Under the pieces are notes generated by a model, which saw only the letters and a list, made by a program, of their open reading frames with translations, was not told the origin of the DNA and ran no database searches. A DNA stretch of 64,000 nucleotides from sequence record OW969666.1; one strand, given 5' to 3'. Numbering within the stretch: the first letter of the stretch is position 1; every line of letters begins with the position of its first letter. Below, one piece after another: positions 1 to 64,000 of this stretch. This DNA comes from a plasmid. The position numbers and the translations under genes were made by a program.

Positions 1-2
1 AT

Positions 3-158
3 AAAACACTTATCAACGAGCGACGTCGCGAATCCGGACTCAGCCCCGTAACCACAGCTAAAGTGCTTGAAGAGATCTGCGAATCGGCTACCCGCCAGTG
101 CGCCGTCTATCTTTGCGGCCACTTCATTCTCCAGGGCGGTCAGGGGGATGCACAGTAA
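3..158 (+). CDS. 3' end (51 codons) of a gene that starts upstream of the window; product unknown
   Basis: Open frame entering the window and ending at TAA ~156-158; no homology recognised. Confidence 0.3.
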   Translation, partial: KTLINERRRESGLSPVTTAKVLEEICESATRQCAVYLCGHFILQGGQGDAQ

Positions 159-345
159 ATAATCCGGGCGGGGCATAGGCGCCGCCTGTTCGCGCGCGAA
201 AACCCTGTCATCCCTTCGGGCTGACGGACGGTAAGGCCAGCGCCTGCGGCGCTGCCCCCTCCCGCCCGGATGTAAGCCCGGAGAGATGCAGATGAAAGGC
301 ATTGTGAGGGCAAATTGTCACGGATACGGTCCTGCGTGGCGTGGC

Positions 346-435
346 GTGGCGTGGCGTGGCGTGGCGTGGCGTGGCGTGGCGTGGCGTGGCGTGGCGTGGC
401 GTGGCGTGGCGTGGCGTGGCGTGGCGTGGCGTGGC
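346..435. repeat. (GTGGC)18 pentanucleotide microsatellite
   Basis: Perfect tandem GTGGC units read directly from the sequence; six-frame ORFs across it give AWRGV/HATPR repeats (translation artefact). Confidence 0.95.
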
Positions 436-486
436 GGCTCTGAAACCCGATCAGCAAATCCTCTGAAAACACCTGAATCCCACTTC

Positions 487-1020
487 TGGCCCCCTTCGGC
501 TCCCGGCCAGCGCTGCTGTCCGGTCGTCGAGCCCCACTCCGCCAGGGCGGCCGCTGCGCACCCGCCGGGCTCCGCCGAACCCCTCCGGGTTTCGGGCTGA
601 CGCTAGGGTCTGATGGCGAAGGTCAAGGGCTGCGGCTTCTCCGGCCGTGCCGTCCGGAACGCCTTCACCGCGCCGGCTGATGCCGTCGCTTTAATGGCGC
701 CACGCCGTTCCGACGTGTCGGGTGTGTGCATCCTGTTCCCCCGGTGAAGCCATCCCCCGTGCGTCCTCACGCGGAGGGCTTGTCGTAGCACCGTCGGGTC
801 GTCATCCAAGGGGTGAAATGCACTCCGCCAAAACTTTTTGCGTGCCGCAAAAACTTTAGTCTCCGCCCCTTTCCTTCCTCCCTTCGCCGTTGCTCCTTTG
901 CCCTTTGCCGCGAGAGAACTCACCAGGGAGATGGACAACCATCACCACAGGAGAAAACCAGGATGCACACACGAAACGTCAACGTCAAAACCGCCGCTCC
1001 CGAATCTTCCAGGAAGATGG
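487..1020 (+). repeat. Leading-region repeat module copy 1 (GC-rich structured segment, operator palindrome, RBS, shared leader codons)
   Basis: Near-identical to 4516-5125 and 7543-8150; upstream hairpin motif gcgcc-tgcgg-cgctgcc at ~250-275 also shared. Confidence 0.8.
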
Positions 1021-1235
1021 GGGAAGAACAAAACCCTGTTTCTGTCGCACGGGAGTGGGTGGCTCAGGCCACTTCGCTGAAAGCGGGTGTCACCGTCACC
1101 CTGTCCGATGTGTCCCGATACGGAGACGTTCAGGTGGAGATCCGCACCAACGGAACGCTTAACTGGCGCGACTGGTCGTTTGAACCGGATTTTCTTTTTG
1201 AACTGAAACGCAACCTGCAATACGTGCAGCTTTAA
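963..1235 (+). CDS. Small leading-region protein (91 aa from the shared leader ATG; 73 aa if the internal ATG ~1015 after AGGAAG is used)
   Basis: In-frame continuation of the conserved leader MHTRNVNVKTAAPESS; RBS GGAGA upstream of 963. Confidence 0.5.
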   Translation: MHTRNVNVKTAAPESSRKMGEEQNPVSVAREWVAQATSLKAGVTVTLSDVSRYGDVQVEIRTNGTLNWRDWSFEPDFLFELKRNLQYVQL

Positions 1236-1278
1236 CCGGAGGCCGGATGTCCGGCCTTAACCCAGAGAAGGAGGAAAC

Positions 1279-1644
1279 ATGCAGAACCTTAACACCCGTC
1301 CGGCGACCCGTAAGGTCGGGCAGAGCACTGAAATCGTGAAGCTGCTGCGCATTCAGGCCAGCGACACCCACGTGGTCGAGTTTGACAACGTGGACACCCG
1401 ATTTAACGACTGCAACAACTGGCAAGTGATGGCAGGAGGCAAACGTGTCCTGTTCAGCAACCGCATGTATGAGCGTTTTTCAGATGTGAAATCGGGGATC
1501 GTGGCAACGATCAACGTGTGTGAAAACAGCGGCAGCGTAACGGATAACGCGATGCTGGAAGGGGCAAAAGTCATGATGCAGGTTCTTGATGGCTATCCGT
1601 CCTTTGCAGCACTGGCAGCACACCCGAAACGCATTACCGGTTAA
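1279..1644 (+). CDS. Hypothetical leading-region protein, 121 aa
   Basis: Strong RBS GAAGGAGGA 7 nt upstream; position between a repeat module and the ParB-like gene, as in F-type leading regions. Confidence 0.65.
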   Translation: MQNLNTRPATRKVGQSTEIVKLLRIQASDTHVVEFDNVDTRFNDCNNWQVMAGGKRVLFSNRMYERFSDVKSGIVATINVCENSGSVTDNAMLEGAKVMMQVLDGYPSFAALAAHPKRITG

Positions 1645-1711
1645 CCGAGTGCCGTGACCGGAGGGCAATCCGGCCACGGCTAACCACAACTATCACTGAG
1701 AGGTAAAAATC

Positions 1712-3724
1712 ATGGTCGCCACCAATACTACGGCAAAAAAACCAGCCAGGACCACCCGTCAGACAAAATCTGCGGAAAAAATCGCGCAGTCTACCGAGCA
1801 GAAGCTCGTCCAGCTGCTCGCTGATACGCCCGTGCAAATCTTCCCGTACTCCCGCCTGTCACACACTGACTTAAACACGCGCATCATTCCGCATACCGAT
1901 CAGGAAGTGGAAGAGATGGCAGACAGCATTCAGGCAATGGGCATCCTCCAGAACCTGATCGGTGCAGAACTGCCGGACGGTACGATCGGCATTGTCGGCG
2001 GGGAAGGTCGTCGCAGAGGCACAGGCATTCTGGTGATGCGCGGTGTGCTCGATGCAGACACGCCGTTTGTTCCGGTGAAAGTCCTGCCCGTTGAGATGGC
2101 TGTGGCGGCCTCGATGATCGAGAACGGTCGACGTAAAAACATGCATCCCGCCGAGCAGATTATCGGTTTTCGTACCCTTCAGCAGGAAGGTAAAACGGCC
2201 TCTCAGATCGGCGCACTGATGGGCTATCACCCGCGCCACGTTCAGCGCTGCCTGAAGCTGGCGAATCTTGCCCCCTCCCTGCTGGATGCGCTGGCGCGGG
2301 ATGAAATCTCCCTTGAACAGTGTGAAGTCCTGACACTTGCTGATACCCATGAGCGTCAGGAGCAGGTCTGGAAAGAGGCTGTTGAACAGTGGCGCGATCC
2401 TGCCGTACAGACTCTGCGCAAAATGGTGACCGACGACAAGATGGCCATCAGTCACCCGATGTTTGAGTATGTGGGTGAGGAAGCCTATACCGCCGCTGGC
2501 GGTACGCTGACCGCCGACCTGTTCAGCGACAAGGACAGCACCTTTGCCGATGCGGCGCTGGTTAAATCTCTGCTGGCTGGCAAGCTCACCGTGCTCGCCG
2601 CTCGCGTTAAGCAGGAGCAGGGCTGGGGCTGGGCTGAGTTCCGTATGACGGAACTGCGTGCCAGCGGTGAGGACGGTGAACAGTACCGTTTTGCGATGCC
2701 GAAAGCTGTCCTGACGGAAGAAGAACAGAAGCGCGTCAGTGAGCTGGAAGAACAAATGGAAGCCACTGAAAGCTACGATGACGAATACGAGCTTCAGCAG
2801 GATATCGATGACATTTACTGCGAGGCGCAGTACCGCGAAGCCACGCCGGAATTTCGCGCCGCGCACGGAATCTGGGTGTCATGGGACGGTAGCAATTTTC
2901 AGGTTCAGCCTGGTATCCGCAAGCTGACCGACGAAGACCGGGTAGCTGAAGAACAGGCGCGTCAGGAACGTGAAAGCAATGTGATCAGACACACCACGCC
3001 TGAAATTCCCGCCGACGCTTATCCGGCAACGCTGGTAAAAGCTATGTCAGCCGAACGGACTCTCGCCGTTCAGGCCGAACTGGCGGGTCGTCCCGACGTA
3101 TCGGTGGCGCTCCTGACGTGGACACTGTGCCTCAGTATGTTTGATCGCAGCTACGGTAAACGCAGCGAACCGCTGAAAGCCTCCGTGTCCTCGAATCAGT
3201 ATCACCTTGCATCACTGGCTCCATCCGGTGAAGAAGGGAAGGCGCTGACGGCGCTCAAAGCGCAGAAAGAGGCGCTTCAGGCAACGCTGCCCGAAAACTG
3301 GCATCTCGATTTCACCTGGCTGCTTTCATGGTCAGCGGAGCAGGTGAACACCCTGCTGGGATTCTGTGCAGCGCACGGTATCAACGGTATTCAGGAACGT
3401 ATGTACAACCATACGCAGAAAAGCGAACTGGACGGGCTGGAAGCGGCGCTGGACTTTGACCTGCGCAAATGGTGGCAGCCGGATGCTGAGAGCTACTTCG
3501 GCAAGCTCACCATCCCCCAGATTGGCAAAGCCTACGAAGAAGCCGGACTCAGTGCCCGCGCTGGAGAGATTGTGAAGCTCAAGCGCCGCGATGCGGCGAA
3601 GGCCGCCGAGCAGGATCTGAATGCTCAGGGCTGGCTGCCTGACTGGATGGTGCGCACATCACCAGCCGCTGAGGCTGAAGAAGCCACCGAAACCGACGCT
3701 CACACCACTGACCACGCTGCTTAA
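1712..3724 (+). CDS. ParB-like nuclease domain protein, 670 aa (leading-region type)
   Basis: N-terminal ParB/Srx-like region with HTH (…YHPRHVQRCLKLANLAP…); size and position upstream of psiB typical of F-like leading regions. Confidence 0.8.
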   Translation: MVATNTTAKKPARTTRQTKSAEKIAQSTEQKLVQLLADTPVQIFPYSRLSHTDLNTRIIPHTDQEVEEMADSIQAMGILQNLIGAELPDGTIGIVGGEGRRRGTGILVMRGVLDADTPFVPVKVLPVEMAVAASMIENGRRKNMHPAEQIIGFRTLQQEGKTASQIGALMGYHPRHVQRCLKLANLAPSLLDALARDEISLEQCEVLTLADTHERQEQVWKEAVEQWRDPAVQTLRKMVTDDKMAISHPMFEYVGEEAYTAAGGTLTADLFSDKDSTFADAALVKSLLAGKLTVLAARVKQEQGWGWAEFRMTELRASGEDGEQYRFAMPKAVLTEEEQKRVSELEEQMEATESYDDEYELQQDIDDIYCEAQYREATPEFRAAHGIWVSWDGSNFQVQPGIRKLTDEDRVAEEQARQERESNVIRHTTPEIPADAYPATLVKAMSAERTLAVQAELAGRPDVSVALLTWTLCLSMFDRSYGKRSEPLKASVSSNQYHLASLAPSGEEGKALTALKAQKEALQATLPENWHLDFTWLLSWSAEQVNTLLGFCAAHGINGIQERMYNHTQKSELDGLEAALDFDLRKWWQPDAESYFGKLTIPQIGKAYEEAGLSARAGEIVKLKRRDAAKAAEQDLNAQGWLPDWMVRTSPAAEAEEATETDAHTTDHAA

Positions 3725-3761
3725 TACCGGAGGCCGCCGCCTTCGGGCGGCGGGAACAGAC

Positions 3762-4187
3762 ATGACTATGCAATATGACCTGAACCAAATCAACAAACTG
3801 ACCGCCTCCGACCTGGAGTTTATCCGTCAGCAGGGCGAGGACGCGCGCCGCGCTCTCAGCGATACCGTGACCGGCCTCCTGTCCACACCAGAAGGATGGC
3901 GCGTCTGCGCCGAATACCGCAGCGAGTTCGGCGGCTTCTTCCCCGTCCAGTGCCGCTTCAGCGCGGACGGCAGTGATGACTGGCATCTGTGCGTGTGCAG
4001 CTCCGGCGAAGTCTCACCGTACTGGCTTCTGGTGCTGCTCTCCTCCGGCGGGGAAGTGGTGTGTACCCTTTACCAGAGCGACACGCTCCAGCCTGACCGG
4101 ATACCTGACACGGAAATCGCTTTGCGAAATCCGGTACAGGGACACGGACAGGGAGGTGGCAGCTTTTATGGCTTACGAATCCGCTAA
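3762..4187 (+). CDS. psiB: PsiB-like SOS-inhibition protein with a non-homologous C-terminus
   Basis: [16 protein letters not shown]…[17 protein letters not shown] matches the F PsiB core ([16 protein letters not shown]…); homology is lost over the last ~35 codons. Confidence 0.75.
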
Positions 4188-4191
4188 GTAG
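4096..4191 (+). pseudogene. hok: hok-family toxin 3' fragment (no start codon, no TM helix)
   Basis: Frame-1 translation …[28 protein letters not shown] equals the Hok C-terminal half; overlaps the psiB 3' end in another frame. Confidence 0.7.
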
Positions 4192-4194
4192 CTA

Positions 4195-4225
4195 ACCCCG
4201 GCGGGGGGAAACCCCCGCCATTCAG
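4195..4225 (+). terminator. GC hairpin (hok mRNA 3' fold-back/terminator-like)
   Basis: ggcggggg-aaa-cccccgcc stem-loop immediately after the hok remnant stop. Confidence 0.45.
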
Positions 4226-4515
4226 GGGCTGAGATTGTGTGGACATGCCTGAAGCGCCTTTATGAAGGGGTTGCCGGTTCGCCGGTAGCCCCTTTTTCCT
4301 TCCCGACGCGACCGCACGCCTGAACCTCCGGGAAGGGCTGTTCCCCTGCGGGGAACGGGGGAAGGGGGACGCGCCTTCGGCGCTGCCCCTCTGCTCCCTC
4401 TGCCTGATCCTCCCCCCTGCCTGTCCTGCCTGATTTTGTTGAATTCGAAACTCTGTGAGCTACCTGCTCATACCGGGCTTCAGCCTGGTGTGCCCGATGT
4501 TCTTTATCCCGGGCG

Positions 4516-5125
4516 TCATATCCGGCGTCCTGCCGGTTAACTTTCGCATCTGCAGCTCCGTGGCTATAACCCGAAAACAGGGCAGGGCGATGGCCCCCTT
4601 CGGCTCCCGGCCCGCGTGGCGGTCCGGTCGTCGAGCCCCACTCCGCCAGGTCGGCTGCTGACGCACCCGCCGGGCTCCGCCGAACCCGCAAGCGGTTTCG
4701 GGCTGACGCTAGGGTCTGATGGCTGAGGTCAACCCCCTGGCTTGCACCGGCCGGAGGCCGGGCCGCCCTGAGCGCGCCGGCGGAGCCGTCGCTTTAAGGC
4801 CGCCACGCCGTTCCGACGTGTCGGGTGCGTGCATCCTGTTCACCCGGTGAGGCCATCCCCCGTGCGTCCTCACGCGGAGGGCTGCTTGTAGCACCGTCGG
4901 GTCGTCATCCAAGGGGTGAAATGCACTCCGCCAAAACTTTTTGCGTGCCGCAAAAACTTTTGTCTCCGCCCCTTTCCTTCCGCCCTTCGCCGTTGCTCCT
5001 TTTGCCCTTTGCCGCGAGAGAACTCACCAGGGAGATGGACAACCATCACCACAGGAGAAAACCAGGATGCACACACAAAACGTCAACGTCAAAACCGCCG
5101 CTCCCGAATCTTCCAGGAAGATAGG
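4516..5125 (+). repeat. Leading-region repeat module copy 2 (related sequence extends upstream to ~4330)
   Basis: About 600 bp nearly identical to copy 3; the same operator palindrome and leader. Confidence 0.85.
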
Positions 5126-5381
5126 GGGAAAAACCGTGTCGTACACGATCCTCGTCGCTGAGCAGAAAAAAAACTCAGCGGAGGAACCTGATGTTCTGGA
5201 GTTCAGCAGCCTGGCTGAGCTGAAGAAACTGCGCAGACGCTGCCCCGAAACGATGCGCTGCACCTATTTCTACGCCCTCAGCAGCGGCGTCGATAAACAG
5301 TTCCGCCATATCCATGTGGCTGAAGCTGACCACTTCAAACAGTTTGTGCGCCTGATCGCGCGTGCAGGTATCGACATTTAA
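5066..5381 (+). CDS. Small leading-region protein (105 aa from the shared leader ATG; 81 aa from GTG ~5137 after AGGGGGA)
   Basis: Conserved leader fused in frame to an unrelated body. Confidence 0.5.
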
Positions 5382-5441
5382 ACACGGTTCACCCCGTGCG
5401 GCAGCCGCCGCACGGAACCTCATAAGACAGGAGCCAGAAAT

Positions 5442-5903
5442 ATGAACGTTAACACCCCGGCCGCTGCACCAATGGCCTTTTTCGTTCCGTCCCATAACGC
5501 CGTTTATGACCGCGCAACCCAGCTGGAAGGGCAGTGGGTGACTCAGCGTGAAGCGATAACGCTGGAATCCCTGCGCCGTCTCTATCCGGATGCGGAGCTG
5601 ATCCCCGCGACTCTGGTTCAGGAAAAGCAGAATGACGGCTATCGCCGTCCCTGGGTGGAAATCACCGGGGCCCGGTACATCGACCAGCTGGAAACGCTGC
5701 CGCCAGTGGACTGGTGCAGAGGGTATGGCGGGGAGTCGTTCAAATCGATGGAGTTTACGGGCGGGGATGTGACCGCAATTTTCGTCCGGTACGGCGCGCG
5801 TTTCTTTGAGTGCCATGACCTGCACACCCGCCATCACCGGGAGCTGATTGGCGACGTGATCGCCCGTTTCTGTCTCGATGCGCCGCTGAATTCCGCGCAT
5901 TAA
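5442..5903 (+). CDS. Hypothetical protein, 153 aa
   Basis: RBS CAGGAG 8 nt upstream; no family recognised. Confidence 0.6.
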   Translation: MNVNTPAAAPMAFFVPSHNAVYDRATQLEGQWVTQREAITLESLRRLYPDAELIPATLVQEKQNDGYRRPWVEITGARYIDQLETLPPVDWCRGYGGESFKSMEFTGGDVTAIFVRYGARFFECHDLHTRHHRELIGDVIARFCLDAPLNSAH

Positions 5904-5989
5904 AAAAGCAGGGTTGCCCCTGCTTTCTCAACGCCGGGTAGCCGCAGCAACGGTGAACCGGCAATCACAACCAAAGTAAGGAGATTGAT

Positions 5990-6191
5990 CGTGAAATTTG
6001 ACCCGCAAACTGTCGCACAGGCGAAGGCATTTGTAAATGCCCTCCGCGCCGGAAAACGCGCTCGCGTACCCGCGCTGCGCTTCTCACAGTGGCAGCCGTT
6101 CCTGTCCGTGGTAAATGCCGAAACGGGCTACGCCACCGATGCTGACTGTGGTCTGGCTGTCAGCGTCTACCCGGCGCTTGGACTGGCTTAA
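5990..6191 (+). CDS. Small hypothetical protein (~67 aa, GTG start)
   Basis: RBS AAGGAG upstream of GTG. Confidence 0.4.
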
Positions 6192-6231
6192 CAGGAGACG
6201 GCCGCCTGCGGGCGGCCGGTAAGGAGAAACC

Positions 6232-7023
6232 ATGTCACAACTGAGTTTTGAATCCCTGTTCCTGGCAGACCAGGCTGATCTGCAGCCGCGGGCTTCCGCA
6301 CCGGCCCGGATGCTGTCGCCAGCTGAGGCGCGTAAACAGTTCGCCAGTGTGTTCCGGCAAACGGCGAAAAATATGCGCCGTTCCGAAGTGTTCAGTGACT
6401 TCATCACCCTGGCAGCCAGCGAGCTGGATCTGGCCCGTATTCGTTCGCCGGAGAACATCGAAAACAGCCGTCGCATCTGCGCACGGTATCAGCCGGACGA
6501 TTTAGACGCCATGAAGCAGCTGTTCTGCCTGTTGGTTGAGGGGCTGGCGGGTGACATTCATGATTTCCTCGGCGCTCTGTATATGGAGCAGGAGCTGGGC
6601 GCGGACGAAATGGGGCAGTATTTCTCTCCGTCCTGCATCTCCCGTCTGATGGCCGGACTACTCATGCCCGGCGCTCAGGAGACGATAAAGCGTGAGGGGT
6701 GGATGACGCTCGATGAGCCAGCCTGCGGCAGCGCCGGTATGGTCATTGCCTTTGCATACTGGATGGCTGAAGCGGGATATAACCCGTCTGAACAGCTATA
6801 TGCCACCTGCACCGACATCGATCCAATGGTGGCTGATATGGCCTTTATCCAGCTGGCTCTGCTGGGTATTCCCGCGAAAGTCGTGACCGGTAATACGCTG
6901 ACCCTGAAAGCGAACCGCGTGCGTTACACCCCCGTGTATTACTTCAATGACTGGCAGGGCCGTCTGGCATTTCGCAGTCGTCTGGATGCAATGAAGAACT
7001 TTCTGGCCACCGTGGCCGCCTGA
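6232..7023 (+). CDS. N6-adenine methyltransferase-like protein, 263 aa, catalytic motif IV not detectable
   Basis: GQYFSP… and LDEPACGSAGMV (SAM-binding motif I-like) present; no NPPY/NPPF/DPPY; too short for a full methyltransferase plus target-recognition domain. Confidence 0.6.
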   Translation: MSQLSFESLFLADQADLQPRASAPARMLSPAEARKQFASVFRQTAKNMRRSEVFSDFITLAASELDLARIRSPENIENSRRICARYQPDDLDAMKQLFCLLVEGLAGDIHDFLGALYMEQELGADEMGQYFSPSCISRLMAGLLMPGAQETIKREGWMTLDEPACGSAGMVIAFAYWMAEAGYNPSEQLYATCTDIDPMVADMAFIQLALLGIPAKVVTGNTLTLKANRVRYTPVYYFNDWQGRLAFRSRLDAMKNFLATVAA

Positions 7024-7064
7024 CTGACAGAGCGGCAGGGCAGACCTGCCGCAGGGAGATAAAA

Positions 7065-7400
7065 ATGACAAGCAACACACTGAACGCTGTTCCGGCGACC
7101 GTGCTGGAGACCATGGCAGAATGCCTCAACGGCCAGCCTGAACCGCTAAAAATCCGCAACAACGACGATCACGCTGCACTGGCTGCAGATGTGCTCTGGC
7201 AGTTTGCCCGAAAAACCGGGCTGAACAGGGAAAGCGAGAGCGTGCAAACCGTCATCACTGATTTTCTGGCCAATCTTCTGCACCTGTGCAAACAGTGCGA
7301 TCCTGACGGGGCAGGTATCGACGGATTTAATGCCCTGCTGAATATGGCCATGATGCATTATGAGCAGGAAAACGGAGGTGACAGCGAAGAACCAGTTTGA
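7065..7400 (+). CDS. Hypothetical protein, 111 aa
   Basis: RBS GGGAGA upstream. Confidence 0.55.
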   Translation: MTSNTLNAVPATVLETMAECLNGQPEPLKIRNNDDHAALAADVLWQFARKTGLNRESESVQTVITDFLANLLHLCKQCDPDGAGIDGFNALLNMAMMHYEQENGGDSEEPV

Positions 7401-7542
7401 TCGGGAGTCTGTGCCCTGGTGGATGCCATCAGGGCAACCGCAAAAAAACGCTTCCCCTTCGGGGAAACAGGGAGGGCGAAAGCGCCTCCGGCGCTCCTGC
7501 CATTCCCCGCTACCGTACTTCTCTCCTTACCTGCCTTCAGAA

Positions 7543-8150
7543 CCGGCGTCCTGCTGGTCAACTTTCTCAGCTGCAGCTTTGTTATGGCCATAACCCGAAA
7601 GCAGGGCAGGGCGATGGCCCCCTTCGGCTCCCGGCCCGCGTGGCGGTCCGGTCGTCGAGCCCCACTCCGCCAGGTCGGCTTCTGACGCACCCGCCGGGCT
7701 CCGCCGAACCCGCAAGCGGTTTCGGGCTGACGCTAGGGTCTGATGGCTGAGGTCAACCCCCTGGCTTGCACCGGCCGGAGGCCGGGCCGCCCTGAGCGCG
7801 CCGGCGGAGCCGTCGCTTTAAGGCCGCCACGCCGTTCCGCCGTGTCGGGTGCGTGCATCCTGTTCACCCGGTGAGGCCATCCCCCGTGCGTCCTCACGCG
7901 GAGGGCTGGTCGTAGCACCGTCGGGTCGTCATCCGAAGGGTGAAATGCACTCAGACAAAAGTTTTTGCGTGCCGCAAAAACTTTTGTCTGCGCCCTTCTC
8001 CTGCCACCCCGCCGTCGCTCCTTTTGCCCTTTGCCGCGAGAGAACTCACCAGGGAGATGGACAACCATCACCACAGGAGAAAACCAAAATGCACACACGA
8101 AACGTCAACGTCAAAACCGCCGCTCAAGAATCTACCGGAAGATGTGATTC
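7543..8150 (+). repeat. Leading-region repeat module copy 3 (related sequence extends upstream to ~7440)
   Basis: Near-identical to copy 2; perfect 14-3-14 palindrome CAAAAGTTTTTGCG-TGC-CGCAAAAACTTTTG at ~7953-7983. Confidence 0.85.
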
Positions 8151-8382
8151 AAACCTCACCACGTCCCAGTTCACGGATCTGTTCTGCTGGGTCCTGGCAG
8201 CATCGGAAGGGGAGCCACAACCGACAATTTTTACGCCGCCAGAGAATGCCACTGAGCTGACGTTAATTAATGACGAATGCCCGGATTATATCTCTGTCTG
8301 GGTTGTAGATGGTCGCCCGGTGGCAGCTGCAATGCCGCTGGATAATTTTCACCGCGTTATTCCTTCATCACTTACTAAATAA
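8089..8382 (+). CDS. Small leading-region protein, 97 aa, starting with the shared leader
   Basis: Only in-frame start is the conserved leader ATG; body unrelated to the other two. Confidence 0.5.
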   Translation: MHTRNVNVKTAAQESTGRCDSNLTTSQFTDLFCWVLAASEGEPQPTIFTPPENATELTLINDECPDYISVWVVDGRPVAAAMPLDNFHRVIPSSLTK

Positions 8383-8398
8383 TCAGGAGTAAATAAAA

Positions 8399-9220
8399 AT
8401 GGTCAGTTTCGCAAGCCGCTATCGTATGCCTGTCTCGATCCGTAAAGACCGTCCGCTGACAAATGAGGAATTACAGCTCATCGTTCCGAGCGCGTTCTCA
8501 TCGGATAAACACGATTCACGCTCTGAACGTTATACATATATCCCGACCATAAATATTCTTGACCGTTTACGTGATGAAGGGTTTCAGCCGTATTATGCAA
8601 CGCAGTCACGCACACGTGACCAGGATAAACGAGAATTTACAAAACATATGCTTCGCCTGCGTCGTCATGACCAGATTAACGGGAAAGAAGTACCGGAAAT
8701 TATTCTGCTGAATAGCCATGATGGTTCAAGCAGCTATAAAATGATCCCCGGTATGTTCCGTCAGGTTTGCAGTAATGGTCTGGTTGCATGGAAGGATTTT
8801 GGTGAAATCCGCGTACCCCACAAAGGGGATATTGTCGGGCAGGTTATTGAAGGCGCTTACACGGTGCTGAAAACATTTGACGCGGTTGATGAAAATATTG
8901 ACCTCATGAAAAGCATTCAGCTTACTTTGCCTGAGCAGCGACTTTTTGGTGCGACCGCTCTGGAACTTAAGTACGATGGAAAACCAGCGCCGATTACGCC
9001 GGAGCAAATTATTAACCCACGCCGGGTACTCGACAGAGGCCAGGATTTATGGACCACGTTTAACGTAGTACAGGAAAATGTGATCCGTGGGGGGATTCGT
9101 GGCAGAACGCAAAAAGGGAAGGTGGCCAGAACGCGGGAAGTCACCGGAATTGATGGTGACATCAAATTAAATCAGGTGCTCTGGAAAATGGCGGAGGAGT
9201 TTGCAAAACTGAAGGCCTGA
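8399..9220 (+). CDS. DUF932-like phage/plasmid protein, 273 aa
   Basis: Size and sequence character of the YfjQ/DUF932 family common beside anti-restriction genes; RBS CAGGAG. Confidence 0.65.
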   Translation: MVSFASRYRMPVSIRKDRPLTNEELQLIVPSAFSSDKHDSRSERYTYIPTINILDRLRDEGFQPYYATQSRTRDQDKREFTKHMLRLRRHDQINGKEVPEIILLNSHDGSSSYKMIPGMFRQVCSNGLVAWKDFGEIRVPHKGDIVGQVIEGAYTVLKTFDAVDENIDLMKSIQLTLPEQRLFGATALELKYDGKPAPITPEQIINPRRVLDRGQDLWTTFNVVQENVIRGGIRGRTQKGKVARTREVTGIDGDIKLNQVLWKMAEEFAKLKA

Positions 9221-9225
9221 AAATT

Positions 9226-9250
9226 AAGCCGCTCAACAGAGCGGCTTTTT
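9226..9250. terminator. Bidirectional rho-independent terminator between convergent genes
   Basis: aagccgctc-aacag-agcggctt followed by a T run. Confidence 0.7.
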
Positions 9251-9788
9251 ACTGCCCGCTATGTAACGAGGTCGTTTCCGCAATTTGCATTGCATGCTCC
9301 TTTCCCGCAGCTGGCGCCAGACGTTCAGAAAGTAGCTTTTTTCTGGCCAGCAATACACGATATATATTTTTGATATCCTGAGCATACGCCTTGCGCTGCG
9401 CAATGAGCTTTTTGCTCGGCCCCGTATTATACATCCCTACGCTGTCCCAGTTTTTTCCGTATGACCTGAAGTTGTGCGCCAGTACCCATGCACCCGTATA
9501 AACGCAGATGCATGGATCATTCAACAGTCGCTCACGGGTAATATTGAAATTTTTAAGTTTACCGTAATGGGAACTGTTCACCTGCATCCCGCAGACATCT
9601 TCTGTTCCATTCCTGTTTGATCCATTTATCGCACCCGGCTTAAGTCTGCTCTCTTTAATTGAAATTGACATAAGCAGCAGCGGATCAATTTGATAATCTT
9701 TCCCGGCCTGATCAAAGCACATCTGGGGAGCTGCGCCAGCAGACATGGAAAGGGTCAGCAATGCCGCAGGTAGTATCGATATTTTCAT
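9249..9788 (-). CDS. Lytic transglycosylase with signal peptide (F orf169/gene X-like)
   Basis: N-terminal signal peptide; Slt-domain features; position beside oriT as in F-like plasmids. Confidence 0.75.
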   Translation of the reverse strand: MKISILPAALLTLSMSAGAAPQMCFDQAGKDYQIDPLLLMSISIKESRLKPGAINGSNRNGTEDVCGMQVNSSHYGKLKNFNITRERLLNDPCICVYTGAWVLAHNFRSYGKNWDSVGMYNTGPSKKLIAQRKAYAQDIKNIYRVLLARKKLLSERLAPAAGKEHAMQIAETTSLHSGQ

Positions 9789-9949
9789 GGTTTGGCCTTT
9801 TAACGAAATACACGGGCTCTGGAGAGTCGCCTTAAAAAATACCCCGACGGATCGTCGTAATCAAGTTAATTCACTACAAACGCGCGTGAGCGCTCTCCTG
9901 AAGGGATTTAACACCCGTCCGAAATAAACATATCAGAGCAGTAGACGGT

Positions 9950-10360
9950 ATTAACACGCCGCTCTTTATTAACCCCTTAAAACATCACACCCCACGCAAG
10001 ACTTTGTCTTGCAGATTTTTCTTTTAATTTCAGGTGCATATCTGTGATAAATTTGCGCGTTATTGAAGTGTGACCGTCTAATGTCGCACACACCGACACT
10101 ACACTATCGTATAATCCTGATACCTGTTAGTGTCGGTATGTCACACATGTATCGTACAATTGTAGATATGCTTTAATTACATTGAATTATATATCGCACA
10201 GTGTCACACTGTCGCACATCCTGGTGCTGGATTGTACTACTGTACAAAACAGAGATTCGCAGCAGTATCAACCCATTACACCTTTGCACAGCATTTTGAT
10301 AAACCACCAACAGGCCATATGTAGTGTCGGTTCCGACACTAACTTAAAACAGGTAAGAAA
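9950..10360 (+). other. oriT region: putative nic site and TraM-binding palindromes
   Basis: Minus strand reads GTCTTGCGTGGGGTGT|GATG (~9983-10003), resembling the F nic region TTTGCGTGGGGTGT|GGTG; downstream palindromes TAGTGTCGG-N3-CCGACACTA (~10321-10341) and CCGACACTAC…TAGTGTCGG. Confidence 0.6.
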
Positions 10361-10361
10361 T

Positions 10362-10757
10362 ATGGGAAGAGTCGGTATCTACCTTAAAGATAAAATTGAA
10401 CGCGAGGTTCGCGATATTATTCAACAAGACCTGCAAAACGGTGCCACCGCAGGAGAAGCAAACATGTCAGCCACCTGCAACGAATTAATCAGGCTTGGGC
10501 TTCTGGTTTATAAACGCGATGGCGAGGATGGCAATCATTTCGATATAGAAGGATACCGAAGGGACCTCATAAGAAAAGCAGCAGGTTCACGCGAAGGTAC
10601 AGTTCTTATTGCCACACTACTTGCTGAGATGTATTTAAAAATGACAGGAAAAGATGGCGAAGGAAGGTTGGAAGATACACTTGATATGATTTTAAACGGC
10701 ATAAACACAGCCGAGGATGAGGCGGAAACAAGACACTTCATCAACGAAAAGAAATAA
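10362..10757 (+). CDS. traM: TraM relaxosome accessory protein, 131 aa
   Basis: MGRVGIYLKDKIEREVRDII…NMSATCNELIRLGLLV aligns with F TraM MAKVNLYISNDAYEKINAII…VSFSATASMLLELGLRV; RBS AGGTAAG. Confidence 0.75.
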   Translation: MGRVGIYLKDKIEREVRDIIQQDLQNGATAGEANMSATCNELIRLGLLVYKRDGEDGNHFDIEGYRRDLIRKAAGSREGTVLIATLLAEMYLKMTGKDGEGRLEDTLDMILNGINTAEDEAETRHFINEKK

Positions 10758-10789
10758 ATCCACGAGCCGGAAACCCCGGCTCGAATCGA

Positions 10790-11476
10790 TCACTGGGATG
10801 ACTTTTCATCCCACGGAAGGTCACTTTTCTCCACCTCTCTTATTTTTTCCTTCAGAAACACCTCGAACTCCATACAAAGAACTTTAAGCGCCTGCGCATC
10901 CTCGTTCTGGTCAAGTAACCTTTCCGTAAAATAACCCAGCGTATTCATCAGACGGGTAAGCATTTCGTCATTAAGACTACGGTTATGAACCTTCGCCATC
11001 GCCCTGATTTCATCCGCGAGATTCTCAGGAATACGCATGCTGTAGCCAGTTGTTTTCCCTGGAAGTAAAATTCTTTCACCCTCACGCCACACCCACAACT
11101 GCTCCTGTTTGGGCGGGACTTTAACATCTTCCGCAACATCAACGGATTCACCATCAAGTAATTTCCCCAGCCACTCCTCAAATTTCACCGCCAGTGCAAT
11201 GAGACGCTCACCCTCCGCATTTTTAATGACAGGCTTGCCTGGCTGGTAATTCAGCGACAATAAAAGCCTGGCAATAATTTCCTCATTCACGCTTCTGTTG
11301 CCAGCTCTGGCACATATTCTCAGCTCCATAAGCAGATTATCCGGAGCACGCAACCGCCACTCCACCGCTTCACCTGGCTGGAACTTACGTGGACGGCCGC
11401 GACCATCCAACAATTTCTCTTTAACTTTCATAGCTATAGATCCCGGAGGCCATTTCCATACTTTCTGGTCAACCAA
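10790..11476 (-). CDS. Tandem Arc/MetJ-type ribbon-helix-helix DNA-binding protein, 228 aa
   Basis: Two copies of the motif R-S-(V/L)-N-(E/D)-E-(I/M)-x-x-R-L; antisense to the tra operon where traJ/traY would be expected. Confidence 0.55.
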   Translation of the reverse strand: MVDQKVWKWPPGSIAMKVKEKLLDGRGRPRKFQPGEAVEWRLRAPDNLLMELRICARAGNRSVNEEIIARLLLSLNYQPGKPVIKNAEGERLIALAVKFEEWLGKLLDGESVDVAEDVKVPPKQEQLWVWREGERILLPGKTTGYSMRIPENLADEIRAMAKVHNRSLNDEMLTRLMNTLGYFTERLLDQNEDAQALKVLCMEFEVFLKEKIREVEKSDLPWDEKSSQ

Positions 11477-11627
11477 GCCTACTCACTTACATATTCGGAT
11501 AAATCTGAATGATTCCAAAAAGTGTGACATGTGTCACAGTTTTTTTTTTTTAGGGTCATGGGAAAATTGCGCCCGCGTAAACAAGCACTTACGCGAGTCA
11601 CTTTTGTTTACTTCGGAGAAAACAATC

Positions 11628-11981
11628 ATGTTAACCAAAGGCAGTGCCCTTAACGTCGGTAAGGGATGGGCGGTAGCGTCTTTATTCCGCAAAGCACGCG
11701 AAAATCGCCAGGCTAAATTTTACTTAAAGTCAGCAGGCGCTTTTTTAATTGCACTTATGGTCACTCACCCGGCATTTGCCGGCGGAACCGACCTTCTTTC
11801 CTCACAGAACACCACGGTTAATTCCACCTTCGGCTCTGGCTCTTCATTGATTAAATGGTTCTATATCGCCGAAATCATCATGGGCCTGTTTATTTACATC
11901 AAGGCCCGCTCACCGCTGGTATTCGTCGGTATCGTAATGGCAATCATCTTTACCCGTGTCGCCTTCGGCATCGCGAGTTAA
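11628..11981 (+). CDS. traA: F-type propilin TraA
   Basis: …LSSQNTTVNSTFGSGSSLIKWFYIAEIIMGLFIYI… aligns with F TraA …LMASGNTTVKATFGKDSSVVKWVVLAEVLVGAVMYM…; RBS GGAGA. Confidence 0.75.
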   Translation: MLTKGSALNVGKGWAVASLFRKARENRQAKFYLKSAGAFLIALMVTHPAFAGGTDLLSSQNTTVNSTFGSGSSLIKWFYIAEIIMGLFIYIKARSPLVFVGIVMAIIFTRVAFGIAS

Positions 11982-11984
11982 ACG

Positions 11985-12287
11985 ATGAATGGGGAAGAAG
12001 ATAAATATAACTTCCCGGAAACAATGAACCAGCAGGACCGCTATTTTGGCTTGCCAGTTGATGAGTTAATTGTTACCGCACCCCTTCTCATTCTGGGGGT
12101 GCTTAACAATCTGTCAGTTGAACTTGGCGTTATAGCGGGAATCCTCTGGTTCATCGTCAGATATCTGAAAAAAGGGCAGGGGTCGTACTGGTTACTTAAT
12201 TTCTGTTACTGGCACCTGCCATCACTTTTATTCAAAGTAACCTTTCGCCAGATACCTGATTCTAGTTTCCGGCACTGGAGGGCATAG
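11985..12287 (+). CDS. traL: TraL pilus assembly protein
   Basis: 100 aa membrane protein directly after traA in F gene order. Confidence 0.65.
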   Translation: MNGEEDKYNFPETMNQQDRYFGLPVDELIVTAPLLILGVLNNLSVELGVIAGILWFIVRYLKKGQGSYWLLNFCYWHLPSLLFKVTFRQIPDSSFRHWRA

Positions 12288-12292
12288 TTTTC

Positions 12293-12874
12293 ATGAAACT
12301 GAATATTAAAGGAGAGCGCGATAAACAACTCCGCTATGCGTTTATTGGTCTTTCAGCTTTAACTTTACTTATGGGGGCAGGCAACGTACTGACAGGTTCG
12401 CTTGCATGGTATTTTGCCACCACCCAGAAAACCATTACCACACCATTAACATTTAACCGCCCCTTCGCATCAGATTCAAAAGGTGTCGATGCCCCAGGCC
12501 TGACACAATTCGCCGCCTCCTTTATTTACTGGCGACTGAACGTCACCCCGGAAAACATCGACAACAACCAGAAAATGATTCTTGGATTCGTCCCTTCCGA
12601 CGAACGGGACGAACTCAAGAAAGCTCTGGATATTGAAGCTGAACGCATAAGGAAAGCAGGCATCTCCACTCAGTTCGACACGAAAGAAATTCGCGTCATG
12701 GATGATGGCTCCGTGCAGTACAGCGGAGTTCTGAAATCCTCCACCACTAACGGCGTAATCATCACGCCATTAAAAGACCAGGAAAAAACCTACCGCCTGA
12801 AACTGAGTTATGAGAACGGTGTGATTAACCTCCACAGCTTCGAAGAACTCCAGCCGGTATCCACCACCAACTAA
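12293..12874 (+). CDS. traE: TraE pilus assembly protein
   Basis: 193 aa with N-terminal TM helix, in F gene order. Confidence 0.7.
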   Translation: MKLNIKGERDKQLRYAFIGLSALTLLMGAGNVLTGSLAWYFATTQKTITTPLTFNRPFASDSKGVDAPGLTQFAASFIYWRLNVTPENIDNNQKMILGFVPSDERDELKKALDIEAERIRKAGISTQFDTKEIRVMDDGSVQYSGVLKSSTTNGVIITPLKDQEKTYRLKLSYENGVINLHSFEELQPVSTTN

Positions 12875-12885
12875 CAGGACTGCCC

Positions 12886-13626
12886 ATGAAATTTCGTATT
12901 TCACCGGCAGCTGCTGCTGTGTTTCTGGCAGCGGGATTATTTAACAGCGGCCTCCGGGCCGCTTCCGCACCCGCAGCCATTCCGTTTGAGAACGACGCCG
13001 CCTTTAACGTCACTCTCAGCAACACCAACCCGAGCAAGGTTGTTGTCGACGGAGAACTCATTACCAGCATCAGCGGACCAACCGGTGCCTATGACCAGAG
13101 CCAGACCGACGACGGAGCACTCATTCTGTCTCCACTTGTCAGCCAGAACTTCACGCTGTTTATTCAGACCGATCGCGGCTCATCCCTGAGCCTTAACATC
13201 AGGCCGCAGCCAGGTAACGGGAAAACACTGCGCTTCACTCCGATGTCGCCACCACTTCGCAAGAACGACGATGCGAAGACATGGGAAGAAGGGCAGACCT
13301 ACGAAAAAACACTGGTCGCACTGTCCCGCGCCGTAGTCAACGGTCAGGTGCCGGACGACTACCAGGAGTATCCGGTCAGCCGCATGCCTGCATACACACC
13401 CGCCAGTGATGTACGCCTGACACCGGAACGCCAGTTTGTTGGTAACCACCTGCGCGTTGTGCGCTACCGGATGAGCAACCCTGGCAGCATCACCCGCAGC
13501 CTGCGCGAGCGCGATTTCTGGCACAAGGGCGTCCGGGCCGTGATGCTGTCGCAGAACCAGCTTTATGCCGGTGGCGAAGGCTACGCCTGGATTGTGTTTT
13601 CAGATGACGGAGACACCCGCCCATGA
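12886..13626 (+). CDS. traK: TraK (secretin-like T4SS component)
   Basis: 246 aa with signal peptide, in F gene order. Confidence 0.7.
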   Translation: MKFRISPAAAAVFLAAGLFNSGLRAASAPAAIPFENDAAFNVTLSNTNPSKVVVDGELITSISGPTGAYDQSQTDDGALILSPLVSQNFTLFIQTDRGSSLSLNIRPQPGNGKTLRFTPMSPPLRKNDDAKTWEEGQTYEKTLVALSRAVVNGQVPDDYQEYPVSRMPAYTPASDVRLTPERQFVGNHLRVVRYRMSNPGSITRSLRERDFWHKGVRAVMLSQNQLYAGGEGYAWIVFSDDGDTRP

Positions 13627-14120
13627 GTCTGAATAAAAACCTGAAAACCCGGCGCAAACAGCTGGCCATTCTTGCCGCCGTTATCACGGGAGGCGCCGCC
13701 GCCACGAGCGGCGTTATCTGGTACGGGCAACATCAGCAGGAACAGAAACAGCCCGCGCCGGTCGCCACCCCAAACATGACCGGTGTGGTCACGGCAGCGT
13801 TTAACCAGCAGGTTAATGATGCCGCACTGGCACAGCAGCAGGCCAAGACCTCCGCACTTGAGGACAGGCTCGCCACGCTCACCCAGCAGTTTGCACAGAA
13901 CAAGCTCACCACCGAGCAACAACTGGCCAAAAAGGATGAAGAAATTCAGCGCCTGAATGACCAGCTAACGAAAGCCCCCGGCAGCAAAACGACCACTGGC
14001 CAGCAGACACCACCTGCCGGACAGAACGGAACACCACTCCCCGGTCCCGTTGCTGCCGGTCAGGCCCGGCCAGTGGCTGGATGCGGAGTTCAGCGCCATT
14101 TCGGATGCCGTTCTTCGTGA
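13623..14120 (+). pseudogene. traB: traB 5' remnant (about 150 of ~475 codons), then unrelated sequence
   Basis: N-terminus (TM helix, Q-rich and coiled region, proline-rich linker) parallels F TraB; frame ends at 14120 and no TraB C-terminal domain is found in any frame. Confidence 0.65.
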
Positions 14121-14170
14121 TGGGCGCCAGCCACATTCCGGCGACACCATTAACTAAGGAGGCACTGCAT

Positions 14171-14659
14171 ATGTCGTATAAAACCAGGCTGGATGTTATC
14201 GAAGAAGACCTGAACAAATGGCGTGCCGGGAAAAAGATTTACAAGTACCGGCGGTTTTTGATGCCCACAGCGCTCGCACTTCTGCCTTGCAGTATTTTTC
14301 TCTACGGTGTTTTTCATAATAAGGCTGTATTTGTCGTTCTGGGCTTCATGCTCGCCTTCCTCCTGTTCCGGCTCTTTACAGGAAAAGAAGATACCCCGGA
14401 CACCTGGGAGGATCGAATCAATCAGGCATTGCTGTCCTACAGCCCAATGAATCAGGACGCGTTCGAAAAACTGTGCCGCACCGTAAATGAGAAGAGGGCA
14501 ATAGAGCCTGATGATGTTGCTGTATGGCTCAAGGACGAAAAAGAAGCACGTGCGCTTTTCAGGCGTCAGCGAGATGAACGGCAACGCTACAGTTTCACTA
14601 AATGGCTGGATAAACGGGAGTCTGACCAGAAAGCTGAATGTAATGAGGAGGACAAATGA
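14171..14659 (+). CDS. Hypothetical membrane protein, 162 aa, in the traP position
   Basis: Strong RBS TAAGGAGG; hydrophobic segment. Confidence 0.5.
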   Translation: MSYKTRLDVIEEDLNKWRAGKKIYKYRRFLMPTALALLPCSIFLYGVFHNKAVFVVLGFMLAFLLFRLFTGKEDTPDTWEDRINQALLSYSPMNQDAFEKLCRTVNEKRAIEPDDVAVWLKDEKEARALFRRQRDERQRYSFTKWLDKRESDQKAECNEEDK

Positions 14660-14713
14660 AGCGCACAACCGCAGTTGTGCTGATTCAGTACCCCTCATCT
14701 TGCTACCGCCGGG

Positions 14714-14944
14714 ATGGGCAGCGCACTGGACTCTTTATTTGGGTCTGCGACCGGGCGCGGTGAAGAAAGCTTCCAGGTGGCAAAGAAAAAGGCCCTCGCT
14801 GATAAAGACCCCTGGCATGCCTGGCTGGAATTGTCTGCCAGTGACCCGGGCGATATCTCCAGCGATATCCGAGAACAATACAGCGAGCTGGCAGCTTCAC
14901 TGGTTCTGAGCGCAACCCGGAAAAATAACGGTCAACGTAATTAA
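14714..14944 (+). CDS. Hypothetical small protein, 76 aa
   Basis: ORF only. Confidence 0.3.
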   Translation: MGSALDSLFGSATGRGEESFQVAKKKALADKDPWHAWLELSASDPGDISSDIREQYSELAASLVLSATRKNNGQRN

Positions 14945-15009
14945 TTTGTACCAGAACCTTCTCATTCGTTTTTCACCACAACCCTGAAATTCCAACCGGA
15001 GTTACCCCC

Positions 15010-15243
15010 ATGAAAAAACTACTGGGTGCTGCACTGCTGTGCAGCGCACTGACCGGCTGCGCCGGTCTCAATTCTGATTTCGACTGTAACAAGACCGCGA
15101 CCGATCAGTGCCTGACCACCGGTGAGGCCAATAAGCTGGACACGGACGATAACTTTCATCAGCCGGCTGTGGTCGAGTTCGTGAAAAACAAATCCCACTG
15201 GGATGAAGAAAGCTACCGCGTTATCGGGGAGGGTGGGGAATGA
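15010..15243 (+). CDS. traV: TraV-like lipoprotein, short form (77 aa versus ~171 in F)
   Basis: LTGCAGLNSDFDCNKTATDQC and FHQPAVVEFV match the F TraV N- and C-terminal motifs; central region absent. Confidence 0.6.
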   Translation: MKKLLGAALLCSALTGCAGLNSDFDCNKTATDQCLTTGEANKLDTDDNFHQPAVVEFVKNKSHWDEESYRVIGEGGE

Positions 15244-18200
15244 GCAGCCACTACGTTTCCGGCAGGAACGGCATCGATCATCCGGTGAAATCATTCACCC
15301 ATACACGGAAAGGAACGGCGCAAATCACCGCCACACAGTCAGTCGATACCGACGATGAAACGCTGGCCGTTCTGAGCGTGAGCTGTGGTTGGCAGATTAA
15401 GACTGCCGGTGATGCAGCGCACACCGGGCAGATGAACGAAGAGAAACTGCGTCGCCTGGAATTAATCCGGGCCGCTGCGGAGGGTCGAAAATGAGTTTTG
15501 TCGACAACCTGATGGATATGCTGAAAAACGGGAAAGAGGAAGACGGTGCCGCTACGGCCCGCGAGAATCTTTCCCAGACAGCCGGTCTGGCTCGACAGCA
15601 AAACGCGCCGCATGCCCGGTTCATACCGTCCCGGCATGGTGCTTGAAGATCGCGCGGACGCAAAAGAGCGTAAGTCCTATGTGATTGACCGGGTGCATGA
15701 GGATACGCGAGTCCTCTCGCTCATCGATGGTGATGGCGTGCTGACCCGGATGAAAATCGGTGATATCAGCGCTGACTGGCGTCTCTTCAGCCGTGAAACC
15801 CTCAGCGTGGCCACCGGCGAAAAACTGCTGTCCGTGGCGGGCGACCGCGAGCACAGCCTGAAGGCCAAAGATCGTCTTGAGGTGACCGGGATAAGTGAAA
15901 AGGGGATTGAGGTGAAACGGGGGGAAGACACCCTGACGCTGCCAAAAGACCAGCCGCTCTATCTGTCACATGCTTACGTGACCGCGCCGGGTGGACGGGA
16001 TAACGACACCGGGGTGGTCCTGGCCGCGCTGAACAGCCGCGACATATCGACCCAGACCATGAACTCATTGGCACAGAGTGGCCACCGGGCGGAAGTGTTC
16101 ACAGCCGAAGTACAGGACCGGGCTGAAGCCCGGCTGCAGCGCATGAAGACAAATGCCTCTCCCGTGCAGCTGGTCAGAAACCTGAGCGGTCACCAGGACA
16201 TCAGTCAGGCGGTTGATTCACTACATGACAGAGTCCGGACTGACGCGGGCCTGGCCGTCTGGCGTGCCATTAACGACCAGCGCACCGTGGTGATCAGCGA
16301 GCTTAAGCTGGCGACGGAAGCGCAGAAATATCATCCCGACCTTGAAGCCATCGGGAATGAAATTGGCGCGATGATTAAAAATGGCGAGCTGTTGTCCGTA
16401 TCCGCAGGGGGAGAGCCGGTACTGGTTTCCCGGTCCACCTGGGAGATGGAGAAAGCCATTCTGCGTGTGGTGGAGGAAGGGAAAGGTACGCAGCAGCCGT
16501 TGCTGGAACAGGTACCGGAGGCCGTGCTGAACGGCCTGACGGATGGACAGAAAAAGGCGACCACCCTGGTGCTGGGTACCACGGATCAGTTTATCGGGAT
16601 TCAGGGCTATGCTGGCGTGGGGAAAACCACTCAACTGAAGGCGGTGATATCTGCACTGGAGACCCTACCGGCGGACGTTCGTCCGGTGATGACGGGGCTT
16701 GCTCCTACGCACCAGGCGGTGAAAGAAATGAGCGACGTCGGTGTCCGGGCGCAGACCATCAAATCCTTTGTCGTTGAGCATGACCAGGCGACGGCCGGAG
16801 GCGGGAAGCCTGACTATAAAGGACAGGTGTTTCTTATCGATGAGTCATCAATGGCAGGCAACCAGGATACGGCGGCACTGTTCCAGGCCATTGCCAGCGG
16901 CGGCGGACGTGCAGTCTCGATGGGGGATATCGACCAGTTTGAAGCGGTCGACGTGGGCGCGCCGTTTAAGCTGATGCAGGAGCGCAGCCCGATGGATGTG
17001 GCCATCATGAAGCAAATCGTCCGTCAGAAAGACCTGCAGCTGCGCGGCGCCGTTCACGACATCATTGATAACCGGATCGATGCGGCCCTGCAGCGGATTG
17101 AAACCCAGCCGGCTGACCGCGTGGCGCGTAGCGCTTCAGCCGCGCTCCCGGAGAGTGCGATTCAGGAAACGGAAACGCCTGTTAACGACATCGTGGCTGA
17201 CTGGAAGGACCGGACACCGGAGGCGCGGTCCCGTACGCTCATCATTGCGCAGCTGAACGCCGACCGTAAGGCGATAAATGCCGGCATCCATGCCACGCTG
17301 GCAGCGCGGGGAGAACTGGGGGAGAAGGCCATTAAGGTGCCTGTGCTCGATAAAATCACCCATACCCGCCATGCGTTCAATAAAACAGAGGCCTGGGAGC
17401 CGGGAATGGTGGTTAAACGCGGTGACCGCTACCAGGATGTGGTGGCCGTTGACCGTAACGGCAGCACGGTGACGGTACGTGATGAGGAAGGGAAGATTGC
17501 TCTGGTTTCACCGAAGGAGCTGATCACCGGTGACGTGCAGCTGTTTCGCCGCAGCGAGATGGAAGTCCGTTCCGGCGATCTGCTTAAGTTCACGGCGACC
17601 GATCGCGAACAGGGGCAGATGGCCAACCAGCGCTATACGGTGGAGTCGGTCAGCGAGGAGGGGAATATCCGTCTGAAGGGGGAGAACGGTCGCGTCACCA
17701 TCAATCCGGAGAAGGTCCGGGCGCAGCAGCATCTCGACTACGGCTGGGCCGTCACCGGCTACGGCGCACAGGGGGCCAGTAGCGATTATGTCATTGCGCT
17801 TGAGGGCACGAAAGACGGACGTAAGGCACTGGCTTCCCGTCGTGCCTTCTACATTTCAGCCTCACGCGTGAAAGAGCACGTCCAGATATACACCGACGGG
17901 AAAGCGGACTGGGTTAAGGCGGTAAAAACGCCGGAGCGTGATATCAAAACGGCGCACGATGCGCTGGCACCAGAAACGCAGCGCAAACAGGCGAAAGCCA
18001 TCTGGGCAATGGGGCAGCCGGTGAATAAAACGGCCATCGGTCGCGCCTGGGTGCGCCATCAGGGCATGCAGGATGCGTCACTGACGGCAAAAATCATCCC
18101 GGCCACCCGGCGCTTTCCTGAACCGGCGCTGGCGCTGCCGGTGTATGACAACAATGGCAGGAGTGCGGGCCTGGCCCTGGTTTCCCTGGTTGCCAGCCCG

Positions 18201-18881
18201 GAAGGACGGATGACGCAGGGTGAGACCCGGATGGTCATGACAGAACGCGCCCGTGGCGCCGTGCTGCAGCGGAGTCAGTCCGGAAACACGATAGTGGCCA
18301 GCGACCTGACGGCTGCACTCGATGCAGTACGAAATAATCCAAAGGACGGCGTGGTCTGGCAAACCGGTGATGAACCACCTTCAGCATGGCTGCTTAAGGT
18401 AAGCGGTGGGACAAAACAGGATGTGTCACCAGGTATTGTCTCCACGCTGACGGACGAACAGAGCGTACAGCAGCTGCGTGAGCAAATGCTGGCAGACCTG
18501 GTTCGCAATGAAGAAGCCAGTCGGAGCAGGCAGCCGGAGTCGTTGCTAGCGGAAGTTCCACAGGAAGAGGTGATCAGACTGAAACCGGAAGACATTAACC
18601 CGCGTAAACCGGAACCACTCAACCCAGATGCAGATGTAATCGCCAGGGTGAGAGGTGAGGAAAACACCGATGGACGGGAAATAAAAGCCGCTGCAGGCGT
18701 CAGAAGTGAGCTGGAAGGTGCTGACAAGGCATCCGGTGAACAGTCGCGGGCATCGCGTGTGATTGCAGATCTGGCAAACGCGGAACGCGACATGCTCAGG
18801 GCGGCAGAAAATACTGAACGCGGCCGCACGCCGGAGCGTGAAGAACAGACTCTCACCCGAACCATTCAGAAAGAACGTTAA
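15240..18881 (+). pseudogene. traI: traI remnant: relaxase domain deleted, 5' part frameshifted, helicase and C-terminal region intact as a 1111-aa ORF from 15546
   Basis: PVWLDSKTRR…YRPGMV… aligns with F TraI from about residue 630; GYAGVGKTTQ and ESSMAGN helicase motifs present; weak TraI similarity continues upstream in two other frames (15240-15494, 15491-15650); no N-terminal relaxase sequence anywhere. Confidence 0.75.
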
Positions 18882-18908
18882 TCCCCTTTTGACCATGAGA
18901 ATCAATCT

Positions 18909-19694
18909 ATGAAAGCAAACAAATTAACTGCATTAATAGTTACAACATACATTGGCTTTGTTTCAATGGCACACGCTTCGGCCCCTCAGGCGGTATTCAG
19001 TCCGGAGCAGGAGGCTCGTATCGGAGAAATCGCTGCCGACTATCTGATCTCCCACCCGGAGATTCTCGTGACGGTCAGTCAAAAGCTGCAGGAACAGCAG
19101 GAGGTACGTAAGCAGAAAATGTTTGCACTCAGCGTGATGGAGAATCAGGCGAACCTTCTGCATGATCCGGACACACCGGCTTACGGGCCTGAAAATGCAA
19201 AAGTCGCGGTGATTGAATTCTTTGATTACCAGTGCGTGTTCTGCAGCCGCTTTGCGCCGGAGCTGGAGAAGGTTATGAAAGCGCAGCCGGACGTCCGCTA
19301 CCACTTTAAGGAGTGGCCAATTTTTGGTGGTCGCTGGGAAGCTTCATTTCAGGCAGCACAGCAGGGGCTGACGGTCTGGCAAAAGAAAGGGCCGCAGGCC
19401 TATGTCACCTATCACAATGCCATCTACGCCACCGGTCATAATGAAGGCAAACTGACGGCGGAGGATATTCACGGAGCAGCGTCAAAGGCGGGACTGACCA
19501 CCCCAGCTCCTGGCGACCATACCGCATCCCTGGAGAAAAACAGTAACCTGGCTGAGGCGCTGGGACTCACCGGAACGCCGGGGATCATCGTCATGCCCGT
19601 TAGCGGAGCGACTCCTGATACCATCACGGTTTTCCCGGAAGCCGTAACCGCTGAAAGACTCCAGGCAGCAATCCTGAAAGCCACGGCCAGATAG
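18909..19694 (+). CDS. Periplasmic DsbA/DsbC-family thiol:disulfide oxidoreductase, 261 aa
   Basis: Signal peptide; CVFC active-site motif within a thioredoxin-like region. Confidence 0.6.
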   Translation: MKANKLTALIVTTYIGFVSMAHASAPQAVFSPEQEARIGEIAADYLISHPEILVTVSQKLQEQQEVRKQKMFALSVMENQANLLHDPDTPAYGPENAKVAVIEFFDYQCVFCSRFAPELEKVMKAQPDVRYHFKEWPIFGGRWEASFQAAQQGLTVWQKKGPQAYVTYHNAIYATGHNEGKLTAEDIHGAASKAGLTTPAPGDHTASLEKNSNLAEALGLTGTPGIIVMPVSGATPDTITVFPEAVTAERLQAAILKATAR

Positions 19695-19794
19695 AGGATT
19701 TCAATTTCCTGTTTGCTGTGCCAGCCACATATGCAACCAACTTTTTTTAGCATATAGTTAAGTTCAGTAGTAAAATGCAGCGCCTCGTCGAGAG

Positions 19795-20346
19795 ATGATG
19801 ATTATGGAGTCCGTCGTCGTGAAATTTAAAATCCAGCACTTGCAGGCCGCAGTGGCACTGGTTCTTGCCAGTTTCCAGCCGCAACCCAAAGCGGTTGCGT
19901 GTCAGCCTACGATTGTTGAACGGGTTTACGAAATGGGCTCCAGAGTCAACAAAACCGATATCAGCGAGCTCACTGTTGCTCTCAATGACGTAGCTGAAGA
20001 ATTACGCTCAAGTCGCATTGAGCTGGCCCGGTATGCAGACAGCGATTTCTCCGGCGCTATCAAAGTCGCCAGCGACATCAGAAATCATACTATCCATGTC
20101 GCAGGTATCGCAGAGTCCTTTGTTCTGATGTTGCCGGAAAAAAACATCATTCAGTCGTATGACAGGAATTCTGTTGAGTTTGCGTTCTTTAAGGCCATTA
20201 AGATGGTCAGTCTTGCGACCAAAAACTACCTTAGTCTGATTGATCAAATCACGCGAACGACAGAAGTGCGTGACTCTGGAATCAACCTCTCGGCCATGAA
20301 TCACCTGCTGGATTCAGGCGACAGGGCTGCGGCCAAATGGCGTTAA
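19795..20346 (+). CDS. Hypothetical protein, 183 aa, overlapping the downstream toxin gene by 10 nt (possible atypical antitoxin)
   Basis: Translational overlap with the YafO-like ORF; no family recognised. Confidence 0.4.
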   Translation: MMIMESVVVKFKIQHLQAAVALVLASFQPQPKAVACQPTIVERVYEMGSRVNKTDISELTVALNDVAEELRSSRIELARYADSDFSGAIKVASDIRNHTIHVAGIAESFVLMLPEKNIIQSYDRNSVEFAFFKAIKMVSLATKNYLSLIDQITRTTEVRDSGINLSAMNHLLDSGDRAAAKWR

Positions 20347-20753
20347 CGGCTGAGTACAGTCATGTCACGTGGGATTCGTTTTTCCAGCCCACGTTTGCCG
20401 TTTACCCTGAGCTGGAGAGTCAGCTACAGGCAGAGTTCATCACGTATAAATCAACTGGCGCACCGTCGAATCTCCTTGGAAGGGACGCCCCCTTTGATTT
20501 CCCGCCATTCGCTGTCGATGCTAACGTCCAGCATATTCACGTTAATCTGCATTTCCAGCTCACCTGGAGTGCCAGACAAGAGAATTACAACCGTACCTCA
20601 GATCATTATCTCATTTACACAGAACACATGTGGGATAGCGGCCGCTTTCTGCTGATGGGGCTGATAACACCGGCTCATGAACGTATGCCAGCGAGAGATA
20701 CCCGGTTACTCAGCTACTTTTCTGAAGTTGCAGAAGATTTTCACGCTTCATAA
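20337..20753 (+). CDS. yafO: YafO-family type II toxin-like protein, 138 aa
   Basis: …AEFITYKSTGAPSNLLGRDAPFD…HIHVNL…DHYLIYTEHMWDSGRFLLMGLITP…ARD… parallels E. coli YafO …ADFISYKRDGVLPDTFGRDALYD…HIHLAN…AHLVYCQGAFDEQAWLLIAILKP…ARD…. Confidence 0.55.
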   Translation: MALTAEYSHVTWDSFFQPTFAVYPELESQLQAEFITYKSTGAPSNLLGRDAPFDFPPFAVDANVQHIHVNLHFQLTWSARQENYNRTSDHYLIYTEHMWDSGRFLLMGLITPAHERMPARDTRLLSYFSEVAEDFHAS

Positions 20754-20965
20754 CCCTCAAAATCACATATGGTACCCGGCGAAAGAACGAAAAGGACCGG
20801 CCATCCCGCATATCCAAACCACCCCGGTTCAGAAGGGGAAGCAGGATAACCGGCAGACCTACTTTAACGGAAGTTCCACTGTTGAACCATTCGAGAAAAT
20901 CGCGCAGCCTGCGAGCATCTTTGCACACTATCTTGTTAACTTATCATCTTGGTATGTTATTAAGT

Positions 20966-21985
20966 TCATATCAGATCCAGACGGTCACGAGCCGTGCGCA
21001 GGCGCGCTTCGCCGCGGCGATCGTACTGCTGGGTGGTGGTGACGCTGGCATGCCCCATGGCATCCTTTACAGTGATTAAGTCCTCGCCGTTATCCAGCAT
21101 GGAGGTCGCAAAGGTTCGCCTTAAATCGTGCGGTGCGCATTTTGCAATCCCAGCCAGGCGCTGGCGCACCTGCAGGACATGGTACACCGTCTGGTCGGTA
21201 AGCCGGTCGTTCGTCAGGGTGTCAAAGCGGCGGATACGGGTGAATAGCGGCCCGTCTTTTTCTCCCCGCACGTCATCGATCCACTTTCTGAGCCGCTGCC
21301 AGGTGCCCGCCGGCATATAGGCCAGCCTTTCCTTGTTCCCCTTACCCAGTACCCTGAGCGCCCGCTCATCTGTGACAATGTCACACAAATCGAGCCCCAC
21401 GGCCTCCGAGCGTCGCAGGCCGCAGCCGAGAATGACACCCAGCATCGCCGCATCGCGCACCCCAATGCTGGAGTCATCGGCCTCGCAAGCACCGAACAGC
21501 GCCCGGATCTCCTCCGGCGGCAGGGCCCGGCCGCGCGGAAGACGGCTGCCGCGCAGGTTACGGACCGCCCGGATGTGCTGGAAGCTCTCCACGTCCATCA
21601 GCCTGAGCATCCAGGCTTCCTTCGCCACGCCCTTGAGTGCCGAAAGATAGGTGTTGACGGTGGCGGTGGCCCGGCCGGTGTCGCGCAGCAGTTCGGTCAC
21701 GGCCATCACGTGATGGCGCCGCAGGCTGCCCCAGCTGCAGGACTCCAGGGAGGCAGCTCCGAGCATAACGGCGACGATGTTCAGGAACGAGGCCATGGTC
21801 TGCCGGCTGCGGTGGGAATTGAGTGAAAGCAGGTAGGCCCGGGCCGGGCTGACCGGGGCATTCTCACCTGACAGCGCCGGCAGGAATTCCTCACTGGCTG
21901 CGGGCAGACTCAGCTCCGGTTCGTCATCGGGAATCAGGATCATGTCGGGCTCCGTCCGGCGCGCTGCGTAAAAAATCGGGGGCAA
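20966..21985 (-). CDS. Tyrosine site-specific recombinase/integrase, 339 aa
   Basis: C-terminal HDLRRTFAT…GHASVTTTQQY (R-H-R-Y catalytic pattern). Confidence 0.8.
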   Translation of the reverse strand: MPPIFYAARRTEPDMILIPDDEPELSLPAASEEFLPALSGENAPVSPARAYLLSLNSHRSRQTMASFLNIVAVMLGAASLESCSWGSLRRHHVMAVTELLRDTGRATATVNTYLSALKGVAKEAWMLRLMDVESFQHIRAVRNLRGSRLPRGRALPPEEIRALFGACEADDSSIGVRDAAMLGVILGCGLRRSEAVGLDLCDIVTDERALRVLGKGNKERLAYMPAGTWQRLRKWIDDVRGEKDGPLFTRIRRFDTLTNDRLTDQTVYHVLQVRQRLAGIAKCAPHDLRRTFATSMLDNGEDLITVKDAMGHASVTTTQQYDRRGEARLRTARDRLDLI

Positions 21986-22166
21986 ACTTACTGTCAGAGC
22001 GTACCGCAGAAAGTCTACTTTTTCAAAGGTACATTTTAATAAGCAGAAAAAACTGAAACCATTCTTCGGTCATTGCAGCTCGAACAGCTGTTGACGGTCA
22101 GATTCGGGTAGGTGCCTGTACGCTGTAACGCTGCTAATTTAGCTTAACCACCATAATAAAGAGGGA

Positions 22167-23327
22167 ATGTTAACAATGAATCAAAAATGGAAGACGCTGT
22201 TAATTTCGGTATTAACTCCGTCTGGCATCATATCAGGGATCGCGCTGACTGTGCTCTGGGGATATTTCAGTCGTCTTGACAGACTCGATGTTTTCTTTGA
22301 GGTGATGAGCATCAAGAGTCTATTCGCTATGGTCTGCTGCGCAGCCGTATTCTCATTAGCGATTCTGTTATTTATCTTTTTTATAATCTCTATATTCATG
22401 CCGATTATCATTCCTCTGGACATCAATAATCTTCCTACATACAATAAAATTCAGAATAACTTTTTATCGATACTGATGCTGTCAGGACTGTTCCCGATGG
22501 CGTTTATCTATGTATTTTACTATGCTTTCGATTTCAGCCAGGCCGTAAAAAATAATTCAGGCTGGCTGTCTTTGCTAAGTATCGGTGTACTGACCATAAT
22601 TATTTCCTGCCTGATAAGCCGAAAATATCTAGAACACGACTTATCAATTAAAAATACGAAGGTGAGATGGATGCGGCGATGCCAGATTTATGTGGCCATC
22701 CCGCTCTGTATAGCACTGCTGGCGCATCTTCAGGTGTTTCCACTGGAAATAGTATTCAGGAATATTTCTGCTTCAACTGAAAAGGTAAGTTTCAGGATCG
22801 TGGCCGGAATGGCGTTCATGTCTTATATGGTTTTTTTTATGACAATTTTGCCTGGCCTCGTTTACCTCAGAATGGATGCCAAGGATAAACTCCCCAAAAA
22901 AATTAGCACTTCCCTGATAGTGTCTCTGATGATACTGTTATTTATTTCTACAAAAATAACTGTTTTACCTGTTATATTTACTCATTCCGTCATTAAACTT
23001 TCAGGTATAAGTGATTTCAGCACCCACAGCTATATTATAAAATCTAGCGAGTATCCGGAGGAGTTTTTTTCTAATTCAGTTTGGGATAGGAAAAAAATCA
23101 AAGCAGGAGAATATTACTCGGTTCGGGCTGTTTCTATATTTACCACCAATCAATTCAGTTTTCTTTGCCCTGAAGAAATAATCAAATCCTATAGGGAAAG
23201 CTGGAAATTTAATCCGCTGGATTCTGAGTTCGATACAGATGTCAGGCTTAAACTCCAGAAAGATGCCGCTTACTGCGTACCGGTTTCAGCGACAGCTGTA
23301 AAACGCTGGGATGTTCCACTCCAGTAA
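22167..23327 (+). CDS. Polytopic membrane protein, 386 aa, encoded in a strongly AT-rich island
   Basis: Many hydrophobic helices; local GC far below the rest of the window; no family recognised. Confidence 0.5.
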   Translation: MLTMNQKWKTLLISVLTPSGIISGIALTVLWGYFSRLDRLDVFFEVMSIKSLFAMVCCAAVFSLAILLFIFFIISIFMPIIIPLDINNLPTYNKIQNNFLSILMLSGLFPMAFIYVFYYAFDFSQAVKNNSGWLSLLSIGVLTIIISCLISRKYLEHDLSIKNTKVRWMRRCQIYVAIPLCIALLAHLQVFPLEIVFRNISASTEKVSFRIVAGMAFMSYMVFFMTILPGLVYLRMDAKDKLPKKISTSLIVSLMILLFISTKITVLPVIFTHSVIKLSGISDFSTHSYIIKSSEYPEEFFSNSVWDRKKIKAGEYYSVRAVSIFTTNQFSFLCPEEIIKSYRESWKFNPLDSEFDTDVRLKLQKDAAYCVPVSATAVKRWDVPLQ

Positions 23328-23386
23328 CCGAAGTTTGCAACTTCGTTCCTAATAAGGGTATAAGTACGAAACTTATACCCTTCATT
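23328..23386 (+). terminator. Two tandem hairpins after the membrane-protein gene
   Basis: cgaagtt-tgc-aacttcg and gggtataagt-acgaaa-cttataccc. Confidence 0.4.
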
Positions 23387-24059
23387 ATCATTTCCCGGTA
23401 GATTTACTGGGTTTCAATCCGGGTGTATTACCGGGCGTATCCTTATTATCGCGACGACGTTGATCTGGCTTTCCTGTTGACTTGGCAATTGGTTTGGGAC
23501 CTGGTTTTAAACCCATGATACGGATTCCTGAGTTTCAGAGGGACATCCTCAATATACATATATGGGATCCACTGTACCTTATCAAGTTATAAACGCAAAA
23601 TGTTCCCGACAGATGACCGGTACGGAAGATTATATCTCTGCCGATCAAGGATGCGTCGAAAAAATGGAGTATACCGCTCCAGAACTGGCGACTGGCGATT
23701 AGTGGTTTTATTATCGAGTTCGGTGACTGCCTTAGCGATCACCTTTCATATATTGGAAGTTACACAGAATTTCAGGCTTAAAAAAACAAAAGGAACATCT
23801 TGAGAACCTTTAGAGGATAAATCTGATTGTTTTGCCGGATTAAACTTCACTATTTATTAAAATTCGCATTTTGCAGCTTCGCTCCCACTAGGCCGTAAAG
23901 GAGGGCGGCAGGGTAGAGCCACAAAACTATTCACTTTTATAAACAACTTGAGCTTTGCGCATTAAACCCTTGCCGCAGGCGGTGAACCGCATATCCGGCA
24001 CAGACAGTCAGTTTTTCTGGCAGCTTAAATTTGACACAGCTTAATATAGTGATTCATTA

Positions 24060-25358
<1,299 letters not shown>

Positions 25359-25368
25359 CCACTACACG

Positions 25369-26868
25369 TTAGTTTTCTACTAACTGAACGACGACTAGCC
25401 TGCCGCCTTCCTCCTTTGACAGAACAAACTGAGCGTTATTCGTCAGTTCAATTTTTTCACCAATGGCAATCTGTCGTTTATCCGGTAATGACATAAGCCC
25501 ATTTATGCCTTCATTTACTAACCACCACTGATCGTTATGGAAAACAAAATACCCAACTCGTTTCCTTTGTGCATCGGTTGTGCGCTCATTTGGCGCAATG
25601 AGGCGATTCACATGCCACGCATAGATTGACTGCCCGCTCCACACCATCAACCGGTGATCGTCAGGACGATAACTGCCTTCCTTTCGGGATGAATATAAAT
25701 TTAGAACCGGTAATTTACCCTTGTATGGCGTACCGCAGTAGGGACAAACCGGCTTTGTCTTACCTGAGAAAACGTACCATTTCTGTTCACACGCCTTGTT
25801 CTGGCAGGGCTGTATCAGATCGACTGTTTTAACCAGGGCACTTTCCCACTCATCGGCGGTCGGGCGTTTAGTGGCATCGTGTAAGCCATCAATAAAGGCG
25901 CGTTCAAACAAAGGCGTCAGATAAGGGCCCATGATGGTGTAAGGAATTTTCTCCGGGTCAGCCCAGGGCAGTGAAAAGGAGGATAGCTGACTGACTTTGA
26001 CTGCATTGCTTTTGTCTGTCGGATGTTCAATGAAGAGTGCCTTCTCACCCATAGATAAGGTCTCATCACGTACTTCATCCGACATGTCATGTATTTTTCC
26101 GCCACGTAGCGGATGACGGAAGAACAGATACATGTAGATAAGCACCGACAGCGCATGACGGTCAGTAGAAATGCTTGGCAATACGCGGTTCGGATCCTCT
26201 TTGGAAAGATGGCTGGTTTTCACCACTTCCGGAGCGATAAAATCCGGGGTGCCCACGACGTCGGGAGGATACTTTCCAGGGACAACCAGGCCGTCTACGT
26301 CAATGATGCAGGCATGTCCCATTTCTGGATCGATAAGCACGTTTTTATAGCTTAGATCGCTGTGACAGAGACCTGCCGCATGCATCCTTCTGACGGCTCT
26401 TGTTAGCAGCAGACAGACCTTGAGATAGGTAAGCGTATTGCCTCGTTCACGTGGGTCGAGAAATTTATTCTGGTTGCTGGCGCTGGCAAACCATTTGCCT
26501 TCCTTTTCACGGCCTTTTATGCCAAGAAAATCATCGTTTTTAGAGCCGTATTTAAAGAAAAAGTAGCTTTTGTAGGTTGGAACCACGATGCCGATTTTAT
26601 CCCCATGCTCAACAACGTGGGTCGGCCAGCAAAACAGGTCCTTCCAGTATTCACCTCCGGACTGGCCAAAAATGTTTTGCCTGTAGCGTCCGGTGATCAT
26701 ATCAATCCGATCCCGGGCCTGCTCGTTCTGCGGTTTATGATAAAAAGCGACGACGTATGATTTATCAGGCGAGAAGTAAACATCCTTCATCGAGCCCGAA
26801 CCAATTACCTCGTCAACATACTGGACTGTTTCGCCGTCCTTTGTTTTGCACGTAACAATATTTGCCAT
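25369..26868 (-). CDS. Ser/Thr protein kinase with C-terminal zinc-ribbon (TerY-P triad kinase), 499 aa from ATG 26868
   Basis: HSDLSYKNVLID catalytic-loop motif, DVDG, APE motif; C-terminal CQNKACEQ…CPYCG; RBS GGTGA; last gene of the terY operon. Confidence 0.8.
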   Translation of the reverse strand: MANIVTCKTKDGETVQYVDEVIGSGSMKDVYFSPDKSYVVAFYHKPQNEQARDRIDMITGRYRQNIFGQSGGEYWKDLFCWPTHVVEHGDKIGIVVPTYKSYFFFKYGSKNDDFLGIKGREKEGKWFASASNQNKFLDPRERGNTLTYLKVCLLLTRAVRRMHAAGLCHSDLSYKNVLIDPEMGHACIIDVDGLVVPGKYPPDVVGTPDFIAPEVVKTSHLSKEDPNRVLPSISTDRHALSVLIYMYLFFRHPLRGGKIHDMSDEVRDETLSMGEKALFIEHPTDKSNAVKVSQLSSFSLPWADPEKIPYTIMGPYLTPLFERAFIDGLHDATKRPTADEWESALVKTVDLIQPCQNKACEQKWYVFSGKTKPVCPYCGTPYKGKLPVLNLYSSRKEGSYRPDDHRLMVWSGQSIYAWHVNRLIAPNERTTDAQRKRVGYFVFHNDQWWLVNEGINGLMSLPDKRQIAIGEKIELTNNAQFVLSKEEGGRLVVVQLVEN

Positions 26869-26893
26869 ATTGATCACCGAAGAAGCGTATCCC

Positions 26894-28534
26894 TTACCAC
26901 AACACCGCAATAGTGCGGTCATCGTGGTTCCCTGTGGAGAAAAAGTTAAGCCAGTCGCCTAACCTCTCAGGCGCAATACTGGCGTCTGTAAGGACAGGGA
27001 TGAGCTCATCAAGGAGACGGGTCCATTTTTCGTCACTGCGAAGCCCGTTATCTGTCTCAAACAGAGGGTCTGATACGCCATCTGTCATGAGGATCAAGTG
27101 AGATACATCATTCCATTTACCCACGCTGATGCGGCCGCTAAACGAGGGGTCTGCGATAATGCTCTGGTCAAGAAAGCGGGTTTGTCCTGCGTATTCTCCG
27201 CTATCGGGATTTCCCAGTATCCTGACTTTACCGGAAGGGCTGTATGCACCTATCGCACCATCACCAAGCCAGAATGCAGCCGCAAACAGCTCATTATCAG
27301 TTCGTAGCGCTACAGTTGCCAGTAGGGTTGTTGAATAGGATTTCACAGGTTGTTCTGCACAAATGGCTTCGTTCTGGATACTGTTGACCGCGAGCGTAGC
27401 TGCCTGTTTAAAATGATGAAGCATGGCGTTTATGGTTGCCTGCTGATCGCTCCCTTCCCACGCCGTGATGTGCTGCTTTAGATGGACGCCTTTCAAACCA
27501 CTGAGCTGATTGAAAAGGTAATCGCCAGCCGTTTGGACTGCAATCCGGGAGCCTTCCCGGGAATTTACCGCACTACCGGCCCCGTCTGCGACCAGCATGA
27601 CAGACCATCCTGTTTCCTGGCAGTGGTTGATATAGAAGTCGTCATCTCTGAAGCTCCCGGCATGCTCATGAGATCGTCCCCGGCGACTGGCGGCAGCAAT
27701 ACGTATGTCACCCCTGACCAGGCCAGCAGCGTCCAGATGGGACTTAGGGTAGGAAGCGCCTGCTGGTGGCTCTACCACCTTCCACAGGCTTCTCGGATCG
27801 GGATTGACTATAAAAAGCTGTTTTGTTTCGCATTCGTCGTGCGAAGCGCATGACCAGAGTACTGAAAGCTCTATATCGCCGCTTTCGGTGGGTGTACCTG
27901 TCAGCAACTTATGCTCTTTGTCAAAGGTCAGGCCAATGTTCCTGGGAAAGACAACGTCCCTGACAGTAGCCTGCTGGCCCTCATCCAGAACTATAGCAAC
28001 CGGCGAAGAGAAACGTTCGCCTGCGCGGGCGTTGGGAATAACTATTTTAGCTCTCGGGGGAACGGCAGGTGGCACAGCTAATCCGGCCCGCTGCTGGCCT
28101 GTCGGTATCTGCCCGGGTTTTAATACCAGGGAAGACAGGTTTTCGTCTTCCCTCTGTGCTGGTTTATCAAATTCGTAATAAGGCATCAGCTTCCAGAACG
28201 GAGGATGAGGTTCATTTTCTGGCAGGGGTTGCAGTAATGGTGTATCGGTAGCGTCAATGCCCGGGTTATCTGCATCACTTACGACCGTTTGTTGCTGATC
28301 GGAAAGGCTGGATGCTGACGAGGGGGCGATCTCTGCGTCGTTATAACCTTCGCTAACCCGCGCAGATAAACCCTGTGCAAGGCTCTCAATCCGCTCTTTA
28401 AGCCGCATAATCTCTTCAGTAAGGGAAGGGTCGTGCGATAGAAGAAAAAGCCGCTCACCTTCTACAGGGTGGCCCAGCTCAGACAGCACTAAGCGGATAA
28501 TCTTCTCTTCAAGTAAAGCATTTTGCGACATCAA
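26894..28534 (-). CDS. PP2C-family Ser/Thr phosphatase with an uncharacterised ~280-aa N-terminal region
   Basis: C-terminal VADGAGS…MTDGV PP2C metal-binding motifs; start overlaps the upstream vWA gene. Confidence 0.8.
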   Translation of the reverse strand: MMSQNALLEEKIIRLVLSELGHPVEGERLFLLSHDPSLTEEIMRLKERIESLAQGLSARVSEGYNDAEIAPSSASSLSDQQQTVVSDADNPGIDATDTPLLQPLPENEPHPPFWKLMPYYEFDKPAQREDENLSSLVLKPGQIPTGQQRAGLAVPPAVPPRAKIVIPNARAGERFSSPVAIVLDEGQQATVRDVVFPRNIGLTFDKEHKLLTGTPTESGDIELSVLWSCASHDECETKQLFIVNPDPRSLWKVVEPPAGASYPKSHLDAAGLVRGDIRIAAASRRGRSHEHAGSFRDDDFYINHCQETGWSVMLVADGAGSAVNSREGSRIAVQTAGDYLFNQLSGLKGVHLKQHITAWEGSDQQATINAMLHHFKQAATLAVNSIQNEAICAEQPVKSYSTTLLATVALRTDNELFAAAFWLGDGAIGAYSPSGKVRILGNPDSGEYAGQTRFLDQSIIADPSFSGRISVGKWNDVSHLILMTDGVSDPLFETDNGLRSDEKWTRLLDELIPVLTDASIAPERLGDWLNFFSTGNHDDRTIAVLW

Positions 28535-29571
28535 CCTCTCCCTCTGTTTACGTCGAAGTTAGTGTTTCCGCCATCATTGCTGAATGACAGACCTGTTTCA
28601 CACCACGGGCAGATCACGTCATCCGGGCCGTCAATGCACAGCAATTTTCCGCATGAGCACAGGGCAAACGCACTGGCATTACCGCAGTGAGGGCAACCCG
28701 GTACGCCATGCAGTTCGCTGGTGTTTACCTGCAAACCGGTAGCGGTGGCATCTGACCATGCAAAATAGTCCTCATCGATGGGATAGCATCCGGCAATATT
28801 AAAGCTGTTCAGGTTCAGGCTGAAATCGAGCCCGGAAATCCTTGCTGGTGGCCGTTCATACTTCATCAGATACGGACGACGGGTCTTGCTGCAACGGCCG
28901 GTAAGCGTAACGCAGATTTCGTCGTACGCTTTTACTGGCTCGTCCTTGGCCAGCCGGACTATGTATTCAGTCTGGCTGAGCTCAGGTTGTTTGTCGTCTC
29001 CGACGCTGCGGCTGTGCGCCGTAACCGAGGCTGTGATCCATTTGATGAAGCGGGTAAAGTCCCCTTCCTGAGACTCGGTGAACAGCATGACATTCTCTGT
29101 CAGTTGCCGCAGGGTATTCAGGTCCGCTGACGGCCCCAGGCCAACGGCAATGAGATTCACTTTACTCGCGTAGTGATCCTTCCAGCGCTTCACTTCTGCG
29201 GTTGTGTCGTCAGTCGGACGTCCGTCGGTAAGGAGATACACGACGGGTTTCCAGTCGCCTTTAGCCTCATGAGTGGTTTTTCTGACCTGGGTATCAATTT
29301 GTACGGTCAGCTCACGCAATGCGGCCCCAAGGCTCGTACCGCCGCCAACGGGAAGGCGGGGAGGGTAGAACGAGGCAATTTCGTGAAGAGGTACAATCGT
29401 ACGGGCTACACCGGCAAATGCGATTACCGAAACCCAGGCTGTTTCAAGTGCGTGTGGATCCTTTCTTAAATCTCCGACGATCATTTGCAGACCATCAGTC
29501 ATTTTTTTCAGGTTTTCACCAATCATGGACTCTGAACAGTCCAGGACAAAAAACACGGGAAGGCGTCTCAT
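28531..29571 (-). CDS. terY: TerY-like vWA protein with C-terminal Cys-rich zinc-ribbon, 346 aa from ATG 29571
   Basis: MRRLPVFFVLDCSESM vWA MIDAS start; C-terminal CPHCGN…CSCGK…CPWC. Confidence 0.75.
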   Translation of the reverse strand: MRRLPVFFVLDCSESMIGENLKKMTDGLQMIVGDLRKDPHALETAWVSVIAFAGVARTIVPLHEIASFYPPRLPVGGGTSLGAALRELTVQIDTQVRKTTHEAKGDWKPVVYLLTDGRPTDDTTAEVKRWKDHYASKVNLIAVGLGPSADLNTLRQLTENVMLFTESQEGDFTRFIKWITASVTAHSRSVGDDKQPELSQTEYIVRLAKDEPVKAYDEICVTLTGRCSKTRRPYLMKYERPPARISGLDFSLNLNSFNIAGCYPIDEDYFAWSDATATGLQVNTSELHGVPGCPHCGNASAFALCSCGKLLCIDGPDDVICPWCETGLSFSNDGGNTNFDVNRGRG

Positions 29572-29656
29572 AATTTTCCTCGTACGGCTGGTACGGCCAG
29601 CAGAAAACGTTGCTGTACAGAAAGGTGCTGCCCGGAAAGCAGCACCTTTCTGTCTG

Positions 29657-30298
29657 TCAGAGCACCAGCTGGATTTCTGGTGGAGGAGGGGGAAGGGTAT
29701 CAGTTCCGTTATTGATCCCCGCGCTTGTGCTGCCGGAAGACACGCTGGCCGATACCCATTTAAAGAAACCTGCAAACGCGGTTGAATCTAGCGTCTCCAG
29801 AGACACAACCTTATCGGTGAGCTGTTTTAAGTGCTCATGGCCTGCTTTAGGACCAACGGCGCAGGCAATGATGGATCCGAATCCCCGGCCGCGAATCGCT
29901 TTTACCGCTTCACCGTACGCCAGGGCATCAGAAGGGGTTCCATCAGTCATCAGGAATACCAGAGGACGCCAGTCTCCTTTTGTATCACCATCTGAGCGAC
30001 GTACATCCCGTTCAACACACTGCATCAGACATTCAAGGGCAGCACCGGTGAACGTCCCGCCTGCGCTTGGCACAACGATATCAGAAAACTGGAAGTCTTC
30101 CAGCGGCGTGAGAGGAATGAACTCACGCGCCCCATTGTCATAGGTGATAATGGAGATATGAACGCTTTCGAGGGCGTAGGGATCCTGGCGAAGAGCGCTA
30201 AGCATCGCCTGAATTCCAACGTTAACGGAATGGATGGACTCACCGCGCATCGAGCCGGATGTGTCGATAACAAGGTAAACAGGCAGGCGGCGCATCAC
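29657..30298 (-). CDS. terY: TerY-like vWA protein, 213 aa
   Basis: MMRRLPVYLVIDTSGSM (DxSxS MIDAS) …LMTDGTPSD. Confidence 0.8.
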   Translation of the reverse strand: MMRRLPVYLVIDTSGSMRGESIHSVNVGIQAMLSALRQDPYALESVHISIITYDNGAREFIPLTPLEDFQFSDIVVPSAGGTFTGAALECLMQCVERDVRRSDGDTKGDWRPLVFLMTDGTPSDALAYGEAVKAIRGRGFGSIIACAVGPKAGHEHLKQLTDKVVSLETLDSTAFAGFFKWVSASVSSGSTSAGINNGTDTLPPPPPEIQLVL

Positions 30299-30936
30299 AT
30301 GTAATTCCTCAGGTGCGAGACAAACGAATCTGATTCTGAAGGCTCACCAATTGCCCTGAGTTTCCAGCCTGTAGCCTCGCGTATCAGCTCGGCAAAAACC
30401 ATGGAGCGCTGGCTGGCGAAGGCGGGTCCGCCAGAAAGATCGAATCGTGCCATTTCAATATTACGGGCATCTACTGCCCGGATGAAGGCATTCTGAACTT
30501 TACCAAAGTGCTGCTGGAGCTTTTCACCATTGTAGATCTGAACGATGAACACAATTTTCTCGTACTGAGCGTCAAGGGAATTCAGGCGCACAATAATTTG
30601 CTCATCGTCACCGTCACCGGCTCCGGTTCGGTTATCGCCCGTCAGCCAGATATTTCCTGACTTATGGCGAAGGCTGTTGAAAAAGATGATATCGCCATTC
30701 ACAAGCGTTGGTTTACCATTTTCCACATTGCCGAGATCGGTCACCTTTCCGGCTGAATTACACAGGAAAGCGATCACATCAAGGTCGTATTCTTCTTCTT
30801 TTTTACCAAAGATCCCGCCGAGGAAACCTTTCTTTTCCTCATTAATATCCCAACCCAGGCCGATAGTAACGGACGAGAGATCGTATTCATTTTTTTTCAG
30901 GCTTACGCCCTGGCCTTTGCTCAGACTGACAGACAT
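30295..30936 (-). CDS. terX: TerX (TerD-family protein)
   Basis: Shares the family's [10 protein letters not shown]-terminus and the Ca-binding GDNRTGAGDGDDE motif seen in TerD/TerE. Confidence 0.85.
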   Translation of the reverse strand: MSVSLSKGQGVSLKKNEYDLSSVTIGLGWDINEEKKGFLGGIFGKKEEEYDLDVIAFLCNSAGKVTDLGNVENGKPTLVNGDIIFFNSLRHKSGNIWLTGDNRTGAGDGDDEQIIVRLNSLDAQYEKIVFIVQIYNGEKLQQHFGKVQNAFIRAVDARNIEMARFDLSGGPAFASQRSMVFAELIREATGWKLRAIGEPSESDSFVSHLRNYM

Positions 30937-30958
30937 GACATCCCCTTAATTAATAAAA

Positions 30959-31597
30959 TTATAAGACCACGTTTACTTCTGGCGGCGGCGGTGGCAGGTC
31001 TTCAAGACCGATCACTTCTTTTTTGCTGGACTCCACTTTCTGACTGCCTACCGAAATGCTCGCACTGACCCATTTAAAGAAAGCTTTAATCGTCGAACTG
31101 TCAGCTGTATCGAGCTGAACCACGATTTCAGTGATTTCTTTGAGGACGCTGGTATCGGCATCATGCCCGGCTGCACATGCCACAACAACGCCGGTTCTGG
31201 CCGCTTTAAAGTCATTCAGGCCTTTACGCCAGTCATCATTCGGACTTCCATCCGTCATCAGGAATACAAGGGGACGCCAGTCACCTTTAGTGTCAGCCGT
31301 CGTTTTCTGTACTTCTTTGGCAATGGAGCTGGCCGTCAGGGTAAGCGCTTCGCCAAGAGAGGTGGTGCCGCTGGCTGTTAGTGCTGGCATCTGGAAACTC
31401 AGGAGGTCTGTCAGGGGGACTGCCTGTCGGGCTGAAGAATCAAAGGTGATCACTGACACGTAAGCCGTTTCGAGTGCATACGGATCCTGTTTCAGCGTGG
31501 TAAGCAGCGTCTGAACGCCATTCTTAACCGCTTCGATAGGCTCTCCGTGCATAGAGCCGGACGTGTCGAGTAGCAGATATACGGGTAAGCGTCTCAA
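30959..31597 (-). CDS. terY: TerY-like vWA protein, 212 aa from TTG start
   Basis: LRRLPVYLLLDTSGSM; RBS AAGAAGGAA 6 nt upstream of TTG; the track ORF extends further 5' without an ATG near the conserved N-terminus. Confidence 0.7.
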   Translation of the reverse strand: MRRLPVYLLLDTSGSMHGEPIEAVKNGVQTLLTTLKQDPYALETAYVSVITFDSSARQAVPLTDLLSFQMPALTASGTTSLGEALTLTASSIAKEVQKTTADTKGDWRPLVFLMTDGSPNDDWRKGLNDFKAARTGVVVACAAGHDADTSVLKEITEIVVQLDTADSSTIKAFFKWVSASISVGSQKVESSKKEVIGLEDLPPPPPEVNVVL

Positions 31598-32014
31598 ATG
31601 TAATTCCTTCTTAAGAGATCGGAAGAGGAGAGTAGTTTCAGGAAGAGGCCAGAGTTTGTAGATTTGATAAAACGGCACGACATCTGTCGGGTGGAGATTA
31701 AATACTCAGAAGCGGCATTAAAGAAATAAGTTAACCACCATTGAATTACCGACATGTGAATGGCCTCTTATCAGAGAAAAAAATTCAGACCGTACTGGAA
31801 TATAAGATTTCTGAAAAAAACTCCGGCAAAAATAAACTTTCTTATGTATGAAAATCATCATACATCACAGATCTGCATGAATGGAGTGTAAATCGCCCAA
31901 AGATTGATGTGTAGCACAAGAGGATGTCAAGACACCAGGTTTTGTAGGCAGAAAGGCGCTGCTGACATTGCGGGAGGAGAATAGATCAAAACTCCGTCAC
32001 GCAGATACAGAGGT

Positions 32015-32047
32015 GAAATATGACAAAACCGGGGTTTTCACCCCGGT
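32015..32047 (-). terminator. Rho-independent terminator after terW
   Basis: accggggtgaaaaccccggt followed by a U-rich tract on the minus strand. Confidence 0.65.
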
Positions 32048-32060
32048 CTGAGATTTAGCG

Positions 32061-32528
32061 TCAGGACTTTTTAGCGCTGTATTCTTTTATCAGTTCATCA
32101 ACGGAGTGCAGAGCCAGCTTCTCTACCGCTTCACTTCGGGTCGAGCCACTCAGCGCAGCCAGACGGTCAATTTTTCTTAAAATCCGCATGCGTAGCGATA
32201 ATGACACGGCTGTTTTTTTATCCTTATCGAGTACGACCTTCCCTGTGGACTCACCGGTTTTCAGTTCAGCATTCTGTGCGAGCGCTTCATTCATCCGGCG
32301 AAGGGTCTTTTTATCCAGCTGGCCCGGATTAACGAGATGGTATGAATGACCTGCCTTGCTGTATTTGATCTCCGCAGAATATGACTCGCGTAGCTCTTTG
32401 AGTGCCCGGGTTAATGTCGGCTCTGAGCATTCCAGACTGGTTATAATGTCGGCAGCGGAAACGGGCTTGCCGGTGCCCAGTAAGTTGGCAAGCTTAAAAA
32501 TCCGGGCCTGTCTGGTATTTAATTGCAT
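32061..32528 (-). CDS. terW: TerW, HTH transcriptional regulator of the ter region, 155 aa
   Basis: Size, N-terminal HTH (…DIITSLECSEPTLTRALKEL…) and position match terW of ter loci. Confidence 0.7.
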   Translation of the reverse strand: MQLNTRQARIFKLANLLGTGKPVSAADIITSLECSEPTLTRALKELRESYSAEIKYSKAGHSYHLVNPGQLDKKTLRRMNEALAQNAELKTGESTGKVVLDKDKKTAVSLSLRMRILRKIDRLAALSGSTRSEAVEKLALHSVDELIKEYSAKKS

Positions 32529-32545
32529 CGTAAGATTTAGCCTGC

Positions 32546-33754
32546 TTAAAGGGTTAGTGGTTCAATAGGCTGAAAAATGAAGGTACTGCTCATCTTTCGA
32601 ATAACCGGTTGATCGCCTAACGCTTCAACCGGATCAATGTGTTCTAAGCCTGCAAAATTTACTGACGACATCTGGCTGCGACTGCATTTGCAGGACAGGA
32701 TATACTCATCCTCCAGATAGCCGGTCCGCTTACTGACCCGTTGCGTAAAGCCTGACACAATCACGTTGTCGAACGGTAGCGTATGTAAAACGATACCGAC
32801 CAGGCGGAACAAGCAGCCATGGACGTGGCGGGCATAGTTTTCGCGTACGGCTTTTTGCGTCATGGCTTTTTCCGTCAGCTCCGTGCCCCGGGCATTAACG
32901 CCGTAAATCTTATCAGGGAAATCTTCAATCTCAGCTAAATCAACATCCAGCAGGACTGCTGATAGCTCCGGCTTTACTTCAAATGCAACAAGCGTTTCAC
33001 GCGGCCATTCAGTTTCTGCCAGCACACCCGCCAGGTATGATTCGAAAAACGCGGCGTCTGTCCGGAACTGCTGCCGGGCATCTGCCTGAGCCGTGGCGAG
33101 CCGTTTTTCATGTTCTTCAGCCTCAAACTTCCAGTTTGCATACTGTTCGGCCCAGGCCGTCCGTTGTTGCTGGTACCGGTGCTGTCGAAGGGTATTCTCA
33201 CGCTCCACATCAATCAGCTCCTGCTGCCACCGGCGAAGATTTTCGGCGTGGCGCTCAGCTTTAGCTGATTCCGATTCAAACCATTTACCCAGAAAACTAA
33301 TGCCTTCGCTCTCGGCAGGCTTTTCCGGCAATGCAAGATAGTCTGGCTTTTCTGGACGCACCGGTGCCGGAACCTGAAAAGGCGACGTTCTGTTATGCAG
33401 GTATACTGCTTCCAGCTCTGCCCAGCTGATGCCTGTTTTGGGATCCGGCGTCAGCTCGTGAATATTACGGATTGCGGTCACCGCTGACATGAGATCAGCG
33501 GCTTCCTGCTCAAGCGCCTGTCTGAGCCCCGGGTCGGTAGCCGTCCGGTTCCCACCTCCGGAACGCGCGGCCCGGTCAAGCCGGGTACGGTAACTCAGCC
33601 CGGTACCGGGCAAGCCCAGATTGGCATAGGTCCCCCGGCTTCCAAAAGAAACGGAAGCACCTCTCGGCCCGACACTCAGGCTCGGTGCACCGTTACTCAG
33701 GTTGAGGCGAACACCAGGAATAATGTTGATCGACTTTCTGAACCTGAACCCCAT
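32546..33754 (-). CDS. DUF4236-like protein, 402 aa, with a coiled-coil C-terminal region
   Basis: N-terminal MGFRFRKSINIIPGVRLNLS… DUF4236 signature; Q/E/R-rich heptad-like middle. Confidence 0.6.
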   Translation of the reverse strand: MGFRFRKSINIIPGVRLNLSNGAPSLSVGPRGASVSFGSRGTYANLGLPGTGLSYRTRLDRAARSGGGNRTATDPGLRQALEQEAADLMSAVTAIRNIHELTPDPKTGISWAELEAVYLHNRTSPFQVPAPVRPEKPDYLALPEKPAESEGISFLGKWFESESAKAERHAENLRRWQQELIDVERENTLRQHRYQQQRTAWAEQYANWKFEAEEHEKRLATAQADARQQFRTDAAFFESYLAGVLAETEWPRETLVAFEVKPELSAVLLDVDLAEIEDFPDKIYGVNARGTELTEKAMTQKAVRENYARHVHGCLFRLVGIVLHTLPFDNVIVSGFTQRVSKRTGYLEDEYILSCKCSRSQMSSVNFAGLEHIDPVEALGDQPVIRKMSSTFIFQPIEPLTL

Positions 33755-33764
33755 TATGATTTCC

Positions 33765-34721
33765 TTAATGATGCTGGGTCACGGTAAGTAATCTGATTCC
33801 ATCAGCGCTTTGCTCGTTCTGTAACCCATAAAAACGAGCTCTGTCCAGAATGCCAGCCGCCCAGCGGCGATGTGTGGCGGGTTCACACATTGCTCCCTGC
33901 GACTTAAACACGGCCTGGGTCGAGTTCAGGATCCGCAGAGCGTCAGAATGCTCACCCTGAGTGACCATCAGCGCGTTTTGAATGACCTCTATCTGACCCG
34001 GGTGAATGGCCGTTTTCCCAACAAGCCCATGTGCCATATCAAGAGCCAGCTCTCTGGCCATTACGGCATGATCGTCAATATGCTCACATACGGGCGCGGT
34101 CAGGGCAAAATCACGCGGGCCGAAGACCGAAACGAGCATTTTGATGACGTAGCCCATCGGGCTGTCATACAGCGTCAGGTCCCGGGGACGGCGAAGCGAC
34201 ACAACGTTCATAAGATCGTTGCCGCCGATTCGAAGCGCAATAATGCGGTCGTGGCAGGGATGTTCCACCAGACGGGTGGCCAGCTCCCGCATCTGAACCA
34301 CGTCAAAGACGTCTTCTGTTTCCAGCGTTGGCATCATGCACAGGTGAGTCCCGCCCATGATATCCCACCATTCAGCTAACGAACTGAGGGTAAATTTCGG
34401 CAACACAAACCCGTCGACAGCGGAAAGATCATAATGCGCTTTTAACCATCTGCCCATGTCGGCATGCCGGGGGCGAATGAACACCAGAGGCCAGTCATTT
34501 TTACCCAGGCTACGCATGCTGTTACTGAGCTCGTGCAGCAGGTGCTCCAGATTTTTGAGGGCGATGGGGATGTCTGCTTCACTGACAGCATCCTCAAGGC
34601 AAATTACCAGAGAGCGCAAACCCGGGATTTTCCCATGCAGGACGGCATCAGCAATATCTTCCCGTGTTGCAGGCATGTATAGCGTGGCTCCCAGATTCCA
34701 GGGAGAAAGACGATTTTTCAT
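33765..34721 (-). CDS. HpcH/HpaI aldolase / citrate-lyase beta-like enzyme, 318 aa
   Basis: TIM-barrel lyase motifs (…LVICLEDAV…, …IRIGGNDL…, …GKTAIHPGQIEV…). Confidence 0.75.
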   Translation of the reverse strand: MKNRLSPWNLGATLYMPATREDIADAVLHGKIPGLRSLVICLEDAVSEADIPIALKNLEHLLHELSNSMRSLGKNDWPLVFIRPRHADMGRWLKAHYDLSAVDGFVLPKFTLSSLAEWWDIMGGTHLCMMPTLETEDVFDVVQMRELATRLVEHPCHDRIIALRIGGNDLMNVVSLRRPRDLTLYDSPMGYVIKMLVSVFGPRDFALTAPVCEHIDDHAVMARELALDMAHGLVGKTAIHPGQIEVIQNALMVTQGEHSDALRILNSTQAVFKSQGAMCEPATHRRWAAGILDRARFYGLQNEQSADGIRLLTVTQHH

Positions 34722-35800
34722 CAGAGTACCTTCTTGATAATGGTTACAGCCCGATACTGGCCGAGGGTTCCCCCCATTTCTGTAACAACTATTCCCTTTT
34801 CACGAGCAAGCCCTACAAGCAAGGCAACGTCCGGGTCGTCAATAGAACGCACAAATATATGGTCCGGTACCCGACGCAATACAGCCCGGGTTGCTTCAGC
34901 AATACCGGGTTTAATACGATTGACGCTGTCCACTTTAAATTCATCGGCCAGGAACGCGATAACGTCGCGACTTGTCTGCCATAAGATCCGGGCTGACTCC
35001 GTATTCCAGCTCAGGGGAGCGAGGGATGTCGGTGTTAACTTCTTACGGAAATGAGCGACGGTATCGACAAGCATCCGGCTGCATTCGAATTCACTGAGAT
35101 GCTCGCAAACCATGCACCCATGTAATCCTTCAGAGGACCATACTGACCGGGAGATCAGACCTGATACCGGCGCACCCATGATGCCAAAAGGAATGAGCCA
35201 GTCATCATCACTTGCTGCAAGCCAGGAACAGCCACAGGGATCGGCCAGGACAACCAGTCGCGGCTGCTCAGGATAGCCCGGGCGATCTTTCAGTGCGCGT
35301 ACAAGCTCTCCGGTAATTGCGCCTTTACCTGTCCATCCGTCAACAAAGACAATACCGCTGGTACCATGCCGCTCTTCAATGACGTCGAGTGCTGCACCGT
35401 CAATTCCACGATCCCGGATGATGCTGATGCCGTAATGCCATGAGGTTTTCCCCATGTCACGCAGGGCCTGGTGCAGCATAACGCCGAGCGGTACGCCAGC
35501 TCTGACAAGACTGGCCAGTACAATGGGCTCATCACCGAAGCGTTCGGCCAGAGAAATAGCGAGCTGTGTGACTTCTTTTGCAAGCCTCTCTGCGCCCCGA
35601 TCCAGCGCCCGGTGAAACAAATCAAGATGCCATTGTGTTGGTGCTGGCTCCTGGCTGAGCATGTCTGAATAATGTTTCTTCCCGGACTGAATCAGCTCTT
35701 CTTTTTGATCAACCGGCGTCATCTCAATGACAACCGGCTTTAGCAGAAATTCCACGTCACCGGGCTGGTATGAGCCGGTAAATGTTTCATGTGGCTGCAT
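34721..35800 (-). CDS. PRTase-related protein of the ter-linked biosynthetic cassette, 359 aa from ATG 35800
   Basis: …GIVFVDGWTGKGAITGEL… nucleotide/PRPP-loop-like segment; RBS GGAGA; track ORF start 35866 overlaps the HAD gene. Confidence 0.6.
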   Translation of the reverse strand: MQPHETFTGSYQPGDVEFLLKPVVIEMTPVDQKEELIQSGKKHYSDMLSQEPAPTQWHLDLFHRALDRGAERLAKEVTQLAISLAERFGDEPIVLASLVRAGVPLGVMLHQALRDMGKTSWHYGISIIRDRGIDGAALDVIEERHGTSGIVFVDGWTGKGAITGELVRALKDRPGYPEQPRLVVLADPCGCSWLAASDDDWLIPFGIMGAPVSGLISRSVWSSEGLHGCMVCEHLSEFECSRMLVDTVAHFRKKLTPTSLAPLSWNTESARILWQTSRDVIAFLADEFKVDSVNRIKPGIAEATRAVLRRVPDHIFVRSIDDPDVALLVGLAREKGIVVTEMGGTLGQYRAVTIIKKVL

Positions 35801-35801
35801 T

Positions 35802-36575
35802 TTAATTTTCTCCAAAAATTCGCTGTGAAATGGCATCTGCAAACTGACTCTGACGCGGGATGCCAAACCAGCTGCACAGTTTCATAAAACGATGATCGCT
35901 CAGGCTGTCGCCCAGACCAATTACGGGGAAAACGCCGCGTTCAGCCCGAAGTTTTTCAAGCAGCCAGCTGACGGCCAGCCCTTTCTCAACCGGGGTGGGT
36001 AGCCAGGCCACGTTATTACTGTTGCGGTGGATGTAGAAGCCCTCGGTCGGAAACACCGTTTCTATCTCATCTGCAATGGCATTGAGCTCGTCAAGGCGGG
36101 TGCTGTCGCGGTGTTTCATCACCATATAAACCGCCGTTTCACCGTATTCGAAGTTCAGTCTTGCCCAGGCATTAATCCCTTTTGCGTCCATCATTTCAGT
36201 GATCAGTCGCTGCATCGATGTCAGCTTTTCCTGATAGGGAGCCAGCTGGCCGAGCATATGGGCCTTCCACTCCTCGTCGGGGTTGCCTTCAGGCGTGAGA
36301 ATGACGGCCCCGTGCGTGGTGATTGCCCAGGAGTGGAAAGGGATCCGTACGCGGCTGATTTCTTCAGTTCCCCGTGCGGTAACGGGAATGAGTTCAGCCT
36401 GCTCCAGAAGCCAGTCCACTAACATGGACTGTTCTTCCGTCATAAAGCTTCGTGGATTCAGGGTACGATCAACGGCACCGGTACGGAATGGCTCCAGGGC
36501 CAGCTCGTCCACCATTTTACGACGGGTCTGAAAGAGCGTGTCGTCAAGGTCGCTCAGAACAACGGGTTTATTCAT
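35802..36575 (-). CDS. HAD-superfamily phosphatase, 257 aa from ATG 36575
   Basis: MNKPVVLSDLDDTLF (DxDxT motif I); ATGA overlap with the upstream gene. Confidence 0.75.
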   Translation of the reverse strand: MNKPVVLSDLDDTLFQTRRKMVDELALEPFRTGAVDRTLNPRSFMTEEQSMLVDWLLEQAELIPVTARGTEEISRVRIPFHSWAITTHGAVILTPEGNPDEEWKAHMLGQLAPYQEKLTSMQRLITEMMDAKGINAWARLNFEYGETAVYMVMKHRDSTRLDELNAIADEIETVFPTEGFYIHRNSNNVAWLPTPVEKGLAVSWLLEKLRAERGVFPVIGLGDSLSDHRFMKLCSWFGIPRQSQFADAISQRIFGEN

Positions 36576-37716
36576 AGGTAACAATCTCCACGACGGGCGC
36601 AACCTCAGCCAGCGCCTTAAGAAGCTGCGCGTCAATACTTTCTGCGGGTGTCTCAGTACACACAAGAATGCGGTCAAACTGCTGGTGGGCGACGTTATAG
36701 ACAAAATTGGGGATGCCCAGCCCGTAGTTATCCGTAAAGGAAATGGCGGACTCAATGGCATAACCAACGGCGATAGGGGAGCGGGTAGTCGAACCGTAAA
36801 ATGCCTTTGCCCCGGCAGCTTCGAGCCGTTCTGCAAGCAGGAACGGCTCCCAGACGAATTCCCCTGTCCCGAGAACCAGAACACGCTCCCCTTTGCGGAC
36901 GGAAACCTCATGGCCGAGATCGGCCGCAGGTGCGAGCATCCCCAGTCGACCCCATGACTGTTTCCCCTGGATGTCCCATTCTCCGCGTGAAGTTACGTTG
37001 ACTTTTGGCATGTCCGGGACCGGTGCATCTGGTAATGTGGTCCATCCCCACTGACCGCTTACAAGAGAAACAGAAGTGACGGGTAAGGTGCTGCGCTCGG
37101 ACAAGGCTTTGCCACTCCAGTCGGTAAGCGTAACGGCGATAACCTGTTCAATATGTTGAAGCTTGCCGGTATTACGCAGGGCAGAAAGCAGGTTAATAAA
37201 GGTATTACCGGTGGTTGCCTCGTCATCAATCAAAACCAGCGTTCGCGCGTTGGTAACACGACGTCTTTTCTCTTCATCATCTGGCAGATAGATCAGATGA
37301 TCAGTGGCGTGGCTGTGTTCTTCCTTGAACTCGCAAAGCAACGTGCCATCAACCGGGTGACGGGTAGAGGTCAGATATACAGATTCACGATGCTGGTGGC
37401 GCACTTCATCAAACACACCGGCCCCAAGCCCAACGGCGGTTTCAGCCATACCGATAAACAGTACGGGCCCTGTTAGCGTTGAGGGGAACTGGCTGGCAAG
37501 CTGTCTGTAGGCCTGCCGCATGACTGAGGGTGGCACGGGAATGTGCCTGCCGAGTACTTTGCTGACAAACAGAAAGGCGCGTTTCGGGTTACGTCTTTCA
37601 GCGATATCAAACAGGTCATCGAGCGAAACTTCACCCTGATCGCGGATTACCTGAATCGTACCGCATGAGAGGGTACGGCGATAAATCATATCTTCGAGGT
37701 TATCAGACATAAACAC
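36568..37716 (-). CDS. Phosphoribosyltransferase-domain protein, 382 aa
   Basis: …RTLVLIDDEATTGNTF… PRPP-binding motif. Confidence 0.75.
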   Translation of the reverse strand: MFMSDNLEDMIYRRTLSCGTIQVIRDQGEVSLDDLFDIAERRNPKRAFLFVSKVLGRHIPVPPSVMRQAYRQLASQFPSTLTGPVLFIGMAETAVGLGAGVFDEVRHQHRESVYLTSTRHPVDGTLLCEFKEEHSHATDHLIYLPDDEEKRRRVTNARTLVLIDDEATTGNTFINLLSALRNTGKLQHIEQVIAVTLTDWSGKALSERSTLPVTSVSLVSGQWGWTTLPDAPVPDMPKVNVTSRGEWDIQGKQSWGRLGMLAPAADLGHEVSVRKGERVLVLGTGEFVWEPFLLAERLEAAGAKAFYGSTTRSPIAVGYAIESAISFTDNYGLGIPNFVYNVAHQQFDRILVCTETPAESIDAQLLKALAEVAPVVEIVTYE

Positions 37717-37719
37717 GCC

Positions 37720-38778
37720 TTAATTCAAAAGGTTAGAGAGTGATTCCGGGTATGCAATTACATCCGTAATGGATCTCACCGCAACCGGAGAAAAGGTGTT
37801 TTTAGCGCTCTGGCGCACCATATCTTCAGACATCAGACCGAGCTTAAAGGCAGCAAATAACCCAGGAAGGTTCACCCCGCTGTGAAGGGTATAACCCACC
37901 CCCCCTGACGGACGCATGTTGGTTTCAAGCAGCACCGGGTTGCCATTCACATCGTTTCGCGTCTGAACATTCACCAGCCCGTCGGCCTTCATAACCCGGG
38001 CGCAGTCACACGCCAGTTCCCAGGCGCTACCTTCGTTTACCAGATACTGGATAGCCCCTTCCTTACGGCGTCCCACGGCTGCGAGTATTTCGCCCTTATC
38101 CGCGAGGATATCGACGGAAAATTCCGGGCCTGGCAGGTACGGCATCAAAACAAGGGGTTTAAACGACTCAGCAGCTGATGCTGCTGCAATATACTGTTGC
38201 GGACTGACCAGACGATGTTCGGGATGATTAAAGACGGCCATAGGCGAAGCACTGTCATCAAAGCGCCAGAATCCCATGCCATAGATACCCGTCACCGGCT
38301 TCACGCATATCGGGCTGTCAGTGAACGGCGGGGACGCGAGGTGTGTCTTTAATTCTGCCAGCGTATTCACCCGCCAGGATGGTACAACCGGGAGTCCCTT
38401 TTGCTCCATAAACTGAGCAAAAGTAACTTTTTCGTCAGCCAGAGTTAACCAGTCGACGCTCGTTGCACCGGTAGTAAGGGTGGCACCGGTCGATTCAATG
38501 TCTGAACGGTGTTCTTCAAACCACTGGCTGTTACGGCCAGTATGAATATGGTGGATGCCGTAGGTCTGAATGGTTTCCTGAATAAACTGGAGACGTTTTT
38601 GAGGATCTTCAGGTTCAGTCAAAGAATAATCGGCAACGGAAAGGATTTCATTTCTTTCGTTACGGTGGGAGGCAAAAACGGTAATGGCAAAATTATTTTT
38701 TTGTGCAAATGATTTTACCCCCTGAATAATATCTCGCTGGGAGGATAAACCTTCCATAAACCAAATTTTCTTGTTCAT
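37720..38778 (-). CDS. ATP-grasp enzyme, 352 aa (first gene of the cassette)
   Basis: ATP-grasp features (…KPVTGIYGMGFW…, …FSVDILADKGEILAAVGRRKEG…); divergent from terZ. Confidence 0.7.
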   Translation of the reverse strand: MNKKIWFMEGLSSQRDIIQGVKSFAQKNNFAITVFASHRNERNEILSVADYSLTEPEDPQKRLQFIQETIQTYGIHHIHTGRNSQWFEEHRSDIESTGATLTTGATSVDWLTLADEKVTFAQFMEQKGLPVVPSWRVNTLAELKTHLASPPFTDSPICVKPVTGIYGMGFWRFDDSASPMAVFNHPEHRLVSPQQYIAAASAAESFKPLVLMPYLPGPEFSVDILADKGEILAAVGRRKEGAIQYLVNEGSAWELACDCARVMKADGLVNVQTRNDVNGNPVLLETNMRPSGGVGYTLHSGVNLPGLFAAFKLGLMSEDMVRQSAKNTFSPVAVRSITDVIAYPESLSNLLN

Positions 38779-39099
38779 TTTTTTTAATTATCCGGAACGC
38801 CATGCAAATTTATGATTGAGAAGTGAGTCTATGAGTGTCTAAGCTACATGTCAATCATAATATGATTAATAACTTCTGTGGTTATGGAGTGAGTCAGTAT
38901 TTTTTGGATTCCCGATAAAGTATTGATATTTAAATTAAACATAGAAAATTAACACCCTGAAAAGATTTTCTTTTTGTGTTTTTACAGAAAACTACCAAAA
39001 TTTCCCTTGTCAGAGAACTTCATCATGATATGATTTTCTTCGTCAGTTAATAAACAACCCTTTGATTGTCTCGGTCATTACCATTTTAAGGAATAAAAC
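38779..39099. promoter_or_regulatory. AT-rich divergent promoter region between the biosynthetic operon and terZABCDEF
   Basis: 320-bp AT-rich intergenic region; inverted repeat TTATGATTGA-N31-TCAATCATAA at ~38808-38858. Confidence 0.5.
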
Positions 39100-39681
39100 A
39101 TGGTTTCATTAGTTAAGAACCAGACGGTATCACTCAGCAAAGAATCATCTGCATTAAGCCAGCTTCATTTCGGTCTCGGTTGGGATCCGGTTAAGAAAAA
39201 AGGTCTTCTTGGAGGATTGTTTGGAGGCAACGACTCAATCGATCTCGATGCTGGCTGCGTATTAATGGACAGCACCGGTAAAACAATTGACACCATCTGG
39301 TTCCGCAAACTGGAATCCACCTGCGGCGCTGTTGTGCACAGTGGCGATAACCTGACCGGTGAGGGTGACGGTGACGATGAAGTGATTAAGGTCAACCTCT
39401 CCCGACTGCCTGCAAACGTTGAATACCTGGCGTTTACGGTAAACAGCTTCCGTGGTCAGTCGTTCAATGACGTCGAAAACGCGTTCTGCCGCGTTGTCGA
39501 TCAAACCGGCAAAGAGCTGGCTCGCTACAAGCTGACTGAGCAGGGCTCACATACCGGGATCGTTATTTCTTCGCTGCGCCGTAATAACGGCAACTGGGAC
39601 TTTACCGCCCTTGGCCATGCCTGTCGCGGCCGCACAATTGACGATATGCACTCCGATATCGTTTCAGCGGTTATCCGCTAA
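39100..39681 (+). CDS. terZ: TerZ (TerD-family protein)
   Basis: 193 aa; [13 protein letters not shown] Ca-binding motif. Confidence 0.9.
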   Translation: MVSLVKNQTVSLSKESSALSQLHFGLGWDPVKKKGLLGGLFGGNDSIDLDAGCVLMDSTGKTIDTIWFRKLESTCGAVVHSGDNLTGEGDGDDEVIKVNLSRLPANVEYLAFTVNSFRGQSFNDVENAFCRVVDQTGKELARYKLTEQGSHTGIVISSLRRNNGNWDFTALGHACRGRTIDDMHSDIVSAVIR

Positions 39682-40838
39682 TGAACCTGACGCCGGGGGG
39701 CAATGCCCCCGTTCCAGCCCAGGAGTTGCGGGTCCGGATCACCTCGGGCGGCCAGGTGGATGCTTCGGCGTTTCGCCTGTATGCCGACGGGAAGGTGCAG
39801 GGTGATGCGGACATGGTGTTCTATGGTCAGCCACGTAACGATGATGGTACCGTCAGCCTGGTCAGTGAAGGCCAGTACTCAACCTTTACTGTCGCGCTCA
39901 ACCGGCTGAAACCTGATGTCCAAAAAATTGCGTTCACCGTGACCTGTGACGGTGGGCAGACGGTGTCCGGTCTTCGTAATCTTTCCATCGACGTGGAGCA
40001 AGGGGCTACCGGCCTGGTTAGCGGCAGTGTCGAATTGAGCGGCCGTCAGGAAGCAGCCTTAATTCTGGGTGAATTTTACCGTCGTAATAATGACTGGAAA
40101 TTCCGCTTCGTTGCGCAGGGGTTCAACGGTGGACTTAAACCGCTGGCAGAGCATTTCGGCGTAAATATTGCCGACGAACCGGCTCCCGCAGCCCCGACTC
40201 CTCCGGTTGTAACCCCTCCGCCAGTTGAGACAAAAATCAGCCTGAGCAAGGTATCGCTGACAAAAGAGAAGCCTGCAATCAGCCTGACCAAACGGGATAA
40301 CTTCGGTGAAATCCGGATCAACCTGAACTGGCACCGGGGCAGCGGCAAATCAGGCTTTGCAGGCATGTTCGGCTCCAAAGGAATCGACCTGGATCTGGGG
40401 GCCTTTGTTGAGCTTCAGGACGGGTATAAATCGGTCATTCAGGCGCTCGGTAATGCATTCGGTAATTATCGCGATGAACCGTATGTTCAGCTCAAGGGCG
40501 ATGACCGGACGGGTGATGTATCAGACGGCGAGTGGCTGCATATCAATGGACGTGAATGGAAGCATATCCGCGAAGTGCTGATTTACGCCTTTATTTATGA
40601 AGGTGTTCCCAGCTGGGACAAGACTGATGGTGTGGTCACCATTCATGTGCCGGATCAACCGCCCATTGAGACCCGCCTGACCGAAGGTGAAAACCGTCGC
40701 ACATTGTGCGCCATTGCCAGACTCGTAAACGAAAACGGCGCAATTAAAGTCGAGCGAATTAACCAGTACTTCAAAGGCCAGGACGAAATGGACCGGGCAT
40801 TTGGCTGGGGATTTCGCTGGAGCGCCGGTTCTAAATAA
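39681..40838 (+). CDS. terA: TerA (tandem TerD domains)
   Basis: 385 aa; TAATG overlap with terZ. Confidence 0.85.
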   Translation: MNLTPGGNAPVPAQELRVRITSGGQVDASAFRLYADGKVQGDADMVFYGQPRNDDGTVSLVSEGQYSTFTVALNRLKPDVQKIAFTVTCDGGQTVSGLRNLSIDVEQGATGLVSGSVELSGRQEAALILGEFYRRNNDWKFRFVAQGFNGGLKPLAEHFGVNIADEPAPAAPTPPVVTPPPVETKISLSKVSLTKEKPAISLTKRDNFGEIRINLNWHRGSGKSGFAGMFGSKGIDLDLGAFVELQDGYKSVIQALGNAFGNYRDEPYVQLKGDDRTGDVSDGEWLHINGREWKHIREVLIYAFIYEGVPSWDKTDGVVTIHVPDQPPIETRLTEGENRRTLCAIARLVNENGAIKVERINQYFKGQDEMDRAFGWGFRWSAGSK

Positions 40839-40860
40839 CACAGCAACAAAGGAAACAGGT

Positions 40861-41316
40861 ATGAGCTTTTTCGACAAGGTAAAAGGTGCCATTAACTCTG
40901 GCCGGGACGAACTGACCCGCCAGGTTGGTCGTTTCAAAAACAAAAAATTTATGCACGGCACCGTTGCTGTATGTGCCCGTATTGCCGTATCGAGTGACGG
41001 CGTGAGTTCGGAAGAAAAGCAGAAAATGATGGGCTTTCTTCGCTCTTCAGAAGAGCTGAAGGTCTTCGATACCAATGAGGTGATCGAGTTCTTCAATAAA
41101 CTGGTTTCAAGCTTCGATTTCGATGTTGAAATCGGCAAGGGCGAAACCATGAAATACATCCTGGCGCTGAAAGATCAGCCTGAGGCCGCTCAGCTGGCCT
41201 TACGTGTTGGTATTGCCGTTGCGAAAAGTGACGGTAACTTCGATCAGGACGAGAAACTGGCCTCCCGCGAGATCGCTATCGCGTTGGGCTTCGACCCGGC
41301 TGAATTTGGCCTCTGA
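40861..41316 (+). CDS. terB: TerB
   Basis: 151 aa from ATG 40861 (RBS AAAGGAAACAGG); MSFFDKVKGAI…. Confidence 0.85.
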   Translation: MSFFDKVKGAINSGRDELTRQVGRFKNKKFMHGTVAVCARIAVSSDGVSSEEKQKMMGFLRSSEELKVFDTNEVIEFFNKLVSSFDFDVEIGKGETMKYILALKDQPEAAQLALRVGIAVAKSDGNFDQDEKLASREIAIALGFDPAEFGL

Positions 41317-41338
41317 TCCACATCCCTAAGGGTAAAAT

Positions 41339-42379
41339 ATGGTTTCCACACACATCGGCTTCCCGACTGAAACGGTCATTGTTTTCATTGCGCTTTCAGT
41401 CGGTGCCATCTTTATTGACCTGTTTATGCACCGTGATGACAAGCCCATTTCCCTGAAGAGTGCGGCGCTCTGGTCCGTATTCTGGGTTGTGGTTGCGATG
41501 GCATTTGCCGGTTTCCTCTACATCCACCACGGTGCTGAGGTTGCCAGCCTGTTTGTAACGGGTTATGCGCTGGAGAAAGTGCTGTCGGTCGACAACCTGT
41601 TTGTCATGATGGCCATCTTCTCCTGGTTCGCCGTTCCTGATCGTTACCGCCACCGTGTTCTCTACTGGGGGATCATTGGTGCCATCGTCTTCAGGGGCAT
41701 CTTTGTCGCCATCGGTACGAGCCTGCTGAGTCTGGGGCCGTATGTTGAAGTTGTCTTCGCTATCATCGTCGCCTGGACGGCGGTCATGATGCTTAAAAGC
41801 GGTGATGACGATGATGAAATTGAGGATTATTCCCAGCATCTGGCTTACCGCATGGTTAAACGCTTCTTCCCTATCTGGCCGAAGCTCAGAGGTCATGCTT
41901 TCCTGCTTAACCAGAAGGAAGTGGATGCCGAACTGGCGAAACCAGAAAACAGCGATGTCACCATTGGCCGTGGTAAAAAGGCGGCGCTGTATGCGACCCC
42001 TCTGTTCCTGTGTGTGGCCGTGGTTGAACTCTCGGATGTTATGTTTGCGTTTGACTCGGTACCGGCAATCATTGCCGTCAGTCGTGAACCGCTTATCGTC
42101 TATAGTGCCATGATGTTTGCTATCCTGGGCCTGCGTACTCTGTACTTTGTCCTTGAAGCACTGAAACAGTACCTGGTTCATCTGGAGAAGGCCGTTATCG
42201 TGCTGCTGTTCTTCATCGCGGCAAAACTGGGCCTGAATGCGACCGATCACATTTGGCATCATGGTTACAGCATCGCGGCGACAACCAGCCTGTATGTTGT
42301 ACTGGGTGTTTTGGCGCTGGGCATTCTCGCAAGCGTCATGTTCCCGGGCAAACCTGAATCTGAGGAAAAGGGGAGCTGA
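41339..42379 (+). CDS. terC: TerC integral membrane protein
   Basis: 346 aa polytopic; conserved acidic residues. Confidence 0.9.
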   Translation: MVSTHIGFPTETVIVFIALSVGAIFIDLFMHRDDKPISLKSAALWSVFWVVVAMAFAGFLYIHHGAEVASLFVTGYALEKVLSVDNLFVMMAIFSWFAVPDRYRHRVLYWGIIGAIVFRGIFVAIGTSLLSLGPYVEVVFAIIVAWTAVMMLKSGDDDDEIEDYSQHLAYRMVKRFFPIWPKLRGHAFLLNQKEVDAELAKPENSDVTIGRGKKAALYATPLFLCVAVVELSDVMFAFDSVPAIIAVSREPLIVYSAMMFAILGLRTLYFVLEALKQYLVHLEKAVIVLLFFIAAKLGLNATDHIWHHGYSIAATTSLYVVLGVLALGILASVMFPGKPESEEKGS

Positions 42380-42427
42380 TCCCCTGAAGTGTTAACCTGA
42401 ACAATTACTAATCGAAGAGGTTATTTT

Positions 42428-43006
42428 ATGAGTGTTTCTCTTTCCAAAGGCGGGAACGTCTCCCTGAGTAAAGCAGCTCCGTCAATGAAAAACGTCCTGG
42501 TGGGCCTTGGCTGGGATGCGCGTTCAACAGACGGTCAGGACTTTGACCTGGATGCTTCAGCATTCCTGCTGGCCGCAAATGGCAAAGTGCGCGGCGATTC
42601 AGATTTCATCTTCTATAACAACCTGACGTCATCTGACGGTTCCGTAACCCATACCGGTGATAACCGTACCGGTGAAGGTGATGGTGATGATGAATCGCTG
42701 AAAATTAAACTGGACGCCGTCCCGTCTGATGTTGACAAGATCATCTTCGTTGTCACTATCCATGATGCTCAGGCTCGTCGCCAGAGCTTTGGTCAGGTAT
42801 CCGGTGCGTTTATTCGCCTGGTCAATGACGATAACCAGACTGAAGTCGCTCGCTACGATCTGACCGAAGATGCGTCCACTGAGACTGCCATGCTGTTCGG
42901 CGAGCTGTATCGCCACAATGGTGAGTGGAAATTCCGCGCAGTGGGCCAGGGTTATGCTGGTGGTCTGGCATCTGTATGTGCTCAGTACGGCATTAACGCG
43001 TCCTGA
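42428..43006 (+). CDS. terD: TerD
   Basis: 192 aa; [15 protein letters not shown]…[13 protein letters not shown]. Confidence 0.9.
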
Positions 43007-43073
43007 TCGAAAAGTAACTTTTCACCCGGGGCTGTTAATGCAGCCCTCATTCAACTGTTTGCAGGAGCTAAAA

Positions 43074-43649
43074 ATGGCAGTTTCTCTCGTAAAAGGCGGC
43101 AACGTATCTCTGACCAAAGAAGCACCAACCATGAATATCGCTATGGTTGGCCTCGGCTGGGATGCCCGTGTAACTGACGGTCAGGCTTTTGACCTGGACG
43201 CTTCCGTGTTCGCAGTAGGCGAAGACGGTAAAGTGCTGTCAGATGCGCATTTCATTTTCTTCAATAACAAAACCAGCCCTGATGGCGCGGTAGAGCACCA
43301 GGGCGACAACCGTACCGGTGAAGGCGACGGTGACGATGAGCAGGTCAAAATCGATCTGACCAAAGTCTCAGCAGATATCAAAAAACTGGTGTTTGCCGTT
43401 ACCATCTATGATGCAGAAGCGCGTAAACAAAACTTCGGCATGGTGAGCAACAGCTTCATGCGCGTTTACAACAACGACAACGGCACGGAAATTGCCCGTT
43501 TCGATCTGTCTGAAGATGCCTCAACCGAAACCGCTATGGTCTTCGGTGAACTGTATCGTCATGGCGCTGAGTGGAAGTTTAAAGCTGTCGGTCAGGGCTT
43601 TGCCGGTGGCCTGGCGGCTCTTGCCTCCCAGCACGGCGTTAACATCTAA
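43074..43649 (+). CDS. terE: TerE
   Basis: 191 aa from the internal ATG ([15 protein letters not shown]…); RBS GCAGGAG. Confidence 0.9.
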
Positions 43650-43666
43650 AACAACGCTGAATCATA

Positions 43667-43691
43667 CCCCGGCAATGCCGGGGTTTTTTTT
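43667..43691 (+). terminator. Rho-independent terminator after terE
   Basis: ccccggcaatgccgggg followed by T8. Confidence 0.8.
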
Positions 43692-44077
43692 GGTTGCGAT
43701 CCGCTTTCAGGAGGGAGTAGTAGAAAGGGGACTGGAAATTTCAGAAAGCAGGTCATGTTAATTCAGACCTGAGCCTTTTAAAGGCAGGAAACGGATTTAT
43801 CTCTGGTTGCTGGTTAAAGCCGGTATTCCGTGCCTTTTATCAACAGAATGCCCCTCTGATATATGTTACTTTTGCGGTTTATGAAGGAACGGGATCTGGA
43901 ACATAAGATACCCGGTCAATCAAAATTCCAGTTCAACAGGTATAGAAACTTCAGCGTGATGAAATATGGTGTCACACCATATATACGCCTCACCAGAAAT
44001 CCAGCGTCCTGAACTAAGCCTGGGGAACATATATAAGCGCTGCGCTTTAAAAATAATCAAAAATCAGGAGAGTTAAT

Positions 44078-44668
44078 GTGAATCTACAATCCGGACAAAA
44101 CATACCGCTTCAGCAATCTGCGATCAGGCTGAATCTTCAGTACCCTGCCAAATCCGGCTTTAAAGGCGAACCCGATACCTGCCTCTTCCTGCTTAATGCT
44201 CAGGGAAAGGTAACCGGCGATTCTGACTTTATCTTTTATAATAATCTGTCTTCTCCTGAAGGGGCAGTAAAGCTCGTTACCGGTTCTCAGCAGTCCAGCA
44301 TTGAGATAGCACTGGATCGTGTTCCGGCGAACGTCAGTAAGATTGCGATCACCGTTGTCATTGATGGTGAAGATACTATCAGTGGGCTCAGTTTATTGAG
44401 CATTCAGGCTCCTGGTATCGCTGATTTTCAGGCTGAGACTCAGGGCCGCAGTGAGAAAGCAATCATCCTGGGTGAAGTATATCGGCACAATGGCGCCTGG
44501 AAGCTTCGTGCGCTCGGGCAGGGTTTCAACGGTGGTCTTGAGCCTCTGGCCATTAGCTTTGGCGTTGATGTCGCACAGCCAGCTCCGCAGCCAGCAAAGC
44601 CTGCTCGTATCAGTCTGGAAAAGAAACTTGAAACCAGATCTCCGCGCCTCGTAAGCCTCGCTAAAAAA
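44078..44668 (+). pseudogene. terF: terF truncated at its 3' end by IS26 (about 197 of ~410 codons retained)
   Basis: TerD-domain N-terminus; the reading frame runs into the IS26 left inverted repeat at ~44669. Confidence 0.75.
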
Positions 44669-45488
44669 GGCACTGTTGCAAATAGTCGGTGGTGATAAAC
44701 TTATCATCCCCTTTTGCTGATGGAGCTGCACATGAACCCATTCAAAGGCCGGCATTTTCAGCGTGACATCATTCTGTGGGCCGTACGCTGGTACTGCAAA
44801 TACGGCATCAGTTACCGTGAGCTGCAGGAGATGCTGGCTGAACGCGGAGTGAATGTCGATCACTCCACGATTTACCGCTGGGTTCAGCGTTATGCGCCTG
44901 AAATGGAAAAACGGCTGCGCTGGTACTGGCGTAACCCTTCCGATCTTTGCCCGTGGCACATGGATGAAACCTACGTGAAGGTCAATGGCCGCTGGGCGTA
45001 TCTGTACCGGGCCGTCGACAGCCGGGGCCGCACTGTCGATTTTTATCTCTCCTCCCGTCGTAACAGCAAAGCTGCATACCGGTTTCTGGGTAAAATCCTC
45101 AACAACGTGAAGAAGTGGCAGATCCCGCGATTCATCAACACGGATAAAGCGCCCGCCTATGGTCGCGCGCTTGCTCTGCTCAAACGCGAAGGCCGGTGCC
45201 CGTCTGACGTTGAACACCGACAGATTAAGTACCGGAACAACGTGATTGAATGCGATCATGGCAAACTGAAACGGATAATCGGCGCCACGCTGGGATTTAA
45301 ATCCATGAAGACGGCTTACGCCACCATCAAAGGTATTGAGGTGATGCGTGCACTACGCAAAGGCCAGGCCTCAGCATTTTATTATGGTGATCCCCTGGGC
45401 GAAATGCGCCTGGTAAGCAGAGTTTTTGAAATGTAAGGCCTTTGAATAAGACAAAAGGCTGCCTCATCGCTAACTTTGCAACAGTGCC
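44669..45488 (+). mobile_element. IS26 (820 bp), no flanking direct repeat
   Basis: 14-bp inverted repeats GGCACTGTTGCAAA…TTTGCAACAGTGCC; flanks are ctaaaaaa and ctcgaaaa (not identical). Confidence 0.95.
44732..45436 (+). CDS. tnpA: IS26 transposase Tnp26, 234 aa
   Basis: MNPFKGRHFQRDIILWAVRWYCKYGISYRELQEM… full-length match to IS6-family Tnp26. Confidence 0.95.
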   Translation: MNPFKGRHFQRDIILWAVRWYCKYGISYRELQEMLAERGVNVDHSTIYRWVQRYAPEMEKRLRWYWRNPSDLCPWHMDETYVKVNGRWAYLYRAVDSRGRTVDFYLSSRRNSKAAYRFLGKILNNVKKWQIPRFINTDKAPAYGRALALLKREGRCPSDVEHRQIKYRNNVIECDHGKLKRIIGATLGFKSMKTAYATIKGIEVMRALRKGQASAFYYGDPLGEMRLVSRVFEM

Positions 45489-45710
45489 CTCGAAAATAGT
45501 TCTTGAAATTCTATTCTTGATTGCATATCATCTCAACGAGTTTCGATAAGAAAGGATGCGCATGCGACCGTCTGGTTCGCTGGTGGGCAAGGAGGCAGCA
45601 GCCGACACGCTCATCGGCAACTGCACGACCGCACGACCAGCCTCCCGTTCAAATTCGAGTTAGAACTCATATCCAGCCTGTCTGGGGGCACTGTGAAAGA
45701 GGGATCTCCG

Positions 45711-46067
45711 ATGACTGTTGAATCGAGAATATTTTCTGTAGCCGAGTATGTTCAGCCGTCCGAAGGCGAGCCTATTCGTTCCGTTGTGCTTGAAACCCGA
45801 GACTCAATTATCGTGGTTTGGCATGTCCATCCCGGGCAGGAAATTGCGGCTCACATTCATCCTCACGGCCAAGACACGTGGACTGTTTTGTCGGGAATGG
45901 CTGATTACTTTCAGGGCAATGGGATTGTTCGTGCCCTCAGGGAAGGTGAGATAGCCGTGGCAAGACCGGGCCAAGTGCACGGGGCGCGAAATACAGGTAC
46001 CGAGCCATTTGTGTTCGTCTCGGTTGTGGCATCAGCCAATGCCGGTTTCGTATTGGCTGAGCGATAG
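45711..46067 (+). CDS. Cupin-domain protein, ~118 aa
   Basis: Two-His motifs HVHPGQEIAAHIHPHGQD…G…H typical of the cupin fold. Confidence 0.55.
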   Translation: MTVESRIFSVAEYVQPSEGEPIRSVVLETRDSIIVVWHVHPGQEIAAHIHPHGQDTWTVLSGMADYFQGNGIVRALREGEIAVARPGQVHGARNTGTEPFVFVSVVASANAGFVLAER

Positions 46068-46321
46068 AGCCCAATCTCTGGAGTTGGTCCAATGAGCGGT
46101 CGGGGAGATAGGTAACAGACATGCAGCGGACACGGCTGCTAAACCAGGTCGCAAACCTCCTTGCGTCGCAGCGTGCCGCAAGCGACGCGATCAATCGAAT
46201 GGGGTCGGCATGAGACTGAACACCATCCAGTTCCCGACCGCGTAGCCGCCTGTCCTGCCGATCAGGTCTTGACCATCGACGCCTGGGATCAGTCCTGAAT
46301 GTTCTTGGAGACCACTACGTT

Positions 46322-46648
46322 ATGAGCCGCAGCCGCCGCAAAACACCCATCGTCGGGCACACGACCTGCGGCAGCGAGCGCGAGGACAAGAAGCTCTGGC
46401 ATCAGCGCTGGCGCACCCGTGAGCGCACGGCGCTGACCAGCGCGTCGCCCGAAGCCCTGAGCGCCCATCTGCCCCTGCTGGAAAACCAGGCCAGCAGCGT
46501 CTGGTCGATGGGCAAGGATGGCCGCTCCTACTGGCCCGTCAAGCGCCAGGCCGCCACGGCGGATCGCATCGCCAATCACAAGGGACGCAACCCGCAAGAA
46601 CGCGCCTCCCTGAAAAAGCGCCTGCTGCGCAAGTGGATGAGCAAATGA
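46322..46648 (+). CDS. Hypothetical basic protein, 108 aa; first gene of a four-gene recombinase operon
   Basis: ATGA overlap with the next gene. Confidence 0.5.
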   Translation: MSRSRRKTPIVGHTTCGSEREDKKLWHQRWRTRERTALTSASPEALSAHLPLLENQASSVWSMGKDGRSYWPVKRQAATADRIANHKGRNPQERASLKKRLLRKWMSK

Positions 46649-46700
46649 AGCTCTCCTTCCATCAGCACATTGCGCTGTTCTGGATGATCGGTGCTCCGGG
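46645..46700 (+). pseudogene. 5' fragment of a 3-TM membrane-protein gene split by the Tn5053-family insertion
   Basis: Frame …MIGAPG continues in frame across the removed transposon into 56475-56924 (…VFAPVIENAK…). Confidence 0.6.
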
Positions 46701-46725
46701 TGTCACTTTCAGAAGGCGACAGCAC
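46701..46725 (+). repeat. Tn402/Tn5053-type IRi
   Basis: 21 of 25 identical to IRt in inverse orientation. Confidence 0.8.
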
Positions 46726-46785
46726 GAAATATCAAAAGTCGACCGCACGGTCTTTTCTGACGTTGGAGTCGCCTCAGAAAACGGA

Positions 46786-48112
46786 ATCTATGGTCACTCC
46801 CGTTTTTGCAACACCGATTTTGACGACAAGTTGGCTTGCTTGAATCTATCCGGCGTCTGAATGGGATTTTATTCCCGCGCCTTGATGAGTTCCGCGCCTG
46901 ATGAACCTCCAGAAAATATACGGCTTCAATGAGCCTTTCCGTTTTACAGGTTCCTCAACAGGCCGGTGGGCCGTTAGTATCATCAATATCAGTATTCGCA
47001 AAACCAGATCAGTAATTCTTTAAACCGGTGTATTTCTGCCGTTATGCTACATAAGTTTGCTGTCGTGCCGTTAGGGCCCAGGCTATTCTGGCCAGCTTGT
47101 TTGCCAGAGCACAAGTGACGACAAAGTTGCTTTTCCGGCACAGTAAATCCCTGACCCAATCGGCCAATTTGCCAGACTGGTGTTCCAGTTTTTGTATGAA
47201 TACCCTGGCACATTGAACCAACAAAGTTCGGATCTTTTTATTACCTCGCTTACTAATTCCCAGCAATGTCGTCCTACCTCCCGTGCTGTACTGCCGAGGT
47301 ACAAGCCCTGTTGCCGCCGCAAAGTCACGGCTGCTGGCGTACTGCTTCCCGTCGCCAATCTCAGTTGAAATAGTACTCGCTGTCAGTGTTCCGACGCAGG
47401 GAATGCTCAGCAAGCGCTGTCCAACCTCATCTTCGTCCAACTTTCGTTTCAACTGGGATTCCAAATCTTTAATCTGCTCAACAAGATAGTGATAATGCTG
47501 TTGTAATTTCAGCAATAACTGGCTGAGGTAAAGAGGCAAACTATTATCCTCAAGAATGGTACTCAGTCGGCTAATAACGGCAGCTCCTCGGGGAACGCTA
47601 ATGCCAAATTCCAGCAGAAAAGCATGCATTTGATTGGTTGTTTTTACCTTATCCTGAACCAGGGATTCACGGACACGATGCAGAGCCCGCATTGCCTGCT
47701 GAGATTCCGTTCTGGGCTGCACAAAACGCATAGACGGACGCGATGCAGCTTCACAAATAGCTTCGGCGTCGACAAAGTCGTTTTTATTGCTTTTAACGAA
47801 CGGGCGGACAAATTGTGGTGATATCAGCTTTGGGGAATGCCCCAACTCTTCCAACTTGCGTGCCATAAAGTGAGAACCGCCACAGGCTTCCATTGCGATG
47901 GTTGTAGCGGGGCATGTCGCCAAAAATTCGATCAACTTTGGCCGGGTAAATTTTTTACGGTAAACAGCCTTCCCGCGACGATCCTGGCAATGAATATGGA
48001 AAGAGTTTTTACCCAGATCGATACCAATGAGCGCAATGTTTTCCATGATAGTTCTCCGAATGAAAGCCTGTCCTCAGCATAGTACCGGGAAGGAGGGAGT
48101 GACCATCTCATT
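46786..48112 (-). mobile_element. IS4321/IS5075-like element (IS110 family, IS1111 group), 1327 bp, copy 1
   Basis: Inserted at the characteristic position inside a Tn21-type inverted repeat; identical inverted copy at 57855-59181. Confidence 0.9.
47042..48046 (-). CDS. IS110-family transposase, 334 aa
   Basis: MENIALIGIDLGKNSFHIH… N-terminal DEDD RuvC-like region typical of IS110/IS1111 transposases. Confidence 0.9.
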   Translation of the reverse strand: MENIALIGIDLGKNSFHIHCQDRRGKAVYRKKFTRPKLIEFLATCPATTIAMEACGGSHFMARKLEELGHSPKLISPQFVRPFVKSNKNDFVDAEAICEAASRPSMRFVQPRTESQQAMRALHRVRESLVQDKVKTTNQMHAFLLEFGISVPRGAAVISRLSTILEDNSLPLYLSQLLLKLQQHYHYLVEQIKDLESQLKRKLDEDEVGQRLLSIPCVGTLTASTISTEIGDGKQYASSRDFAAATGLVPRQYSTGGRTTLLGISKRGNKKIRTLLVQCARVFIQKLEHQSGKLADWVRDLLCRKSNFVVTCALANKLARIAWALTARQQTYVA

Positions 48113-48145
48113 AAATAAAGCACGCTAAGGCGTAGTTCCCTCGGG

Positions 48146-48580
48146 CTACACCGCGTCCGCACTGCGCGGTTCTTTCTTCCCTTGCAGTGACGCAATCAGC
48201 GGGCAGGAAACGTTCCCCTTCCGCGCATGGCAGGCGCACACCAAATCAGACAGCACGGCCTCCATGCGCGCCAGGTCAGCCATCCTCTCGCGCACGTCCT
48301 TGAGCTTGTGCTCGGCCAGGCTGCTGGCTTCCTCGCAATGGGTGCCATCCTCCAGCCGCAGCAGCTCGGCGATCTCATCCAGGCTGAAACCCAACCGCTG
48401 GGCTGATTTCACGAAGCGCACCCGCGTTACATCCGTCTCGCCATAGCGGCGAATGCTGCCGTAAGGCTTGTCCGGTTCCGGGAGCAAGCCCTTGCGCTGA
48501 TAGAACCGGATGGTCTCCACATTGACCCCGGCCGTCCTGGCGAAAACGCCAATGGTCAGGTTCTCCAAATTGTTTTCCAT
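48146..48580 (-). CDS. merR: MerR mercury-responsive regulator
   Basis: [14 protein letters not shown]… near-identical to Tn21/Tn501 MerR. Confidence 0.95.
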
Positions 48581-48651
48581 ATCGCTTGACTCCGTACATA
48601 ACTACGGAAGTAAGCTTAAGCTATCCAATTCAGATTCGAAAGGACAAACGT
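48581..48651. promoter_or_regulatory. mer operator/promoter (divergent PmerR/PmerT)
   Basis: Intergenic region between divergent merR and merT; dyad tccgtacat-N-ctacggaag. Confidence 0.7.
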
Positions 48652-49002
48652 ATGTCTGAACCTCAAAACGGGCGCGGCGCGCTCTTCACTGGCGGGCTGG
48701 CCGCCATCCTCGCCTCGGCTTGCTGCCTCGGGCCGCTGGTTCTGATCGCCTTGGGGTTCAGCGGCGCTTGGATCGGCAACTTGACGGTGTTGGAACCCTA
48801 TCGCCCCATCTTTATCGGCGTGGCGCTGGTGGCGTTGTTCTTCGCCTGGCGGCGCATCTACCGGCCGTCAGCCGCCTGCAAACCGGGTGAGGTTTGCGCG
48901 ATTCCCCAAGTGCGAGCTACTTACAAGCTCATTTTCTGGGGCGTGGCCGTGCTGGTTTTGGTCGCGCTCGGATTTCCCTACGTCGTGCCATTTTTCTATT
49001 GA
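48652..49002 (+). CDS. merT: MerT mercuric ion transporter
   Basis: 116 aa; CC pair in the first TM helix. Confidence 0.95.
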   Translation: MSEPQNGRGALFTGGLAAILASACCLGPLVLIALGFSGAWIGNLTVLEPYRPIFIGVALVALFFAWRRIYRPSAACKPGEVCAIPQVRATYKLIFWGVAVLVLVALGFPYVVPFFY

Positions 49003-49017
49003 TCACAGGAGTTCACC

Positions 49018-51184
<2,167 letters not shown>

Positions 51185-51200
51185 AAAAAGGAGGTTTTCA

Positions 51201-51566
51201 ATGAGCGCCTACACCGTGTCCCGGCTGGCCCTTGATGCCGGGGTGAGCGTGCATATCGTGCGCGACTACCTGCTGCGCGGATTGCTGCGTCCGGTGGCGT
51301 GCACCCCGGGCGGCTATGGCCTGTTCGATGATGCCGCCTTGCAACGGCTGTGCTTCGTGCGGGCGGCCTTCGAGGCGGGCATCGGCCTGGACGCGCTGGC
51401 GCGGCTGTGCCGGGCGCTGGATGCTGCGGACGGCGATGAAGCGGCCGCGCAGCTTGCCGTTCTGCGCCAGTTCGTCGAGCGTCGGCGCGAAGCGTTGGCC
51501 GATCTGGAGGTGCAGTTGGCCACCATGCCGACCGAGCCGGCACAGCACGCGGAGAGTCTGCCATGA
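51201..51566 (+). CDS. merD: MerD co-regulator
   Basis: 121 aa MerR-like HTH. Confidence 0.9.
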
Positions 51567-51799
51567 ACAGCCCCGAGCGCTTGCCGTCCGAGACGCACAA
51601 ACCGATCACCGGCTACCTGTGGGGCGCGCTGGCCGTGCTCACCTGTCCCTGCCATTTGCCGATTCTCGCCATTGTGCTGGCCGGCACGACGGCCGGCGCG
51701 TTCATCGGAGAGTACTGGGGTATCGCAGCCCTCACGCTGACCGGTTTGTTCGTCCTGTCTGTGACACGACTGCTGCGGGCCTTCAAAGATCGATCATGA
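51563..51799 (+). CDS. merE: MerE
   Basis: 78 aa, two TM helices, CPC motif. Confidence 0.85.
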
Positions 51800-51851
51800 G
51801 CGCTTCCCATTGAGACAAACCACGCTGTCGCTACGTTGCCTCATGCCGGCA

Positions 51852-52466
51852 TCAAATTCGGCTGAGTAGCTTCTCGCCATCTGGACGTAGCTCACCCTTG
51901 GGTGAAACATGCCGATACAGGGTCTGCCGCGTGACGCCAAGTTCCTGGCACAGGTCGCCGACCTTGGTCTCTGGCTGACCCATTGCCGCCATCGCCAGCC
52001 GCAGCTTGGCGGCGGTCATCTTGAACGGCCGGCCGCCTTTCCGCCCGCGCGCGCGGGCCGAGGCTAGGCCGGCAATCGTGCGCTCCGCGATCAACTCGCG
52101 CTCGAACTCGGCCAGGGCGGCGAAGATGCCAAAGACCAGCTTGCCGGCGGCGGTCGTGGTGTCGATGGCCGCGCCGTGCCCGGTTAATACCTTCAAGCCG
52201 ATGCCGCGCCCAGTCAGGTCGTGCACGGTGTTGATGAGATGTCGCAGGTCGCGTCCGAGCCGATCCAGTTTCCACACGACCAGTGTGTCGCCAGTTCGCA
52301 ACGCCTTCAGGCAGCTCGTCAAGCCGGGCCGATCCTCGCGCATGCCGGATGCCTGGTCCTCGTAAAGATGTACTGGATCGACCCCGGCGGCAATCAGCGC
52401 GTCGCGCTGCAAATCGGTAGCCTGGGAGCCGTCCGCCTTCGATACCCGCATGTAGCCTATCAGCAT
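51852..52466 (-). CDS. tniR: TniR (TniC) serine resolvase of the Tn402/Tn5053 tni module
   Basis: MLIGYMRVSKADGSQATDLQRDAL…; 204 aa. Confidence 0.9.
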   Translation of the reverse strand: MLIGYMRVSKADGSQATDLQRDALIAAGVDPVHLYEDQASGMREDRPGLTSCLKALRTGDTLVVWKLDRLGRDLRHLINTVHDLTGRGIGLKVLTGHGAAIDTTTAAGKLVFGIFAALAEFERELIAERTIAGLASARARGRKGGRPFKMTAAKLRLAMAAMGQPETKVGDLCQELGVTRQTLYRHVSPKGELRPDGEKLLSRI

Positions 52467-52560
52467 GTCGTACCTGTCACATATACGTTCGATTATGTGA
52501 CAGTGTGAGCCAGAAAGCTCTCGCCGTCAAAAACTGTCACTTAACCCGTCATTTAGTCTA
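52467..52560. promoter_or_regulatory. Putative res site of the tni module (extent uncertain)
   Basis: TGTCACATATACGTTCGATTATGTGACA imperfect palindrome plus further TGTCAC repeats between tniR and tniQ. Confidence 0.5.
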
Positions 52561-53744
52561 AGACCTGCAAACGGCCATTCAGGCTCGTAATGTGACAAAA
52601 ACTCCGGCGGGATGCCCTCCTTGGTGAACGTGGCGCGCAAACGTTCCAGGGATTCGGGGTCGCGTCGCCCGTAGGACGCCAGTGTGAACAGCAAGCGGGC
52701 CGTCTCCGGGTTGTGTCGCGCTTCAATGATGGCCTCATCGATGGCCTGGGCTGCTCGTTGCCAGTGGTTGATGGGTTCCGGCTTCGGCACCTTCGCCGGC
52801 AGGCCGTTGGTGAAACCAGTGTACGGCTCCGTCTGAAACAGCGCGGCCTGTTCCCCGCGCGGGATCAGCGCCTTTGACTCGATCAGCGTGATGGCGGTGG
52901 CCGCCGCCTCCAGCATCTGCCACTGCACCGCCGGGGCCAGAATCTCGTAGGGACGCCACAGACTCTGCCCGGCGCGCAGCGGATGGCCGCAGCGCTCCCA
53001 GACATGGCGGATGCTCGCCGAGCAACTGCCGCAGTGCGAGAGCGGCGTGTTCAGCTCATCAAGCAGGGTGCGCAGCAGCCGGAACCACAAGCCGGCGTGG
53101 ACACGCCGACGCGGCAGCTCCACAAAACCCGTCGTCAGCGCCTGCCAGGTGCGCCGGTCCATGCAGGCGATTGCGTCATCGGCAGGGCGCGGCGCAGCAT
53201 CGGCGATTTCCCACTGAAGATACCGGCCGGGCATGCCCCAGTAGGACTCCAGCCAGCAGCCATGCTGCGGGCAGCTCAGCATCAAGGGGAGCTGCCAGAC
53301 GAGTAGCACAGCTTGATTCGTTGGATCGTTCAGACACTGCGGACACGCCCGGCGAATCGTCTGGCTCGGTAGCCAGGCACGCCAGCGAGTGATGGACCGC
53401 ACCTTGCGGGTGCGCTTGGGCAGGAGCACCGCGCATTGGAATGTATAGGTTTCCAAGGCTGCTGGTACCGAATCGTCGAGACTGTCGAGCAGCCACGGCA
53501 CCCAGCCTGCAAGACTCATGCTGCGCAACCGCTCCAGCTCGACGCCACTGCGCTGGCAGAGCGCCGTCAGCAACGACAAGGATGGTGCGGTATCCAGGTC
53601 ATCAAGTTGGCTGTGACCAAGATCGTGGGCCAGCAGCTCGTGCACGTCCATCTGGTAGCAGGCGGCGACCCGGTTGAGCCATGAGGACAGGGCTTCGCCT
53701 TCCTTGGGTGCCGGATGCAGCGGCCAGCGCGGCGCGGACTTCAC
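52527..53744 (-). CDS. tniQ: TniQ
   Basis: 405 aa, in tni gene order. Confidence 0.85.
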   Translation of the reverse strand: MKSAPRWPLHPAPKEGEALSSWLNRVAACYQMDVHELLAHDLGHSQLDDLDTAPSLSLLTALCQRSGVELERLRSMSLAGWVPWLLDSLDDSVPAALETYTFQCAVLLPKRTRKVRSITRWRAWLPSQTIRRACPQCLNDPTNQAVLLVWQLPLMLSCPQHGCWLESYWGMPGRYLQWEIADAAPRPADDAIACMDRRTWQALTTGFVELPRRRVHAGLWFRLLRTLLDELNTPLSHCGSCSASIRHVWERCGHPLRAGQSLWRPYEILAPAVQWQMLEAAATAITLIESKALIPRGEQAALFQTEPYTGFTNGLPAKVPKPEPINHWQRAAQAIDEAIIEARHNPETARLLFTLASYGRRDPESLERLRATFTKEGIPPEFLSHYEPEWPFAGLRLNDGLSDSF

Positions 53745-54658
53745 ATCAGTTCCCGCTCGAACTGTCGCCGCCGCTCACTGGGGCCGATGTAGTCGGCCAT
53801 GCTGAGCGTGCGGTGGTTGATCGCTTCCTCGCCACTCTCCACGGCGGCGACGGCCGCCGCCACCAGCAGATGTGCAAGCTCGCCGATGGTGCCTTCGCTC
53901 CGGGTGAGCAGGTAGCGGGCCATGTCCAGCGTGGCAATCGGGGATGGCCGCCGTAGCGGGAGTGACGCCGCGAAGCTGGCCAGCAGCGAGCAGCAGTCCT
54001 CATTGGCCTCCCACGGCGGCAGCAGCATCGGCTCGAAGCGGTTTTCCAACTGATCGTCCGAACGGATGGCCAGGTACGCCTCGCGCGTGCCGACCCCGAC
54101 CAGGGGGATACGCAGCTCGTTGCCGAGGAAGCGCAGCAGGTTGAGGAACTCGCGCCGGTTAACGCTGTTGCCAGCCAGTACATTGTGCAGTTCGTCGATC
54201 ACCAGCATGCGCACGCCGACCTTGCGCAGCAGGGCCAGCGCCAGTTGCTCCATTTCCGGCAGCCGTGGGCGCGGGCGCAGCGGCGCGCCCATCGCAGCCA
54301 GCAGCGCGACATAGAAGCGGATCACCGATGGCTCTGACGGCATCTGCACGACCAGCACCGGGATATGTTCTTGGTCAGCGTCGGTGCCGACCGGGTGCGC
54401 CCGCCGGAATTTCTCGACGATCATCGACTTGCCGTTGTTGGTGGGGCCGACCAGCAGCAGGTTTGGCATGCGTTGCTTGTTCGGCCACGCATACAGAGTT
54501 TCCAGCCGGTTCAGCGCCTCGACCGCGCGCGGGTAGCCGATCCAGCGGTCGGCGCGAATGCGCTGGATGCGCTCGTCTGCCGGCAGCCTGGCCAAACCCT
54601 GTGCCGCTGGCAGCAGGTGGGACAGGTCAATGACGGGATATTCGTCCACGGCTACCAC
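53741..54658 (-). CDS. tniB: TniB AAA+ ATPase
   Basis: Walker A LVGPTNNGKS. Confidence 0.9.
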   Translation of the reverse strand: MVAVDEYPVIDLSHLLPAAQGLARLPADERIQRIRADRWIGYPRAVEALNRLETLYAWPNKQRMPNLLLVGPTNNGKSMIVEKFRRAHPVGTDADQEHIPVLVVQMPSEPSVIRFYVALLAAMGAPLRPRPRLPEMEQLALALLRKVGVRMLVIDELHNVLAGNSVNRREFLNLLRFLGNELRIPLVGVGTREAYLAIRSDDQLENRFEPMLLPPWEANEDCCSLLASFAASLPLRRPSPIATLDMARYLLTRSEGTIGELAHLLVAAAVAAVESGEEAINHRTLSMADYIGPSERRRQFERELM

Positions 54659-56331
54659 TCCTCGATCTGATCGAACGGTTTGGCCGGCGGCAGGTTGTCT
54701 GCCTGCGGGTCAGCCATGTCCACATCCGGCGGTATGGGCTTGGCCGGTGGCTCCGACGTCTTGAGGTGCTGGCGGCGATCAGCGTCGCGCCGCGCCTTGC
54801 GCGTGGCCTTCTGGGCGGTGGTCACGATCTCGCGCATCTGCCCGATCATGCGGAACAGCGCCGACTCGTCCACCTGCTCGCGCCCGAGCTGACGCAATTT
54901 GGCCAGCGCCTGGCGTTGTTCCCAGAGGGTGACGGCCGGATGGGACAAGGTGCGGTAGTGGATCTCCAGATAGTGCTGACCTTCCGGTTCCAGTACCCAG
55001 ATGCGGCTGATGTCGCGCGGATCGCGCCGGATCAGGAAGGCGGGCAAGCGCTCGCGCCGGGCAATCCACGGCTTGAGGGCGTCGGCGTAGTAGTGGATGT
55101 GGTCGATGACAAAGCCGGTGCGGGTCAGGGTGCGGCGGATCACCGGCAGGAAATCGACCAAAAACGCGGTGGGGCGGGTAACGACGGCCGGGACGCCAAC
55201 GCGCTCCACGGCCTCGGCCCAGCGCGCGGCCGGCGGCTGGAGCAGGCCGTTGTGCACGGAGCCGTGATAGGTGCCTACCGCCAACGCGAGCCAGCGCTCC
55301 AGCTCGCGCAGCGTCAGGGTGGCCATCTTCTCGGAATCGTACTCGCCGCGCTGGCCGGGATTGGAGAAGGTCGTCCCCGGTAATTCGTCGTGGATCATCT
55401 GCATCGCCGTGCCGATGATCCGTTCCACGATGCCGCCGTAGTGCGGCTGGCCTGGTGGGCGATAGTCCAGCCGGATGCCATGCTGTTCGCAGCCACGGCG
55501 CAGCGCTTCGCTTTTGAACTCGGCCGCGTTGTCCAGATAGAGCAGCCTGGGCTTGCCGCTCATCGGCCAGTCCATTTCCACATTCAGCCCTTCCAGCCAG
55601 GGCCGCTTGTCGCAGGCGGCATGCGCGAGGCATAGGCCGACCGAGACGGCGGACGGCGCTTCCAGCGTGACCACCATGCCGAGTACGCAGCGCGTGAACA
55701 CGTCGATGGCGAGGGTCAAATATGGGCGGCCAATCGGTTGCCGGTCGCGCTCGTCGACCACGATCAGGTCGATGACGGTGTGGTCGATCTGCACCTGTTC
55801 CAGCGGCATGGTGACTTCGGGCGGAATGCCACCCGCGCCTTGCAAGGGACGGGCAGCGTCCTGCCCGCCCCGGCTGCGGGCTATTTTCGCCGGATGTAGT
55901 CCGGCAATCCGCTGGGCCACGGTGTTGCGCGCCGGCACCGGCAGCTTCTGGGTTTTGCACGCCTGCGCGACTTCGCGGTGGAACGCCGCCAGGCTGCGTT
56001 TCTGCTTGGTCAGGAAGCGCTTTTGCAGCAGCTCGCGGATGATGCGCTCGACCGGTTCCGGCAAGCGCCCCTTGCCTTTGCCGCCGCCGGATCGGCCGGG
56101 CGTCAGGTCTGTTACCAGGCCAGTACCCTGCCGGGCGCGACGGATCAGGACATATACCTGTCGCCGGGACAGGCCCAGCGCTTGGGCTGCCTCATCGGCG
56201 GCTTCATGCCCGACCACCTCAAGCGCTGCCAGTGGCCCGATGATTTCCGTCCGGTGCCGGGCTTGCGCCCATGCCTCGTCGGGCAGGGTGGCCACGCCTT
56301 GCGCGGCAATCGGTGGAGTGTCTGATGTCAT
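54652..56331 (-). CDS. tniA: TniA DDE transposase, 559 aa from the internal ATG
   Basis: MTSDTPPIAAQGVATLPDEAW… matches the Tn402/Tn5053 TniA N-terminus; the track ORF start 56424 is an upstream extension. Confidence 0.9.
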   Translation of the reverse strand: MTSDTPPIAAQGVATLPDEAWAQARHRTEIIGPLAALEVVGHEAADEAAQALGLSRRQVYVLIRRARQGTGLVTDLTPGRSGGGKGKGRLPEPVERIIRELLQKRFLTKQKRSLAAFHREVAQACKTQKLPVPARNTVAQRIAGLHPAKIARSRGGQDAARPLQGAGGIPPEVTMPLEQVQIDHTVIDLIVVDERDRQPIGRPYLTLAIDVFTRCVLGMVVTLEAPSAVSVGLCLAHAACDKRPWLEGLNVEMDWPMSGKPRLLYLDNAAEFKSEALRRGCEQHGIRLDYRPPGQPHYGGIVERIIGTAMQMIHDELPGTTFSNPGQRGEYDSEKMATLTLRELERWLALAVGTYHGSVHNGLLQPPAARWAEAVERVGVPAVVTRPTAFLVDFLPVIRRTLTRTGFVIDHIHYYADALKPWIARRERLPAFLIRRDPRDISRIWVLEPEGQHYLEIHYRTLSHPAVTLWEQRQALAKLRQLGREQVDESALFRMIGQMREIVTTAQKATRKARRDADRRQHLKTSEPPAKPIPPDVDMADPQADNLPPAKPFDQIEEW

Positions 56332-56449
56332 GCCCAAACCTCGCTTTGGTGCACACGAGTATTGAGCATAGTCGAGATTGGTGCAGACGACTCCTGATAT
56401 TGGGCTGTCAGGAGCCGTATGCACACCAGGCGTTACATCCAGTCAGATG

Positions 56450-56474
56450 GTGCGGTCGTCTTCTGAAAACGACA
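56450..56474 (-). repeat. Tn402/Tn5053-type IRt
   Basis: Plus strand gtgcggtcgtcttctgaaaacgaca; followed by ccggg. Confidence 0.85.
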
Positions 56475-56924
56475 CCGGGCGTCTTCGCGCCCGTGATCGA
56501 GAACGCCAAGCGGCCCGATGCCGGCGCCGTCATGGCGTGGGGTGTCGCGATCGTGGCGGTGATGATCCTCTTCACCCCTTTGCTGCTGCGCTGTCCACCA
56601 TTCCGGCGCTGGTATGGCCGGACGGATGCGCTGTCGGAGCGGCAGCGCCAGGCGCTTGCCGAGCGCGGCCTGCGCCGCTACTACCAGACCGCTTTCGATG
56701 ACGGCTACGTGCCCCGCGTGATGCCCTACGTGTGGCGCATCATCTGGACGGTCGGCGGGTTGATGGCTGTGACCGCCGTACTGCCTACCAACACCGGACG
56801 GCCAGCCTTCGATGCCTTGGTGGTCTTCTCGACCTGGTATCCGATAGGCGTGATGCTGCTGGTTTTCGCGTCGAGGCCCCTTGGCCGGTTGATTCGCCAA
56901 AGAGCACAGGAGCGGCGGAAATGA
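56475..56924 (+). pseudogene. 3' fragment of the split 3-TM membrane-protein gene
   Basis: …PGVFAPVIENAKRPDAGAVMAWGVAIVAVMILF… in frame with 46645-46700 once the transposon and one copy of CCGGG are removed. Confidence 0.6.
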
Positions 56925-57292
56925 GCACGTCAACCATCGAGGCGCTGGCCAGCGCCTGGGCAAGGATTGCCGAGGAAGCGGAATTCCCCGCTGACTACGA
57001 GGGGACTGCCACACCACAAGCGCATCGGGCTAGCGAAGCTATTCAGGAGCAGATTCGGGAGCGCATCGTCGCCACCAACGACATGCGGCTGTTCAGCCTG
57101 CTGCACCTGCTGGGTCAGGCGTCGCTGCGCATGGAGCAAGCGCTGTGGCCGGAGGATTACGAGCGGATGACGCGCGAGGTTGAGGAAGCCCTGCGGCAAG
57201 CCACCGACGCCAACGCCAGATCGTACACCCACGAAGAAGTGATGCAGGCGATGCAGGAACGCATCGACCGGGCGCGAGACAAGCCATGTTGA
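56921..57292 (+). CDS. Hypothetical protein, 123 aa (third gene of the operon)
   Basis: ATGA overlaps at both junctions. Confidence 0.55.
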   Translation: MSTSTIEALASAWARIAEEAEFPADYEGTATPQAHRASEAIQEQIRERIVATNDMRLFSLLHLLGQASLRMEQALWPEDYERMTREVEEALRQATDANARSYTHEEVMQAMQERIDRARDKPC

Positions 57293-57843
57293 TTGGCTAT
57301 GCGCGCGTCTCGACGCAGGATCAGAACCTGGAGCTGCAACGCGAAGCCTTGAGCAAGGCCGGATGTAAAAAGGTCTTCGAGGACAAGGTGAGTGGCACGC
57401 GGGCAGACCGGCCTGGCTTGGCCAAGACGCTCGAAATGCTGCGCGAAGGCGATACTTTGGTCGTCTGGAAGCTCGACCGGCTGGGCCGGTCGGTCAAGCA
57501 ACTGGTCGATCTGGTCGGCGATCTGCACAAGCACGGTGTCCAGTTCAGGAGCCTCACCGACTCCATCGACACCGGCACACCATCCGGGCGGTTCTTCTTC
57601 CACGTCATGGCGAGCCTTGCCGAAATGGAGCGCGAGCTGACCGTCGAGCGCACCCGCGCCGGGCTGGAAGTCGCCAAGCAGCTCGGCCGCAAAGGCGGCC
57701 GCAAGCCGAAGATGACCGACAGCAAGATCGAGTCGGCCAAGAAGCTGCTGGCCAGCGGGGTGCCGCCCAAGGACGTGGCCAAGAACCTCGGCGTGTCCAT
57801 TCCGACGCTGTACCGCTGGGTGCCAGCCTCCACGCACGCTTAG
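57286..57843 (+). CDS. Serine recombinase/resolvase, 185 aa
   Basis: MLIGYARVSTQDQNLELQ… catalytic Ser region; C-terminal HTH; stop overlaps the Tn21-type inverted repeat. Confidence 0.85.
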   Translation: MLIGYARVSTQDQNLELQREALSKAGCKKVFEDKVSGTRADRPGLAKTLEMLREGDTLVVWKLDRLGRSVKQLVDLVGDLHKHGVQFRSLTDSIDTGTPSGRFFFHVMASLAEMERELTVERTRAGLEVAKQLGRKGGRKPKMTDSKIESAKKLLASGVPPKDVAKNLGVSIPTLYRWVPASTHA

Positions 57844-57854
57844 CGTGCTTTATT

Positions 57855-59181
57855 TAATGAGATGGTCACTCCCTCCTTCCCGGTACTATGCTGAGGACAG
57901 GCTTTCATTCGGAGAACTATCATGGAAAACATTGCGCTCATTGGTATCGATCTGGGTAAAAACTCTTTCCATATTCATTGCCAGGATCGTCGCGGGAAGG
58001 CTGTTTACCGTAAAAAATTTACCCGGCCAAAGTTGATCGAATTTTTGGCGACATGCCCCGCTACAACCATCGCAATGGAAGCCTGTGGCGGTTCTCACTT
58101 TATGGCACGCAAGTTGGAAGAGTTGGGGCATTCCCCAAAGCTGATATCACCACAATTTGTCCGCCCGTTCGTTAAAAGCAATAAAAACGACTTTGTCGAC
58201 GCCGAAGCTATTTGTGAAGCTGCATCGCGTCCGTCTATGCGTTTTGTGCAGCCCAGAACGGAATCTCAGCAGGCAATGCGGGCTCTGCATCGTGTCCGTG
58301 AATCCCTGGTTCAGGATAAGGTAAAAACAACCAATCAAATGCATGCTTTTCTGCTGGAATTTGGCATTAGCGTTCCCCGAGGAGCTGCCGTTATTAGCCG
58401 ACTGAGTACCATTCTTGAGGATAATAGTTTGCCTCTTTACCTCAGCCAGTTATTGCTGAAATTACAACAGCATTATCACTATCTTGTTGAGCAGATTAAA
58501 GATTTGGAATCCCAGTTGAAACGAAAGTTGGACGAAGATGAGGTTGGACAGCGCTTGCTGAGCATTCCCTGCGTCGGAACACTGACAGCGAGTACTATTT
58601 CAACTGAGATTGGCGACGGGAAGCAGTACGCCAGCAGCCGTGACTTTGCGGCGGCAACAGGGCTTGTACCTCGGCAGTACAGCACGGGAGGTAGGACGAC
58701 ATTGCTGGGAATTAGTAAGCGAGGTAATAAAAAGATCCGAACTTTGTTGGTTCAATGTGCCAGGGTATTCATACAAAAACTGGAACACCAGTCTGGCAAA
58801 TTGGCCGATTGGGTCAGGGATTTACTGTGCCGGAAAAGCAACTTTGTCGTCACTTGTGCTCTGGCAAACAAGCTGGCCAGAATAGCCTGGGCCCTAACGG
58901 CACGACAGCAAACTTATGTAGCATAACGGCAGAAATACACCGGTTTAAAGAATTACTGATCTGGTTTTGCGAATACTGATATTGATGATACTAACGGCCC
59001 ACCGGCCTGTTGAGGAACCTGTAAAACGGAAAGGCTCATTGAAGCCGTATATTTTCTGGAGGTTCATCAGGCGCGGAACTCATCAAGGCGCGGGAATAAA
59101 ATCCCATTCAGACGCCGGATAGATTCAAGCAAGCCAACTTGTCGTCAAAATCGGTGTTGCAAAAACGGGAGTGACCATAGA
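57855..59181 (+). mobile_element. IS4321/IS5075-like element, 1327 bp, copy 2 (inverted relative to copy 1)
   Basis: Sequence is the reverse complement of 46786-48112. Confidence 0.9.
57922..58926 (+). CDS. IS110-family transposase, 334 aa (identical to 47042-48046)
   Basis: Identical protein. Confidence 0.9.
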   Translation: MENIALIGIDLGKNSFHIHCQDRRGKAVYRKKFTRPKLIEFLATCPATTIAMEACGGSHFMARKLEELGHSPKLISPQFVRPFVKSNKNDFVDAEAICEAASRPSMRFVQPRTESQQAMRALHRVRESLVQDKVKTTNQMHAFLLEFGISVPRGAAVISRLSTILEDNSLPLYLSQLLLKLQQHYHYLVEQIKDLESQLKRKLDEDEVGQRLLSIPCVGTLTASTISTEIGDGKQYASSRDFAAATGLVPRQYSTGGRTTLLGISKRGNKKIRTLLVQCARVFIQKLEHQSGKLADWVRDLLCRKSNFVVTCALANKLARIAWALTARQQTYVA

Positions 59182-59614
59182 TTCCGTTTTCTGAGACGAC
59201 CCCAACCAGCTACATACGATCATAAGTGACACAACATTAATATGAAGCGACATTCACCAAATGAACCTTCGTCATTTCAGATAGTTAGCTTACTTGCATG
59301 TCCTCATCCCATGAAGGGGAGGGCCTACCCCTGGCATCGAGCAAAACTGACCACCCTGCCCTTATTAAGACCCCACATGCGGCAATGGTGCCCTGTCCAC
59401 GCCGCCCGCGATTTTTGAGGAAATGGGAAGAAAATAAAAAGAAAACAAAAAGTTATCGGCTGAAGTATCGGCGCAGATCGGGAATCAGGCGAAGCCTGAC
59501 AGCACGTTGGGGCCTGGCAGGGGGCTTGAGGGATGAGGACATGCAACTCTGATAGCCTTCCCGCCACGGGGTCGGTTAAATTCGTATCCGGCCGGTGCAA
59601 TTCCAACGGCCGCG

Positions 59615-60046
59615 TTACCAGTTCGCCGGGTAGCATGGCCAGCAAAGCCAGGCATCGAGCACCCGGGTTTCACTAACGGCCGCTGCATAGACGCCGGTAT
59701 CCGGAAAGAAATAAACCGGGGTGGCGTTGTTCAGCTGGTCGCCTTCATCGGCCAGAGCGCCGATCACCTCATGAGGCTTCAGCAGCATATCCGTTAAATA
59801 TTCATCCGGGTGGATGGCATTCAGCGATATGGCCATCTCCAGAAATTCATCCAGTGTGTGGCGGGTACGATACCCCCGGAAAACCTCGTATGAAGGCGTG
59901 ACGCATTCACCATCCAGGGAACAGGCATCGTACCCGGCCAGCTGCTCTTCGGTGAGTCCGGAGGCATGCTTTGCCACAAGATTCGTAAACTGCTCTTTAT
60001 CGTCCATCACAATCCTTACGCTGTAGGGGCCTGTTTGTGTTATCAC
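59615..60046 (-). CDS. Hypothetical acidic protein, 143 aa
   Basis: ORF only; no family recognised. Confidence 0.45.
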   Translation of the reverse strand: MITQTGPYSVRIVMDDKEQFTNLVAKHASGLTEEQLAGYDACSLDGECVTPSYEVFRGYRTRHTLDEFLEMAISLNAIHPDEYLTDMLLKPHEVIGALADEGDQLNNATPVYFFPDTGVYAAAVSETRVLDAWLCWPCYPANW

Positions 60047-60352
60047 TGCTTCCGGATTTTACATCGCACAACCCGGCAGGTATCCGGTCGCCCGGGCGTC
60101 CTTTGCGGTCATGTTAGCCTTTGGCCTGTATTACGACGAATCCCTTTCACTACACGGGCTCGCAGGGTGACACCTCCCCTTTTCACCGGAAGCGAAAGAG
60201 GAAGAACAGTTTAACAGCCCGGATCCTCAATAATTTTTGCATAACGGACTAAATGACCGGTTTATGCAGCCCCTGTTACTTACTGTCGCGGTAAGGGGCT
60301 TTGTTGAATAAATCAGATTTCGGGTAAGTCTCCCCCGTAGCGGGTTGTGTTT

Positions 60353-61276
60353 TCAGGTAATACGCACGCTTTCAGGCATACCTGCTTTCGTCATTTTGTT
60401 CAGCGCTCGTACCAGGGCCATAGCCTCCGCAACCTGACCATCGTAGTCACGCAGCGTCAGTGAACCCCCGAACAGCTGTTTTACCCGGTACATCGCCGTT
60501 TCCGCTATCGAGCGACGGTTGTAATCTGTTGTCCATTTCCACCGCGCATTACTCCCGGTCATTCGCTGATTAGCCACTGCACGGTTACGGTCTGCATATT
60601 CACCGGGCCAGTAACCCGCACCTTTTCGGGGAGGGATAAGCGCGCTGATTTTCTTACGCCGCAGTTCATCGTGACATAGCCGGGTATCGTAAGCGCCATC
60701 GGCGGCGGCTGACCTGATTTTCCGGTGGGTTTGCCGGATAAGACCCGGGAAGGCTTCTGAGTCCGTCACATTGTTCAGCGACAGGTCAGCGCAGATGATT
60801 TCATGTGTTTTACTGTCAACGGCGAGATGCAGCTTACGCCAGATACGGCGGCGTTCCTGGCCATGCTTTTTGACTTTCCACTCGCCTTCACCGAAGACCT
60901 TCAGCCCGGTGGAATCAATCACCAGATGCGCGATTTCACCCCGGGTGAACGTTTTGAAACTGACATTAACCGACTTTGCGCGCTTGCTGACACTGGTGTA
61001 ATCCGGGCAGCGCAACGGAACATTCATCAGTGTAAAAATGGAATCAATAAAACCCTGTGCAGCCCGCAGGGTCAACCTGAACACGCGTTTAATGACCAGC
61101 ACAGTCGTGATGGCAAGGTCAGAATAGCGCTGAGGTCTGCCTCGTGAAGAAGGTGTTGCTGACTCATACCAGGCCTGAATAGCTTCATCATCCAGCCAGA
61201 AAGTTATGGAGCCACGGTTGATGAGGGCTTTATTGTAGGTGGGCCAGTTGGTGATTTTGAACTTTTGCTTTGCCAC
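60353..61276 (-). CDS. IS903-type transposase, 307 aa
   Basis: MAKQKFKITNWPTYNKALINRGS… full-length IS903-group transposase. Confidence 0.9.
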   Translation of the reverse strand: MAKQKFKITNWPTYNKALINRGSITFWLDDEAIQAWYESATPSSRGRPQRYSDLAITTVLVIKRVFRLTLRAAQGFIDSIFTLMNVPLRCPDYTSVSKRAKSVNVSFKTFTRGEIAHLVIDSTGLKVFGEGEWKVKKHGQERRRIWRKLHLAVDSKTHEIICADLSLNNVTDSEAFPGLIRQTHRKIRSAAADGAYDTRLCHDELRRKKISALIPPRKGAGYWPGEYADRNRAVANQRMTGSNARWKWTTDYNRRSIAETAMYRVKQLFGGSLTLRDYDGQVAEAMALVRALNKMTKAGMPESVRIT

Positions 61277-61317
61277 GGAACGGTCTGCTGACCTGCCCCC
61301 ACGATTAGATACAACAC

Positions 61318-62151
61318 TCAGTTAGTAACGTCGGAATCTTCATTCTCAGAATGACCCTTTCTCCAGCCCGCTGCAAATTCAGACGGTGTCTGATAATTCA
61401 GCGTGGAGTGCGGGCGGCATTCGTTATAATCCTGCCGCCAGTCATTAATAATTTTCCTGGCATGAACGATATCGCTGAACCAGTGCTCATTCAAACATTC
61501 ATCGCGAAATCGTCCGTTAAAGCTCTCAATAAATCCGTTCTGCGTTGGCTTGCCCGGCTGGATTAAGCGCAACTCAACACCATGCTCAAAGGCCCATTGA
61601 TCCAGTGCACGGCAAGTGAACTCCGGCCCCTGGTCAGTTCTTATCGTCGCCGGATAGCCTCGAAACAGTGCAATGCTGTCCAGAATACGCGTGACCTGAA
61701 CGCCTGAAATCCCAAAGGCAACAGTGACCGTCAGGCATTCCTTTGTGAAATCATCGACGCAGGTAAGACACTTGATCCTGCGACCGGTGGAAAGTGCGTC
61801 CATGACGAAATCCATCGACCAGGTCAGATTGGGCGCCGCCGGACGGAGCAGCGGCAGACGTTCTGTTGCCAGCCCTTTACGACGTCTTCTGCGTTTTACG
61901 CCCAGGCCACTGAGGTGATAAAGCCGGTACACGCGCTTATGATTAACATGAAGCCCTTCACGGCGCAGCAACTGCCAAATACGACGGTAGCCAAAACGCC
62001 TGCGCTCCAGTGCCAGCTCAGTGATGCGCCCTGATAAATGCGCATCAGCAGCCGGACGGTGAGCCTCATAGCGGCAGGTCGACAGGGATAAACCTGTAAG
62101 CCTGCAGGCACGACGTTGCGACAGACCGGTCGCATCACACATCAACATCAC
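61318..62151 (-). CDS. IS3-family OrfB (DDE)
   Basis: DDE integrase-core motifs. Confidence 0.8.
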
Positions 62152-62174
62152 GGCTTCCCGCTTCTGGTCTGTCG

Positions 62175-62438
62175 TCAGTACTTTCGCCCAAGAGCCACCT
62201 GAAGCGCCTCTTTATCCAGCATGGCTTCGGCAAGCAGCTTCTTGAGTCTGGCGTTCTCTTCCTCAAGCGACTTCAGGCGCTTAACTTCAGGCACCTCCAT
62301 ACCGCCATACTTCTTACGCCAGGTGTAAAACGTGGCATCGGAAATGGCATGCTTGCGGCAGAGTTCACGGGCGGGTACCCCAGCTTCGGCTTCGCGGAGA
62401 ATACTGATGATCTGTTCGTCGGAAAAACGCTTCTTCAT
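62175..62438 (-). CDS. IS3-family OrfA (HTH)
   Basis: [20 protein letters not shown]… typical IS3-family OrfA. Confidence 0.8.
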
Positions 62439-62640
62439 GGGGATGTCCTCATGTGGCTTATGAAGACATTACTAACATCGGGGTGTACTAATCAACGGGG
62501 AGCAGGTCACTGCGTTGTCGGGAAGATACGTGATCTGATCCTTCAACTCAGCAAAAGTTCGATTTATTCAACAAAGCCGCGGTAAGGATAAAACCCTGGT
62601 TATGAAACAGAGTTTGTATCGACGTTTAGGTTTTGGTTGA

Positions 62641-63012
62641 ATGAGTAACTCTAAGCAACCGGAATATGACATGGCCAAAGTACAAGGGCTCTTTGTTGGA
62701 TACCGAAAATTTGCTGTTGATCGCGAGTGGCTTCGGCAGCAGGAAGAACAACGTTATCGGGATCGCCAGCGACAATTTGATGAATGGTCCAGAAAATGGG
62801 TCACTGTAACTAGGCTAAAAGAGACTCGTTTATGGACTGACGGAGCCATCAGGCGATGGCTGGGTGAACCTCAGCAACAGGGTAAATATAAAGTTTTCCC
62901 CGTTGAAGCGGTTTTGGCTGCTGAGAAGTTGAATGAGTTTCAGCTCTGGCTTAAACCCCGGCTGGAAAAGAAACGTGCCCAGCATCACCACTTTTTAATT
63001 CCATTTCTGTAA
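62641..63012 (+). CDS. Hypothetical protein, 123 aa
   Basis: ORF only. Confidence 0.4.
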   Translation: MSNSKQPEYDMAKVQGLFVGYRKFAVDREWLRQQEEQRYRDRQRQFDEWSRKWVTVTRLKETRLWTDGAIRRWLGEPQQQGKYKVFPVEAVLAAEKLNEFQLWLKPRLEKKRAQHHHFLIPFL

Positions 63013-63103
63013 AGTAGAAACAACGACAGTTCCGGCTGCATTCAAGGCTTCGGCATCTGGTCAGAAGTAAAGCGCCATTTTTCATTATAAGGGAGGTTAG
63101 ATA

Positions 63104-63295
63104 GTGGAAGGTATTGAGACACTGAGTTTGCGGCTTGATGAGAACGAAACTATGGCCCTTGCTCAATTTGTTAAACGTCTGAGCTGGAGCGATCTACGTG
63201 GTTGTGCTGTGAGTGACGAAGAAGCCTGGGTAATGAAAAGCGCAGTTGATAAATTACAACAGGCGTTAAGGGAAGAAGGTTATGCGCCTCGATGA
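63104..63295 (+). CDS. Hypothetical small protein, 63 aa
   Basis: RBS GGGAGG upstream. Confidence 0.35.
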   Translation: MEGIETLSLRLDENETMALAQFVKRLSWSDLRGCAVSDEEAWVMKSAVDKLQQALREEGYAPR

Positions 63296-63344
63296 TGCAG
63301 GCTTCGTGTTATTTTCCGATGACAAATTTTCTTAAGGACTAAGT

Positions 63345-63626
63345 ATGAGCCAGCACTGGTATGAGGTGAAAAGCAATCAGGGAATTGTTCAGGTGATGTT
63401 AGGCTGGGATCCACCTTTGCAGTGGTTTCATATGTGCATTGATTATGACATTAATGCAGCAGAAGACCCACTCTATACTAATCTGGCTGAACCTGATCCC
63501 TACTACGTTACTCCGGAATATCTGCAATTTGTACTTGAACGCTTCGAAATAACGGATATTGTAATAAAGCCCGATACCTCTGGGCTTTACGAAGAATTAT
63601 TAATGGATCAGCTTTTAGACCGATAG
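63345..63626 (+). CDS. Hypothetical small acidic protein, 93 aa
   Basis: RBS AAGGA upstream. Confidence 0.4.
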   Translation: MSQHWYEVKSNQGIVQVMLGWDPPLQWFHMCIDYDINAAEDPLYTNLAEPDPYYVTPEYLQFVLERFEITDIVIKPDTSGLYEELLMDQLLDR

Positions 63627-63916
63627 CTAAGCTGCCAGCAACAGACGTGCTGGCATAATCGTCACTTAACTGTAATGTCAGATACTTCAGGTACAAATGT
63701 CCGGACTCGTTTGAAACCTATCCAAAACTGTAAATATATTTTCGTTATAATATAACCTTAATTGAATTGCTTTCTAACAGTTCCCACTCTTCTTTTCTAA
63801 GTACATTTTTAATTATTGTTCCATTGGCAAGCGTCAGCTCATACTCCCTGTCTGAATCGCCACGCGTTTAACAGACACCTCAGAGTCATTTAAGATGACT
63901 TAAAGAGAGGTGCCCA

Positions 63917-64000
63917 TGAGCGGTAAGCGTTATCCTGAAGAGTTTAAAACTGAAGCAGTCAAACAGGTTGTTGATCGCGGTTATTCTGTTGCCAGCGTTG
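63917..64000 (+). CDS. 5' end of an IS3-family (IS150-group-like) orfA, continues beyond the window
   Basis: MSGKRYPEEFKTEAVKQVVDRGYSVASV…. Confidence 0.6.

What the first reader, a model, noticed from the sequence alone, without database searches (positions are those of the whole stretch)
487..8150. Triplicated leading-region module donating promoter region, operator, RBS and a shared 17-codon leader to three unrelated small ORFs
Three copies at ~487-1020, ~4516-5125 and ~7543-8150 share a GC-rich, hairpin-dense segment and a palindromic operator. They also share an RBS and the coding start ATGCACACAC(G/A)AAACGTCAACGTCAAAACCGCCGCTC… (MHTRNVNVKTAAPESS…). After the leader each fuses in frame to a different protein body. 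The arrangement resembles the repeated single-strand promoter (Frpo/ssi-like) elements of F-type leading regions. Those drive early, zygotic expression of anti-defence and SOS-inhibition genes. The shared translated leader and modular swapping of downstream cargo are striking. I am not aware of a description of this.
Basis: partly seen in the sequence, partly recalled or inferred. Interest (0 to 1): 0.75.

Follow-up and report, generated by a model that had tools for sequence, protein, structure and literature searches.

The report
Single-strand promoter hairpins with built-in start codon
Three copies of a known type of plasmid "single-strand DNA promoter" hairpin sit in front of three early-gene operons. 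In this variant the hairpin also carries the ribosome site, the start codon and about 19 codons, so unrelated first genes all begin with the same short peptide.

Summary
Three 85-99 % identical modules lie at 487-1028, 4509-5132 and 7530-8154, and nowhere else in the 64 kb window. They sit in the leading region of an F-like Enterobacter plasmid.

Each module is a relative of the F plasmid Frpo/ssiD class-1 single-strand promoter. It is the same element that Samuel et al. 2024 listed as low-certainty "Frpo*". On the transferred (window minus) strand it folds into a roughly 270-nt hairpin. That fold has 85 pairs, 24 of them with compensatory changes across 21 distinct copies from about 12 genera.

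The Shine-Dalgarno site, the invariant ATG and codons 2-6 form the base of the hairpin.

Across 155 complete copies, 154 leader-started reading frames run 46-144 aa. They fall into about 14 unrelated protein families, and several families have no other possible start codon.

The leader is conserved equally at all three codon positions (0.89/0.91/0.86, against 0.63/0.70/0.43 in the bodies). Its sequence is untranslated 5' UTR in F, and the peptide is predicted to be disordered. It is therefore mainly a nucleic-acid element that happens to be translated.

Verdict: a new architectural variant of a known kind. Promoter activity and translation of the leader are inferred, not shown.

The parts
487..1028 (+). 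Module copy 1. It comprises a GC-rich multi-hairpin segment (487-705), the main hairpin (706-978) and the rest of the leader.
4509..5132 (+). Module copy 2
7530..8154 (+). Module copy 3
706..978 (-). Main imperfect hairpin of copy 1 on the transferred strand. The 3' arm is 706-841, the loop 842-846 and the 5' (template) arm 847-978.
   Evidence: DNA fold z=-6.7 on the minus strand against -2.5 on the plus strand. RNAalifold gives 85 pairs, 24 with compensatory changes. 97 % of cells are paired, with 0/500 shuffles reaching this.
4809..5082 (-). Main hairpin of copy 2 (loop 4945-4949)
7833..8104 (-). Main hairpin of copy 3 (loop 7969-7973)
831..857 (.). Equivalents lie at 4934-4960 and 7958-7984.
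   Evidence: Homologous to the apex of F ssiD and ColIb ssi. Pairs are invariant across copies.
803..831 (-). Putative promoter hexamers on the non-template arm of copy 1. TTGGCG (831-826) is followed by a 17-nt spacer and TGGATG (808-803). Equivalents are 4929-4934/4906-4911 and 7953-7958 (TTGTCT)/7930-7935. The inferred transcription start is near 885-886 on the plus strand.
   Evidence: Assigned by alignment to F ssiD (TTGCGG-17-TGGACT). The match to the -10 consensus is weak. This is an inference, not a mapped site.
949..953 (+). Shine-Dalgarno AGGAG of copy 1, 9 nt before the ATG. Equivalents are 5053-5057 and 8075-8079.
963..1019 (+). Leader of copy 1, 19 codons (MHTRNVNVKTAAPESSRKM). 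The ATG and codons 2-6 pair with 706-731 in the hairpin.
5067..5123 (+). Leader of copy 2 (MHTQNVNVKTAAPESSRKI)
8089..8142 (+). Leader of copy 3 (MHTRNVNVKTAAQESTGR)
963..1235 (+). Leader fused to cargo A (90 aa), a distant DUF905/YfjA-like protein. It is the first gene of operon 1: orf121 1279-1644, ParB-like 1712-3724, truncated PsiB 3762-4187.
   Evidence: PGAP starts this CDS at the leader ATG in pECL_A.
5067..5381 (+). Leader fused to cargo B (104 aa), a homologue of F YgeA. It is the first gene of operon 2: orf153 5442-5903, orf 5985-6191, N6-methylase-like 6232-7023, orf111 7065-7400.
8089..8382 (+). Leader fused to cargo C (97 aa, unknown fold). It is the first gene of operon 3, followed by DUF932 at 8399-9220. 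There is no alternative in-frame start before codon 78.
9979..9998 (-). F-type oriT nic-region motif TGCGTGGGGTGT|GATGTTTT. It fixes the transferred strand as the window minus strand.
   Evidence: 2 mismatches to the F motif, which I quote from memory; 0 expected by chance. Synteny with F.

Best explanation
Each copy is a class-1 (Frpo/ssi-type) single-strand DNA promoter cassette with a translation start built into it.

After conjugative entry, the transferred strand (window minus strand) folds into a roughly 270-nt imperfect hairpin. The tip and the 3' arm present promoter-like elements in duplex form. Host RNA polymerase starts inside the stem, near 885, and copies the 5' arm outward into the downstream operon.

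The Shine-Dalgarno site, the ATG and the first codons are part of that 5' arm, at the base of the hairpin. Every such transcript therefore carries the same short, unstructured, CA-rich initiation region. The first ORF of each operon is translated from the cassette's own ATG and so acquires the same 18-19-residue N-terminal tail.

The leader is conserved because its DNA is the hairpin base plus a downstream conserved box. The peptide is largely a tolerated, disordered by-product. It probably derives from the N-terminus of the YgeA family. Duplication and recombination of the cassette, with a right-hand boundary inside the leader, have placed it in front of about 14 unrelated cargo families.

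Once the complementary strand is made, the hairpin and the promoter disappear. Any read-through mRNA contains both arms and would fold so as to bury the RBS and ATG.

Shown here: the repeat, the homology, the strand-specific covarying fold, the in-frame fusions and the nucleotide-level constraint. Inferred: promoter activity, the transcription start, actual translation of the leader, and the read-through gating.
For: Homology:
- F ssiD matches the copy-1 transferred strand at two places (E=7e-9 and 9e-8). Samuel's Frpo*5 is 80 % identical over 402 nt (E=7e-92).

Context:
- The leading genes and tra genes lie on the plus strand, the lytic transglycosylase on the minus strand, and an F-like nic motif on the minus strand at 9979-9998. 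This is the same layout as F.

Fold:
- The minus strand folds at -143.5 kcal/mol (z -6.7); the plus strand at -116.4 (z -2.5).
- The consensus hairpin has 85 pairs, 97 % paired, with 24 double-change pairs against 15.4±1.8 in shuffles (0/500) and 6-10 in slid controls.
- G:T wobbles favour the transferred strand, 182:14 on the structure-based count and 141:53 on the unbiased count.
- Start-codon neighbours covary with the left arm: ATGCAC/ATGAAC/ATGCGC, and position -2 G/A/C pairs with C/T/G.
- In 111 of 119 unique modules, the -4..+10 start window is mirrored with 2 or fewer mismatches 190-260 nt upstream. Controls give 4-7 mismatches.

Translation:
- The ATG is invariant in all 21 distinct aligned copies and is also present in three divergent plasmid copies.
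- A Shine-Dalgarno site lies 8-10 nt upstream.
- 154 of 155 complete leader frames run 46-144 aa, in about 14 cargo families.
- The cargo shows codon periodicity in the leader's frame.
- Families C, D and G have no alternative start in the first 60 codons.
- 90 of 115 database proteins with the leader begin at the leader Met.

Nucleotide-level constraint:
- Leader identity by codon position is 0.89/0.91/0.86, against 0.63/0.70/0.43 in the cargo.
- The junction motif is read in two different frames.
- The same box is untranslated UTR, and part of the hairpin base, in F.
- AlphaFold2 gives pLDDT 43-49 for residues 1-20 and about 90 for the body.

Gating:
- Read-through RNA 695-1040 folds at -131 kcal/mol (z -4.7) with the RBS and ATG paired. 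RNA 886-1040 has z +0.7 with the RBS and ATG open.
Against: - No experiment was possible: no mapped transcription start and no evidence of protein.
- The -10-like hexamer TGGATG matches the consensus at only 2-3 of 6 positions, and copy 3 has TTGTCT as its -35. Samuel et al. rated this subfamily low-certainty for the same reason.
- Erwinia and Pantoea members keep the leader and the mirrored base but lack the canonical A/T-rich tip. The promoter part is therefore not uniform.
- Flat conservation across codon positions could partly reflect gene conversion between copies rather than function.
- The wobble asymmetry favours selection on the DNA strand. This argues that the RNA-level gating is at best secondary.
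- The sequences are phylogenetically related, so the shuffle statistics overstate independence.
Confidence: 0.72

Rival explanations
1. The leader peptide is itself the selected feature. It would be a common N-terminal tag, for example a degradation signal giving short-lived early proteins, or a recognition signal for transfer or localisation, that must be attached to each first gene product.
For: The ATG is invariant, and residues M1, T3, V6, N7, T10 and A11 are invariant in all leaders. The fusion is kept in frame in 154 of 155 cases and with about 14 cargo families. F YgeA and Klebsiella YgeA carry a similar native N-terminus.
Against: Third codon positions are as conserved as first and second (0.86 against 0.43 in cargo). 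The last 4-5 leader residues are read in different frames in different variants, even within one cargo family. The homologous sequence is untranslated in F in front of ssb and ygeA. The leader is predicted to be disordered. No Pfam family covers it.
Confidence: 0.13
2. The leader ATG is not used. The conserved stretch is only hairpin DNA or 5' UTR, as in F, and each cargo protein starts at its own downstream codon.
For: In F the same box is non-coding and the genes have their own RBS and ATG. Copy 2 has a plausible GGGGGA-N6-GTG at codon 24, and copy 1 has an in-frame ATG at codon 19.
Against: Cargo families C, D and G have no ATG, GTG or TTG in frame within 60 codons. The frame is open from the leader ATG in 154 of 155 copies, and the cargo's codon periodicity is in that frame. 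With about 14 independent junctions, chance in-frame joining is about (1/3)^13. A good SD precedes the leader ATG, and the ATG is invariant even where its pairing partner changes (L014).
Confidence: 0.06
3. The module is an ordinary double-strand promoter region whose palindrome is an operator for a plasmid repressor. It is triplicated to co-regulate three operons.
For: A perfect 8-11 bp A/T-rich palindrome is shared by all copies. Co-regulated repeated operators exist in other plasmids (general knowledge).
Against: No sigma-70-type promoter is found on either strand of 200-1300. The palindrome is the tip of a 270-nt covarying hairpin, and wobble pairs favour one strand. This is not expected for a duplex operator. 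It is homologous to the F Frpo tip. Some family members lack the palindrome but keep the rest.
Confidence: 0.05
4. The hairpin's main role is not transcription. It would act as a barrier or priming site for complementary-strand synthesis, like the ssp2 roadblock or the ssi priming signals, or as a terminator/insulator between operons. On this view the leader fusion is an accident of where duplications ended.
For: F Frpo transcripts prime DNA synthesis, and a class-2 hairpin stalls conversion at its stem end (10.64898/2026.01.09.698686). The tip is scored as terminator-like on the plus strand. The GC-rich segment 487-705 holds several covarying small hairpins of unknown role. The left-arm base box is more conserved than pairing requires.
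Against: These roles are not exclusive of promoter function. In F the same class of element does both. Every copy lies directly upstream of a plus-strand operon that has no other detectable promoter. The invariant SD and ATG point to expression.
Confidence: 0.1

Closest known systems
F plasmid Frpo1/Frpo2 (ssiD; also called ssp1a/ssp1b; class-1 ssDNA promoters; Masai & Arai 1997; Couturier et al. 2023, PMC9849209)
   Same: Both lie in the leading region on the transferred strand, are repeated within one plasmid, and form a long imperfect hairpin (F: z -7.3). The core GCAAAAAGTTTTG.CGG..GTGCATTTCACCCCTGGA is homologous, and so is the box AACGTCAAAACCGC.GCTCCCGAA..AAGATG.TGGGGG at the hairpin base. 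The downstream gene sets overlap: YgeA, DUF905/YfjA, ParB-like YfjB, PsiB and DUF932.
   Different: In F the hairpin base has no ATG (CAGGTCCCCGCAAAACGTC, against CAGGATGCACACACGAAACGTC here). The repeat ends in the 5' UTR, and ygeA and ssb use their own RBS and ATG. Here the RBS and ATG lie inside the stem and the repeat runs 18-19 codons into the first gene. Outside the two boxes the sequences are not alignable by BLAST.
ColIb-P9 / pESBL ssi1-3 (three ~328-nt Frpo-like repeats upstream of the ssb, psiB and ardA operons; Bates et al. 1999; Wen et al. 2025, PMC12672017)
   Same: A hairpin promoter triplicated in one leading region, each copy heading an operon of early genes. Similarity is weak, at 73 % over 74 nt (E=4e-5).
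   Different: In the ColIb sequences the repeats end at the SD (…AAGGAGC…) and there is no shared coding leader. The hairpin arms differ in sequence.
'Frpo* 5-7' low-certainty candidates of Samuel et al. 2024 (Salmonella enterica AAEPNF010000010.1; PMC11541004, Suppl. file 4)
   Same: This is the same element: 80 % identity over 402 nt (E=7e-92) and 74 % over 358 nt. The published sequences stop exactly at the base before the leader ATG.
   Different: That paper lists them as upstream regions with 'only distant Frpo similarity' and divergent -35/-10 elements. It does not report covariation, the start codon in the stem, the shared leader or the cargo diversity.
Cassette systems that supply expression signals to promoter-less or start-less genes, for example the integron Pc/attI region with its short ORF that aids translation of cassettes (from memory; an analogy only)
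   Same: One conserved upstream unit provides the transcription and translation start for interchangeable downstream genes.
   Different: There is no site-specific recombinase or attC-like site here. The copies are static duplicates spread by homologous recombination. The unit works, presumably, as folded single-stranded DNA, and it leaves a peptide tag on the product.

Membership tests
Class-1 ssDNA promoter (Frpo/ssi) | Located in the leading region, oriented so that the transferred strand is the template for the downstream genes | tested here: met
   An F-like nic motif lies on the minus strand at 9979-9998. The gene order SLT(-)/DUF932/…/PsiB/ParB on the plus strand, with tra genes on the plus strand from 10.2 kb, mirrors F.
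Class-1 ssDNA promoter (Frpo/ssi) | Sequence homology to the characterised F ssiD/Frpo or ColIb ssi elements | tested here: met
   blastn against F ssiD gives 34 nt at 91 % (E=7e-9) and 27 nt at 93 % (E=9e-8). ColIb Frpo1 gives 74 nt at 73 % (E=4e-5). The homology is limited to the core and one box.
Class-1 ssDNA promoter (Frpo/ssi) | Long, stable, imperfect stem-loop formed by the transferred strand | tested here: met
   z -6.7 on the minus strand against -2.5 on the plus strand. 85 pairs, 24 with compensatory changes, 0/500 shuffles. Wobble pairs favour the transferred strand.
Class-1 ssDNA promoter (Frpo/ssi) | -35 and -10 hexamers about 17 nt apart, reconstituted in the stem, with an A/T-rich tip | tested here: inconclusive
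   TTGGCG-17 nt-TGGATG lies at the positions that align with F's TTGCGG-17-TGGACT, and the A/T-rich tip is present. However the -10 matches only 2-3 of 6 consensus positions, and copy 3 has TTGTCT. The strict consensus scan finds nothing.
Class-1 ssDNA promoter (Frpo/ssi) | RNA polymerase initiates on the single-stranded form only, stimulated by SSB and silent as duplex | not testable with these tools
   Needs in vitro transcription on ssDNA, or 5' RACE on early transconjugants.
Class-1 ssDNA promoter (Frpo/ssi) | Downstream genes show zygotic (early, transient) induction after transfer | not testable with these tools
   Homologues of PsiB, YfjB and YgeA are induced from Frpo in F (PMC9849209). 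Nothing has been measured for this plasmid.
   No promoter-like site was found in 200-1300 on either strand. The palindrome is the tip of the covarying hairpin. Protein binding cannot be tested here.
YgeA protein family (source of the leader) | N-terminus MSTRN(I/V)..(K/N)TA followed by SYT(I/L)L(V/I)AE…FSSL.ELKK…FRH(I/V)..AEADHFKQF | tested here: met
   The copy-2 ORF aligns with F YgeA along its whole length. Klebsiella YgeA (L026) has the full 21-residue leader-like N-terminus behind a classical F-type Frpo with its own RBS. Copies 1 and 3 share only the leader with this family.

The most novel reading that the evidence does not exclude
The hairpin may be a dual switch. Its tip would make transcription depend on the single-stranded state. 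Its base, which is the exact mirror of the RBS, ATG and first codons, would make translation depend on the transcript having started inside the hairpin. Read-through mRNAs from the established double-stranded plasmid would then bury the start site in a roughly 130-bp RNA duplex.

Together with a recombination-prone boundary inside the leader, this would make the module a portable 'early-expression socket'. It could capture ORFs that have neither a promoter nor a start codon, and about 14 cargo families have been seen so far. That would be an expression-site-like system for plasmid establishment genes.
Probability: 0.3. Interest if true: 0.72.

Novelty: new variant of a known kind. Interest (0 to 1): 0.55.

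Why it matters
Single-strand promoters drive the first minutes of plasmid gene expression in a new host. That includes anti-restriction and SOS-inhibition functions, which decide whether resistance plasmids establish.

This subfamily occurs in at least 1,540 PLSDB plasmids, among them 772 from Klebsiella and 344 from Enterobacter. Until now it has been only a low-certainty candidate. The covariation evidence here supports it as a real, strand-specific structured element.

The evidence also reveals an unreported architecture, with the translation start and a shared leader built into the hairpin stem. If confirmed, this has four consequences:
- It explains why many small 'hypothetical proteins' of leading regions share an N-terminus.
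- It shows that gene callers need the leader ATG to find these genes.
- It provides a natural promoter-plus-initiation-region cassette for early expression.
- It raises a testable mechanism for keeping these genes translationally silent once the plasmid is double-stranded.

Tried and rejected
- **Rfam**: no family covers the modules. The only hits are sub-threshold and unrelated (symR-like at 1648-1717, AS-pc01-like at 5903-5992).
- **F plasmid by accession** AP001918: not in the collections. I used CP099589 instead.
- **Profile search with nine full-length leader::cargo proteins**: gave 566 hits, but the 120 listed belong to the query's own families, so it added no new cargo families. The metagenome DNA scan did that instead.
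- **Double-strand promoter scan**: nothing found.
- **Foldseek of the cargo C model against PDB**: no match with E below 0.1, so function remains unknown. Pfam gave only a sub-threshold DUF905 hit for cargo A and nothing for B or C.
- **Small palindrome at the leader end** (ATCTTCC.A.GGAAGAT): folds in many variants but not in all, and not in copy 3. I do not claim it as a conserved structure.
- **Segment 487-705**: the alignment splits into two sequence types. It yields only short local stem-loops, with no single consensus fold.
- **Mobile-element or REP-like repeat**: rejected because of the fixed position and orientation in front of operons, the homology to Frpo, and the covariation.
- **Minus-strand mirror ORF** (603-938, MHTPDTSERRG…): rejected as a gene. 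It is the reflection of the leader in the other hairpin arm.


Full report
**1. What is there**

The window's first 10 kb is the leading region of an F-like (IncFII/FIB, MOBF, MPF_F) Enterobacter plasmid. Copy 1 is 100 % identical to pECL_A of E. cloacae ATCC 13047. The whole region is about 94 % identical to several Enterobacter plasmids.

Genes from 963 to 9220 are on the plus strand. They run toward a lytic transglycosylase (9249-9788, minus strand), followed by TraM-like, pilin, TraL, TraE and TraK genes on the plus strand. This is the mirror image of F. A sequence two mismatches from the F nic-region motif lies on the minus strand at 9979-9998 (I quote the F motif from memory). The transferred strand is therefore the window minus strand, and it is the template for all these genes.

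**2. The observation**

Three direct copies are present at 487-1028, 4509/4591-5132 and 7530/7615-8154. There are no others in the 64 kb window.

Identity between copies is mosaic. Copies 2 and 3 are 99 % identical on the left, and copies 1 and 2 are 97 % identical on the right. This indicates gene conversion among copies.

Each copy ends with AGGAG, a 9-nt spacer, an ATG and an 18-19-codon shared leader. Each leader is in frame with a different ORF of 90, 104 or 97 aa.

**3. Identity of the element**

The supplementary table of Samuel et al. 2024 lists the known Frpo/ssi sequences and their own candidates. Copy 1, read on the transferred strand, is 80 % identical over 402 nt to their 'Frpo* 5' from Salmonella (E=7e-92). 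It shares two blocks with the experimentally characterised F ssiD/Frpo. One is the promoter core (34 nt, 91 %, E=7e-9). The other is a 27-nt box (93 %, E=9e-8) (alignment).

Current literature groups Frpo1/2 and ColIb ssi1-3 as class-1 ssDNA promoters. Repeats of two or three copies per leading region are the norm (PMC9849209, PMC12672017, 10.64898/2026.01.09.698686). The repeat as such is therefore a known kind of element. This subfamily had been flagged, but only as low-certainty.

**4. Structure**

The minus strand of 480-1030 folds much better than its shuffles (-143.5 kcal/mol, z -6.7). The plus strand is weaker (-116.4 kcal/mol, z -2.5).

To avoid bias toward the leader, I scanned one genome per species with a pattern taken from the hairpin core only. 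This returned 25 further copies from Mixta, Atlantibacter, Kosakonia, Leclercia, Citrobacter, Franconibacter, Salmonella arizonae, Erwinia, Cedecea and others.

Twenty-one distinct copies align to a single long hairpin, at 706-978 in copy 1. It has 85 pairs, 97 % of cells paired, and 24 pairs with changes on both sides. Column shuffles give 15.4±1.8 such pairs (0/500 reach the observed value), and slid registers give 6-10.

Non-Watson-Crick cells are overwhelmingly G:T on the transferred strand rather than A:C. The ratio is 182:14 on the predicted pairs, and 141:53 in an arm-against-arm alignment that treats all mismatches alike. The fold is therefore selected on the transferred DNA strand.

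By alignment with F, the non-template arm carries TTGGCG, a 17-nt spacer and TGGATG (831-803, minus strand), which places the start near 885. The -10 match is poor, and I treat this assignment as inference. No ordinary double-strand promoter is detectable.

**5. The start codon is inside the stem**

The base of the hairpin is formed by the SD region, the ATG and codons 2-6 (955-978). These pair with 706-738.

The pairing covaries:
- ATGCAC, ATGAAC and ATGCGC are each mirrored in the left arm.
- The base two positions before the ATG is G, A or C in different lineages, with C, T or G opposite it.

In 119 distinct modules, 111 carry a reverse-complement copy of the 14-nt window around the ATG, with at most two mismatches, 190-260 nt upstream. 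Control regions give 4-7 mismatches. The figure includes 29 of 33 modules whose tip lacks the canonical core.

Erwinia billingiae and Pantoea members have a different, GC-rich tip but keep this base.

**6. The leader is translated, as far as sequence can tell**

- The ATG is invariant in all 21 distinct aligned copies and is also present in the three divergent plasmid copies read. In the one aligned copy where its pairing partner has changed (L014), the ATG is still kept.
- An SD sits 8-10 nt upstream.
- In the core-anchored (unbiased) set, 25 of 25 copies with enough sequence open a 69-134-aa frame from the leader ATG.
- After adding a metagenome scan, 154 of 155 complete frames are 46-144 aa. 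They give 131 distinct proteins in about 14 families that are unrelated beyond the leader.
- Orthologous cargo pairs show the classic coding signature in the leader's frame, with identity 0.63/0.70/0.43 at codon positions 1/2/3.
- Families C, D and G have no ATG, GTG or TTG in frame within the first 60 codons.
- PGAP and other callers start these genes at the leader Met (90 of 115).

**7. The leader is constrained as nucleic acid, not as peptide**

- Over the same orthologous pairs, leader identity is 0.89/0.91/0.86 at positions 1/2/3. This is flat, with third positions twice as conserved as in the cargo.
- The last few leader codons contain a conserved nucleotide motif, (A/G)AAGATG(G/T)G. It is read in different frames in different variants (…SSRK[MI]GG…, …SSERWG…, …STGRCD…), even within one cargo family.
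- In F the homologous box (AACGTCAAAACCGCGGCTCCCGAAACTCAAAAGATGATGGGGG) is present in both Frpo copies and forms the hairpin base. F has no ATG there, however, and ygeA and ssb follow with their own RBS and ATG.
- AlphaFold2 models the copy-3 protein with a confident body (pLDDT about 90) and a disordered leader (pLDDT 43-49 for residues 1-20).

**8. Origin of the leader**

The copy-2 cargo is the homologue of F YgeA, whose own N-terminus is MSTRNIHVNTAS. In a Klebsiella plasmid, a YgeA homologue behind a classical F-type Frpo, with its own RBS, begins MSTRNINLKTAAQESSRKLGG. That is the complete leader.

The simplest history is as follows. The promoter hairpin and the 5' end of a ygeA-like gene became one repeat unit. 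When that unit was duplicated or recombined, its right-hand edge inside the gene created in-frame fusions with whatever lay downstream.

Leader variants and cargo families are found in different combinations. For example, the 'GRCD' junction occurs with cargo A in Kosakonia and with cargo C here. Both junction types also occur within family C. Exchange has therefore continued.

**9. Mechanism proposed**

The mechanism is the one given under Best explanation. One further inference concerns read-through transcripts. An RNA spanning both arms (695-1040) is predicted to fold at -131 kcal/mol (z -4.7) with the RBS and ATG paired. An RNA beginning at the inferred start (886-1040) is no more structured than its shuffles (z +0.7) and leaves the RBS and ATG open.

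This would restrict translation of the first gene to hairpin-initiated transcripts. The wobble asymmetry says that selection acts primarily on the DNA strand. I therefore rate this gating as a possibility (about 0.3), not a conclusion.

**10. Comparison and novelty**

The element works like F Frpo and ColIb ssi, and passes the family features that sequence can test: position, orientation, homology and a transferred-strand hairpin. The hexamer criterion is inconclusive, and activity is untestable here.

It differs in having the translation initiation region and a shared leader inside the repeat and inside the stem. The papers I could search on Frpo/ssDNA promoters and on ygeA do not mention this.

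I therefore rate it a new variant of a known kind. It is of moderate interest: not a new principle of early plasmid expression, but a widespread and previously unremarked architecture. It occurs in at least 1,540 PLSDB plasmids at 2,074 places, and it allows clear experiments.

**11. Limits**

- Everything about activity is inferred.
- The sequences are related by descent and by gene conversion, so shuffle-based statistics overstate independence.
- The metagenome set was selected by the leader itself, so it can be used only for cargo diversity and mirror-pairing counts.
- The roles of segment 487-705, of the near-invariant left-arm box, and of the junction motif remain unexplained (notebook).

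Noticed in passing
window 334-436: A perfect pentanucleotide array (GCGTG) of 20.6 copies lies about 50 nt upstream of module copy 1. Spurious ORFs on both strands run through it. Its role is unknown.
   Followed up: no
window 3762-4187: psiB matches Pfam PsiB only up to residue 114. Its last 28 residues match DUF5431 instead. No psiA follows, although the closest relatives do carry psiA. This looks like a deletion that fused psiB to a downstream remnant just before copy 2.
   Followed up: partly
window 239-253, 4371-4383, 7481-7495: A short GC hairpin, (A)GCGCC-N3-GGCGC(T), recurs about 120-250 nt upstream of each module. The repeated unit may therefore extend further upstream in degenerate form, or these may be ends of the preceding operons.
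   Followed up: no
window 603-938 (minus strand): An ORF on the minus strand contains MHTPDTSERRG…, starting at a mirrored copy of the leader's GGATGCACACAC. It is most likely an artefact of hairpin symmetry rather than a gene.
   Followed up: partly
window 695-737 (and equivalents in copies 2 and 3): The left-arm base box ACACCCGACACG(G/T)CGGAACG(G/A)CGTGGCG is almost invariant in all copies from all genera. It is more conserved than pairing with the leader would require.
   Followed up: no
L025 (F plasmid CP099589), about 8972-9020 and 14361-14410: Inside the F repeat, ATGATG opens a 13-codon frame. At Frpo1 it ends with a TGA overlapping the ygeA ATG (ATGA). At Frpo2 it is in frame with the ssb ATG. 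This could be a vestige of the built-in start, or coincidence.
   Followed up: no
L028 (Erwinia billingiae pEB170) 1480-1880; L030 (Pantoea agglomerans) 930-1345: These members keep the leader and its mirrored partner. Their hairpin tip, however, is GC-rich and lacks both the A/T palindrome and the GGGTGAAATGCAC core. The base and the tip of the hairpin therefore seem to evolve as separate modules.
   Followed up: partly
proteins P0094, P0099, P0100, P0106, P0120 (cargo family D): A 127-131-aa leader-bearing leading-region protein is named 'ammonia monooxygenase' in several NCBI records. This is almost certainly a propagated misannotation.
   Followed up: no
L024 (Streptomyces morookaense contig), L017 (Dysgonomonas MAG): Contigs assigned to non-enterobacterial genomes carry modules and cargo nearly identical to those of enterobacterial plasmids. 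Contamination or mis-binning is the likely cause.
   Followed up: no
window 1648-1717 (minus strand): A sub-threshold Rfam match to the SymR antitoxin RNA (31 bits against a gathering score of 61, E=0.01) lies between orf121 and the ParB-like gene. It is probably chance.
   Followed up: no

Follow-up and report, generated by a model that had tools for sequence, protein, structure and literature searches.

A Tn5053-Type Mercury Transposon in orf166 of an ISPa38/TnPa38 Remnant, at a Distance from the Putative res and in Non-Canonical Orientation

Introduction

The prototype Tn5053 is said to come from Xanthomonas sp. W17 (GenBank L40585) and reportedly goes back to Kholodii et al. 1993/1995. The orientation preferred in the family places IRo (here IRi) nearest the resolvase gene; transposition outside res has been observed and is rare, and Tn502 inserts at random (PMC7765201). 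Tn6317 of pP10164-2 (KX710093) consists of Tn5058b in a remnant of Tn6256, which is related to TnPa38 (PMC5034289), and we examined pSTm-A54650 as an equivalent of this structure. In Pseudomonas aeruginosa, the composites Tn6603::Tn5053 and Tn6603::Tn502 have been described (Rajabal, Stanisich and Petrovski 2020). A putative res is reported for ISPa38/TnPa38 (PMC12466754).

Here, we analysed a stretch of 64,000 nucleotides from a plasmid (OW969666.1; the window), in which a Tn5053-type transposon interrupts ISPa38/TnPa38. Like Tn6317, it has a Tn5053-family mer transposon in an ISPa38/TnPa38-type carrier, with IRs split by IS4321 (PMC5034289). However, the res hunter of Tn6317 occupies the hot spot between tnpA and MNT (about 3052 in ISPa38 coordinates, which refer throughout to the 6456-bp reference copy from pFBAOT6) with IRi toward the operon, whereas the window copy lies in orf166 at 5054-5058 and is reversed. 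The Tn6603 composites also place Tn5053 within a Tn21/Tn501-family carrier with uncharacterised cargo, and in Tn6603, as in ISPa38, an ORF separates res from tnpR. Their insertions lie inside resI-resII in the canonical orientation, neither of which holds for the window copy, and the carriers differ, the resolvase of Tn6603 being Tn501-like and the recombinase of ISPa38 Gin-like. Tn502 and Tn512 also insert at random, independently of resolvase (work of Petrovski and Stanisich 2010, related in PMC7765201), and these events resemble the window copy in being low-frequency, non-res insertions with normal 5-bp duplications, but according to the same secondary account they were obtained in experimental targets without parA-res, whereas the carrier of the window copy had an intact candidate res nearby. 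The structure is already known from public plasmid records, and the plasmid is of Enterobacter type; the elements are known and the mechanism is ordinary.

Results

Ends, target duplication and gene content of the Tn5053 copy

The transposon is complete at 46701-56474 of the window. Its 25-bp terminal inverted repeats, IRi at 46701-46725 on the plus strand (TGTCACTTTCAGAAGGCGACAGCAC) and IRt, the tniA end, at 56450-56474 on the minus strand (reverse complement TGTCGTTTTCAGAAGACGACCGCAC), are identical at 21 of 25 positions, and CCGGG flanks the element at 46696-46700 and 56475-56479. When 46701-56479 was cut out, the restored ISPa38 target matched at least 763 plasmid records with 100% identity across 800 bp, so neither the element boundaries nor the 5-bp duplication can be put down to chance, and both are real. 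These results bear out the original prediction of a Tn5053-family mercury transposon with both 25-bp ends and a CCGGG duplication, and the comparison with uninterrupted copies that it had proposed gave the expected exact target.

The mer module comprises merR at 48146-48580 on the minus strand (Pfam MerR and RefSeq annotation) and, on the plus strand, merT (48652-49002), merP (49018-49293), merF (49296-49541; Pfam Transport_MerF and record annotation), merA (49538-51184), merD (51201-51566) and merE (51563-51799), where merT, merP, merA, merD and merE were assigned from the annotation of 100% identical or homologous records. On the minus strand follow tniR (51852-52466), encoding a serine recombinase of 204 aa (Pfam Resolvase), tniQ (52527-53744; Pfam TniQ), tniB (53741-54649; Pfam TniB) and tniA (54652-56331; Pfam Mu-transpos_C/rve), the last three also supported by RefSeq annotation. 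The Pfam matches of tniA-tniB-tniQ and tniR stand in the expected order, and the predicted merRTPFADE set with merF and the tniR-tniQBA module was thus found as described. The putative res of the Tn5053 copy itself would be expected directly upstream of tniR, where a spacer of 60 bp (52467-52526) separates tniR from tniQ.

After removal of IS4321, the element measures 8447 bp, in agreement with the predicted size of about 8.45 kb. IS-free copies in more than 15 genomes, many of them environmental, are 99.8-99.9% identical to it, and the 38 nt from the start of IRi (46701) have exact matches at 46 genome loci. Of the features of the Tn5053 family, the 25-bp ends, tniA-tniB-tniQ with tniR, a 5-bp duplication and a captured mer module are present. 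The prototype agrees in its ends, merRTPFADE, tniR-tniQ-tniB-tniA, duplication and length without IS4321, the window element differing by the extra IS4321 in an internal relic of a Tn21-type IR. Its sequence marks the element as Tn5053, or as a variant with 99.9% identity; we infer identity to the prototype L40585 from its length, the order of its genes and the near-identical copies that are widespread.

IS4321 copies in Tn21-type inverted repeats

The IS4321-like insertion noted in the original prediction proved to be IS4321 itself, an IS1111-family element of 1326 bp (copy A) at 46787-48112 on the minus strand, with the transposase gene at 47042-48046 (product WP_000427623.1). Its target was the 38-bp Tn21-type IR relic of the captured mer module, just inside IRi and beside merR, of which the outer 22 bp lie at 46765-46786 on the plus strand and the inner 17 bp at 48113-48129; the intact relic, GGAGTCGCCTCAGAAAACGGAAAATAAAGCACGCTAAG, was found in IS-free Tn5053 copies. 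A second IS4321 (copy B, 57856-59181), inverted relative to copy A, splits the 38-bp IRR of ISPa38 on the plus strand into 57839-57855 and 59182-59203, the IRR being intact in pFBAOT6. Both copies interrupt a 38-bp Tn21-family IR at the identical position (22 bp / 17 bp), without duplication.

The carrier ISPa38/TnPa38

BLAST against ISPa38 of pFBAOT6 showed that the host of the Tn5053 copy is ISPa38/TnPa38, a Tn3-family transposon of the Tn21 subgroup; the original prediction had identified the inserted element correctly and missed both this host and the non-canonical orientation. ISPa38 has 38-bp Tn21-type IRs, tnpA, a cargo operon MNT-HEPN-cupin-orf108-orf166-orf123, and tnpR. The window retains ISPa38 3086-3171 and 3933-6456 at 99.9-100% identity; IRL, tnpA and the MNT/HEPN genes are missing, while IRR is there but split by IS4321, and the copy is thus a family remnant that is non-functional as a member.

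On the left, an IS26 at 44669-45488 on the plus strand (terminal repeats at 44669 and 45475-45488; transposase ORF of 240 aa at 44714-45436) cuts ISPa38 at 3085/3086, so that the copy lacks IRL, tnpA and one half of the putative res. The ISPa38 match begins at 45489 with the tnpA-MNT intergenic remnant (45489-45574, plus strand; ISPa38 3086-3171), identified by BLAST and motif scans as the right part of the putative res and containing the hix-like half-sites TTCTTGAAA, TTCTTGATT and TTATCGAAA (reverse complement). At its right edge starts a deletion of 761 bp (ISPa38 3172-3932) that removed the MNT/HEPN toxin-antitoxin genes. The next segment, 45575-46700 on the plus strand, corresponds to ISPa38 3933-5058 (99.9% identity; annotation of identical records) and carries the plus-strand genes for cupin (45693-46067) and orf108 (46322-46648), together with the initial 56 nt of orf166 (46645 to 46700).

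The 3' part of orf166 (WP_003100856.1) lies at 56480-56924 on the plus strand, and the restored ORF of 166 aa agrees with the annotation. The predicted interruption of a coding sequence was therefore correct, while its description as a "3-TM" gene is only approximate because the hydropathy profile of the product, which is hydrophobic, shows two segments that are strongly so and about two that are more weakly so; no Pfam family matched the product, and the statement that the gene was split "in frame" is meaningless for an insertion. Downstream on the plus strand are orf123 (56921-57292; WP_003100853.1) and tnpR (57286-57843), encoding a 185-aa serine recombinase (Pfam Resolvase and HTH_7) that is nearer the Gin invertase (PDB 4m6f, E=3e-71) than the gamma-delta resolvase (E=1e-29). 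The tnpR start codon (57286) lies 807 bp from the right duplication, consistent with the predicted 0.8 kb.

The insertion hot spot of ISPa38 and the position of the window copy

In a species-representative genome set, ISPa38 is the commonest carrier of Tn5053, accounting for 8-15 of the 46 loci. Natural insertions of res hunters into ISPa38 cluster at 3052-3083 in the tnpA-MNT intergenic region, 2.8 kb upstream of tnpR: IRi of Tn5053 adjoins position 3055, 3056, 3057, 3058 or 3083 in 8 genomes, and a Tn5058b-like element and a class 1 integron have IRi at the same GGCGC, at about 3052. All hot-spot insertions have IRi toward the recombinase operon (MNT...tnpR). The 6456-bp ISPa38 contains four exact TTMTYGAAA hix-like half-sites, all within 3013-3146 of the same intergenic region, and a motif scan of ISPa38 revealed no exact half-site near 5054. 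The clustering of insertions together with these motifs suggests that the tnpA-MNT hot spot is the putative functional res, and the original proposal of a cognate res inside the interrupted coding region is not borne out. In seven genomes, a segment of 2149 bp with no obvious Tn402-type end lies between IRi and ISPa38 3055; it had no match in the window, the only sequence with which it was compared.

At 26 other loci, the canonical pattern was found, in which the element lies within or beside a res site and IRo is the end closest to the resolvase gene. In 18 genomes besides the 8 with Tn5053 at the ISPa38 hot spot, the distance from IRi to the start of the recombinase gene is 76-279 bp, and transcription of the gene runs away from IRi. 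The window copy was inserted at ISPa38 5054-5058, in codon 18/19 of orf166, at a distance from the hot spot of 2.0 kb, which the deletion shortens to 1.24 kb in this ISPa38 copy. Its orientation is opposite to the canonical one, since IRt and not IRi is nearest tnpR, and IRi is the end that faces the putative res. None of the 46 loci with exact IRi has the orf166 insertion site, and no other Tn402-family insertion near orf166 was found among the ISPa38 breakpoints sampled across the plasmid collection. As candidates for such insertions, the breakpoints at 4680/4684, 5305 and 5524 all turned out to be IS26 junctions, and the one at 4984 has no Tn402-type end and represents an unrelated junction.

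Distribution

Plasmid pECL_A of Enterobacter cloacae ATCC 13047, among others, carries the element and its flanks with 100% identity, and the left junction is common to 24 plasmid records. In pECL_A, the tnpA-MNT intergenic region is intact and unoccupied, which indicates the ancestor state. At least 10 plasmids, such as pC44_001, carry an isomer inverted between the two inverted IS4321 copies.

Discussion

The reading that we favour, with a probability of about 65%, is that Tn5053 (with IS4321) entered orf166 of ISPa38 by ordinary transposition that was not directed by a res-resolvase complex, and later spread. A rare insertion outside such direction is the best reading because the site is 2.0 kb from the hot spot and the element is reversed relative to tnpR. 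The original prediction had left open a resolvase-independent event; this alternative fits better, as position and orientation are both non-canonical, and we infer rather than demonstrate the independence from resolvase. The target ISPa38 copy would already have lost its MNT/HEPN toxin-antitoxin genes when Tn5053 arrived, and TniA/TniB/TniQ transposition would have produced the 5-bp duplication in a rare off-res insertion into orf166. This single event would have been followed by spread among Enterobacter/Klebsiella IncF plasmids, the second IS4321 probably entering the IRR of ISPa38 later and, in the window, IS26 presumably causing tnpA and one half of the putative res to be lost.

A random insertion on a plasmid of about 150-200 kb would have only about a 2% chance of landing no more than 2 kb from the favourite carrier's res, and some influence of res on the window insertion may therefore be considered. 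The TnpR-res complex in the tnpA-MNT region could have recruited TniQ/TniB, with the insertion falling 1.2-2 kb away on the operon side; where res lies, rather than where the resolvase gene lies, would then determine the orientation, with IRi still toward res. Consistent with this, canonical and window copies alike have IRi closest to the hot spot, and pECL_A indicates that the ancestor had an intact, unoccupied intergenic region. Random landing in the same 6.5-kb element also appears unlikely because, in the genome set, no other natural carrier of Tn5053 is nearly as common as ISPa38. To our knowledge, however, 1.2-2 kb far exceeds the targeting distances of the Tn5053 family or of Tn7-like systems. 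Natural ISPa38 insertions are restricted to about 30 bp, and we found no second operon-side case. "Mis-insertions" near res are on record, but the documented res-directed insertions, including those near res, are all within or next to res and in canonical orientation (PMC7765201). We consider such displaced targeting unlikely. The window copy could bear on the orientation rule because the res and the resolvase gene of ISPa38 are naturally about 2.7 kb apart; the general proposition that the position of the res-resolvase complex sets the orientation in the Tn5053 family (IRi facing res), and that the complex can direct operon-side insertions at kilobase distance, seems improbable.

Attraction by a cryptic secondary site inside orf166, bound by the Gin-like recombinase or some other resolvase, is still harder to credit. 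Weak hix-like half-sites, TTCTGGATGATC and the reverse complement TTCTCGATCAC, do flank CCGGG as an imperfect inverted repeat, yet they are 2-3 mismatches from the 9-mer, similar matches are scattered across the whole ISPa38, and inverted repeats of the same quality enclose 24% of ISPa38 positions in their spacers. The resolvase-binding dyads sought at the insertion site thus amount to a chance-level match; the orientation opposite to canonical and the sampled breakpoints, none of which added a Tn402-family insertion at orf166, also argue against such a site. The inversion isomer raises the question of whether the arrangement is a product of IS4321-IS4321 recombination or inversion, or an assembly artefact, rather than of direct transposition. 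As the same 5 bp flank both ends in the window, excision gives the exact target and independently assembled complete plasmids carry the same arrangement, this reading is effectively refuted; the isomer is instead the derived form, because IRi is parted there from the rest of the element.

The ordinary-transposition reading accounts for the structure of a mercury-resistance island circulating on Enterobacter/Klebsiella IncF plasmids, and makes it a clean natural case of a res hunter missing its res. IS4321 has immobilised the element, and in some plasmids inversion has done so too. The more useful by-product is that Tn5053, Tn5058b-type elements and class 1 integrons have repeatedly used the tnpA-MNT region of ISPa38 as a hot spot. 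Given the long distance between its res and its resolvase gene, ISPa38 would be a convenient test bed for how the Tn5053 family reads target polarity.

Boundaries and content of the Tn5053-type element

Direct reading of the sequence showed that the left junction (46696-46725) runs from GGTGCTCCGGG into TGTCACTTTCAGAAGGCGACAGCAC and the right junction (56450-56479) from GTGCGGTCGTCTTCTGAAAACGACA into CCGGGCGTC. The two 25-bp ends, IRi and IRt, are identical at 21 of 25 positions in inverted orientation, and CCGGG lies next to each. When 46701-56479 was removed in silico, the rejoined 800 bp matched, at 100% identity, a continuous sequence present in at least 763 plasmid records, among them pFBAOT6 from Aeromonas caviae. 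Because excision restores an identical target, the boundaries and the 5-bp duplication are established and are no coincidence; the original prediction of two 25-bp ends with matching flanks was thus borne out by the comparison with uninterrupted copies that it had proposed.

Through ORF and Pfam analysis, we found merR at 48146-48580 (minus strand), merT, merP, merF (Transport_MerF), merA, merD and merE at 48652-51799 (plus strand), and tniR (Resolvase domain), tniQ, tniB and tniA at 51852-56331 (minus strand). The RefSeq annotation of pECL_A (Enterobacter cloacae ATCC 13047), a record with 100% identity, agrees with this order. What had been described as a Tn5053-family mer transposon with an IS4321-like insertion, about 8.45 kb when this is excluded, is Tn5053-type; without IS4321 it measures 8447 bp, which matches the size of Tn5053. 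Copies that lack the IS, in many Pseudomonas, Stutzerimonas and other genomes, are 99.8-99.9% identical over up to 6.7 kb and begin with exactly the same IRi. Size, gene order and these copies suggest that the element is Tn5053 itself. The first IS4321 copy (46787-48112, 1326 bp) splits a Tn21-type 38-bp IR relic, located 64 bp inside IRi, into 22 and 17 bp; the second (57856-59181), inverted relative to the first, splits the right IR of the carrier at the same relative position.

The carrier transposon ISPa38

The flanks of the element are derived from ISPa38, not from the plasmid backbone. ISPa38 (TnPa38, related to Tn6256) belongs to the Tn3 family, is 6456 bp long and ends in 38-bp IRs of the Tn21 type (sequence records; PMC12466754, PMC5034289). 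Its tnpA is directed leftward, and MNT, HEPN, a small ORF, cupin, orf108, orf166, orf123 and tnpR rightward, followed by IRR. The window retains ISPa38 3086-3171 (45489-45574), 3933-5058 (45575-46700), 5054-6434 (56475-57855) and the split IRR. IS26 (44669-45488) has deleted IRL and tnpA together with the left portion of the tnpA-MNT intergenic region, and its junction at ISPa38 3086 falls inside a half-site, TTCTCGAAA, of the putative res. A 761-bp deletion (ISPa38 3172-3932, window 45574/45575) that begins 13 nt into the MNT gene accounts for the loss of the MNT/HEPN toxin-antitoxin pair and the small ORF. This deletion and the Tn5053 insertion are shared by pECL_A, yet that plasmid keeps the whole intergenic region, where no other res hunter (Tn402/Tn5053-family element) was found, and most of tnpA. 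Since pECL_A keeps the sequence left of the IS26 junction, the window is an IS26-deletion derivative of a pECL_A-type structure.

The 185-aa TnpR (57286-57843) matched the Gin invertase 4m6f with E=3e-71 (242 bits) and gamma-delta/Tn3 resolvases with E of about 1e-29 to 1e-27 (about 100 bits), so the recombinase is far nearer to a DNA invertase, although res hunters target the ISPa38 site efficiently. In a P. putida plasmid (NZ_CP142112.1, 6031-6725), a Tn4662a-like transposon carries as cargo homologues of orf108 and orf123 that are about 88% identical at the nucleotide level; because orf166 is absent there, it is a separable insert in the cargo block.

A recurrent insertion hot spot in ISPa38

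The res recognised by res hunters probably lies in the tnpA-MNT intergenic region (ISPa38 3001-3158), as three lines of evidence indicate. The 9-mer TTMTYGAAA, which forms the outer part of Hin/Gin half-sites, has exactly four copies in the 6456 bp of ISPa38, all within 3013-3146, with a fifth close variant at 3111; because the region is AT-richer (46% versus 63% GC elsewhere), this cluster by itself is only suggestive of an intergenic res. In pSTm-A54650 a Tn5058b-like mer transposon adjoins ISPa38 at GACA followed by GGCGCGGCACGGG (about 3052), and a class 1 integron in pEh11_3, whose IR sequence differs, has its IRi at the exact same nucleotide; both IRi ends face the MNT...tnpR operon. We then scanned Tn5053 IRi contexts using one genome per species, and among the 46 loci obtained IRi adjoins ISPa38 at 3055, 3056, 3057, 3058 or 3083 in eight, meaning that Tn5053 has entered a 30-bp interval at five or more independent positions, each time in the same orientation.

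In seven more loci (L020, L025, L034, L038, L045, L053 and L057), with the common flank CACTGACTTGCT next to IRi, ISPa38 3055 lies a further 2.1 kb off IRi, beyond a 2149-bp segment that showed no match to the window and no obvious Tn402-type end. ISPa38 thus accounts for 8-15 of the 46 contexts in this species-representative set and is a major natural carrier of Tn5053. A further 18 loci have a serine-recombinase gene whose start lies 76-279 bp from IRi and whose transcription points away from that end.

The tnpA-MNT region (3052-3083 in loci L011, L012, L015, L017, L024, L031, L039, L044, L054 and L055; window remnant 45489-45574) is thus a hot spot where insertions of Tn5053, a Tn5058b-like element and a class 1 integron recur, in every case with IRi toward the recombinase operon. 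We found no paper stating this hot spot. In ISPa38, tnpR lies 2.8 kb downstream of the target, beyond the cargo operon; in Tn6603, likewise, res and tnpR have an ORF between them (PMC7765201). A common ISPa38 variant (L004 and many Klebsiella plasmids; 3013-3097) has lost 84 bp between two direct TTCTTGAAA repeats, perhaps by slippage or by recombination between subsites of res.

Origin of the insertion in orf166

The window copy is inserted at ISPa38 5054-5058, codons 18/19 of orf166 (WP_003100856.1), whose hydrophobic product matched no family in a Pfam search. This places the insertion 807 bp upstream of tnpR, consistent with the predicted coding-sequence insertion about 0.8 kb from a serine recombinase gene, and 2.0 kb from the hot spot (1.24 kb allowing for the TA deletion). 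Along tnpR transcription the window copy runs from IRi to IRt, whereas all canonical copies run from IRt to IRi.

The proposal that the cognate res lies inside this coding region, with resolvase-binding subsites near the insertion, is not supported. A motif scan around the insertion gave no good half-site; the imperfect dyad flanking CCGGG does not exceed chance expectation, since 24% of ISPa38 positions fall in the spacer of a repeat just as good; and other sampled ISPa38 breakpoints near orf166 were IS26 or unrelated junctions. None of the 46 Tn5053 IRi loci (one genome per species) used the orf166 site. The event is read most economically as a rare insertion undirected by a res-resolvase complex, the alternative that the original prediction had left beside an internal res. 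Such insertions are documented at low frequency for the Tn5053 family in PMC7765201, citing Petrovski and Stanisich 2010, and the insertion, atypical in position and orientation, is yet inside the known behaviour of the family. That res influenced the event after all is unlikely, although two facts speak for it: the res-facing end is still IRi, and a chance landing within 2 kb of the favourite carrier's res is a priori improbable (about 2% if the plasmid measures 150-200 kb, with selection against backbone hits left out of account). The departure in position and orientation weighs on the side of an undirected insertion. It is more doubtful still that orientation is set by the position of res, not of the resolvase gene, with action at kilobase range.

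Distribution and later rearrangement

The junction is common to 24 plasmid records, mainly Enterobacter hormaechei/cloacae IncFIB/IncFII plasmids, and the exact structure, in a known carrier, entered the public record with pECL_A. At least ten of these plasmids show a rearrangement: in pC44_001 and the others, such as NZ_CP042567.1 for pC44_001, the segment between the inverted IS4321 copies (window 46787-59181) is flipped by recombination between them, which turns merR...tnpR, places IRi and 61 bp reversed on the far side and parts IRi from the rest of Tn5053. Because the duplication lies on both sides only in the window/pECL_A arrangement, the inversion isomer is the derived form. The IncFIB/IncFII carriers also match the upstream 24.6 kb (20000-44600) at 100% identity, ter genes included, and since several Enterobacter plasmids share this, the window comes from a pECL_A/pC44_001-type plasmid. 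This upstream stretch contains TerD-family tellurite-resistance genes, a PP2C phosphatase and an IS3-family element.
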